Assembly: GCA_032718475.1 (NCBI GenBank)
Contig: JAUCBJ010001599.1
Coordinates: 1-44,078, forward strand
Direction of reading: 5' to 3'
Length of the DNA stretch: 44,078 bases
Source of the DNA: Nemertoderma westbladi
Taxonomy: Eukaryota; Animalia; Xenacoelomorpha
Shown: positions 1-44,078 of the stretch, piece after piece
Layout of the letters: each line of letters begins with the position of its first letter
Numbering within the stretch: the first letter of the stretch is position 1
Notes under the pieces: generated by a model
Databases searched by the model: none
What the model saw: only the letters and a program-made list of their open reading frames with translations
What the model was told of the DNA's origin: nothing
Position numbers and translations under genes: made by a program

Positions 1-1526
1 CATCTGCCCATCTATATTGAGTTTTGATGAATATTCAATTGGACTTTTACTGGCTTGTTACTGTAAAAGAAACGTTTGTGTTGCCTAATCTGCTATACCG
101 AATTTATGATATGAAATACTCTTAAAGTAATTTACCTTAATAATAATTTATTGTACGTATAAATAATTGTGTGGTTATAGAGATTGACAGCACGGTAGGG
201 CGCCTCCTAGCGGCTGATTAACTAAGTCATATATAATATATAAATAATTCAACAGTACATATGATATAACCATGATCACCGTTTATGATAACTCACAAAT
301 TGATTAAAAGCGCTACAATCATAAAGTTACAAATAGGTTATCCAAATATTTATGGAATATCCCGAGGGTACCGGGCCCATTCCACTGGGCGCCTTACAAA
401 TACTCTATGAGCATTGTGACTTCCAGACACACATTATGGCTTCTGACCTACAAAAACATACAAACATTTTGAAAACGGCCCTGGTCACATTATTACCGTT
501 CGCTGATGGCTCGTAGTTCTGCTGACTCGCCTAACCTATAGTAAAATCGGATGAAAAGGAAACACGAGAGAAACATAAAGTAAATTAGATTTAAGGACAA
601 CAAACTATGGAACGTGCGTTCGGCCTAATTGACCGACTCCGACAAACGATACGTCTGATAAGCTTTTCACCGATAAGTTCGCCACAACTCAGTGATTATT
701 AAGATAGTGTGCATCAGTCTCAATTACCGGCGTTTAATCGGGTTTCACTCGGTCGCTGAGCCGCTACGGGTGGTATCGGTATTAAAGGCGTCGCGGTGAG
801 TTCATCCGTGACTGGATGTTACCCCCAGAGCGAGCTGTGGTAAAAGGCTTCGCTTATAAATGAATGTACCCTGGGGTTAATTACAAGCAACTCTGGCCAC
901 ACCACTACTAGCTAGCTATGTGGAATCCTAATGAATTGCTTGCAGGGTTGGCGATCGAATGAGAAGTAGGATTCGAGACGTAGGAGTCGAGGATAGGAGA
1001 AGTAGGACAAAAATATTCCAGTAGATAATAGTTAATACGATAAGTAGAGCCAGGAGAGAGGAATAATGTGAAAGTGGGATAACAAAATGTACAATTTGGT
1101 TAAATACTAATGTAACTTGTTGTGATCTTTTATATAAATGTACAATTTTCAGATGGACAATTTTATGCCACACAGGGATGCAGCAACAAAAGGGAAGTCA
1201 GGCAAGGGATGCAAGACAAGAGATACCTGTAGAGACTCTTACGTTCTAGTACTGTATGTGGTGACGGGAGTGAAGGAGGATTACCGAAAACTACAGTATT
1301 TGGAGTCTGTCAGTCAGTTAGATATATTATTATGTACTGGTAGGACAGTCAGCTAGTATGATAGTACAGTAGTACGGTGCCAGTCAGAGTTATGTTATTC
1401 GGTCAGATATATGTTATTATTATCTTATTACATATTATATTAGATATGACTGTATGAAGATGAGGCATTATAAGCATTGTAAGATATAGTAAGATGTAAT
1501 ATATGTAAGATATAATAGAGGCATTG

Positions 1527-2576
1527 TAAGCCACGCAAGGGATATAGCAGTAAGGGATGTCATGCAAGGTAAGCCACGCAAGGGATAAGGCAACGGATGT
1601 CACGCAAGGTAAGCCACGCAAGGGGATAGCACGTAAGGGATGTCACGCAAGGTAAGCCACGCAAGGGATAAGGTAACGGATGTCACGCAAGAGAAGCCAC
1701 GCAAGCGGTAAAGAATGTCAGCAAGGTAAGCCACGCAAGGGGGTAGCACGTAAGGGATCTCACGCAAGATATGCCGCGCAAGGGATAACAGGTAAGGGAT
1801 GTCACGCAAGGTAAGTCACGCAAGGGATATAGCAGGTTAGGGATGTCATGCAAGGTAAGCCGCGCAAGGGATACGCAGGTAAGGGATGTCACGCAAGGTA
1901 AACCGCACAAGGGATAACAGGTAAGGGATGTCATGCAAGGTAAGCCGCACAAGGGATACGCAGGTAAGGGATGTCACGCAAGGTAAACCGCACAAGGGAT
2001 AACAGGTAAGGTATGTCACGCAAGGTAAGCCATACGCAAGGGACATAGCAGGTAAGGGATGTCATGCAAGGTAAGCCGCGCAAGGGATAAGCAGGTGAGG
2101 GATGTCATGCAAGGTAAGCCGCGCAAGGGATAAGCAGGTGAGGGATGTCACGCACGGTAAGCCACGCAAGGGATAGCAGGTAAGGGATGTCACGCAAGGT
2201 AAGCCACGCAAGGGGATAGCACGTAAGGTATGTCACGCAAGGTAAGCCACGCAAGGGATAAGCAGGTAAGGGATATCACGCAAGGTAAACCGCACAAGGG
2301 ATAACAGGTAAGGGATGTCACGCAAGATTAGCCCCCCATGGATAGCAGGTAACGGATGTCACGCAAGGTAAGCCACGCAAGGGATAGCAGATAAGGGATG
2401 TCACGCAAGGTAAGCCACGCAAGGGATAGCAGATAAGGGATGTCACGCACGGTAAGCCACGCAAGGGATAGCAGGTAAGGGATGTCACGCAAGATAAGCC
2501 ACGCAAGGAATAGCAAGTAAGGGATGTCACGCAAGGTAAGCCACGCAAGGGATTATCCCTTGCGTGGCTTACCTTG
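1527..2576. repeat. 42-43-bp minisatellite, ~24 copies, ending in an inverted partial unit
   Basis: Unit AAGCCACGCAAGGGATAGCAGGTAAGGGATGTCACGCAAGGT. Confidence 0.97.
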
Positions 2577-2917
2577 GGGCAAAATACTTTCAATACGGTG
2601 GAATTCGGCTGTCGACGATTGTGGGACGAGGGGTGGATCTGGATACAAGCGTAGTTCTCTTTGAACAAATCCCAAGAGTACCTGGAGTGTTGAGTAATGG
2701 AGATAGTAACACCTTGCTGTAGATATGGAGTACCAAACAGTCCGGGGGGCCCTATTTGAGGCATCGGTAGGGAAGGACTGTTAATGGTGCACTGCGTGAG
2801 ATGGCCCTATTAGAGCTCAGAAAATTGAACGAAATAAATTGTGCTAAATGGAAATAAATGCATGCAATGCACGTTGCCAGCAGCGATATTTTCAATTGGT
2901 AATGCAATATATATACG

Positions 2918-3110
2918 CAGCGGCGCAGTGGCGTAGTTGGTAGACGTTGGACTTGGAATCTCTAGGTGCCGAGTTCAGTTCCGGTGAATTTTATTCGTAG
3001 TAAGATTGGTAGTAAGCCATTCAAGGAGGAGACAATTCATGCGTTAGTAGACGCGGACCTATGAGCGATTTCGCGCTTGTTTAAATTGACCATAATAACA
3101 AAAAAAAATA
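2918..3110 (+). mobile_element. tRNA-derived SINE
   Basis: A-box TGGCGTAGTTGG, degenerate B-box GAGTTCAGTTCC, body GCGGACCTATGAGCGATTTCGCGCTTGTT shared with 27470-27603, and an A-rich end. Confidence 0.7.
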
Positions 3111-3199
3111 GTTAATTATTTAATATAGTTATCGAATCGATATGATGTTTAGTTTGAAATACATAAAAATAGCCTAGTTGACATATAAGAGGAACTCAC

Positions 3200-3450
3200 C
3201 TTAATTCGTCGACGACTCGAATTAACAGAAAGAAAGAATTCCTCCCCGCCCGTTTAGCCACGGAATCTTTGGTTAATTTAAATCGATTGTATCTGTAAAC
3301 TAATTTATCGACGAGATCAGCGGTAGTCAGGAACGACCGGTAGGTGGTCAGGAAAGCTTCGTAAAACACCATATCGTCCTTACTGGCGGAGCAAGCGTGC
3401 ACGATTAGGGCGTCCACCGGGCCCGCTGACAACCTCGGATTAGAGTCCAC
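3200..3450 (-). CDS. RAPGEF1: RAPGEF1/C3G-like exon, RasGEF N-terminal (REM) domain
   Basis: AGPVDALIVHA...FYEAFLTTYRSFLT..LVDKLVYRY...NSFFLLIRVVDEL is the C3G REM signature. Acceptor GTAG, donor AG|GTGAGT. Confidence 0.95.
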
Positions 3451-3958
3451 CTACACCGCGAGAGAGGCAAATATTAATTGATTTATTATCCAACAAGGAA
3501 GTTTCCCCTTGAACGATTTCACCCAACGAGTTCCCTGGTCAGTAAAGTTTTCTTTCATGCTCAAGGACTCGTATAATATTAATGGACATGGGATTACAGT
3601 TAATTATTGTCAGGGGAGATATTAAAATGTAGCTATGAATAATAATATAATGTCACAAGAACATGGATAGTTTAAGTTTGGTATTGTTAATTTTTTTTGA
3701 CAACATATTTAAATTAGATAATAATACAATAAAAGGGATTATACTATGGTCATTGGTGCAATATAGATAGGCTGATTCTTTGTCCAGCTGACGAGGTATC
3801 GGGGATTAGCAGCGCACTGGTCTCAGACTCAGACACCGAAACGCAACCATATTTTGTTGTGGGGTGCAAGACTCTAATATTTAATTCAATATGACAAGCC
3901 ACTTAGTCAGATGTCGGTACGGTTATCACATAATAATACAATGATCGTTTTTACTCGC

Positions 3959-4445
3959 CTTTTTTTCAAATATAAGATCGGGTGATACTGTAAGACGATC
4001 AAGGAGACTGATCTCGCCAAATGCAACCGCTTCCTCCCGAAAATCGACCGGTTGTGACCCGAGATGGGCTGGACTGCTGGGGGAGGGCTGCAGGGTAGCG
4101 TGAGAGGGTTCCGGGGTGCTGGGGGAGCAACTGGGCCATAGACGGAGTGGTAGATGCACCGGAGTGGATCCCGGGGGTAGCGGAGGGTGGTAGACAGAGT
4201 CGCTGAGTAGAACGGGGGGACAGCTCGGGGACACATCCAGTCGCGGGTGTAGGTTCGATCTACTGCTGGTGGTCATCGTTAACGGGGGGTGTGTGTTGGG
4301 TGACAGTGGGGTGCTCGGTGACAGCCGGAGTGCTGGGTGCTGACGCCCAATCGGCGACCGATCTCCGTACCCAATGTCGGGTGAAGTCGGACTGGTAGGT
4401 AAGTACGTCACAGGCTCCCCCGTGGAACTCTGTCGGCCTAACGAC
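3959..4445 (-). CDS. RAPGEF1: RAPGEF1/C3G-like exon, Ser/Pro-rich linker into the start of the REM domain
   Basis: Acceptor GCCCAG in phase 2. Ends ISLLDRLTVSPDLIFEKK at a GC donor AAG|GCGAGT in phase 0. Confidence 0.8.
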
Positions 4446-5580
4446 CTGGGCAATAAAATAAACTCATATAAATTACAATTCAAGGAATAATGTACGTTAA
4501 GTCGTAATTGACGTACCTACCCCAGGATTACTTCTTGGAACCCTGGACGATGGCAATTAGTTAATTAGAAACGCGGATTCCTTTCCTGTTATGTATCGGA
4601 TAATAAAAACAGACGGTATACTGGTGGGCTCCCAGCATGGATCCAGGACAACAGATCGTTAGTTAGGGGTTCATAGAATATCGGCAGCAAGTTGAGCCAC
4701 ATTAACGACATGTTTTGTTGAAGTCGCTTTTGCGATTTCATTCCCTGGCCTTAAATGCTATTCATTCTAATAAATAAAAACATTTGCCCACCCCAGCGAA
4801 CCTTGCATGCGAACAATAATTGCAAAACATAAGTAACCAAACCAACCTCCAAGGCCTTTATATCGTACACAACAAACGCTGATTTGAGCAACGGCTCAAC
4901 GACAATATGAACCGACCTTTAATTTCTCATACGCTGTAATTGCATTCAAACAATTTGTTTTTGAATCCAATTACTATGGAATTTTGCACGCGAACTAAGG
5001 CAGAATGCAAACATCATTTAAGTATGAAAAGACTGGGGATAGTTAATTATGTTAGAATTCTGGGACCAGTAATGAGAGGAACTTTCACTATTGGTTCTGT
5101 GACCTCGACCTCCTCGAGGAGTGAATGTGCTTTTAGCAAGGCTGACGCCATTATATGACAGCTCCCGTGAAATCATTCAAGACGTGGTTCGCTGATTTAC
5201 TATAGTCACGGGGCAACTCTGAGCGACAAGTCAATTATGCGTTACATATGTAGCCGCTTATTAACTGTAACAATTAATAAAATAAGGAACCGCTTATATT
5301 GAACATAGTCAATATAAGCGGCACACTATACTCGGCGGATTCGACTCTCTGCATCGCTATTGATTGACCCCACAGACAGGTCCACTAACCCCCTGTTAGA
5401 ACAGACACAATGGACTTCAGAAGAACGCCGAGATTGACCAATGACTGACCAAAAATAATTTTGGGATCTTAGATTCTAGGTGTTTCGGAATTGCACCATA
5501 ATTCATTGCACCCATGATCACACATCATTTCATCATGCTTCGGGGAGGCCCAGTTATTATCGCCCCCTCCTCGGCCCCCA

Positions 5581-5805
5581 GGGGCCACCCCCTGGGGGTT
5601 GCGGTTGGAGCGTTAGTTCACCAAAATGTTTCCATTTTTACCTTGCGTGACATCCCTTACCTGATATATCCCTTGCGTGGCTTGTCGTGCGTGACATCCC
5701 TTACCTGCTATCCCATGCGTGGCTTACCTTACGTGACATTCCCTGACCTGGGGCCATCCCCTGCCCTGGGGGGTTGCGGTTGGTGCGTTAGTTCACCAAA
5801 ATATT
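5581..5805. repeat. About 2.5 inverted units of the 42-bp minisatellite between two ~45-bp direct repeats
   Basis: 5638-5745 is the reverse complement of the 1527-2550 unit. It is flanked by CCCTGGGGGTTGCGGTTGGWGCGTTAGTTCACCAAAAT twice. Confidence 0.85.
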
Positions 5806-5827
5806 GCCTTTTTTACATACAACTTAC

Positions 5828-6483
5828 GGTGTAAGTGAGCCCTTCTTGGGTGGTAACATTGGCGGCTGGATTTCGCCTTGGGTGTACCGTCGTTCATAGA
5901 ACGACTCCTCCCTATGGTACAACGCGGCGGGATTCTCCTCTTGGTAGTCCCCAACCATGGCCAAGTATTCTAGAATATGTTTACGTTTCAACGGCAACTC
6001 GGGTGGGGTTTCAGAGTTCCGGTGGTCACAGGAAGGCACGCCAAGCGTCGCCAAGTCGATGTTATCGTACTGCGAGAACTTTCGACGGAAGGCCTTGCAA
6101 GGTATCGTCGGTGGGGGCGTGACGGAGCCGTCGGAAGGCCGGACGGACAGGGCATCGATTGGGAGTCGTTCCGCGGTAGGGGACCACTCAGTGGAGTCGG
6201 TCGCCGAGGAATCGGTTGTGGTAGTCGAAATCACGCTGATACGGTTACCGGAAGCCAAGGGATCAGCTGTGCTGGTCGCTAGCGGGTCCAGCGGGCCGGT
6301 CGTGAGAGAGTCTGGTGGGTCGGTCGCTAGACAGACGGAAGAGTCGACGCTCGGACTCCGAGGGAAGAGCGCGTCGGGGACATCGCCAGCTCTGGAGGAG
6401 AGCGCCACGGATAAAGAGGAGCGGTGCAGGGGAGGGGATACAAATCCGGCGGGTAAACCCGGAGATTCATTTACTGAGTCGGC
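5828..6483 (-). CDS. RAPGEF1: RAPGEF1/C3G-like exon, central proline-rich SH3-binding region
   Basis: Acceptor CTACAG, donor GTAAGT, phase 0-2. Contains SQYDNI, PPELPLKRKHILEYLAMVGDY and PPMLPPKK (Crk-SH3-type PxxPxK motifs). Confidence 0.92.
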
Positions 6484-7412
6484 CTGTAGGGGATACAATA
6501 TGATAGGAGTTAGCGAATTAGATTTAAATATTAAACATAAACTATAACTATTACGAATCAGTATTACATGATACGTAAATAGAAACGGTATCCTTATAGC
6601 AAGGTACTAATTAGTTATAAAGGAAATAGGAGCCAAGGAGAACGAGAGAGACACAACGGTCCGGTGAGTATATCATATCCACTTATTCAATCATACGCGG
6701 CACATAAATTTTAATGATTCGATGTCTAGCCTAGATGATGAATATTATGATCCCTGTTCAGCACTGCCCTGACAATATGATCAATCATCAAACATAGCTA
6801 CCATGTGAGATGTGATATTTCAGGCAACATAAATTAAACCAATTAAGTACCACGCAAATAATGGTGTTTGTTTAGTCTCGACTAGCTACAACGCAATAAG
6901 GTATTTGAAAATTGGGGATAACGGTAACGGAAATACATAATTAAATTGATTAGGAAGTTAGGATATGTGAGCAAAATGTAGGTAGTCTAGATGGTGTATG
7001 TGCGTGGGTGGGTGGGGGCGGTTCTGGGTTGGGTATATGGAGATAGAACAGGCAAAAACGAAATGGATGTGTTCGGTTATAATAATTACATGGAAAAATG
7101 TGTAAAAATACACTATAAAAAGGAAGTGCCAAAAGCCCACCCAGTACGTCAACAACATTGAGAGTAAAGATAAAACATAAAGATAGCGGTGAAAGTGAAA
7201 CCCAAAATACCAGCGACCTCCAGAAGGCTCCTCTCTCTTGGCTGTACCTGTAGGCGCCACACGAGCTCCTAAAGTCGGATACTCTCACTATCCAACCCTT
7301 TTCTTCAGAGTAAAAAATTTTCAAAACTTTTTTTTATATTCAAGGAAATAAATATAAAAGTTAATTAAAATACGATACATATCATTAAAGGATGAATAAG
7401 GTACACAGCAGT

Positions 7413-7691
7413 AACACGTTCGTGGGGCCTTCGCGTAGCACGAGAGCCTATATTAGAAAGTACATTATAGTAATCTCTATTAGATATACGAAAACCCAAA
7501 TATATATGAGTGAAGCCGATGCTATCAGTTTGTGATAAACTAGTTGTAAAAACAGAAATCCATTTCAGTTTGCCCTTCCTTACACACTTTAACTATAATT
7601 TAAAAACCTTCTAACTAGGGCTATTTGAGTTAAGTATGACATCTTTAGTTTTACAATACTCTTCTCCTTCATTAGCCTCCTTGCGCTCGTC
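7413..7691 (+). mobile_element. ~280-bp dispersed repeat, copy 1 (class unknown)
   Basis: Runs from ACACGTTCGTGGGGCCTTCGCGTAGCACGAG to CTTCATTAGCCTCCTTGCGCTCGTC and is colinear with 26872-27146. The same head occurs at ~39271 and ~40891. Confidence 0.75.
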
Positions 7692-8349
7692 ATGTTAAAC
7701 AGCTGTTAATGGCACCCATATGCTAAGGCTTCGCTCACTTCGTGGATCGCCCCACAATGGCAACGCTATTCTGTCACCATTTTTTATGCCGCTTTGTGTG
7801 AAAATGATCCAGCTTCTTGTATAATTAGATCACCCGTGCAGCTATACACCGCATAGCTGCACGCGGTTTATTTGTAAACAGCATTATATATTAGTTAATG
7901 CTACCTGATGCAGCTGATAATACGAATACAGATTCAGCTGCATGAGCTGTGCAGCAGCTACGCCGATGTCTGCCAAATATACCTTTTACAATACAGATGC
8001 AACAACTCGTGCAGCAACGTGTAGCATCGATACTGGGCGGGGGTGGGCGGCTGGAAGCAAATTTCACCTCGGCGGCTTAATATCTCGTCTCGTAACAATG
8101 TTCATTTACCAATTAAGGGAGCCGGAACGTTATTCTCAAGAAATCAATAGTGTCACTTTGTCAAGGGGGGAGGGAAGGCATAAGACACCTGACAGGTACA
8201 AATTAAGGGGGGACATTTTGACTGAAGTCGGTGCAGTATTGTTGAGGGTTGACTTTCCCTAAACCCAGAGAGAACGGTTTATATTATTTAGAACGCAATA
8301 TTGAAACAAATATAATTTAAAATTCTTATGTATACTATTTAGGACGTAC

Positions 8350-8515
8350 CTGATTGGTATTGGATGTAGTGGTTGGGCGAATACCGACAGATATGCTACG
8401 GTAGGTCCGATGAGATGACCAATCAGCAGGCAGGTACGGTTTGGGTGGCGGAGTGTCGGAATCTGAAGGATCAACCGATGTAATCAAGGTGCTTGGAAAC
8501 GAGGTGCGATTCGCC
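8350..8515 (-). CDS. RAPGEF1: RAPGEF1/C3G-like exon with proline-rich motif TPPPKPYLP
   Basis: Acceptor TTTCCAG, donor CAG|GTACGT, phase 2-0. Carries a PPKPxLP motif as in C3G. Confidence 0.8.
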
Positions 8516-8717
8516 CTGGAAACAAATAATATGTATTCAATTTTTGAAAACGAAACGTTGTGTGGCCGACATAATATTGACATCCAGGTAATTAATTATC
8601 TGTGAAGTATGTGGGCTTAGCATACATGTACCACTCCTTCAACCGTAGTCTGTCCGGTCAGTTTAGGCCAAGCTTCAAATTTTAATGAAATTAAACCAAA
8701 CTTAGTACATGTAGTGT

Positions 8718-9378
8718 CAGGGGCGGATTAAGGACTAAGGACATGGCGGCCCGGGTGCACTTTTCCACTGCTCCCCCCCCCCCCCCACCCCTGTTTTGAC
8801 TGAGTTTGAGTTAGATATTTATTATAAGTCTCAGTATAATATTGAAAAAACAATCAAAGTTTACTCGAAGTGCGCCTTTGTAGCTTTCCGACTAGCAAAG
8901 TCCGCCACAATTTCGACGAACTCCATTTCGCGCAGCATGTCTCGCTCCATGCTCATCACTGCATGTTGAGGCGCGTCTAGCTCATAACTGACCGCAGCAC
9001 TGACTTTAATACGCCCCCACCTTAAAGACTTTAATATCTTTGAAAAGTTTCTATTTGTTTCTGCCACTACGAGCTGACTGTTTCACCCCATGTAAAAAGA
9101 AATAGATGTTCTGGAATGAATATTTATGACATGGGTGATGGGCTAGTAGATATAAATAACGATAGATAATAGCATTTTTGTTACAAGCCATATAGGTGAT
9201 TTAATAACAAAATGGTTTGTAAGTGGCTTATTCCGTTAAAAAATAATGCAATAAATAATGTTGAAAATAATTTATTTTATATATTATATTGCCAAGGTGC
9301 CTGCGGCACCTTGGCAACAAAAGCACCTGGCGGCCCGGGTGCACCTGCACCCATTGCACCCCCCTTAATACGCCCCTG
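8718..9378 (-). mobile_element. Internally deleted hAT (Tip100-like) DNA transposon
   Basis: TIRs CAGGGGCGGATTAAGG / CCTTAATACGCCCCTG and 8-bp TSD tgtagtgt/cgtagtgt. Remnant of the transposase C-terminus (RNFSKIL...SMERDMLREMEFVEIVADFASRK) at 8861-9067. Confidence 0.88.
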
Positions 9379-10659
9379 CGTAGTGTGTCGAATAGTCTAA
9401 AGTCTGAAATATAACTCCCGGGGAATCAGCAGTTCCCCAGTCTCCCGCCTGAGCGCGACTACGCAACGGTTGAAATAGTTCTACCGGTATGCTAAACTTG
9501 CTTACTTCAACCTACGTGACATTCTCACGGAGATGTTAGCCAGTATAGCCAGCCACTCATTAAATAAAAATACTGGCTGTTGGGGCGTGTTTTCGCTTGT
9601 CCTCGTTAACGTCCTTTTCCTTTTCCATGCCTTTATAATTAAATAGTATTCCAAAAGTTACACAGGCGAGAAAACTTGTATACTGTACTTCACGTGGGTC
9701 AATAATTTTTATTTTTATTTTTGCTTTTATTCTAAAGCTACAAGCGTTTACAAACGTGTCTGATGATATTTCACCAGTTACACCACAGTTACTCTTCAAC
9801 CTTATAGAGCCTTGTTGGTGCGTTGGAAAGGTAACATTGCAAGAATTCCAAATGTGTGAAAGACAGCGCAAAACCACCGAGGGAAGGAACTAATACCTAA
9901 CCTAAAGTGCAATAAATAAGGTATTAACACAAGGTACAATCGTTGTGTTTTTATAAATTTAATAACAATAAACATAAAATAGCCTCATCCAAATGCAGAA
10001 AATTAGACGTTCTGTAATCCAATTTTTAGGCCAGAATTAGGTGATGATAGTACTATTATTCGAAAAAACAAATATACAGAAAACACCGATTTTTTGAGTT
10101 TTACACGAGTTGGCAAGTTTTTAGCACGAGCGAAGCGAGTGTTAAAATGCAAACGAGTGGAAAACTCAACACACGAAGACAGAATACCTGAATTTCGCTA
10201 ACGAAAATGAGTGAAAAACCGTGTTTTTTTTTACTCCTTTTGAAAAAAAGTATCACCAGCGTTATAACTGTACCTTTGGATTTCTTAAGCAGAAGCGAAT
10301 TACCACGAAACACCCCAAAGGATAAGAAAAGACCCCAAAATAGTTCAAAAATACCCCCAAAAACGGTTACCTGTTCCGTTCCCTTACCAGCTTGCAGTTA
10401 ACAAATAAGGTATTTTCGAACTGTTTTGGGGTAGTTTGATGTATTCTGGGGTATTTTTGGTAATTAGTAGGACCTAAATTTCCCGAAAAACGTTGCGTCA
10501 TCATCCTCATTCAAATTGTATCGAGCACGTCAAAAGCGTCAAGAAGGATGTAGTTACCGGTACTTCTCGCTGCCATTCTGTATAATTCATTTTCTTAATG
10601 AGTTAGGTGTATGCTGAAAAATTAATTAAGAATAAGAAGTAAAAATTAGTGAAGAAAGT

Positions 10660-10890
10660 CTTTTCTTAACTAATTTTTTACTTTTCTTAACTAATTTTTT
10701 ACTTTTCTTAACTAATTTTTTACTTTTCTTAACTAATTTTTTACTATTCTTAACTAATTTTTTACTTTTCTTAACTAATTTTTTACTTTTCTTAACTAAT
10801 TTTTTTACTTTTCTTAACTAATTTTTTACTTTTCTTAACTAATTTTTAACTAACTTTTCTTAACTAATTTTTTACTTTTCTTAACTAATT
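10660..10890. repeat. 21-bp minisatellite, ~11 copies
   Basis: Unit CTTTTCTTAACTAATTTTTTA. Confidence 0.95.
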
Positions 10891-11480
10891 TCTGGAAAAT
10901 TAGTGAAACAATATTAGATTAATTCACTCATTTTTAAAAATATTAGTGAGAAAAGGGATTTTTAAAATAAAGTTTATTTCAATTTTAAAACCTTATCACG
11001 CAAACGTATTGTCCACTTCCCTTTCCCAAACAGGATACAGCACATGTATGTATATATGCCTAGATATGTGTGGGAGTTACGTATATTAATCACGAACGGC
11101 GGAAACGAAACACCAGGCCAATCGAACAACAATCCAACATAATTATTAGCCACGCCCATCACATAAATATACTCAATCAATTATCCGCGATTGTTGGACT
11201 ATATCATCTACTTACAGAAATGGGCGGGGCAGTGTATGATCCCATGGATATTGAATATGCAACATGTTATGTGACAATAAATTGTATGCATTAATTTAAA
11301 ATCATATGGAATAAAATTAAAATTGAATGAATTAAAATAAAGTTAGTATATTATACAGCCGAATATGACTATGAAATAAAATATCATTGTATTATTTATC
11401 TCGGATAGTTAATTGAATTTAGTGTGTTTCAACTTTAAAGTACAGAAAAGAACATCCGCGTACGAAAGGAATAACTGCTA

Positions 11481-12668
11481 ACGCTTACAGGTACAGCAAG
11501 TTAGTGCAGCAGCAAACATCGGTTGGCTGCACCACGCTTACAGCAGGTTAGTGCAGCAGCACACATCGGTTGGCTGCACCACGCTTACAGCAGGTTAGTG
11601 CAGCAGCACACATTGGTTGGCTGCACCACGCTTACAGCAGGTTAGTGCAGCAGCAAACATCGGTTGGCTGCACCACGCTTACAGCAGGTTAGTGCAGCAG
11701 CACACATCGGTTGGCTGCACCACGCTTACAGCAGGTTAGTGCAGCAGCACACATCGGTTGGCTGCACCACGCTTACAGCAGGTTAGTGCAGCAGCACACA
11801 TCGGTTGGCTGCACCACGCTTACAGCAGGTTAGTGCAGCAGCACACATTGGTTGGCTGCACCACGCTTACAGCAGGTTAGTGCAGCAGCAAACATCGGTT
11901 GGCTGCACCACGCTTACAGCAGGTTAGTGCAGCAGCACACATCGGTTGGCTGTACCACGCTTACAGCAGATTAGTGCAGCAGCACACATCGGTTGGCTGC
12001 ACCACGCTTACAGCAGGTTAGTGCAGCAGCACACATCGGTTGGCTGCACCACGCTTACAGCAGGTTAGTGCAGCAGCACACATCGGTTGGCTGCACCACG
12101 CTTACAGCAGGTTAGTGCAGCAGCAAACATTGGTTGGCTGCACCACGCTTACAGCAGGTTAGTGCAGCAGCAAACATTGGTTGGCTGCACCGCGCTTACA
12201 GCAGGTTAGTGCAGCAGCAAACATTGGTTGGCTGCACCACGCTTACAGCAGGTTAGTGCAGCAGCACACATCGGTTGGCTGCACCACGCTTACAGCAGGT
12301 TAGTGCAGCAGCACACATCGGTTGGCTGCACCACGCTTACAGCAGGTTAGTGCAGCAGCAAACATTGGTTGGCTGCACCACGCTTACAGCAGGTTAGATC
12401 AGCAGCAAACATCGGTTGGCTGCACCACGCTTACAGCAGGTTAGTGCAGCAGCAAACATTGGTTGGCTGCACCACGCTTACAGCAGGTTAGATCAGCAGC
12501 ACACATCGGTTGGCTGCACCACGCTTACAGCAGGTTAGTGCAGCAGCACACATCGGTTGGCTGCACCACGCTTACAGCAGGTTAGTGCATCAGCAAACAT
12601 CGGTTGGCTGCACCACGCTTACAGCAGGTTAGTGCAGCAGCAAAGATTGGTTGGCTGCACCACGCTTA
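11481..12668. repeat. 47-bp minisatellite, ~25 copies
   Basis: Unit ACGCTTACAGCAGGTTAGTGCAGCAGCACACATCGGTTGGCTGCACC. Confidence 0.98.
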
Positions 12669-14880
12669 TGAATACGCAGCATGAATACGTTGCTGGACAT
12701 ACATTGAGTGAATGAATACGTTGCTGGACATACATTGAGTGAATGAATACGTTGCTGGACATACATTGAGTGAATGAATACGTTGCTGGACGACATACAT
12801 TGAGTGAATGAATACGTTGCTGGACGACATACATTGAGTGAATGAATACGTTGCTGGACATACATTGTGTGAATGAATACATTGCTGGACGACATACATT
12901 GAGTGAATGAATACGTTGCTGGACTTACATTGAGTGAATGAATACGTTGCTGGACGAACATTGAGTGAATGAATACGTTGCTGGACGACATACATTGAGT
13001 GAATGAATACGTTGCTGGACGACATACATTGAGTGAATGAATACGTTGCTGGACATACATTGTGTGAATGAATACATTGCTGGACGACATACATTGAGTG
13101 AATGAATACATTGCTGGACATACATTGAGTGAATGAATACGTTGCTGGACATACATTGAGTGAATGAATACGTTGCTGGACGAACATTGAGTGAATGAAT
13201 ACGTTGCTGGACACACATTGAGTGAATGAATACATTGCTGGACGACATACATTGAGTGAATGAATACGTTGCTGGACATACATTGAGTGAATGAATACGT
13301 TGCTGGACATACATTGAGTGAATGAATACGTTGCTGGACATACATTGAGTGAATGAATACGTTGCTGGACGACATACATTGAGTGAATGAATACGTTGCT
13401 GGACATACATTGTGTGAATGAATACATTGCTGGACGACATACATTGAGTGAATGAATACGTTGCTGGACTTACATTGAGTGAATGAATACATTGCTGGAC
13501 ATACATTGAGTGAATGAATACGTTGCTGGACATACATTGAGTGAATGAATACGTTGCTGGACGAACATTGAGTGAATGAATACGTTGCTGGACACACATT
13601 GAGTGAATGAATACATTGCTCGACGACATACATTGAGTGAATGAATACGTTGCTGGACATACATTGAGTGAATGAATACGTTGCTGGACATACATTGAGT
13701 GAATGAATACGTTGCTGGACATACATTGAGTGAATGAATACGTTGCTGGACATACATTGTGTGAATGAATACATTGCTGGACGACATACATTGAGTGAAT
13801 GAATACGTTGCTGGACTTACATTGAGTGAATGAATACATTGCTGGACGAACATTGAGTGAATGAATACGTTGCTGGACGACATACATTGAGTGAATGAAT
13901 ACGTTGCTGGACATACATTGAGTGAATGAATACGTTGCTGGACACACATTGAGTGAATGAATACATTGCTGGACGACATACATTGAGTGAATGAATACGT
14001 TGCTGGCATAATTTGAGTGAATGAATACGTTGCTGGACATACATTGAGTGAATGAATACGTTGCTGGACATACATTGAGTGAATGAATACGTTGCTGGAC
14101 ACACATTGAGTGAATGAATACATTGCTGGACGACATACATTGAGTGAATGAATACGTTGCTGGACATACATTGAGTGAATGAATACATTGCGGACGACAT
14201 ACATTGAGTGAATGAATACGTTGCTGGACACACATTGAGTGAATGAATACATTGCTGGACATACATTGAGTGAATGAATACGTTGCTGGACATACATTGA
14301 GTGAATGAATACGTTGCTGGACTTACATTGAGTGAATGAATACATTGCTGGACGAACATTGAGTGAATGAATACGTTGCTGGACGACATACATTGAGTGA
14401 ATGAATACGTTGCTGGACATACATTGAGTGAATGAATACGTTGCTGGACGAACATTGAGTGAATGAATACGTTGCTGGACAAACATTGTGTGAATGAATA
14501 CGTTGCTGGTCATACATTGAGTGAATGAATACGTTGCTGGTCATACATTGAGTGAATGAATACGTTGCTGGACTTACATTGAGTGAATGAATACGTTGCT
14601 GGACATTCATTGAGTGAATGAATAAGTTTCTGGACATACATGAGTGAATGAATACGTTGCTGGACGAACATTGAGTGAATGAATACGTTGCTGGACACAC
14701 ATTGAGTGAATGAATACGTTGCTGGACTTACATTGAGTGAATGAATACGTTGCTGGACACACATTGAGTGAATGAATACGTTGCTGGATATACATTGAGT
14801 GAATGAATAAGTTTCTGGACATACATTAGATGAATACGCTGATGACATACATTGAGTGAATAGGTAGTCGGTCATACATT
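12668..14880. repeat. 31/34-bp minisatellite, ~70 copies
   Basis: Unit ATGAATACGTTGCTGGAC(GAC)ATACATTGAGTGA, decaying at the right end. Confidence 0.98.
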
Positions 14881-15089
14881 AAGGGATATAGTCTGAATGT
14901 ATGTGCATCGGCATGGGCAATGGGCATGCAAACAATATGTAAATTTATGTAATCAATGATAAGAAAAGGAGTAGGAAATCGAATTGTTTCTTAGAAGTAC
15001 CACGGGTTATTCAGTAGCTCGAGCGAATTGCGGCGCCTTGGGCTTGGAGAGTTGGCCGTTTGTTGATGGGATTGGTGATGAAATAAGGT

Positions 15090-15124
<35 letters not shown>

Positions 15125-15580
15125 CATAACCTGAGCCTCCCGGGGAATTCACCAAGGAAATCAGAAATCCCATTATTATCGGTAAAATGAAACAGTCGGT
15201 AAAATCTATTCTATCTATGCAGCCACAACTGAGTGGTGATTGCTGCTCCCTTGGCTGGTACGCTTTATGTAATGTAAACTGGAATTAAGTTACAAATCTA
15301 ATCAAAATACCATGGAAGAAAGCTATGGAGGCATAACACAATCAGAAAAATATACCTACTCCTGCGACTAAAAGGGCAAAACAATCTCAGGCAACACACA
15401 TAACTCATTATTTGAATCTATTCTGCAACTTAAAGCCACCACCACGTTATTATGCTGATACATCCCCGCCCAGACCCGCAACGGAACAAACCCACGTAAA
15501 AAACAAATACAAATATGAGCCTATCTACTGTAAGACTGGGTTGCGTCTAGTACTTTTTAGTTTTTATACAATAATTATTA

Positions 15581-16112
15581 AAAGATGATGGAGACACAGA
15601 GAGGATGTAAAGATGATGGAGACACAGAGAGGATGTAAAGATGATGGAGACACAGAGAGGATGTAAAGATGATGGAGACACAGAGAGGATGTAAAGATGA
15701 TGGAGACACAGAGAGGATGTAAAGATGATGGAGACACAGAGAGGATGTAAAGATGATGGAGACACAGAGAGGATGTAAAGATGATGGAGACACAGAGAGG
15801 ATGTAAAGATGATGGAGACACAGAGAGGATGTAAAGATGATGGAGACACAGAGAGGATGTAAAGATGATGGAGACACAGAGAGGATGTAAAGATGATGGA
15901 GACACAGAGAGGATGTAAAGATGATGGAGACACAGAGAGGATGTAAAGATGATGGAGACACAGAGAGGATGTAAAGATGATGGAGACACAGAGAGGATGT
16001 AAAGATGATGGAGACACAGAGAGGATGTAAAGATGATGGAGACACAGAGAGGATGTAAAGATGATGGAGACACAGAGAGGATGTAAAGATGATGGAGACA
16101 CAGAGAGGATGT
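15581..16112. repeat. 28-bp minisatellite, 19 identical copies
   Basis: Unit AAAGATGATGGAGACACAGAGAGGATGT. Confidence 0.98.
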
Positions 16113-17029
16113 AAAGGATGTTGGTTTTAAGAAAATCACCGCCTTGACCGGCTAACGCCCATAATTTGAAGCTCAATTAGAATTGTTACAGTTTAGAATA
16201 TTAATTGGGTGGAAAATCCAAGGAATTATGTGAACCCATAAAGAAAGTAAGTGGTAAGTTGATAAATTGACCACCTGAGATTAAGTACCATAAATTTATA
16301 TATTTGCGACACCTGATACCAAAGGACTATCGATCAAATTCTCCAACGCATGAACACATAAGATTCATTGAATTATAGCAGCTAGAGTCGCCCAATCTAT
16401 AAAACAGATGGCTAATTAATATTCATAAATGTCCCTTAAGGGAAACCTTATCGGCTTAGTTACAGGGTATGCCTAGATTGACTACAATGTACGATTGCCA
16501 TTCAGTATAAATTTAAGTCAACTAAATCTAACAGTACGCTAGATATACAAGGATGGGCAATCTTTGGAGTGGAACATTTTCATTAACTAAGAATTCCGCT
16601 ATATTTTTGACAGGCTGCTTTTTGACAGGGCATTGACCCCTGGAAGAGCGAGCTATGTACCCCGTATCTGTATAATATATGGAATAAGGGTTGCACGTAA
16701 AACTAATCGCAAGTCGTAATTTCGTAATTAGATACCGCGGAGGAATTAGTAAGTAGGAAATCCCCAGTATCTGGCCCATATCACCGTAATTTGCCTGGGG
16801 ATTACTCCATAATTAGGGGAATTATTTTGAAGACGCGATAACAAGTGAGATATACCACCTTCATAAAATACAGGGAACTTACATTAAAAGGGAAACTGCC
16901 TCATAAAGCTCCTAAGTTCAAGATAGAGACTTTGAATTTATGATCTTAATATAAGATAATAATGGGGGGGGATCAATCACCAATTATAGGCCAAAAATTT
17001 CAAAAAACCTTTTTTGTTAGATTTTTGAC

Positions 17030-17400
17030 GCAGAATTTAATGGAGAATCCTAACATGTAAGTTATTGCCTCTCATCGTGTTTACTCTTTGACGATTTTAC
17101 TATTGAATGTTTTAACATTATGTTAGTAAAACAATGTGTTTCCTGAAAGATAGACAGACTATATTTTGCCAAACATCCAAAATGAAATCGGCAATGAAAT
17201 CAGCGACCTGGAAATCCCATAGCGACAATTGTAGGATGTCGTGTGTTTTTATTATATTTTGACGTACAAACAAACAGACATACGCAAATTCCGACAGACA
17301 GAGACAGACAGACAGGCGAGATTTTTCCAAACATGAAAACTAATATCAGAAATGAAATCACCGACCACGAAAACCCCCGCAACGAAAATTCCAGCAGTGT
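17030..17400. mobile_element. Dispersed repeat with (CAGA)n microsatellite, related to ~36050-36360
   Basis: Shared ATCAGAAATGAA..ACCGACCACGAAAACCC and CAGACAGACA tracts. Boundaries and class are uncertain. Confidence 0.55.
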
Positions 17401-18636
17401 GTTTCAATAAATTACTATTATAATTATTACATATTGACAGTCAGTTGACGTACAATCCGAGCCATTTTATTTGAAATATTTATTTTCGATAGGAATTTTG
17501 AGTGTAAGTTGTGTTTTGGTCTGATAATTTGAGAAGATTAAAAAAAAAATTTTTGGTTAAAATTACACTTCTGATCAAATTCAAAAATTATGTTGGTCTA
17601 TATGTCTAGACAATTGACTAAAATTTTGAATCAATTTGATTAAAAAATGACGGAGCAGTAGCATTTAGTCTGAAAATCGTAAAATTTGAATAAATTCGCG
17701 GAAATTTAAATGTAAGTTTTTTCCTTGAGATTCCTCATAAGAACTAACTAATACACAAATAATGTACAATTTCAATGCATATTAGTAGGTGTCTCCAAAA
17801 GTATACTACTACACAACTATAATCAGCCTATTACATTACAGCTGCACATTGAGATGCTATGCTGGTTTAACAAAAAAATGTTGTGCCTCCACCAGGGATG
17901 GCGTTACGAAACGAAACGAATGTAATTTCAGTTTCGTTTCGTTTTCAAAAATTTCGTTTCGTTTCGTTTCGTTTAGTTTTTTATCTATCTATGAAGTTTT
18001 CGTTACGTTTCATACATTTTAAATTCGTTTTTCGTTTTTTTTTTTTTTATTTTTGATTGGGTGTATCAAATAAAAGTATGATATTTCTTGATACTTCTTA
18101 TATAGTTATTTGTGATCCCTCGGGAAATTCTAAAGAAATTGGCATAATCGAGGCCAAATAAAGGGCAGAGTAGGGGAGAATATAGATTGAAATATAGTGA
18201 TGTTCCAGAATAATTTAATCAATTTTGTAATAAGCTGTGATTCAATGGGAATGGAATACAATTTCCAATGATCTGTCGCACATTAAGTATCATACAAGTT
18301 TAAAAACATCAAAAATTGCCTCACATATTAAGGTAACATGATACAAAAAATTATACAATTTCACAGTTGGAAAAAAAGCTTATGGTGGGCTTTATCTGGT
18401 GGTAGAACTTAATTAATAGAGTTCACCTAAACTATAAAGGAGTTAAAAAGGGTATAATTCTAATGTGAATAATAAGTGAATTGTTGTGGGGTGAGTGACG
18501 CGGTGTATTAAATATACAATGTGAATAAGTAATAATATAACAAATAATAATATAATAAATAATAACGAACTTGTACTTTCCTTTGAGTGATTGTATGGCC
18601 TTAATATGATCTTCCACTCCACAGCGAAATATTCAT

Positions 18637-18724
18637 CCGGTCTGGTAGCTCAGTACACTCACCCGGCTGATGATAACCAGAAGTTTGAAACCTAGGTACC
18701 GGGTTCGAGCCCCAATAGGGCCGG
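18637..18724 (+). other. tRNA-like sequence (pseudo-tRNA or SINE head)
   Basis: GGTCTGGTAGCTCAGT...GGGTTCGAGCCC..AGGGCCGG. The T-arm is intact; the D and anticodon regions are non-canonical. Confidence 0.5.
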
Positions 18725-18942
18725 TTGATATTTTTCGCTAAGGAGAGCATTATCATATTGTCTTATTCACATTGTATATTTAATTCTAATGTGATAACGA
18801 CACTCCATGCATATGGAGTGTCATTTGCGTTTCATTGCGTTAATGACACTCGCGTAAACCATGTATCTCATGCGAGTTACATTGCTTTGGCTTAGGAACA
18901 GCTGTGGAAATTTATATAATTTACATGATGTAATAGAAGTAC

Positions 18943-19182
18943 ACTGCAACTTGTAAGGTAAATCCATGTAACTCTAAAATAAAATACATTTTTTAAATAG
19001 CTAGCTTAAGTTTGGAGCTCTACGACTTTCTTATTGTATCTAAATATAATATTCGACTAAACTTTCGTGTTGAAAATGTTCACACAGACATTCACATGTT
19101 TTCGTGCAGATCCGTTAACTTTAAATTGATTTTTTTAAAACTAGATTTTTTGAGTTACATGGTTTTGACTTAGGAGGGCAGC
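18943..19182. mobile_element. Degenerate MITE
   Basis: Imperfect ~35-bp inverted ends sharing CCATGTAACTC / GAGTTACATGG. Confidence 0.45.
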
Positions 19183-19356
19183 ATAGTGGACAAACGTTTT
19201 CACAAAATTTGGGAAAATCTCACCTAAAGTTACTTTGTAAAATCCATGTTGCTATGTAAGGAAACATGAAATTGAATGTGTTGTTAATATGGTGAATGGT
19301 CAGATTTTTTGGTTTGTCACAATTTAACCTTTTTATGTCGCAAAGACAAGCCACTA

Positions 19357-20223
19357 CACCATGTCCTGGAATATAGTGTCGTTATTCAGGTACCTGCCCC
19401 CCCCCCCCCCAAATTTTTCTACAAAGCATAATGAAATTTGAAACAGAGATAATTTCACCTCCCTCATCCTTGCTGGGTGAGCCAGAATTTTTATTTTTGC
19501 TTTCAATCTTTAGCTACAAGCGCTTAAAAAAGGTGTCTCCGTGATATTTCTCCAGTTACACTCCAGTTATTCTTCAATCTTATACTGATGGAAAGCTGGC
19601 CATGCAAGGATTCCAAATATGTAACATAATCTGAATTTGGTTGGGAAATAGCTGAGATATGAGCGTTCAAAAGTTGCATGGTTTTGCATCTGCATGAGGC
19701 TATTTTATTCTATTAAATAAAAATACCATATTCTAGAACATTTTCTTTATTTATGAATAGCTAAGTAATAGTATATAATTAAAGAGGCATTGCATTGTTG
19801 CCCAGCTACGTATGGAATAAACAAAATGTTCTAGAACATTGTGTGTTTATTAAATACAAATACATGCAACATTCGAATGCCCATATCTCCGCTATTTCCC
19901 AACCAAATTCAAATGTTTTTACATATTTGGAATCCTTGCATGGGCAGCTTTCTATTGGTACCAACAAATCACTATAAGGTTGAAGAATGATTGCACTGCG
20001 AGACTGTGACCTGTGGAATATTGCCTGAGACACCTTTTACAAACGTTTGTAGCTAAAGAATGAAAGCGAAAATAAAAATTCTGGCTCACCCACGGAGGAG
20101 GAGGGAGGTGAAATTATCTCTATTTCAAATTTGATGCAATCTCATTAAGATTTGTAGAAAAATTTGGGGGGGGGGGGGGGGGGCAGGTACCTGAATAACG
20201 ACACTATATTCCAGGACATGGTG
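19357..20223. mobile_element. Foldback MITE with ~400-bp terminal inverted repeats
   Basis: TA|CACCATGTCCTGGAATATAGTGTCG...CGACACTATATTCCAGGACATGGTG|TA. The arms stay complementary almost to the centre. Related fragments lie at ~9710-9860 and ~43740-43880. Confidence 0.9.
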
Positions 20224-20724
20224 TAATATAAAATACATTATAGAGTAAATGGAGACGCTTTAAGCGCTCAATTTAGACACTAAAGCTAAGGAAAATTAAA
20301 GAGCAGACCAAGGTGGATATAGGTGCATTCTTATTCGGTTAGTTAAAATTAAAAAAACTTTTGTGTGGCGCTCTTAAACCTTTTGTGTGGCGCTCTTAAA
20401 CCTATTGGTTTGGGCAAAATGAATACTAGTTTCCCAAATTAAATATGAAATTATTTAAGATAGTAAATATATAATATGTCTGTCTATGTCGATTATTTGA
20501 ACAACGTAAAGTAATATTTTAAGTTTAAAGATCATTTTATTTTATTGCGGCAATATTTTAAAAAGTTCGTATTTTTTGTAACAAACAAGCTCCGCATCTG
20601 TTACGAAGTTGGCAGTTATAATGCTGCGATAATGGCTTTTGAAATACAACCATAGCCCCATGCTAATTAGTGGGAACGCCATAAGGCATTCCCATGTAGT
20701 AAAACATATAAACAAGAAACCCAC

Positions 20725-21072
20725 TTGAAGGACTGTGACCTTGTGCATGGCAACGTGGTGTATCCGAAGTTGGGATTCTTCGACTCGAGTTTCAGCAGGT
20801 AGAGTTGTACCAGACTGCCCATGGCTTCTCGGATAACCTCCAGGTGGTAGCATGGATCACGACGTTGCTCAGCGACCGGTCGACGCGACGTAGAGGGTTC
20901 ACCCTCGGGGGAAGCGAGTGGGGGTTGCCCTGGTAGCGAGTCAATCACTTTGCTTGCCGTTTCGTCCGTTGTAGGCTGGGGAGCTACAAATTTGAAGGTC
21001 TTTACATCGGCGTATTCCAGTAGTTCAGCTAGCGCTCTGTTTACGTTATTATGGCAGGAAATAACGGCGGCA
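20725..21072 (-). CDS. RAPGEF1: RAPGEF1/C3G-like exon (SAAVISCHNNVNRALAELLEYAD...)
   Basis: Acceptor TTCAG, donor GTGGGT, phase 2-2. Resembles C3G SALSSCYSRVYQSLANLIRWSD. Confidence 0.8.
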
Positions 21073-22396
21073 CTGAAATACAATGTATGTCATTAAATTA
21101 TCTTATTCCCGTAAATAAATAAACCACAGACAAACAGAAACAACAATAAACTCATTAAATACCACAAAAATGACATGAATAATTATCAAAATCGCAAAGG
21201 GGAAAAGGTTGATTTAATTTAATATTATTATTAAAAACAAGCCGGGATTACATTAGGGTCAATCAAAGCAATCAGTCAAATACCAGCTGAGTGAGTTAAC
21301 AATAATACAATCGTGGATTAATTACGAGATACGAGGTCGCATATCAGATGGAGAGAGTCGGGTGACAAACTTCATTCGAACTCGCTAGCTCAGCGGAAAA
21401 ACACAAGGTTGGGTTACCTAGTTTGGTCCGCACAGGTAAATTCCTAAACAATAATTTACTAGAAGGGAACGAGAAATAGCTATTACTAATAGTGTAGTGA
21501 GGTAATAAATATACCGTAATTTGAGCTGTTAGCTTTAAGGAGCTTAGGAAAGCACTTTATCATATATCACTCATGGCGGCAGAACATATCAATCGTTATG
21601 GGAAAACATGATTTGGGATAGAAATTCAAAATGTACTGCGACACAGCACGACTGCACAATAATACTTCCCCTGTCGCACTGTCAGTTGAATTGCATGAGG
21701 GGGGGGGGGGGGGGGGGGGCATAAACTTTCACATTGGGAATTACAATGAGGGTTTCCTTATCATTAGTTTGAATCTGGTTGTACTGTGACTACCGGGGCC
21801 CCCCCTTGGAGTCGCAGTAAATGCTCTCCGATGTGTAGTATAACGATGTAGTATAATGGGACTGGCGTGGAATTATTCATTGTCCCAAATTAATTCAATG
21901 GAAGAAGGAATATAAAGTAAAGCACATCCTGCGGCAGGGCAGAAACGACGGGGTTGGTTTCCTGTTATCCTGCCCAGAGAACCCAAGGTTGGAACTGGAG
22001 GTCGCCAATAGCAACCACACCGCCCCAAGGCGAGGAAGGCCAATAAATCGTTGGCTACTAGAATCGACTCGAGTTGGAAATCCTTCCCCCAGGAATGTCG
22101 GAAAGTGTTTAACTTCCACGGATGAAAGGGAAATGACAAATGCTCGGCATGAGTTGACGGTCAAGGTTAACTTTAAAACTAAGGAAGCCTGGGGAGAGCC
22201 ATGAACTAAGTGAAAGATTCCATTATAATTAATTATTTCCCGCAAAGTTCCGTTACCAGCTAAAATGCCAATTATTTAGATAATTAATTTATTTCATATT
22301 GCACTGTAAAGTCCCGTTTTCGCTTGGCCGCTTTTGGGACGTTTCTCCAGAAGTTAGTTCACATGTTATTATTTTTAAAAAAAAACGTGAGTAAAC

Positions 22397-23060
22397 CCAA
22401 GGACTTCTAGAACATAGCATATATTCATAGTATATATATATTAGTATATACATAGTGTATATATTAGTATATTCATAGTATATATATTAGTATATACATA
22501 GTATATATATTAGTATATACATAGTATATATATTAGTATATTCATAGTATATATATTAGTATATACATAGTATATATAATAGTCTATACATAGTATATAT
22601 ATTAGTATATACAAAGTATATATATTAGTATATTCATAGTATATATATTAGTATATAGTATATATATTAGTATATACATAGTATATATATTAGTATATTC
22701 ATAGTATATATATTAGTATATACATAGTATATATATTAGTATATTCATAGTATATATTAGTATATACATAGTATATATATTAGTATATACATAGTATATA
22801 TATTAGTATATTCATAGTATATATATTAGTATATACATAGTATATATATTAGTATATACATAGTATATATATTAGTATATTCATAGTATATATATATTAG
22901 TATATACATAGTATATATATTAGTATATACATAGTATATATATTAGTATATACATAGTATATATATTAGTATATACATAGTATATATATTAGTATATACA
23001 TAGTATATATATTAGTATATACATAGTATATATATTATAATGTGTTCTAGAAGTCCTTGG
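22397..23060. mobile_element. MITE-like element whose interior is a 23-bp AT-rich minisatellite
   Basis: Perfect 18-bp TIR CCAAGGACTTCTAGAACA; interior (CATAGTATATATATTAGTATATA)n; no clear TSD. A lone related end lies at ~34698. Confidence 0.7.
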
Positions 23061-24032
23061 TGAAACGGCTGATTTTTCTCTATTAATAAAAAATAAAGCG
23101 ATTCTAGAACGTTAAATTTAAATAAATTTTATATTTTGCAATTAGTGGAGTCTGTTATGCCCAATATGCATTACATTTTACAAACGCCTGGAAATTGCTA
23201 TGATGAAGCGCAACAGTGTGGTACATTTGAAAATCACTATTTTTTTTATAAAAAATAAATAAACAATTTACAGGTCATTTACAAACAACATTTTCTATCT
23301 CCAAACGTCGTTTTACGGTAAAATCAGATTTTTTTAGACCATTGCATTTCGTAATACATGTTCTCCATCCGCCATACAAATATATTGTGTATATATAACG
23401 ATTTCAATCCCTCGGATTTCTACTACTATAGTCTAGTACACAGACACACCCTGAAGGTGTACACGATAGGGTTGTGGGAGATAGCGGAACAGGTGCAGTA
23501 ACACATTGGTATATCTAGTACATTGTTGTTCGCATTATAATAATGAATAATGATGTGTCAATTTCAACCAATCCATTAACTTTACCTGGAACCGCAGCGC
23601 CTTACATAGAGTTACTACTGATTAGTTGAGCTTCTGATGGGGAAGAGGCGGTGCCGATAAAATTATTAGATTTTAAAGAAGCAGGTGGAACTTTTGAATA
23701 CGTGGGCAGGAGAGAATAATTATAATCATTGCTCGAAGTAATAATACAGTGCTAGCTTTTGTGATGGAGTGTTACATTATAGGGAAATATCTGACACAAG
23801 GAGTCGAAGGTTATCTATCAATAGCCAACAGATTGGAACACTGAAATTGTGAAATTCCCATTTTCTTGGGGACAAATTTATCCATTTCGAAACTTTAGAA
23901 GATCTCAAGTTAGTTGTTACAAATTTAATTAAAATTAATTTAGTTACATACAAGTATAAACAATAAGGATCAAATCTTCTAGTAAAGTATGTTAGTCCAT
24001 CAGTATTATGTTTTTATCAAATTAAATCTTTC

Positions 24033-26280
24033 TGATTGTGTGCTACTCTCCAACTAGTGTTGCCCCTGTAGAGGAGGTGGAAAATTTCTACCACAATCTA
24101 CAAGCAGCAACTGATGGAGTGGATTAGCATGCATTCTTAACATTCCTGGGATACTTTAATGCAAGTCTGCATCAATCACCTACATCGCCCTGGGTCTATA
24201 GCGATTGTGTTAACCGAAATTCCGTCCATCTTCAGGATTTTATCTCTGGAAATGGATTGTTTTCGGCTGGAACCAAGTTCAAGAGCTATACTGCCTTCAC
24301 AGAAGCAGTTAAGTTAACAGCTGCAGAAACAGTTCCTGTATACCCTCGACACAGGAAAAGGGCCCCCTGGACTGACAACAAAATTCAGAAGTGCCGAAAT
24401 GACCTCTATAAGGCGCAGAAAGAGTCCCGACTCATACAGACTACAGCGGCCAAGAATGCAGTTAAGGCTGCATCTAGGTCCCTGAACAGGCAGCACTCTG
24501 TTAATTTACAGGAGCTAATAAACCAACAGGTTGATGCCATCAATGATGCTGACGACAGCAGGCAATCATCCCAGGCATGGAAATCGATCAACTTGCTTAC
24601 TGGGTGGAAAAGCCAACCAAACAAACAGCAAGGTTAAAGCTGAATCACGAGCCGATCGCCTCAATGGTTGGAAGGCCCACTTTGAAAAGCTCCTCAATAA
24701 TGACAGGGTACTGCCTGATAACTTTATAGAAGTAAAAGTGTCTGAGTCTGTACTCCCAGATATTCCCATTGGCGATATCTCCTTTGCAGAAGTGAAGGCT
24801 GCTGCAAAGAGCATTAAGACCAATCGTGCCAGTGGAGTAGATGTTGTTCCCCCTGAGGTCTTTAAAATACCTGAGTGTTTAAAGCTCATCTATCCCATCA
24901 TAGTAGACAAAACTAGACATGTACCGAACAACAAGAGTCCCACAAGAAATGAAAACAAATAAATTGGTGCCAGTTCCCAAGAAGGGCAACCTAACACTCT
25001 ATGGTTCTTTTCGGAGAATCTAGATTCCGTAAAGGTCGTGGGACCATGGAGCCCATTTTGGCACTTAGAAGGATAATTGAAGAGTTATCAAAAAAGAAAG
25101 ACAGGCATCTGGCTGTTATCTTTGTTGACTTCTTCAAGGCCTTTGATTCAGTCTCTCGCTCACGTATGTTCAGCATACTTTCATTATATGGGATTCCTGA
25201 TGCAATTATTGCAGCAATTAGATCAGTATACGATGGTTCGACAACATTTGTGACTACTGTTGACGGTGACACAGAACCATTTGAAGTGTTATGGGGCGTC
25301 CTCCAGGGAGACACACTTGCACCATTCTTGTTCATAATTGTGGTTGACTATGTTCTACGCATGTCCTTAGATCATCATAATGATGATGGAGTGATGATAA
25401 CTCCACCTACTGGCTCCAGAAGTCGAGGAAATCCTGCCAAGTAAATAACTGATCTAGACTTTGCTGATGACTTAGGAGTACACTCAGAATCACTAGAGGT
25501 TGCCCAACGGCTCCTCAGCTCATTAGAACATGCTGCTTCTAGTGTTGGTCTTTTTATTAACTCCAGAAAGACCAAAATTTTGACAGTTAACTTTGAAAGT
25601 CCTCAGCAAGTCTCTGATCGGATGAGCATAAGTTCAAAAGATGGTATGCTTGAGCATGTGGATGACTTCTGTTACCTGGGATCATGGATCCGGAAGTCAG
25701 GTGAGGACCTTCGAATACGTAAGGGAAAGGCATGGGCAGCCTTGAATAGGATTTCCAGGATTTGGAAGTCCCCGAGAATTAATCGGAAACTTAAGGTCCG
25801 ATTATTTAGAGCAGCAGTAGTTCCAGTACTCCTCTATGGGAGTCCATGCTGGGCTCTAACTGCTGAGGACACCAAATCTCTGGATGGCACATTCACAAGA
25901 ATGCTACGCCGGGTTCATTGTGTCAAGTACAATGCACACATCTCCAACCAGACACTATATAACATTGGAGGTGTCTCATTGGTTCCCCCAAGCTTGACAC
26001 TAGAACAAAATCGCATCCGCTTTGCAGGACATTGCTTTCGCCGTGAGGACCAGCCAGTGCATAATCTTGTACTTTGGCAGCCTCATGGAGTGAATAGGCA
26101 TGGTGGACAGCCCATGACTTTCTTGAGACGCATCTTAAAGGACACTGGCCTTGAAGATGCGGATGATCTAGCAAATGTCATGGGTGATAGGGAGTTGTGG
26201 CGGCGCAATTTTGTCGACAAGCCGGCACAGCATTCTTAAAAATGCAGCTGCAATGCAGCATGCCGATCATAGTAGTAGTA
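24033..26280 (+). mobile_element. Degenerate RTE-clade non-LTR retrotransposon
   Basis: APE remnant (CYSPTS), VPVPKKGNL, FVDFFKAFDSV, GVLQGDTLAPFLF, DLDFADD, FCYLGS, LLYGS and a short (TAG)n tail. Has an in-frame stop at 25442, frameshifts and internal deletions. Confidence 0.93.
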
Positions 26281-26871
26281 TCAAATTAAAAATAAAAACA
26301 TATATAAAAAGTAAATCAACAAAAAATAATAATAAATAAATGAAAAAAAAAATAATAATAATAAAAAAAATATTAAATATAAAAAAAAGATAATATGCAC
26401 GCATATAACTAAATATAAAAAAAATAAGAAAAAATAAATCAAAAATTTGTATTCTTAAATTGTTACTTTTCGCTCGAATACACCCCAAAATAAGAAGAAA
26501 AAGGATTAGCCTTTTCCCTAGGGAAAAAAGCCATTTTGATTTTTCTTTTTTTCCCTGCGAAAAAAGTAACATAATACATTTTTGGTGGAATTTCATAAAT
26601 TGTATTACATGTGTTGAAAGAGCGTGGAAGTAGATAAGGTTTGCAAGTAATTTGAACAAAGTCCATTCACACACTCAAAAGTTATTACAACTTTAGTGTC
26701 TACAAGGCATATTCCAAAATGGAACTCAATATTCAACTAAATTAATACCATTATTAAATTAATACCAATAATAAATAGGAGGTCTTAATCTCGTTTATTT
26801 GACAGAAAATAATTTACCTTATTAGTAGAAAATTATTAACTCCTTCCATAGAGGTGTTAAACAAATAAACT

Positions 26872-27146
26872 ACACGTTGTGGGGCCTTCGCGCAGCACGA
26901 GAGCCTATATAAGAACGTGTACTAATCTCTAATAGATATTTCTTCGATTAGACCGTCTCTCCCAAAATATAAATGTGTGTTGCTTTCAGTTTGCGTTAAA
27001 CTAGTTGTAAAATGGGGTCCATTTCAGTTTGCCCTTATACGCTTTAACTGTCATTTGTAAAGATACTAACTAGAGCTATTTAAGTTAAATATGACATTTT
27101 TAGTTTTACAGTACTCTTAACCTTCATTAGCTTCGTTGCGCTCGTC
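26872..27146 (+). mobile_element. ~280-bp dispersed repeat, copy 2
   Basis: Colinear with 7413-7691. Confidence 0.75.
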
Positions 27147-27359
27147 CTGCTTTGACTCAAAATATTTTTCCTAAACGGAGACTGGAGACCTTTATAACTA
27201 TGCAAAGTCTCGAAACTGTGAGAGTAACTGCTGATTTATGGCAGATGGAACTGAAAAACTCGTTGCGTTCGTTCTGTAAAACCTGGTGCCCAAATATATA
27301 CAGAAAATCTAATAACATTACATTATCAGTAGTGAAACCGAACATAAAATTATAATTGG

Positions 27360-27940
27360 ATCTATAAATCTACCTTGGTATAAGGTGGTCAAGCATTTAG
27401 GACATATTTTGGACTTTCAGTGCAGTACGACAAAGATACAATAATTAAATTTTATTACTATATTCTTATATTTGATTAATTCGCCCAAGGCGACAATTAC
27501 TAAAACTGTTAAATAACAAGCGATAAATCGCGCAAAGGTCCGCATGAACTCGTTACATGAGATTCTAAGTGCCACGCTCTGCCAACTGAGCCACTGGGGC
27601 CGTATCAATCATTAACAACACCACAACAACGGAGTGAATGCTAGAAGTCTCGCTACGCGGAACTAAAAAGCTAGACCAGCTGTTAAATAAAACGTATAAA
27701 AGCAAAGAGTTTAAAAAAAGGTTAATCCCCAAGAGCATTAAAGAGTTAAAAATTGTAGCAGCTCTTGAATAGTTTAAGACAATAAATCTACTTTGCAGAT
27801 CCATTTACTACATGTAAGGTACAACGTATTTATGTGACATCATTTTACGGCAGTAATTTATGGAATCTATTTTCGTCAGTTACAAATAAAGTATTTACAA
27901 CTTGGAATACAAACATTGGCCTCACATTTAACTTACCGTT
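27360..27940 (+). mobile_element. Highly degraded non-LTR retrotransposon fragments (RTEX-like C-terminus), interrupted by a SINE
   Basis: Short translations LPWYKVVKHLGHIL (~27370) and TSFYGSNLWNLF..WNTNI..TFNLP (~27836). Confidence 0.5.
27470..27603 (-). mobile_element. tRNA-derived SINE, internally deleted relative of 2918-3110
   Basis: Minus strand reads GGCCCCAGTGGCTCAGTTGGCAGAGCG...GAGTTCA joined to GCGGACCTTTGCGCGATTTATCGCTTGTT. Confidence 0.65.
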
Positions 27941-30900
27941 TAATTGGGATTCCGGTCATGTAAGTTTAATTGTAATGGAAGCATGTAAAATCATTTGTCT
28001 ATCTATATTGTCAGCCATAAATTTATAAATTATATGGAAGAAACATGATGGACTGTCTTAACCTTTCCTGGGGACGATATTTTTACACAAAATCCTCAGT
28101 GATGCAAACAGGCAACAAGGCGTCCTTTAATACAGACCATGCGGCCGCGATTTAGGCAAAATTTGCGTAGGCTGATACTTTTACAATAGTATATATAGGC
28201 AATTCAATGCTTATTATGGGTAATCAGACAATGTTTGTGTATCTTATTAGTTGAAATATACTTCAGTAAACTATATTTTGTAATTTATTAAATTTGTACT
28301 GATAATTAAACATTTCAAATGGTTCGCTGACATATAAATCGGATGACGTTTGGGTGGATCTGGAATCTGGCAAGATGGTACTGCAGAGGTGGCGTTATCT
28401 GTTATATGTTTACTTTATATTATTATTAACGGTGTGGTAGGTACTTTATATTATCTATCAGGAACTTTATGTAATTATTTTGTTATTGCCTACCCAATAT
28501 TCCTCACCACAGCGTGAAAAACATATCAATGAAACTGTTTCTTCACTAATTAAATAGATTAAGTAACAATCCTGAGAATTAATCGTAAATCATAAAATTA
28601 AACGTGTGACTCCTCCCCTGCAGATAATTGTCTCAGTTTTAAAGAGTCGCATTGGCAGATAAGTTAAGGGCACTGCCAACCTCATTCAACGCACGGGCTG
28701 GAACAATGAAACATGGAACGAGCTTAAAAACAAAGGATGGCCCTCCGAACAAACAATGGATCATAATGACCAAGAGAAAAGTCGCCAGTTTATCTGGACG
28801 ATCCACTGGAGTGGCCATTACAGGCCAAGCATTGACCCAACGTGGTACTGTAGGGATGGTTTTACATAACTTCGAGAAATTAAACACAATTTTGTCGATT
28901 TTGAGTACCACTCAAAAAAAGCTTTACTCAATACTTGTAGCGAATATGGAATCAACAGATAAATAAACCCATTCTTCGGAGCATTAAGAATTGAAACTTG
29001 CAGAAACTTATATTAGTCTGCTGGTAATTGTTAAGGTGGCGATGGCGAACTATCTTTTCAATTTCTGATCAGGCGAATGCGAACGGTATGGAAAGGAAAC
29101 TCTTTTCCAACCAAAAATACGATGTGAAGTTAATCCCAGCACCCAGCCACCCCGTAGTGGCGTTGTTCTTTCGAAACTCTACCGTCCACTGAGCGACTAC
29201 GTAGACCTTCTCTCTATTGGCTCATCGCAAATACAGCAATAATACCGGTAGTCATCGTGAGTATGAGTAACAATGTCCATTGTTATATACCAAATTGACA
29301 ATGGTGGCTGTTATGACGAGGCGGATGGAGAGGGGATACAGGACATGGGTGTAACGAAAACACTGACGGAGGATGGGGACGGACGGAAGCACCTCCGCGA
29401 ACGCGAACGACTTCACCGTGGTCTCCGGTCAATACTTTCGACAAACGCCAATGTTCTTCGTTACACAGGCAATAATGTTAGGTAGCGCCCGCAGAAAGGC
29501 ACGCATTTGATTCGAAGACGAAAACCTTTCCAAGGTTCTGTTCCTCGAGAGTGGCGTCGCAATTCCATCAGCAGTAGCCGCCACAGCATTATTTATGAGG
29601 CATTATACTGTTCTAATTCCATTATAAATCAGTCTACGTAAAACTAATACTGTAGGCCTAAAGAAAACTTGAGTTTAATAAAGCTAATTAACTAATTAAA
29701 GTAATATATTCTGTCAATCAATTAGTCTACCTACAACAACTAGCATAGCTGCATAGCACAATAGCATTGTACTGTTAATAAACAGGGGCATCAAGTTGGA
29801 TTATTGATCACAATAAAATTTACTAAGGTTCGGTATGACCTTTTATTCCATATTTGGAAACAGCTGATAGCTGATTAATCTCAAAAATAAAACTGTAACC
29901 TGTCTAATGATTTTAGTTTATTGTTTCGGTTAGAATGGCGTGCCAATATAAACTACCTCTTTGCCTTAATTTATAAATTTAACTTTAGTGACGAGATATT
30001 AATTCGCCGAGATGGGACCCCTTGGACTTCACCCATCTCATGACCTGGGGGAACCCCCAGCCCCCCCCCCCCCCCCCCCCCCAGTCTCAAACTACGTCAT
30101 ACAAACTCTGAACAACCCAGGAAACAAGAAAGTAATACGAAACCAATAAATTTAATTGTAATTATGGGATTTTATGTTTACAATTCCATGGAAATTGCGA
30201 TCCAAGAAAATCTTGTAATATTGCAGAATGGAACTGCGTCGTTGTCTGCATATAAAAGGGGAAATAAAGGCAGCATATATCTAAAGAGGAAATGATTGCG
30301 GCGAACAATCGAACATGCAAACCCATAACCACCTAGGCGCGACAACAAGGTAGAAAACCCTCGCAATATCAATCGGCATTAAACATCTCAGTAGCAAAAC
30401 GCAATGCAATAAAGCGTTCAAATCACAACCAACAAAATTATGTTGGAATTCCTAAGCAAATATGTCGGGTGATTAATTCAATTCAAATTGACATAAATAT
30501 CATGCGACACAAGATAACTGTCAGTTCAGATGCGCCTCACAACACTGCCAAAGGCGTTTAACAACGTAAAGTAAGTGGTATAACATTACCGAGATCATTA
30601 GATGATTATTATCTCATCTGATAAGAAACATCATTTAACACCAGTTCTTTGGAGAATCGCGATTAATTAATGTACAATGACGCATTGGTAGCGCATGTAC
30701 CGGTAATAACTTATTGAAAGGCATTTTAAGCTGTTCCTCCGAATGTGATAATAAAGTTATTTGGTTGAATTCGCCGAATGTAAATGGAGGTTATTTGGAA
30801 TGGATGCCGAGAAACAAATCATTACAGGGGCATCACAAGCTTGGAATAAAACCATGCGATGCATTACGGATGATCAATAAAACAGAGAGACATCATTCCG

Positions 30901-31097
30901 AGATGTTATGACTATCATACCCCCCCCCCCCCCCCCTATATCAATAACAACAGAGATAGAGAGACAGGGGACTACAATTGCGAACCTTGAAACCTACACA
31001 CAAACAGGCAGTATACTACGTGTGACATGTTCGTTCATTAGCTAATAACATTGTTATATCAGCCATATCCTAATACAATATAAATATTATATAGTAC

Positions 31098-31212
31098 CTT
31101 TGCGACCCTTCCACGTAGCACGCGTTTAGGATATTGTATGTCTCTAATATTGTATCCAACAAGGTGTTAGCTGTTCCAGGTAGCAATTCGGTTGTTCCTT
31201 TATCAACCACAT
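31098..31212 (-). CDS. RAPGEF1: RAPGEF1/C3G-like exon (DVVDKGTTELLPGTANTLLDTIL...)
   Basis: Acceptor TGTAG, donor AG|GTAC, phase 1-2. Resembles C3G IVDK...EMLPGSASKVLEAIL. Confidence 0.85.
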
Positions 31213-31432
31213 CTACATTATACAAAATAATATTACTAATACGCTGATACTATATACTATTGTAAAACGAATTATGACCCGTCAATGTCAAACTTCGTTC
31301 GGGTTCGGGTCGTATAACAGTAAATTAATATCTACCGATGTTTCTCAGTGCGATGCGTGTCGCCTGTCGCCACGGGTAATTAATTCTGCAGCAAATATAA
31401 TAATTAAAAAAACTAAGGCCAGATAATCTTAC

Positions 31433-31669
31433 CATCAAAATATTTCAATGAAAGACGGACGCCTTTTTCAGCGGTGCGTAGATTGTCTATATCTCTGATA
31501 TAATGGGGTCGGTTGTGTCCTGTAATACCGTTACCAGCTCCAGTGGGGGAGGGGAGTGACAGTGATGCCTTGCCCACTGATGAAGGGGTGGGGGACAGGC
31601 TGCGGTGAATAATCTTGTTCTTAAGTAGGGTTGGTATGCGTGCGACTTTCCCAACAGGCGATATCGATT
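31433..31669 (-). CDS. RAPGEF1: RAPGEF1/C3G-like exon (ends LRTAEKGVRLSLKYFD)
   Basis: Acceptor TTGCAG, donor GTAAG, 237 nt open, phase 1-1. The end resembles the C3G N-terminal helical region (EKEVVSALRYFK). Confidence 0.8.
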
Positions 31670-32196
31670 CTGCAATTAGAAATTGGCAAATAAATTACAC
31701 GTCCGAGTCAGTAAGGCTTAGTACTACTCAGCAGTTCAATGGGAAATCGGACTTCCGTATTAGTTCAATATATTGACAAAGTAACGAAACATTAACGTAT
31801 GCCTTCATACTGTAAGGTTAAAATACAAAAAATCATAAAGAAACATGGCGGAATCTAAACTGCATTTAGGCGAAATGATTCCTAATCTTGACGGCTACGT
31901 GCTTAACACATCCCTATATAATATATAACGCGCATTTTCCGTGGTTGCAGCTGTCAGTATACTGCCACCGAAGTATGAGTTCAACCCACTAACCCGCCCG
32001 TTAATGTTCACTTAGAGAAATCCATTCATTTTGTCATAGTCCAAGTTAAGACTGTGCAACTATCGATGTGATTCACCCTTTCTATACTATTGTATACCAG
32101 GAATCCAATATAAAGTTAATATATTTATAAGAATACAATGTATACTATCTTATATGTCTTGTCTGTTTACTTACTTCATTCCAATATATTTGTATT

Positions 32197-32320
32197 ATTA
32201 TTGTTTTACATACTGTAAATATTTATTGTTTTACATACTGTAAATATTTATTGTTTTACATACTGTAAATATTTATTGTTTTACATACTGTAAATATTTA
32301 TTGTTCTACATACTGTAAAT
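32197..32320. repeat. 25-bp tandem repeat, 5 copies
   Basis: Unit ATTGTTTTACATACTGTAAATATTT. Confidence 0.9.
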
Positions 32321-33256
32321 GTCCGTATCTATGGTGTAATATTCAATCTAACATAAACTTCTATGTAATTGTGCTTTGGGCAGGGAAGATATTAAATATT
32401 TAGAATTAATTAATTAATTTTTTTTGTATACTGTGCGTGCACGCTACCTGATTGTGTTTTGGATAGATATTAGACACTAGCATACCCTCCTGATATTAGA
32501 TAATATATATTTAGATTTTAGAATTAATTTATTTTATTTTTTTGTATACTCTGCTACACGCTATATTTAGTTTTGTTTTTCGTGGGACGTAAGACGTATT
32601 GCGAATGTTTACATTACCTGCAGTACCTTGCGTGGTGGTTTATTTATATATTATTATTATATTCTGTCAATAAAATTACTACTACTACCATACATGTGTG
32701 TGGCATGGGGATTTGATACAAATAAATAGCATTCAATATCTCTAAGCGCTATTGATAATAGCACTAAATAAACTTTCCATCAGCTGTTAATAGCGACTAT
32801 TTTTCACTGGAGTGGTTGCGCGTCAAGAGACCTCACCCCCTAATATTTTTGACGATATTTTCTGCGTTGAGCCGCCGACAGCCAACACAACACGAATTAA
32901 TGGCCCAAAATGATCGTGGGGGTATTTAAATTGATACAATACAATATATTAAACCAATGAAAAATACTTACGCATGGTATTACTGATTCGCAACTTAAGC
33001 AACACAATAAAATAAAAATATAAGATTTAAAAATAATATATCATTCATTTGACAACAAAATTACCTAAAACAAATCAAGTATATCAAGTATATGGTAAAT
33101 TCATTACGGAACTGAATATAAATCCAATTAAATTTGTTTCAAAATCAAAACACTTCTGAACGTTAAAGTCATCCCAAATTTGTTATAGGTAAGTAGTACT
33201 GTAATATGACTGAAATTTTCGTTAACATAAATTAACATTGAACATTGAACAATACA

Positions 33257-34018
33257 CAGGCCACTTTAATTTGTAGAATCCAGAAAATAAATAAATTAAG
33301 CTAAATTCTAGTCCTCCAAAATCTTAATTTGTAGGTTAATTTCTAGCCCCTATTTTCTGCTTAAAAACGCTTAATAAACTCGTAATTAGCATCGAATGAG
33401 TGTATTATAAGTTCCAACAAACAGACATACAGAAACACTCAAGCCCAATTGAATTTTGAGTTTTTTTTTATATTTTAGTATTAAAAGTTCTTCAAACTGC
33501 TGCGAATCAAAGCACTACTCTAGGGAAAAAATTACTCGAACTGCTTCGATTTTCGTTTTTAATAACCCGAACTCCAGTCTCCCTTTCTGACTCCTTATTG
33601 TTGTCCGTTTTACTTCCACCAGCGCTTCTAAAGTGCCGATGTTATAACAACTGTTAATAATAATTATTTATTTATAAACAAACCACACCAAACACTAATC
33701 CGTACTTATATTTTATTTCATAGTTGTGAACCTTGTTTGTATATATACTATTCATTTTATTGAGTTTACTAATAATTAATGAATAATATAAATTGTCGTC
33801 TTACCCCGTTGGGGTGTCTCTTAATAAAAAAAGTGCCGATGTTATCAGATGTCAAGTTCAGCTACACCCTGTTTGTCATTTTTGGTGTAATTGTTTAGTA
33901 AAAGCGCCTCTAGTCAAGAAAAAACATTATTTTTTTACCCTTATTTTCTAGTACTCCAAAATCTTAATTTCTAGCTAATTTCTAGATTCTTGAAAATTCT
34001 ACAAAATAAAGTGGCCTG
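33257..34018. mobile_element. Non-autonomous hAT-type element (MITE)
   Basis: TIRs CAGGCCACTTTAATTTGTAGAAT / ATTCTACAAAATAAAGTGGCCTG and a perfect 8-bp TSD ACAATACA. Confidence 0.88.
33646..33829 (+). mobile_element. Short retroposed 3' end nested in the hAT MITE
   Basis: Ends in AATAAAAAAA and is flanked by a 16-bp direct repeat AAAGTGCCGATGTTAT (33630-33645, 33830-33845). Confidence 0.75.
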
Positions 34019-34879
34019 ACAATACATGTACTTTGAACTCTGAAGACCGGTTTACGTGGGGCAACATTTTGAGCAACTTGGTGAGCAACTCATGTTACCA
34101 ATGAAATTGCTCCTTATAAACACGAAGCTGATGTAAAAAAAATTGCAATGTTTAAACTTCGAACAAGTTAAGTTTCTCAAAATAAAGTTGCTGGTTGCTT
34201 GCCAAGTTTGTCAAAAACGTGTAACCCGGACATCATCTAGCCAAATGATAAAGGAATCGCTTTACAATACAGGATGCATACTAGACATAAACACCTGACC
34301 ACCTGACAAGGAAATGATAAGATAGCTATAACAAACAAGAGATTTATACGAAAGAGCTACAATGTGAAAGCGGATCACCACTAGTCCTTGAAGTATAGCA
34401 GGCCAGGGAAATATAGATAGAAATGGGACAATTATTAACCAATGACAAACAGCATGTAGTAGGCCCAGTAGCCATTTAGAAACAGAGGGAAGAAGGTTAC
34501 TTCGGTTTACACCAAAGAAATTCCATTGGCCAGTAATCATTTAATGGAATTCCGAAGTTGGGAGCTTTCTAATACTTCACATCATACCTGAGCTGTGCTG
34601 CAGTGTGCCTGAGTAGCACTAGCACACGCTATTTTTTTTTATTGAATGCAGTTTTAATTTTAATTAATTTATTAAAATACAATAATTGCACATAATCAAG
34701 GACTTCTAGAATACAGTATATTGGGCGTTGCACTTAGCTCCCACTGTAGTTTTTGAAGGCTGATTTTTTCTTTGGTATTTTAATACTACTTTAATCTGAT
34801 TTTAATTCTGATGTTTTTCTTAATTTTTTTTTTCTTGCATAATATGCCATGTTGATTTTCAAATTTAAGTAATTAGTTA

Positions 34880-35500
34880 TTATTCCAAAATTGTAACATT
34901 ACTCAACGCCGTTAGTATTAACAGCGAGTTGTTATTTAGCACTTTACAACCTTAGAGGACATTACAGCATTGTATTGGCCTGTACAATTAGTATTATATA
35001 TAGTGGGTGTTGTAATGTCCCATGTTTATGTAGTAACCAATGACGGCGAGCTGTAAAGTTACGGCGTCAATGGTTACCACGTAAACAATAGTGGAAATTT
35101 GCCTGACAGCCAGATAGGCCTACTGCATTACCTAACGGTAGGCGGGGTATAGCTATTAATAACCAGTAGGGCCTAGCTATATTATTATAACATGGCTCCA
35201 AACGCCACCATAAATACAAGCTAACTTATTTATAACATAATTTATGTCATTTTTAAATTTATTTATACAGCAACTAATTTAATTTGTGCAGTTTCTATCA
35301 CTTATAATATATATACAATCATTTCGTAATGTTACAATTTTGGAATAAAACAACATACTTGTTGCAAAGAGTCTTTACAGTGTTCTGATCCTCGTGGCTT
35401 TAATTTCGCTCACTCACTAACGTTCGTTGGTGTAACAAAGCCACTCGGATCATCACACTATAAAGTGCTACTTAACACACAAGTATGTAAATAGTTATTA
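34880..35500 (+). mobile_element. ~620-bp dispersed double-hairpin repeat, copy 1
   Basis: Colinear with the reverse complement of 39789-40393. Internal inverted repeat TTATTCCAAAATTGTAACATTAC plus a terminal ~135-bp hairpin. Confidence 0.85.
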
Positions 35501-37044
35501 TGTAATTTAAAAAAATTAGCTACCATCAAATAGACTTACTTCTGCCACAATTGAAAAATCACGAATTACTTAATATTTGGAGACCCACATAGCAAGCATA
35601 TGCATGAAGAAAAAATTGAGATAGAGCATCAGAAAATACTTTTATTCTTAAATCGTTACTTTTTTGCTCAAATATACCTCAAAATCTAGAGAAAATGGAG
35701 TATTTTTAAAATAAAACAAAATATTTTTGGTGGAATTTCTTAAGGGGAGTAGTACAGGCATTTTTTCCATACAAACTACTATTAAGCCTCGGTACACTTT
35801 AAGAACACATCAGATTACTTTATAGGCCAACTGTTCCTGAATTCCAACCGGAATTTAACTGGCTTTCAGGTAATCCAATTGGTTTTTTGAATTTCTCAAG
35901 ACATTCAAATTTTCTATAACTCAAATGGCAGTTTTCACTTTTAATGAAATCTTATTTGTCTGTATGTCTGTCTGTCGGTCTTTCTGACTATCCGACAATC
36001 TGTCCGTCATATATAAGAAAAGGGCATACAATCTAGTTAAAAGTTTAGCTAGATGGGTTTTCCTGGTCGCAGAATTAATTTCGAGTGTCAGTTTTAACAT
36101 TTGATGACTTCCAAATTGTCTGTTTGGCAGTCAATCTGCCGGTTATATTTTGACGCACAGACTGACATGACAGGCATACAGACAGAAACGACGAGCCCAA
36201 ATTTGAATATTGAGATCAGAAATGAAGTAACCGACCACGAAAACCCATATATGTAATTTTTTTAGACAGATAGTTTGCTTTTTATTGACGGACAGACATA
36301 CTAACGGACAAACCGACAGTCAATCAGACAGACAGCCATATCTCGTAAAGTAAGACAGATCTTACTAATTTTGGAATCTTGATAAAAATTTGCTCTAGTT
36401 GAAATAGAAAAAAAATTTGATTTGCACGAAAAAATTTGCACGAAATTATAGCAAAATAAAAGCTCATACTGAAAAGTTATTGCAACTATAGTGTCTGTAA
36501 GGCGTGCTCCAAAACGGAACTCAATATCCAATATAGTTTGTGTAGTTAAGCGGCTCTCTAGTTACGTAATAAATATTCGAGAACACTAACTTATTTAACT
36601 TTGAGTAAGGCAGTAACAGGAGTTGAAAATTACAATAATTGGATTTGGAATCGCTGTAACTATGGAAGCAATATAGTAAAATACAGAAATACTGCAGTTC
36701 AAATTATCTTGTAACACTTGAGTGAAATATTTAATTCCGCCACTCGCCGCTAGAGGGACACAAAAAAATTTACAATTTCAATTTTTGTTGCTCTTAGGCC
36801 TTCCCCACGTTTGCTGAACACAACATAACAGTGATATTGACCTACAACACGAAGTTTGAGCTGTTTAAAAAAAAACTCTCCTGAGGGGGTACCCCCCCCC
36901 CCCCCCCCCGCGCCCTTAAAGAATGACATGAATGAGCAACAAAAAAGTACAAATTTATGAATAAAATTACGTACCGGGTATTACATAGGTAATCATTGTA
37001 GCAGGTACCGTCAACCGTAGATGATAATAGGCAGATAAGCATAC

Positions 37045-37090
37045 CTGATTTATAAACTGGGACCGGATGTTCGGAGGAAATTGCTGCCAT
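37045..37090 (-). CDS. RAPGEF1: RAPGEF1/C3G-like, candidate first coding exon (MAAISSEHPVPVYKS)
   Basis: ATG at 37090 and donor CAG|GTATGC in phase 1, matching the phase-1 acceptor at 31669. No homology support; based on splice signal and phase only. Confidence 0.6.
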
Positions 37091-38680
37091 CTAGCTAACC
37101 GTCAGTATCTGTCAGTCTGTATTGAATATCAATCACTGGCGCGCTGACGCCAGAATGCCAGGCCAAGCTGCAACAAGGCCAGCTTGCAACTCTCTTCCAG
37201 TCTTCTATCGAGAGTCTATCAAGCTAGACAGCTAGACTACCTCCATCCATTCCACATTGCTCCAGACTGCCAGACCTGTCTGCCTGTACTCTGCAGTAGG
37301 CTACACTTCTGACTGTCTGGTATGCCTACACCTACGGTACCATACTGCCATACAGTCCCCTTGCCACTTCAGCACTTACAGCCTTACGCTTACAGCCCTT
37401 TTCAGCAGTTCAGGTTTTCTACAATTTGCTGACCCTGACCTGACCTGGACTCCTGAAGTATTCCCTTCCGGCTTCTGCCTGTCTGCCACTACCTGACTGT
37501 GACTCCCTTGATGCCTTGGCCTTTTGGCAGCTTTGTTGGTGCTAAGCCAAGCTACTGAGCTAGGTGCTAACCAGAAACCAGCTAACGTTTTTGCTGCTTT
37601 GTTCAGTTGATAGTTTTGTAGCGGAACCGAGTCGGAGCGGTAGATTTGAGATCCAGCTATAGGCTAGGGCCTATCACAACTGCATCAATCATGACTACAT
37701 TGTGATATGCAATCTGACTACTGTTCGCGCCTACCGTACCTGCCTACACATACCTGCCCTGCATACAACTGCAAACTGTACAGATGTACCTCAGTAGCTT
37801 ACCACTGTTTGACTTGCGGTCTTGCGCTGTGACTGTGTGCAGGTGAGTTGCGACGTGCTGGCTGGCGTGCAGTTTGCATTGCGGACACAACTGTCAACTG
37901 TTATACTGTTGACTGGTTGAATGTTGTAAATGTTATACTGTCAACTGGCATGATCTGACTGCCAGAATGCTGACATGACTGCATGACAGCATGACACTAT
38001 ACAGATATAACACAGATCATGCCTGCATGCACCATGCTGCCATGCAGATACAGACTGACATAGCTGCAGAGAGTGCTGGAGTGCTGAGTACCGGTGGTAT
38101 CTGGGTATTGGAGTACTGGCTGACTGGAGTAAGGCTAGTACTGTAGTATGTAGTACAGTAAGGCTGTAACAGTGTAAGGTCAGAAGGTAAAAAGTCTGTC
38201 GCAGTCGTTGAGTCGTTCCGTTGGGTAGCGCGTAGCGGTAGTCCGGTAGGCCTAGTGTTGATTGATAGCCTACCCTGCTACCCCTAAATGCTAATGCATA
38301 ATACACTCAACAGCTCAATGCAGTACTGCTGTACCTGTGTACCGTACTGCTGTAGTTTAGTGACATTTTCTTTGACTGGTTGGCCTACTGTGTACTGCTG
38401 TACTGCCGTACCCAGTTATCAGACAGTGAAGTCCGCCAGACTGTCAATGTTATCATTATCTGTGGTCAACGACCTCTCGAACAAATTACTTATTCAATAA
38501 AAATTAGGCATATTCTGGAAGTAACTACTTTCCTTCTAAATACTTCCCCACCAAGACGTAGTACATCAGTATACCGTTCACCGTTAAGCGTAACTAATAG
38601 CCCGACCGAAACGTGAAAACCTGGTATACTGTATAGTGTATATAGTGTATACTGTAGTATATACAGTAGTGCAGTACGCA
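37091..38680 (-). promoter_or_regulatory. Probable RAPGEF1 5'UTR/promoter, saturated with short duplication footprints
   Basis: Lies immediately upstream of the candidate ATG, is GC-richer than its flanks, and has at least 16 NNNNN-CWG-NNNNN motifs. Promoter identity is positional inference. Confidence 0.5.
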
Positions 38681-38938
38681 GTACGCAAAAAGCCAAGTGG
38701 GGTGATGTTTCAGCCTTCTTGTAGGGTTAATGTTAAATTAATATTGAAAAATTAGGGCCTAGAAGTAAGTTTTACTGTAAACTGTGTTCCTAAATTTAGT
38801 TTATTGATTTGGTTAGAAAAGCCTACTTTAAAAGGTACATTATACTGTATGGTGAATATCGAAATTAAGTATTCGCGAAATTAAGTTAATATGTTAAAAT
38901 AGGCTGAAACGACACCCCAATTGGTAATATGCGTACAG
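38679..38938. mobile_element. Old Tc1/pogo-like MITE
   Basis: Imperfect ~35-bp TIRs CAGTACGCAAAAGCCAAGTGGGGTG..TTTCAGCCT / AGGCTGAAAC..CACCCCAATTGG..TGCGTACAG. Confidence 0.55.
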
Positions 38939-39788
38939 TACTACCAACGTCAATCAGTCATAATATGATTTCTCTACATTACAATTGTGGGGGGACCGAA
39001 CTAAAAATCATTCGTCAGAGAAGAGAGTGTGTAATCCCTGGAAAGCCGAATAAAACGTTAATGTTTTACTTTATTTTTTTTTCATAATGATTCAATGCTA
39101 CTATAGATAGAGTGGGCACTAATTACAACTTTCTTTCTAAGGAAAGTTGTATTGTGTCACCTAGCATTCCAAATTTGAAAAACTTTTAACTACCTTGGAA
39201 CATGTTTGCTCAACCTCACAACTACGTACCAACCTGAATCCAACTACAGTAACTACAAACTATTACTAAAACACGTTCGTGTGGCCTTCGCGCAGCACGA
39301 GGCTCAGATATGAGATATAGATTAATATTGAGCGATTCTACTGTATCACAAACTCGGTATCTAAGAAATTTAACCAAACACCAATAAATCAAAGAGAGAT
39401 AAAAGCCCCCCCCCCCCCCCCCCTCTTAACCTCCCTAGCGACCCAATTTGTAAGAAATATAAAACTTACCTTATGCTGATAGTGTTGATACTGAGATATT
39501 AATTTATCATGTCAACACCTCAACGAAATTATTTACCTAATTATTCTAAAGAATCATGATTAAGTACTCGGCCAATCATTTTGTAAGCTAAACACAATAA
39601 CCAAGCTGGCTTATTAGTCTGGCTCATTACAATGTTGCCTTTGAGTAGTGATGAGGTGGTTGGACTGGAGGCTAGCTGGGAAGACTAGCCTTCACAGCTA
39701 GGCTAGCAAGCATACCAAGTAATGAGGGAGCTATGGAAGTATAGCTGGGGACAGGGCATTTTAATAAGTTAATTACGTTTAGATCAAT

Positions 39789-40393
39789 TAATAACTATTT
39801 ACATACTTGTGCGTAAAGTAGCACTTTACAGTGTGATGATCCGAGTGGCTTTGTTACACTAACGAACGTTAGTGAGTGAGTGAGTGAAAATAAGGCCACG
39901 AGGATCAGAACACTCTAAAAGTACTTTGCAACAAGTATGTATGTAGTTTTATTCCAAATTTTTAACATTACGAAATGATTGTACATATATTATAAGTGAT
40001 AGAAACTGTACAAATTATATTAGTTGTTGTATAATTAAATGGAAAAATGACATAAATTATGTTATAAATAAGTTAGCTTATATTTATGGTGGCGTTTGGA
40101 GCCATGTTAACAACATAGCTACTGGTTATTAATAGCTATACCCCGCCTACCGGTAGGTAATTCAGTAGGCCTATCTGGCTGTCAGGCAAATTTCCACCTA
40201 TTGTTTACGTGGTAATCAATGACGGCGTTAAGTAATGTCCACTAAGGGGACATTACTTAACTACTAACACCAAATACAATACTAAATGTACAGGCCAATA
40301 CAATGCTGTATTGTCTTCTAAAGTTGTAAAGTGCTAAATAACAACTCGCTGTTAATACTAACGGCGTTGAGTAATGTTACAATTTTGGAATAA
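39789..40393 (-). mobile_element. ~605-bp dispersed double-hairpin repeat, copy 2 (inverted)
   Basis: Reverse complement of 34880-35500 with scattered substitutions and one indel region. Confidence 0.85.
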
Positions 40394-40489
40394 AAACACA
40401 TTTCTTAAAGCAAATCTCTTGAACTAATTAAAAACTATAATGGAATGGGGTATGGGGAATATAGCTGTATAATTGTTACACCGATTGAG

Positions 40490-40771
40490 TTAGTGGTACC
40501 TGTATGACAAGCTCGCTTACTTTCGTGGCTCGCCCCACATTCTCACCGTAAGTTCAACAGTCTTGATGTGGGGCGAGCCACGAAGTGAGTGAGCCTTAGC
40601 GTAGTGGTACCATTAATCAACCTGTGGGGCGAGCCACGAAGTGAGTGAGCCTTAGCGTAGTGGTACCATTAATCAACCTGTCGTTCTGTCGTTCTGTGGG
40701 GCGAGCCACGAAGTGAGTGAGCCTTAGCGTAGTGGTACCATTAATCAACCTGTCGTTCTGTCGTTCTGTCG
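40490..40771. repeat. Hairpin whose right arm (~57 bp) is triplicated
   Basis: GCTCGCTTACTTTCGTGGCTCGCCCCAC pairs with GTGGGGCGAGCCACGAAGTGAGTGAGC. The latter plus flank occurs three times, with (TCGTTCTG)n after the second and third copies. Confidence 0.85.
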
Positions 40772-41051
40772 CGTTTTTTTTCAGTATTTTATTTTAAACG
40801 TTAATAACTCGGCCAATCCTTGATGAAATCTATCCAAACTTGGTACACATGTTGTTTGGCAAAAGTTTGAAAATTTTCCAAGTAGAATTTGCGTGGGGCC
40901 TTCGTGCAGCATCAGTGTAACTGTTATTGCAGTTATAATAAATTTATTTATCCCAAATTTAAAATGCGTTAAATTATTATTACTGTAGGATAAATCAGCT
41001 GGTTTTCTGACAAATTTTGCAATTCTGCATGCACCATGTGTACCGGTACTG

Positions 41052-41773
41052 TTATTATTATTATTAGTCAACACTCCTTTATTACATCATATTATAACTA
41101 TTTGTTGCACGTGAAGTAAGATAAAACATAATTAGTGGAGGGAGAAAAACCACCCAGGCGTATCAGCGCTTACGGGGGTTAATAAAAAACAAAATTTAAA
41201 ATCACTAAACATTAAAATTTACATCAGCTTAAAAAAAAAAATTAAAAAGAAATACGAATAAAATGAACTGTACATACCGTAGAACCCAGAAACGTTTATT
41301 ACGAGCGACCGATTAGTGGTCGATTAAATTTGCAAATTGGTAGGAAATCGTGGTTCTTGAGCTTGGTCGCAAAACTGACAAGTGTTCTGGAATCTACTAT
41401 ATCTTCTGGCAAATCATTCCAGACTGGCACAACACGGCTGGTAAATGAGTTTTTAGATATAATTAATCTACATCTAGGTACATTTAACTTGTGAGAGTGG
41501 CCACGCAGACCCGGACGGTTAGTATAGCTAAATAGCGCACCAAAATCTAAATCAACTAAATTTCTCTCTATACTGAAAAGTAACTTTAGATCAAAAATAT
41601 ATCGTCGGACTTCCAGCGGTTGTAAATTAAGGTGTTGTATTCTATGTATGTACGGTTTGTAACTAATATTGCAACGGCTATACAATCTACGTGTAAAATA
41701 TCGCTGGACACTCTCCACAAGATCAATACTGCCTAATGAAAAAGGCGACCATACTGGTGTACAGTATTCAAAC
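41052..41773 (-). mobile_element. 5'-truncated CR1/L2-group LINE 3' end
   Basis: EYCTPVWSP..VESVQRYFTRRL..LRGHSHKL..FTSRVVPVWNDLP, followed by a 3'UTR, AATAAA and a (TAA)n tail. Confidence 0.9.
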
Positions 41774-42069
41774 TGTCAGGCTGTACTCAATCCCTGAATC
41801 GAGAATCCTGCTAGGGTGCATTTATAGTCAGATGCCGTCCGATCCGATCCGATCCGATGCATTTCGGCAATTATTGTAGCTACAACTGTCAGACTGCAGA
41901 CTGTACAAGCCTAGCTGCTTAGGCTAGGCCTACTTCTGTTTTGCCTAACACTGAACGCAGTCTGGGTATGACTATTGCTGTATTGGCCTATTGCATTAGG
42001 CTATTGTATATCAGTATATGGCATGGCAGTACTGCAGTATGCAGGTATGGCAGTACTGCAGTACACAGT

Positions 42070-42946
42070 ATGGGATCATTCGTAGCTCTGTAGCTGACTG
42101 TGGTGTTCAGAAGGAAATCGGACGCGCGTTGGACTGTTGGATGTCCTGGAATGGAGTCTACCGACCAACTTGCAGGGTGAGGCTGTCCCTCTGCAGCTCT
42201 GATCCTGGGCGGTGGAGACTGTGCTGATGGCGGCGGAAGCGGGAAGACCGGGGCATTCTGTATCCCGATACTACAGCTGGTCCATGAAACTCTACGGTAC
42301 AAACTCCGAGATGGAAAACTCGATGGGAAATCGGGAGGAAGAACTAGGCCTACGAAATTTCAGTTGAACTCATTCGATAGAGCGATAGAGGTGACCAGTT
42401 GGCCATCTCCCCGGACGGTTGCTGTGTCATGCGCGTGGCCAGAGGAGTTGGCACGGTACCCGGACGACTAAAGGAATAGTCGGATCCGGTCGTTTCGTTA
42501 CTATTCAGCTATTACGAGGCGACGGTAAAGGACGAGGTGCGAGGGCCCATGCCGGGTTGGTTGGAGCACCGGAAGCGCGACACTCGATAGATCGGGACTG
42601 ATAAAAATAGTTTTGGCTTCGGAGGAAACGGTAAGAAGTGTTTCGGGCGGCATTTTGACGACTATGGACAACCATATGGACTAGGCGACGTGATCGGTTA
42701 TCGGATCGATCTGGATGTGGGCGCAATTGGGTACCGGTACAGTAAAAACGGAAGTGATCTCGGGAAAGCTTTCGACAGTTCGAGATTCCCGCTAATTTAC
42801 GCAAACTCCCGTTATTCCTGTATTCCCGCAGTCTGTGGTCTGTCGGTATCTTTAAAGAATGCTGAAATTATGTTTATTTTCGCCGAATTTATCCGTTTAT
42901 CTGCGCATCTTCTTTCCGGGTACACCATTGTATCCCGGGCGCCGTT
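42070..42946 (+). pseudogene. DDX1: DDX1 (DEAD-box helicase with SPRY insert) 5' fragment, multiply frameshifted
   Basis: Repaired translation reads [54 protein letters not shown]...DGLLCHAR..WHGTRTTKG..YYE..DEGPCRVGWST..GTDKNSFGFGGNGKK..SKNGSDLGKAFEIP..LKNAE. It carries more than 10 indels, including a deletion in motif I. Confidence 0.93.
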
Positions 42947-43120
42947 TTGTACCTACAATGTACCAAGTTGTGTAACTTTTGTACCCATTGTACCAAGTTG
43001 TGTACCTTTTGTACTTATTATGTACCAAGTTGTGTACCTTTTACACCTACTATGTACCAAGTTGCGTACATTTTGTACCTATTATGTAACAGTTGTGTAT
43101 GGTCTTGTACCTATTTATGT
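42945..43120. repeat. Degenerate ~31-bp minisatellite directly after the DDX1 fragment
   Basis: Unit approximately TTTTGTACCTATTATGTACCAAGTTGTGTACC. Confidence 0.85.
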
Positions 43121-44078
43121 TTCCTAAAGTAAAGATGTGTAATCTGATTATTATTATGATTGCTACATAACATGGTATAGAGACTATCTTATCTTATAAC
43201 CGTTATCAACAGTGTTGTAGTCATAATTTGCAACGTTTCATTGAAATAATCACTTGAAATATTCGAATACATTCTACCCATAATAATTAATACTAATTAT
43301 TGTAAAACTATTTTTCTATGCGGAAATCCAGACTGAAAGTCTCTCTCTTGATATCTGTTGTTCCTTTGCGTCAATATAATTAGAGTGTATTTAACAAATT
43401 TATTGTATCCGTTGAAATGTATTTGTTAAACAATAATTTAGTTGTCATGATTTTTAAGTAAGATTAGGTTAATTAAATAAAGCCTTTATAAAATTATTAT
43501 TATTATCCTGGGGGAAACTTTACAGCTTTATCGAAACTCTATAGCTCCATGGTAAGTATAGCTCCACGAAACTCTATGGGGGGGGGGGGGGGGGGGGTAG
43601 TATACTCCAGGTATTAAACTAAACTGATCCTTTTCTTATATATGATGGACAGATTGTCGGATAGTCAGAAAGACCAAATTTAATATACTATCTAGTTAAG
43701 TTTTTGAATTTATTTTTTGAAATATACCAGAACATGACTAGCTATTTTATTTTTAAAAAATAATGTTCTAGAACGAATATTTTTTGAAATATTTAAAAAA
43801 TTATCAAACACTAATGTTTAGTAACTTTATTTTTTCATATCAATAAAAAGCTTGTCTTGCAAGGATTCCAAATACAACTAATTACCCAACTAATTAGTAT
43901 AAACAATTTCGTGGGAGGGTTTACGACGTACCTCCAGTTCCCCCTCCCTCCTCCAAGCCAATTACTAGCTTTACCTGTATCATGGACGTAGGGAGCATTT
44001 TTGAAAAGCGGACCATTATCATTTAAATAATTTTTTTTATATTTATTATAACTAACCGACCACAGGACTATGTTAATT

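Follow-up and report, generated by a model that had tools for sequence, protein, structure and literature searches.

Probable transposon excision scars in the 5' leader of RAPGEF1 and in a DDX1-derived repeat of Nemertoderma westbladi

The window, i.e., the whole stretch of DNA analysed (44,078 nucleotides of contig JAUCBJ010001599.1), contains exons of a RAPGEF1 (C3G) gene and a broken fragment of DDX1, each with a field of short duplications interrupted by CAG or CTG. RAPGEF1 was identified by its RasGEF_N domain and a C3G-like homologue; the protein search for C3G matched 1 of 170 candidates. The features of this gene and of its field are as follows.

31098..31212, minus strand: predicted RAPGEF1 coding exon 3 (weak homologue match; phases suit its neighbours)
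31433..31669, minus strand: coding exon 2, continuing the reading frame of the ATG exon (spliced cDNA contig)
37045..37334, minus strand: ATG exon (5' UTR 244 nt, CDS 46 nt); start codon at 37090; GT donor
37335..38424, minus strand: leader intron, 1,090 nt; GT donor and, in the window's allele, a non-canonical acceptor (CG)
38425..38445, minus strand: leader exon, 21 nt; cDNA 5' end at 38445 in one contig
38446..38570, minus strand: likely core promoter (putative function), with no exact unit
37108..38405, no strand: field 1, with 25 exact N5-CWG-N5 units and decayed and 7-bp variants
37974..37981, no strand: polymorphic unit (5-bp copy and CTG), missing in the X2/X3 allele; unpolarised
38096..38103, no strand: polymorphic unit (5-bp copy and CTG), missing in the X2/X3 allele; unpolarised

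The candidate ATG exon of the preliminary description is real: a cDNA-type contig joins it by splicing to exon 2. The same description required the transcription start not to lie far from 37.1-38.7 kb, and the cDNA 5' end at 38445 falls inside that interval, as seen in a single contig from a single run (X4, labelled “DNA?”). Template-switch primer letters are present in this contig beyond 38445; template switching is possible on truncated cDNA, too. The phases of predicted exon 3 match those of exon 2 and of the exon that begins at 21072.

Exact N5-CWG-N5 units number 43 in the window, 36 of them inside two fields totalling 2,757 bp, as compared with five in the 34,699 bp outside the fields and tandem arrays; the remaining two are in one masked tandem array. 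The enrichment claimed for two dense fields is thus borne out, and the four motifs named earlier are found at 41973, 42027, 42037 and 42051. In 1000 dinucleotide shuffles, field 1 (25 units) gave a mean of 0.12 and a maximum of 2, and field 2 (11 units) a mean of 0.03 and a maximum of 1. Among the 184 CWG triplets in the fields, a 5-bp duplication flanks 36, a 4-bp one flanks four and one of 6-10 bp flanks none; outside the fields the 5-bp duplication is found at 5 of 889. A CWG spacer occurs in 36 of the 49 period-8 events in the fields vs. 4 of 52 elsewhere. For 11 of the 18 period-7 events, a spacer of CA, TG, CT or AG is possible. The ratio of CTG to CAG (22:14) is compatible with 1:1 (p=0.24). 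The spacer is not derived from the flanks, because only 4 of the 36 field units are pure 8-bp tandem repeats.

The last point bears on slippage or microhomology repair at breaks in open chromatin, which would involve no transposon. This explanation is consistent with the presence of duplications of period 5, 6 and 7 and of a single perfect one of 8 bp, as well as with the failure to find a donor element in the window; however, a fixed 5-bp length together with a spacer that takes only two values and is not templated (32 of 36 units are not pure tandem repeats) is unexpected for it, and we consider it scarcely credible.

Field 1 has five exact units in the 5' UTR exon and 20 in the leader intron, and recognisable duplicated units make up 325 of 1,334 bp, i.e., about a quarter of the 1.3-kb leader. 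All 25 lie downstream of 38445, with none in 38446-38680, where degenerate 7-bp and TA-CWG-TA units reappear at 38573-38680. Because of this position, the rewritten DNA is the 5' UTR and the leader intron rather than the core promoter; the proposed promoter rewriting at RAPGEF1 holds in that units cluster near the 5' end, and fails just upstream of the start. The reported lack of the motif in the RAPGEF1 coding exons is correct (none in 2,295 bp, exons being delimited approximately). These clean exons do not demonstrate that hits in live exons are purged, since they lie kilobases from the start and only 0.33 motifs are expected there at the background rate.

The second field and its surroundings comprise the following features.

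41053..41771, minus strand: 5'-truncated LINE-like insertion with a (TAA)n tail and a 5-bp TSD (41048-52 / 41772-76)
41772..42069, plus strand: upstream part of field 2, five exact units; part of a multicopy repeat
42070..42945, plus strand: disrupted 5' piece of DDX1 lacking introns (about 250 codons from its start); six exact units
42945..43120, no strand: 32-bp minisatellite, beginning where the DDX1 homology stops

DDX1 is recognised by PDB matches in all three frames (weakly in frame 2, E 0.63). Its CDS is dead, as was supposed: the frame is broken and reaches a stop after 7 codons. Besides the six exact units, all free of mismatches, the fragment has about five other short duplications. 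Deleting the first three units in a script extends the frame from 7 to 125 codons; random removal of three 8-nt stretches likewise united the three blocks in 471 of 20,000 draws (skipped draws kept in the denominator), and this control is only moderate.

The depth of the DDX1 piece is about 25-35 times that of single-copy DNA (contig depth is not a copy number) and its copies are near-identical; hence it is a repeat, its scars being for the most part inherited, and not a resident gene. The scars of its coding region are mostly common to the copies, so that the earlier view of this stretch as an independently hit resident promoter is to be abandoned. A resident DDX1 gene was also rejected in view of the stop after 7 codons, the end of homology near 42945 and a depth in X1 25-34 times that of a single copy. 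Multicopy depth extends to at least 43500, past the minisatellite. No intact DDX1 was found among 92 and 221 candidates in protein searches, a protein atlas look-up returned generic SPRY clusters only, and titles and abstract starts in the literature contained no captured DDX1. Gene-capturing repeats are known among Helitron and Pack-type elements, and the DDX1 unit resembles them in being multicopy and in carrying a host 5' gene fragment with a minisatellite. A Helitron would show a terminal hairpin-CTRR and a Pack-type element TIRs with a TSD; for this unit, with its undefined borders, the window yielded no convincing inverted ends, and neither terminal repeats nor a Helitron end could be identified.

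It could be asked whether the fields began as interior portions of repeats that came to serve as 5' ends only later, the RAPGEF1 leader originating from an old scarred repeat. Field 2 does lie within a multicopy repeat, and a small cluster at 1362-1445 lies next to a 42-bp array; but field 1 is covered in X1, X2 and X3 by a single-copy contig each, contains polymorphic units and, apart from a marginal match of 27 nt to field 2, has no clear relative elsewhere in the window. We regard this origin as very unlikely.

Over 1,741 bp, the X2/X3 allele is separated from the window by 10 substitutions and five indel events (the insertion rows at 36984-36989, three in number and adjacent, being taken as one), and two of the five are exact units. 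Some units are thus still polymorphic between individuals, and the process is therefore recent, the presence/absence differences being unpolarised as to gain or loss. The units are net insertions of 8 bp (a 5-bp duplication and CAG or CTG), since they lie at the DDX1 frame switches and two of them are absent from another individual's allele.

These data also bear on a reading in which the footprints are real and insertion is widespread, the scars surviving only near 5' ends and being overwritten in introns and intergenic DNA by rapid repeat turnover; the pattern would then reflect age, not targeting. By contig depth, the introns and the 38.7-41.0 kb gap are indeed mostly high-copy repeats, vs. 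the single-copy field 1. Against it, two of five allelic indel events in field 1 are units, all six units in the DDX1 CDS are mismatch-free, and the motif scan of the window found no exact unit in the decayed LINE at 24.1-26.2 kb. We consider this reading unlikely.

No intact element combining CAG...CTG ends with a TSD of 5 bp was found in the window; the one CAG-ended element with a longer TSD (33257-34018) has 8 bp. A high-copy element at about 38690-38935 was weighed as the agent and set aside by eye, because the sequence on either side points to duplication of TA or GTAC. The LINE-like insertion at 41053..41771, presumably CR1/L2, is supported by empty-site loose ends and longer contigs and contains no footprints. 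Pfam gave no match for the LINE-like ORF at 41.3-41.8 kb and nothing above the cut-off for the ORFs at 28.6-29.6 kb. Metagenome scans gave no match, and a bacterial promoter scan, a method not applicable to this DNA, gave nothing. Titles and abstract starts in the literature describe no 5-bp/CWG scar fields; Repbase-type tables may hold a matching family.

We believe it likely that the units were left by excision of a cut-and-paste transposon whose ends are predicted to be CAG...CTG and which probably favours the first 1-1.4 kb downstream of starts, a preference considered here from two 5' ends, one of them a repeat. On insertion, the element would make cuts staggered by 5 bp and weakly prefer YNNNR. 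On the pattern of Sleeping Beauty, excision would cut the non-transferred strand 3 nt inside each end, and end joining would turn the two CAG overhangs into CAG or CTG. Net insertions are seen in the dead DDX1 frame and allelic differences in the RAPGEF1 leader, where field 1 extends, on one contig, from just downstream of the cDNA 5' end to the ATG. Repeated visits would lengthen the leader and its intron, the core promoter being spared or purged. Depth suggests that the DDX1 piece acquired its scars mostly a single time, when it was a dead but transcribed 5' end, and that amplification to about 30 copies, including the one that landed here, came afterwards.

The units resemble the footprints of Tc1/mariner elements in placing CAG or CTG, which in those elements are the three terminal bases, between two copies of the target; the canonical Sleeping Beauty footprint is TA-CAG/CTG-TA, and variants 1-2 bp shorter are also reported (PMC6943129). 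A Tc1/mariner footprint is the element's terminal 2-4 nt, which the spacer fits, although our element is known from scars alone and no element with the DD(x)E/D transposase of this group lies in the window; unlike Tc1/mariner, the duplication here peaks at 5 bp and is of varied sequence, not TA. In human cells, Sleeping Beauty disfavours transcription starts (PMC3499496). The position of the events, at and just downstream of the Pol II start (here in one single-copy gene, on one contig), may be shared with TSS-targeting (type-A) transposons such as maize Mutator and the Drosophila P element. Such transposons would also show no enrichment at transcript 3' ends; the window includes no gene 3' end. 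Their TSDs are 9 and 8 bp, longer than the 5 bp here, and their footprints differ from 5-bp/CWG units. Mu and P insertions peak at the TSS and are enriched in 5' UTRs, those of Mu declining steeply on the upstream side and gradually over the first 1 kb downstream (PMC7337890); Mu hotspots span 0.5-2 kb (1,395 bp on average) and in maize are reported to be mostly constitutive across tissues, which bears on the earlier proposal that germline-open promoters would be the ones hit. The parts of these sources consulted contain no report of saturating scar fields for Mutator or P.

Transib has a 5-bp TSD, and the ends of Ginger2 and Transib are TG..CA and CAC..GTG, unlike the CAG..CTG predicted here. 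The TSD of Ginger2 is 4-5 bp (PMC10045372). The 5-bp duplication also agrees with hAT5, an animal lineage (PMC12730594). Excision of hAT elements is described as forming hairpins on the flanks, with flank-complementary bases added; the spacer here, in contrast, is constant CWG irrespective of the flank, unlike a hairpin-type footprint. In plant promoter scrambling, insertion-excision cycles rewrite 5' regulatory DNA through single-allele events, unlike the approximately 16-20 scars per kb of leader found here.

Footprints are usually regarded as rare traces; here recognisable duplicated units form about a quarter of a leader, and two exact units segregate alongside 10 substitutions. If general, this would make a near-copyless transposon a major overlooked mutational force on 5' UTRs, offer a natural archive of where insertion is preferred, allow transcription starts to be marked from sequence only, and point to a transposase with an unusual combination of cut geometry and target length. 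It is tempting to propose, with rather more doubt than belief, an uncatalogued transposase, tethered to Pol II initiation and combining a mariner-type 3-nt inset cut with a stagger of 5 bp, whose 8-bp scars are a leading class of 5'-leader mutation in this animal genome-wide. Were it real, longer leaders, new CAG splice acceptors and duplicate genes killed by frameshift within the first kilobase would be expected, and starts could be mapped from sequence alone.

Small intronic clusters of the motif also occur within RAPGEF1, at 1362, 1445 and 29744, the first two being those beside the 42-bp array.

The unit considered here, a 5-bp duplication around CAG or CTG (N5-CWG-N5), occurs in exact form 43 times in the window, and 36 of these fall in two fields of 2,757 bp combined: field 1 in the RAPGEF1 leader, and field 2, from 41772, which includes a broken DDX1 fragment. 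The other 34,699 bp contain 5, and 2 more are within a masked tandem array. Field 1 has 25 units and field 2 has 11, versus maxima of 2 and 1 in shuffled sequence (1000 trials each). The four motifs named in the preliminary description are all present where it placed them. A 5-bp duplication flanks 36 of the 184 CWG triplets of the fields and a 4-bp one flanks 4, with no case of 6-10 bp; elsewhere in the window, 5 of 889 triplets have the 5-bp form. Pure 8-bp tandem repeats account for only 4 of the 36 field units, CTG and CAG spacers number 22 and 14, and the 5-mers prefer a pyrimidine as the first base and a purine as the last (51 of 72 positions, p=0.0005). The feature is real, the units arose by insertion and their spacer is non-templated, and we consider their origin as excision footprints very probable.

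Units and TA-CWG-TA words also form small clusters in RAPGEF1 introns, at 1250-1460, adjoining a 42-bp tandem array, and at 29640-29780, after a GC-richer stretch (29100-29600) with no Pfam match; internal promoters or repeats are possible.

In Sleeping Beauty, the non-transferred strand is cut within the element, so that a terminal CAG or CTG stays behind, flanked by two copies of TA (PMC6943129, accessible part). Such chemistry combined with a 5-bp stagger would predict these units, near-equal CAG and CTG, and shorter spacers. The predicted element is not in the window.

The units resemble mariner-type excision with Mu-like targeting, and we have filed them in no transposon family. Tc1/mariner was tried, and the units do not show its TA target. 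Ginger2 elements end in TG..CA, unlike the ends predicted here. Their TSDs of 4-5 bp (PMC10045372, excerpt) include the length found in the units. The 5-bp TSD required for hAT5 is shared by the units (PMC12730594, excerpt); the hairpin-type footprint of hAT, as described in the accessible part of PMC3499496, is not seen in them. No published account of such scar fields was found in a literature search that reached little subscription content.

RAPGEF1, recognised by a RasGEF_N domain and a C3G-like homologue, has the following exons:
37090-37045, minus strand, first coding exon
31669-31433, minus strand, second coding exon
31212-31098, minus strand, third coding exon (predicted)
from 21072, minus strand, further exon

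The junctions have AG on the acceptor side and, for the first three exons, GT on the donor side, with consistent phases. Among the sequencing runs whose contigs were compared with the window (X1-X4), X4 is labelled “DNA?”; one of its contigs, record 8, behaves as cDNA. It exits the window at the 37045 donor and runs on in exon 2 sequence, splices 37334 to 38425 (the skipped 1,090 nt start with GT), and terminates at 38445, followed by 19 loose letters matching, in reverse complement, the final stretch of a published cDNA 5' primer (bioRxiv 10.1101/2021.03.17.435796, accessible part). The splice, the exon 2 continuation and the primer letters thus place one cDNA 5' end within field 1, and the suggestion that RAPGEF1 starts there is borne out by this one contig.

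All 25 exact units of field 1 are downstream of the cDNA 5' end, 20 in the leader intron and 5 in the 244-nt 5' UTR exon. The proposed field at the RAPGEF1 5' end therefore stands for the dense leader and 5' UTR and not for the upstream part, 38446-38680, which has no exact units; degenerate 7-bp and TA-type units reappear at 38573-38680. From the ATG to the leader exon, 325 of 1,334 bp lie within single units of period-5, -7 and -8 duplications; the chance share would be a few percent. The coding exons are free of units, which says nothing about the purging also proposed, because 0.33 units are expected there.

At the acceptor of the leader intron the window's allele has CG, with TAG 3 nt further on (37330-37340); either one substitution or a new unit would give an AG acceptor in the X4 individual. 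A new footprint at 37330-37340 would place a CAG acceptor precisely where the splice is seen. By eye, the 5' UTR exon (37091-37334) contains three upstream ATGs, each with a stop a few codons on.

Compared with the window, the X2/X3 allele of field 1 (the two runs are one sample) has 10 substitutions and 5 indel events in 1,741 bp; of the latter, two are exact units (37974 and 38096) and one is a 7-bp unit (37569), all unpolarised. The X1 sequence shows no differences and may be the source of the window sequence.

We presume that insertion would be targeted downstream of Pol II starts, a preference that seems quite likely. Mu and P insertions peak at such starts, and those of Mu drop rapidly upstream and slowly within 1 kb downstream (PMC7337890, excerpt); Mu hotspots average 1,395 bp and are mostly constitutive across tissues (bioRxiv 10.64898/2026.05.18.725947, excerpt). 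Field 1 has the same profile shape and hotspot size. The constitutive hotspots weaken the idea of a germline-specific promoter map, though only germline events are inherited. The whole account, which rests on one single-copy gene, one cDNA contig and two alleles, is rather likely.

The DDX1 fragment (42070-42945) matches the human protein across all three frames, one of them weakly. Units at 42083, 42129 and 42189 sit at its first three frame switches, and when a script removes them the open frame grows from 7 to 125 codons, a moderate result given that 471 of 20,000 random triple removals were equally good. In the fragment there are six exact units, whose copies all match perfectly, as well as further 5-, 6-, 7- and 8-bp duplications. 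It is intron-less over about 250 codons (RAPGEF1 here has many long introns) and may be mRNA-derived.

The DDX1 upstream region had been regarded as a second gene 5' end; this is not supported, since by contig depth the stretch is a multicopy repeat. It adjoins the following feature:
41053-41771, LINE-like insertion with a (TAA)n tail and a 5-bp TSD

Field 1 contig depth is 11 (X1), 23 (X2) and 32 (X3); the DDX1 piece and the insertion reach 25-34, 11-83 and 22-29 times these values, respectively, a ratio that is not a copy number and recurs in two studies, from single long contigs. These contigs differ from the window by 0-3 substitutions over 160-800 bp. Over the coding-region units, X3 record 22 shows 2 gap letters and X4 record 31 shows 10, so most DDX1 scars are common to the copies, reflect one history and should count once. 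Loose ends at 41772 are repeat copies without the insertion, and one at 41811 is a relative with a different unit. No terminal repeats of the DDX1 unit were found in the window sequence. X4 contigs cover 42034-43461 with no readable strand or start, which hints weakly at transcription of some copies.

The insertion, presumably CR1/L2-like by its motifs, borders field 2 on its upstream side and is young, with the same sequence as multicopy contigs; X1 and X3 contigs extend 2.2-2.7 kb past its truncation point.

Footprint-like words in the loose ends of contigs from other loci (X1-2, X3-6, X2-4/X3-7/X4-9), which matched the window by short similarity only, hint at fields elsewhere in the genome.

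The window also includes a decayed LINE with reverse transcriptase (RVT_1; 24128-26239, plus strand) inside a RAPGEF1 intron, and two hAT-like CAG-ended elements with 8-bp target duplications (33257-34018 and, by eye, about 8718-9377). The RAPGEF1 5' end is flanked by inverted copies of a very high-copy repeat (34864-35511 and 39778-40409, 85% identical); a second inverted pair is 35977-36023 and 43629-43675 (98%). Long minisatellite arrays occupy RAPGEF1 introns at 11492-14861, 15581-16124 and 22420-23037, with units of 47, 31, 28 and 23 bp.

Follow-up and report, generated by a model that had tools for sequence, protein, structure and literature searches.

In the 44,078-nucleotide stretch of Nemertoderma westbladi DNA analysed here (the window), diverse 5-mers are repeated across a fixed CAG or CTG. 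Which process would write such a motif, N5-C(A/T)G-N5, so densely into one short interval? The original prediction attributed it to a transposon combining Tc1-like 3-nt staggered excision with a non-specific 5-bp target-site duplication (TSD), which would have inserted and excised here many times and would fit no recognised superfamily.

Two motif fields and evidence for insertion

All 17 motif positions listed in the original prediction were found in the window, and the interval 37,100-38,680 contains 25 exact motifs in total (field 1, Table 1). Dinucleotide shuffles of this interval gave an expectation of 0.07 motifs (maximum of 1, n = 200) and order-3 Markov simulations one of 0.26 (maximum of 2, n = 200), in agreement with the chance expectation of well under one given at the outset. 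The comparison with shuffles, other spacers and other repeat lengths, proposed at the same time and carried out within the window, showed that the enrichment is specific to 5-mers around CWG. With this spacer, a repeat length of 4 gave one motif and a length of 6 none in the same interval; length 3 showed a mild excess (8 against 1.5-2.7 expected), for which no explanation was found. Among the 5-mer repeats of field 1 a spacer of 3 nt was the commonest (59 versus 2.2 expected), with CTG (16) and CAG (9) leading, and over the whole window CAG (17) and CTG (26) stand against a single CAC and 4 GTG. Moreover, 37,091-38,445 holds 17 additional motifs with one mismatch, where 2.4 were expected (maximum of 9, n = 200), which suggests that the scar events are of varied age. 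Collapsing this stretch at motifs with up to one mismatch took out 43 events (2.6 expected), or 344 of 1,355 nt; about a quarter of the DNA between the likely transcription start site (TSS) and the ATG is motif-derived.

A second field, absent from the original prediction, has 11 exact motifs at 41,850-42,850 (0.04 expected), with the highest density around the start of a broken DDX1 copy. The remaining window outside tandem arrays has 5 motifs in 34,807 nt, against 1.1 expected (maximum of 4 in 30 shuffles). A 27-nt inverted match joins the two fields, and is read as a putative convergence of scars.

The DDX1 fragment was identified by a SPRY match to PDB 4xw3 (E = 3e-14) and by Pfam. Its contig depth is about 30-40 times that of field 1; depth is not equal to copy number, yet this value suggests many copies of the fragment. 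A DDX1 profile, built from 24 of 150 returned proteins (31 of the 150 had the N-terminal helicase motif), was aligned to the DNA under three penalty settings, allowing frameshifts freely and taking no account of the motif. This alignment placed 11 insertions in the copy, 9 of which involve a 5-nt duplicate (Table 1); the other two (3 and 2 nt) are without explanation. Five of the six exact motifs in the copy coincide with insertions under all three settings, and the sixth (42,083), at the edge of the alignment, is spanned by one under a single setting. Other contigs were also compared. A diverged DDX1 contig over 42,149-42,304 has 9 letters missing and 7 added, and a high-depth paralogue over 41,925-42,179 has 16 letters missing and zero substitutions, the positions of the indels being putative in both; this arithmetic of contig spans is consistent with the motifs being insertions.

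The multi-copy segment 41,050-43,200 includes, besides the DDX1 5' fragment, a LINE-like C-terminal fragment on the minus strand (41,299-41,775; no Pfam match), presumably CR1-like. The segment may have arisen when a mobile element captured part of a gene, and the DDX1 copy may be transcribed, since contigs of the cDNA-like run X4 cover it.

Table 1. Coordinates of the motif fields, polymorphic sites and gene features in the window
Feature	Position	Strand	Remarks
Field 1	37,108-38,405	.	exact N5-CWG-N5 motifs (25), decayed copies (some 15 in excess of background) and trimmed forms of 7 nt
Likely RAPGEF1/C3G exon 1 and likely TSS (38,445)	38,425-38,445	-	piece of X4 contig 12, then GT donor
Intron 1, within the 5' UTR	37,335-38,424	-	20 exact motifs; acceptor 3 nt off the canonical AG in the window
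Exon 2	37,045-37,334	-	5' UTR with 5 motifs, ATG at 37,090, 46 motif-free coding nt, GT donor
Exon 3	31,433-31,669	-	AG acceptor at 31,670-31,671; in frame with the ATG at 37,090; 3' end predicted
RAPGEF1/C3G-like exons	3,199-3,450 (RasGEF_N); 5,827-6,483; 20,811-21,072 (by eye only)	-	
Twice-hit site, CATGA three times	37,974-37,994	.	spacers CTG and CAG, once each; 8 nt missing in X2/X3
GGTAT-CTG-GGTAT	38,096-38,108	.	exactly 8 nt missing in X2/X3 (likely empty allele)
7-nt polymorphic duplication, AACCAG-A-AACCAG	37,569-37,581	.	missing in X2/X3; membership among the footprints uncertain
Field 2, upstream part	41,850-42,070	+	dense motifs round the likely start of the DDX1 copy
DDX1 5' fragment, broken, multi-copy	42,071-42,890	+	frame broken by insertions in the form of 6 exact motifs and of trimmed ones
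Putative DDX1 insertions, 8 nt	42,129; 42,191; 42,771		exact motifs
Putative DDX1 insertion, 13 nt	42,497		motif plus a spacer-less 5-nt duplicate
Putative DDX1 insertion, 7 nt	42,818 (motif 42,813)		net one base short of 8
Putative DDX1 insertions with TG spacer	42,534 (7 nt); 42,837 (15 nt)		
Putative DDX1 insertion with C spacer, 6 nt	42,732		
Putative DDX1 insertion with GAG spacer, 8 nt	42,373		equally a perfect 8-nt tandem duplication

Anatomy of the motif and its alleles

Taking both fields together, CAG and CTG occur in 14 and 22 of the 36 motifs (p = 0.24), compatible with a ratio of 1:1. Reverse-complementing the ends of the duplicate gives the spacer in 1/36 and 2/36 cases, and the spacer repeats the adjoining 3 nt in 0/36 and 1/36. 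As the spacer is independent of the flanks, hairpin P-nucleotides were rejected as its source, and the rare match to the adjoining 3 nt led us to reject remnants of an 8-bp TSD as well. Trimmed forms also occur, with a CA/TG spacer, a lone C or no spacer. Indeed, N5-CA-N5 and N5-TG-N5 were found 10 times against 0.42-1.2 expected; other 2-nt spacers between 5-mers are also raised (18 versus 2.6-5.3), in part as shifted registers. The fixed, flank-independent spacer supports the Tc1-like 3-nt excision originally proposed, and the trimmed CA/TG forms fit the repair of a 3-nt overhang. The claim of a non-specific 5-bp TSD stands as to length and diversity, and has to be amended as to specificity, since the first base of the duplicate is a pyrimidine in 29 of 36 motifs (p = 3e-4). 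The mirror purine bias at position 5 (22/36) is not significant.

A different class of words was also observed. TA-CWG-TA is in excess at 38,500-39,000, just upstream of the likely TSS (6 versus 0.3), and elsewhere in the window (20 versus 5.2), which suggests ordinary Tc1-type scars as a second, separate class.

Contigs from four public runs (X1 to X4, of which X2 and X3 are one sample) were compared over field 1. The X1 contig is identical to the window across the field and is possibly the source of the window sequence. The independent sample X2/X3, with a single contig across the field, differs from the window by 10 substitutions and 7 indels, and has 20 of the 25 motifs exact, 3 with one substitution and 2 wholly absent. 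Thus the possibility of an assembly artefact, raised along with the original prediction, failed, as the motifs are also present in an independent sample. The 8-nt absences (Table 1) are likely empty alleles; two alleles give no polarity, and the polymorphism at 37,974 could be slippage of an 8-nt unit. The other indels include a 4-nt gain at 37,486 and, outside the field, three short insertions around 36,985; at 37,997, a substitution makes perfect a motif that has one mismatch in the window. The allele search suggested at the outset gave empty and scar alleles, between X2/X3 and the window, and no full allele. That the motifs are inserted sequence, as had been supposed, is backed by both the DDX1 alignment and the 8-nt empty alleles, and the polymorphic scars point to recent activity of the element.

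Position at a likely gene start

Contig 12 of run X4, a run labelled 'DNA?', joins 38,445-38,425 to 37,334-37,045 and then runs into a loose end equal to 31,640-31,669. Read on the minus strand, each of the two skipped parts opens with GT, and the second one closes with AG. Past 38,445 the contig has 19 loose letters, which we take to resemble a cDNA template-switch adapter, and for this reason 38,445 is likely a transcription start. RAPGEF1/C3G exons lie downstream on the same strand (RasGEF_N match; crab RAPGEF1 homologue, 54%), and our inference is that the first exons belong to this gene. BLASTP of the frame at 20,670-21,089 against the crab RAPGEF1 protein gave no significant link.

All 25 exact motifs of field 1 fall between the likely TSS and the ATG, at 18-20 per kb; intron 1 has 20 of them and the UTR 5. 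Elsewhere near the gene there are none in the 46 coding nt, none in the 955 nt upstream and one in the 5.4 kb of the next intron. The 2.1-kb LINE described below and the stretch 3,000-9,600 are motif-free despite 92 and 182 CWG words, respectively. Field 1 is likely the 5' end of a gene and not an arbitrary hotspot, and a preference of the candidate element for the first 1-1.5 kb of a gene is likely. The targeting of TSSs, which appears likely, is based on two loci, one cDNA-like contig (run 'DNA?') and a first acceptor that is non-canonical in the window.

Several repeats were noted around this gene start. On either side of field 1 lies a copy of a very high-copy repeat (34,864-35,511 and 39,778-40,409), the two facing in opposite directions; the pair resembles long terminal inverted repeats (TIRs), and the copies are probably separate insertions. 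The edges of the field may in part reflect turnover by these flanking high-copy repeats. Just upstream of the likely TSS, a 33-nt stretch (38,603-38,635) matches the ends of other contigs, of 1.7-3.6 kb, from three runs with 3 differences, and is possibly a shared promoter motif. It is followed at 38,693-38,924 by a 232-nt high-copy MITE-like element with 24-nt inverted ends. An Rfam scan of 36,000-44,078 gave no match.

Probable origin of the motifs

We consider it probable that the 8-nt insertions are Sleeping-Beauty-type excision scars of a candidate CAG...CTG transposon with a 5-bp TSD and a preference for gene 5' ends. In Sleeping Beauty, the non-transferred strand is cut 3 nt inside the ends, leaving 3-nt 3' overhangs on the flanks, and non-homologous end joining after excision leaves the two target copies separated by CAG or CTG (PMC7827188, PMC8151067, PMC5224488). 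We infer similar steps behind what was observed, namely a specific motif that the DDX1 copy shows to have been inserted, the empty alleles and the trimmed spacers. The transposase would integrate with a 5-nt stagger and a weak preference for a pyrimidine at the first base, just downstream of TSSs, the target being probably open promoter chromatin. On remobilisation, the cuts would lie 3 nt inside each end in the non-transferred strand and at the tip in the other strand, as in Sleeping Beauty, and both flanks would keep a 3' CAG overhang. These overhangs would pair with one A:A mismatch, end-joining and mismatch repair would give N5-CAG-N5 or N5-CTG-N5, and trimming would leave CA, TG, C or no spacer. 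Scars would persist in UTR, intron and pseudogene DNA and be purged from live coding sequence. With a 5-nt duplicate in place of TA, the Sleeping Beauty model would explain why the spacer is fixed and occurs in two orientations, why trimmed forms exist and why the empty alleles lack 8 nt.

The view that an element inserted and excised here many times finds its counterpart in motifs that are 8-nt insertions; no element, full allele or transposase was found in the 44-kb window. We looked in the window for TIR pairs flanked by TSDs of 4-10 bp and for CAG...CTG pairs flanked by one of 5 bp; among the matches listed there was no matching element, and the CAG...CTG candidates were weak (8-9 of 12 positions matching) and judged to be chance. 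Pfam found no transposase domain in 196 ORFs of the window (17 + 87 + 92; tandem arrays and AT-rich or short frames set aside), and a 24-nt piece of a high-copy repeat of the window matched no contig in metagenome or viral collections.

Other repeats of the window are a 762-nt hAT-like MITE (33,257-34,018) with 23-nt TIRs starting in CAG and a perfect 8-bp TSD, and an 871-nt element (19,355-20,225) that is nearly all inverted repeat, with TA-CAC... ends. A frameshifted LINE on the plus strand (24,128-26,239), which we take to be RTE-like, has reverse-transcriptase matches and zero motifs, and the heavily decayed plus-strand frames at 28,600-29,650, with no Pfam match, presumably resemble an R4/Dong-like LINE. 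Intronic tandem arrays with periods of 42, 47, 31/96, 28 and 23 occupy 1,526-2,553, 11,492-14,861, 15,581-16,124 and 22,420-23,037.

Like Sleeping Beauty and the Tc1/mariner elements, the fields have a CAG/CTG spacer, a footprint of terminal bases, between the target copies. However, the duplicate is not the TA of Tc1/mariner, being 5 nt long and of diverse sequence, and, unlike the near-random integration of Sleeping Beauty, the scars are concentrated at gene 5' ends. P and Mutator elements show a preference for gene 5' ends, with TSDs of 7-10 bp and other footprints. The fields share this preference with them and with piggyBac, which is TSS-seeking and excises without a footprint (PMC8151067). 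No N5-CWG-N5 footprint was found in the literature covered, a weak test that excluded Repbase Reports and most subscription papers. In that literature, the excision geometry was found to be the undescribed part of the scars.

It is for this geometry that the original claim of no recognised superfamily holds; with regard to ends and TSD, a named group may match. hAT5 elements have a 5-bp TSD (PMC12730594) and hAT ends always have G at the third position (PMC1131882), and here, too, the TSD is 5 bp; the putative CAG end, deduced from the spacer alone, would have G third. The source could then be a hAT5-like element which forms the hairpin on the flank after a first nick 3 nt inside its end, so that CAG comes to lie in the hairpin loop. 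The presence in the window of a CAG-ended hAT-like MITE, with an 8-bp TSD, also speaks for it. We regard this route as improbable, because the hATs studied, like Transib, excise via a flank hairpin with blunt ends or a 1-nt 5' overhang (PMC8151067), and because hairpin opening should give inverted flank bases and mixed products, whereas the spacer is constant, flank-independent and mostly exactly 3 nt, with element bases retained. The papers covered, including PMC9587614, PMC6004678 and PMC3942097, gave no hAT5 termini or footprints. Transib itself has a 5-bp TSD, as found here, with invariant CAC ends and a preference for GC-rich targets (PMC1131882); the spacers are CAG/CTG, not CAC, and no hairpin-type footprint was seen.

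A smaller chance still is given to a process of the host, acting at open promoters, that duplicates 5 nt and adds CWG; it could be break repair, protein-linked duplication or the work of a domesticated transposase with no mobile element involved. The fields do lie at gene starts, no element was found in the window, and human germline protein-binding sites are enriched in 5-20-bp insertions, often duplications (PMC8559717). However, these human insertions are tandem copies of variable length (PMC8559717), the duplicate in the two fields has a fixed length of 5 nt, and the constant foreign CAG/CTG spacer calls for a donor. Extremely truncated retrotransposon or integrase events, leaving a TSD and a few terminal bases, are very unlikely, even with CA/TG spacers and LINEs present in the window. 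Truncation of LINEs gives variable lengths, not a sharp pattern of 5 + 3. Among integrase-type elements, some members of the Ginger2/TDD-4/TDD-5 group have 5-bp TSDs like those found here, and the excision mechanism of the related Ginger1 is described as unknown (PMC2836005); but Ginger and Gypsy ends are TGTNR (PMC2836005), incompatible with the dominant CWG spacer. Finally, the region is rich in CAG/CTG words (117 versus 41 by base composition), which might favour chance, slippage repeats or assembly error. The probability of these is negligible: order-3 and order-4 Markov controls that keep the CWG richness reached at most 2 (versus 25) and 5 (versus 36) motifs, the 5-mers are diverse, and the motifs are present in independent runs. 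With the DDX1 alignment, these results refute chance, slippage and assembly error.

To return to the preferred reading, excision scars of a candidate CAG...CTG transposon, a broader proposal is tentative and falls somewhat short of an even chance. It would see a new lineage combining Tc1-type double-hydrolysis excision with a nearly sequence-free 5-bp target cut and homing to TSSs, still active and rewriting promoters and 5' UTRs by hit-and-run visits at a rate of roughly one scar for every 5 point substitutions (the two alleles differ cleanly by 8 nt at 2 sites and carry 10 substitutions), with scars making up about a quarter of the gene's 5' region.

The length of the TSD and the chemistry of excision are regarded as characteristic of a family. 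A scar of the Sleeping Beauty type within a free 5-bp duplication would mean one of two things: a transposase lineage that has no name, or a hAT5 whose way of breaking DNA differs from that of its studied relatives. As the scars reveal the end bases, the TSD length and the target bias before the element is found, the search for it can be direct, and a TSS-seeking, TA-independent transposase, if true, would be of interest to tool builders. The scars would also amount to dense fossil evidence of where germline insertions took place. If their concentration at TSSs holds genome-wide, this species would owe a major part of its 5' regulatory mutation to visit-and-leave events of transposons.

Follow-up and report, generated by a model that had tools for sequence, protein, structure and literature searches.

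Small CAG- or CTG-spaced insertions in a DDX1 pseudogene of Nemertoderma westbladi: likely excision footprints of a predicted cut-and-paste transposon

The stretch of Nemertoderma westbladi DNA analysed here (contig JAUCBJ010001599.1 of assembly GCA_032718475.1; 44,078 nucleotides, hereafter the window) contains a piece of DDX1 coding sequence with the start of the DEAD domain, the SPRY insertion and a disrupted reading frame, the mark of a pseudogene (Table 1). DDX1 proteins came up as its matches in a HMMER search and in a profile search. The piece matches human DDX1 (PDB chain 8tbx_A, E = 5.5e-07) and the SPRY domain (E = 8.5e-08). When its in-frame parts are joined with X, the highest identity among 120 DDX1 proteins is 56% (E = 9e-80). 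The closest of these 120 are animal sequences, none of them above 56% identity. Short frames of the window gave no match in word-based protein searches, and a 24-base motif of the fragment gave 0 matches in a metagenome scan. The absence of introns is uninformative about a retro origin, because the putative intact gene described below is likewise collinear and intronless between two anchors in two DNA runs.

We aligned the raw sequence to a profile of 30 DDX1 proteins (the best 30 of 90 tried, ranked on the insert-free sequence) with a frameshift-aware method that held no model of footprints. The alignment covers residues 1–264 and places insertions of +11 at 42082, +8 at 42129, +8 at 42191, +8 at 42376, +13 at 42497, +7 at 42534, +2 at 42589, +6 at 42729, +8 at 42771 and +22 at 42818. 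The DDX1 piece holds about a dozen small insertions, mostly of the form 5-CWG-5, in which two copies of a 5-bp sequence enclose CAG or CTG, or trimmed versions of it; we refer to these as scars. The first-pass annotation had named six full and four trimmed motifs, and all ten are present where it placed them, 10 of 10 lying within insertions of the profile alignment. Its list of sites was incomplete: an 8-bp insertion at 42375 had been missed, which is either a simple duplication of 8 bp or a scar whose spacer has changed at one base, and 7–8 further indels lack the scar form (+1 at 42220 with −7 near 42238, −1 at 42420, +2 at 42589, net +7 at 42826–42845, +2 at 42888, +1 at 42914 and 3 extra bases near 42082). 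Because of these further indels, removal of the ten motifs leaves the frame broken. The protein that the annotation had described as repaired is DDX1-like, with 0 stops in 245 positions of the joined pieces, but the removal does not yield it as a single frame. In the stack near the end of the fragment, TCCCG-CAG-TCTG is likely an older, decayed scar, read by eye.

Table 1. Positions of the DDX1 fragment, its insertions and the neighbouring scar-bearing stretches in the window.
Feature	Position	Strand	Remarks
DDX1 coding sequence, 5' part	42070..42946	+	About residues 1–264, DEAD domain start plus SPRY; intronless, dead, 3'-truncated
Scar TAGCT-CTG-TAGCT (+8)	42083..42095		Profile alignment gives +11 here; polarity from protein profile only
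Scar TTGGA-CTG-TTGGA (+8)	42129..42141		In some copies only; single TTGGA in putative intact gene
Scar CTCTG-CAG-CTCTG (+8)	42189..42201		Profile alignment; 4+2+1+1 letters missing in the X1 contig of the putative intact gene
8-bp insertion CGATA-GAG-CGATA	42375..42390		Overlooked by the first-pass annotation; needed for the 29-base sum
TCGTT-TCGTT (+5) and CTATT-CAG-CTATT (+8)	42490..42513		Profile alignment gives +13; part of the 29-base sum
Trimmed scar CGAGG-TG-CGAGG (+7)	42533..42544		Profile alignment; part of the 29-base sum
Trimmed scar GGTAC-C-GGTAC (+6, in frame)	42730..42740		Profile alignment only
Scar TTCGA-CAG-TTCGA (+8)	42771..42783		Profile alignment only
Stack, net +22: TATTC-CTG-TATTC, GTCTG-TG-GTCTG and a third, decayed scar	42813..42845		Profile alignment
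32-bp minisatellite	42945..43120		DDX1 homology ends here
Second patch	36900..38450		25 exact scars (0.07 expected) and 18 with one mismatch (about 1.4 expected); greater average age
Upstream stretch	41780..42069		5 exact scars plus nested ones

The polarity of these events can be read from other DNA. The stretch is present in 6 of the 9 listed runs, with no RNA run among the listed carriers, and contigs of four runs were compared over 41750–43000. A 2347-bp contig of run X1 and a 1660-bp contig of run X4 share one set of differences from the window and look like the intact DDX1 gene, a putative assignment made from aligned pieces with one loose end. At the 42129 site this gene has TTGGA only once, and it lacks 8 letters at 42190–42201, in agreement with the earlier prediction that a functional DDX1 would be free of the inserts. 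Its anchors at 42304 and 42592 lie 259 bases apart, compared with 288 in the window, and the profile alignment predicts +8−1+13+7+2 = 29 bases between them, exactly the shortfall. The copies of the fragment are not identical to one another either: X1, X4 and X5 lack 8 bases at 42128 in their commonest contigs, an X6 contig has them, and 8 bases at 42006 in the upstream stretch (TATAT-CAG-TATAT at 42007) are missing from the contigs of 4 of the 4 runs compared. The empty sites carry no CAG or CTG beside the 5-mer. The inserts are gains, and the target duplication is single at the empty site; for 42083, 42730, 42771, 42813 and 42831 the polarity comes from the protein profile only. The profile alignment, the 29-base sum and the empty sites at 42128 and 42006 bear out the first-pass reading of the motifs as insertions.

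The same comparisons bear on whether the inserts might be 8-bp slippage duplications at pre-existing CAG or CTG, or an artefact of assembly. At 42375, CGATAGAG repeats 8 bp perfectly in tandem, and some scars are stacked, as slippage could produce. However, the empty sites without CAG or CTG beside the 5-mer refute slippage for 42129 and 42189, and since most of the other scars are matched without gaps by contigs of three independent DNA runs, an assembly artefact is excluded. We therefore regard an origin by slippage or misassembly as extremely improbable.

How far the motifs exceed chance depends on their class. Six exact 5-CWG-5 motifs occur in 42070–42946 versus 0.01 expected from 200 dinucleotide shuffles, and two motifs with a CA or TG spacer versus 0.09 expected from such shuffles. 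The single C/G-spacer motif (0.40 expected) and the single repeat with no spacer (0.79 expected) do not reach significance by themselves. In addition, GGAAG-CG-GGAAG at 42235 belongs to the native coding sequence (GSGK) and resembles the trimmed class by chance. For both reasons, trimmed forms need outside support. Across the whole window, CWG separates 5-bp repeats in 43 cases, 4-bp repeats in 12 (none of them in the DDX1 piece or in 36900–38450) and repeats of 6–9 bp in 0. LTR-type TGCA spacers accounted for 0 of 4 repeat matches with 4-nt spacers in the two patches.

The scars are crowded into two patches. The first 36.6 kb contain 3 exact motifs (0.8 expected), 36900–38450 contains 25, 41780–42070 contains 5 and the DDX1 piece contains 6. 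The density is thus 0.08 per kb in the first 36.6 kb versus 16 per kb in 36900–38450, and it is 12.5 per kb in the DDX1 piece when all 11 inserts are counted; the first 36.6 kb are some 150–200 times poorer than the patches. Scars of the second patch have a mean divergence of about 6%, and no open frame was seen by eye in 36900–38500 after they were stripped out. This patch lies between two arms in inverted orientation (34864–35511 and 39778–40409), each about 650 bp long and 85% similar to the other, with no clear target duplication. A 47-bp inverted pair (35977–36023 and 43629–43675; 98% complementary, 7.6 kb apart) flanks both patches, and no target duplication was seen there. Just upstream of the stretch at 41780, an insert of about 720 bp (41054–41771) with a (TAT)n start lies between two copies of ACTGT and is possibly a reversed, truncated retroelement; loose ends at 41772 in X4 and X5 resemble its empty site. 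Elsewhere in the window are satellite arrays at 1526–2553, 11492–14861, 15581–16124 and 22420–23037 with units of 42, 47, 31, 28 and 23 bp, all scar-free, and an 871-bp fold-back element with long inverted arms at 19355–20225.

The composition of the scars points to their source. Among the 43 exact scars the spacer is CAG in 17 and CTG in 26, whatever the flank, and the duplication is exactly 5 bp, takes 39 distinct forms and has 39% GC. Its sequence follows a loose preference, (T/C)(A/C)N(T/G)(A/G), with 62, 62, –, 62 and 62 of 86 strand-symmetric counts at the five positions. The indels therefore have the non-random spectrum of size and sequence that the first-pass annotation had expected of footprints, and some scars differ between copies. 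A duplication of fixed length that is single at the empty site is the pattern of an excision footprint. Thus, the motifs, in which a 5-base duplication is accompanied by the insertion of all or part of CAG or CTG, are likely the excision footprints of a predicted cut-and-paste transposon with CAG...CTG ends.

We infer that the spacers derive from the ends of this transposon and, in the same way, its cutting chemistry and the cause of the patches. Insertion of the transposon would occur with a stagger of 5 bp. When the transposon leaves, the non-transferred strand would be cut 3 nt inside each end, which would leave CAG and CTG 3' tails, and end-joining across the central mismatch would give either a CAG or a CTG spacer. 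Trimming before joining would yield CA, TG, C or no spacer at all. Two-base CA/TG spacers occur 2, 5 and 2 times in three patches versus 0.09, 0.37 and 0.07 expected, and AG/CT spacers 0 times in all three; a left flank that keeps a prefix of CAG and a right flank that keeps a suffix of CTG produce CA or TG, and not AG or CT. This series fits the earlier proposal that 3-nt overhangs were joined end to end.

An explanation without a transposon is that host repair filled a 5-nt staggered break and joined it with a fixed three-base terminal addition. The window has yielded no CAG-ended element of the kind sought, and the restriction of scars to patches is also compatible with a local repair process. 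Nonetheless, repair pathways are not known to us to add an invariant CAG or CTG, and both the prefix and suffix series and the two outcomes of the mismatch match what two element ends predict, which makes host repair unlikely. A transposon remains our preferred source.

Known footprints of this form are those of Sleeping Beauty, which leaves TACAGTA or TACTGTA and, in some cells, shorter forms of 1 or 2 bp (PMC6943129). The scars resemble the Sleeping Beauty and Tc1/mariner footprint in having CAG or CTG between duplications, with shorter forms after trimming, and in the constancy of a spacer that is independent of the flank. They differ in the duplication, which is 5 bp long, only loosely specific and not TA (39 different 5-mers in 43 scars). 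Moreover, Sleeping Beauty footprints come from an assay, whereas the record here is a natural germline one and the element is only predicted. TA-CWG-TA motifs are themselves in excess in the window (10 versus 1.05 in 38450–41780 and 18 versus 6.2 in 1–36600), and the window may contain ordinary Tc1/mariner-type scars as well as those of the 5-bp type.

Some elements with 5-bp duplications work through hairpins, Transib among them, and a hairpin-forming hAT5 or Transib element could in principle have left spacers that are P nucleotides copied from the flank. hAT5 transposons make 5-bp duplications (PMC12730594), and hAT ends have G as third base (PMC1131882), which is compatible with CAG. For Transib, the same source describes 5-bp duplications, CANTG-like targets in some families and CACAATG-like ends. 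Transib thus shares with the scars the duplication length and an overlapping target preference, but its ends begin with CAC rather than CAG and its targets are GC-rich, in contrast to duplications with 39% GC. Also in favour of a hairpin-forming element is a 762-bp hAT-like MITE at 33257–34018, whose CAGGCC... inverted ends match at 19 of 20 positions and which has an exact duplication of 8 bp, ACAATACA. Since 8-bp-plus-CWG scars are absent from the window, this MITE is probably not the source of the scars. The studied hAT elements form hairpins on the flank and leave flank-dependent scars, those of Ac/Ds being one-base exchanges or deletions with P nucleotides (PMC2921059). Here the spacer does not mirror the flank: it is constant, only 9 of 43 scars have a duplication with G as its last base, and a P-nucleotide fit on either side is found for 23 of 43, which disfavours P nucleotides from flank hairpins. 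The literature searched held no excision data for hAT5, and neither the available part of PMC6004678 nor a further search of the hAT5 literature described hAT5 ends. Taken with the evidence on both sides, hairpin-derived spacers are very unlikely; should the element be hAT5-like but cut by an altered chemistry, it would belong to the preferred explanation, an element that leaves CAG and CTG tails.

We looked for this element. CAG-ended inverted repeats with a 5-bp duplication occur in the 44-kb window at chance level only (best, 13 of 20 matches), and the 18 of 75 contig loose ends listed include no recognisable CAG-ended element. One candidate, at 25272–28327, was rejected: it has no CTG end and starts inside a reverse-transcriptase remnant. 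A LINE-like element has left a broken reverse-transcriptase frame (RVT_1, DUF6451) at 24995–26236. No transposase, whether of the DD(34–41)E/D kind that marks Tc1/mariner or of the hAT kind, was found in the 15 ORF pieces of the window that were scanned, which contained only RT, DUF6451, SPRY and DEAD. In the accessible portion of the literature searched (Repbase reports, supplements and most subscription journals lying outside it), we found no description of 5-CWG-5 scars and no superfamily that unites CAG ends, a loose 5-bp duplication and a flank-independent spacer. A transposon with such ends may already be catalogued.

The history of the fragment determines how its scars can be dated. Non-autonomous repeats such as Pack-type TIR elements and Helitrons capture gene fragments. 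Like such captures, the fragment is a truncated host coding sequence of raised depth beside a repeat of far higher depth and a minisatellite. In X4, contigs of the fragment have a depth of 855–1174 compared with 19.9 for the putative intact gene, and the 5' neighbour (41750–41917) exceeds 11,000; X5 holds several diverged versions at 10–35 beside one at about 300–390. These values suggest tens of copies, with the limit that depth is not copy number and that the ratio of fragment to intact gene in X1 is only about 2. The DDX1 fragment is probably carried in an amplified non-autonomous repeat, and scars common to all copies would then likely have been gained once, before amplification.

Of the fragment's listed differences from the intact gene (18 of the 35 in two long aligned pieces), 14 fall at third positions, and over 42624–42683 third positions differ at 11 of 20 compared with 4 of 40 first and second positions (Fisher p = 0.0003). 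This excess indicates that the source gene was under selection long after it split from the intact copy, and it argues against direct descent from the organism's present intact DDX1. The source is either a lost or unseen paralog or a transfer from a relative. Its synonymous divergence from the putative intact copy (X1 and X4 contigs) is near saturation.

The first-pass annotation had suggested that footprints accumulated fast relative to point mutations and that divergence from the intact gene would give the rate. That clock is misleading and is ruled out, since the differences are mostly synonymous, but comparisons among copies do suggest a high rate. Over 41936–43000, the window copy and the commonest copy differ by 2 scars, 2 substitutions and two 2-bp indels. 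In four other contigs the length changes are +16 alongside 5 substitutions, +8/−5 with 5, +6/−1 with 10 and +6/−3 with 8; these gains are known by size only, letters being listed for 12 of 54 indel rows. If these gains are scars, the pooled ratio of scars to substitutions is about 8 to 30. The copy-to-copy data therefore suggest one scar per 1–7 substitutions, from small counts. The decay of the scars gives a second estimate: 10 of the 12 scars in the DDX1 piece are intact (the twelfth read by eye), which gives a mean age of 1.5% per base (0.2–5.4%), and with about 1.5 scars per 100 bases and steady formation this corresponds roughly to 0.5 scars per substitution, and at least 0.14. Finally, the differences at first and second positions set an upper limit of about 10% on decay, from which we roughly estimate at least 0.15 scars per substitution. 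The three rough estimates agree, and the local rate of scar formation appears to approach that of ordinary point mutations.

In the preferred model, cycles of insertion and excision would be concentrated in a few patches, perhaps of accessible germline chromatin, and within them would add about one scar per 1–7 substitutions. We tentatively raise the further possibility, about which we are rather doubtful, that an undescribed transposon lineage combines a loose 5-bp duplication with 3-nt cutting of the Sleeping Beauty type, and that it is a leading local mutational process, rebuilding these patches with scars nearly as frequent as point mutations.

In summary, the kind of scar is known and its geometry is new to the literature searched; the scars are well polarised and their local rate is high. 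Excision footprints are familiar from assays, but the rate at which they form naturally in the germline is difficult to obtain, since the empty state does not usually survive. In the present case that state is supplied both by a conserved gene and by sister copies, so that scar formation can be compared with substitution. The scar also predicts the transposon's ends (CAG...CTG), its duplication length, its target preference and its cutting chemistry. The local concentration of 150–200-fold would allow the landing sites of the element to be mapped from such scars.
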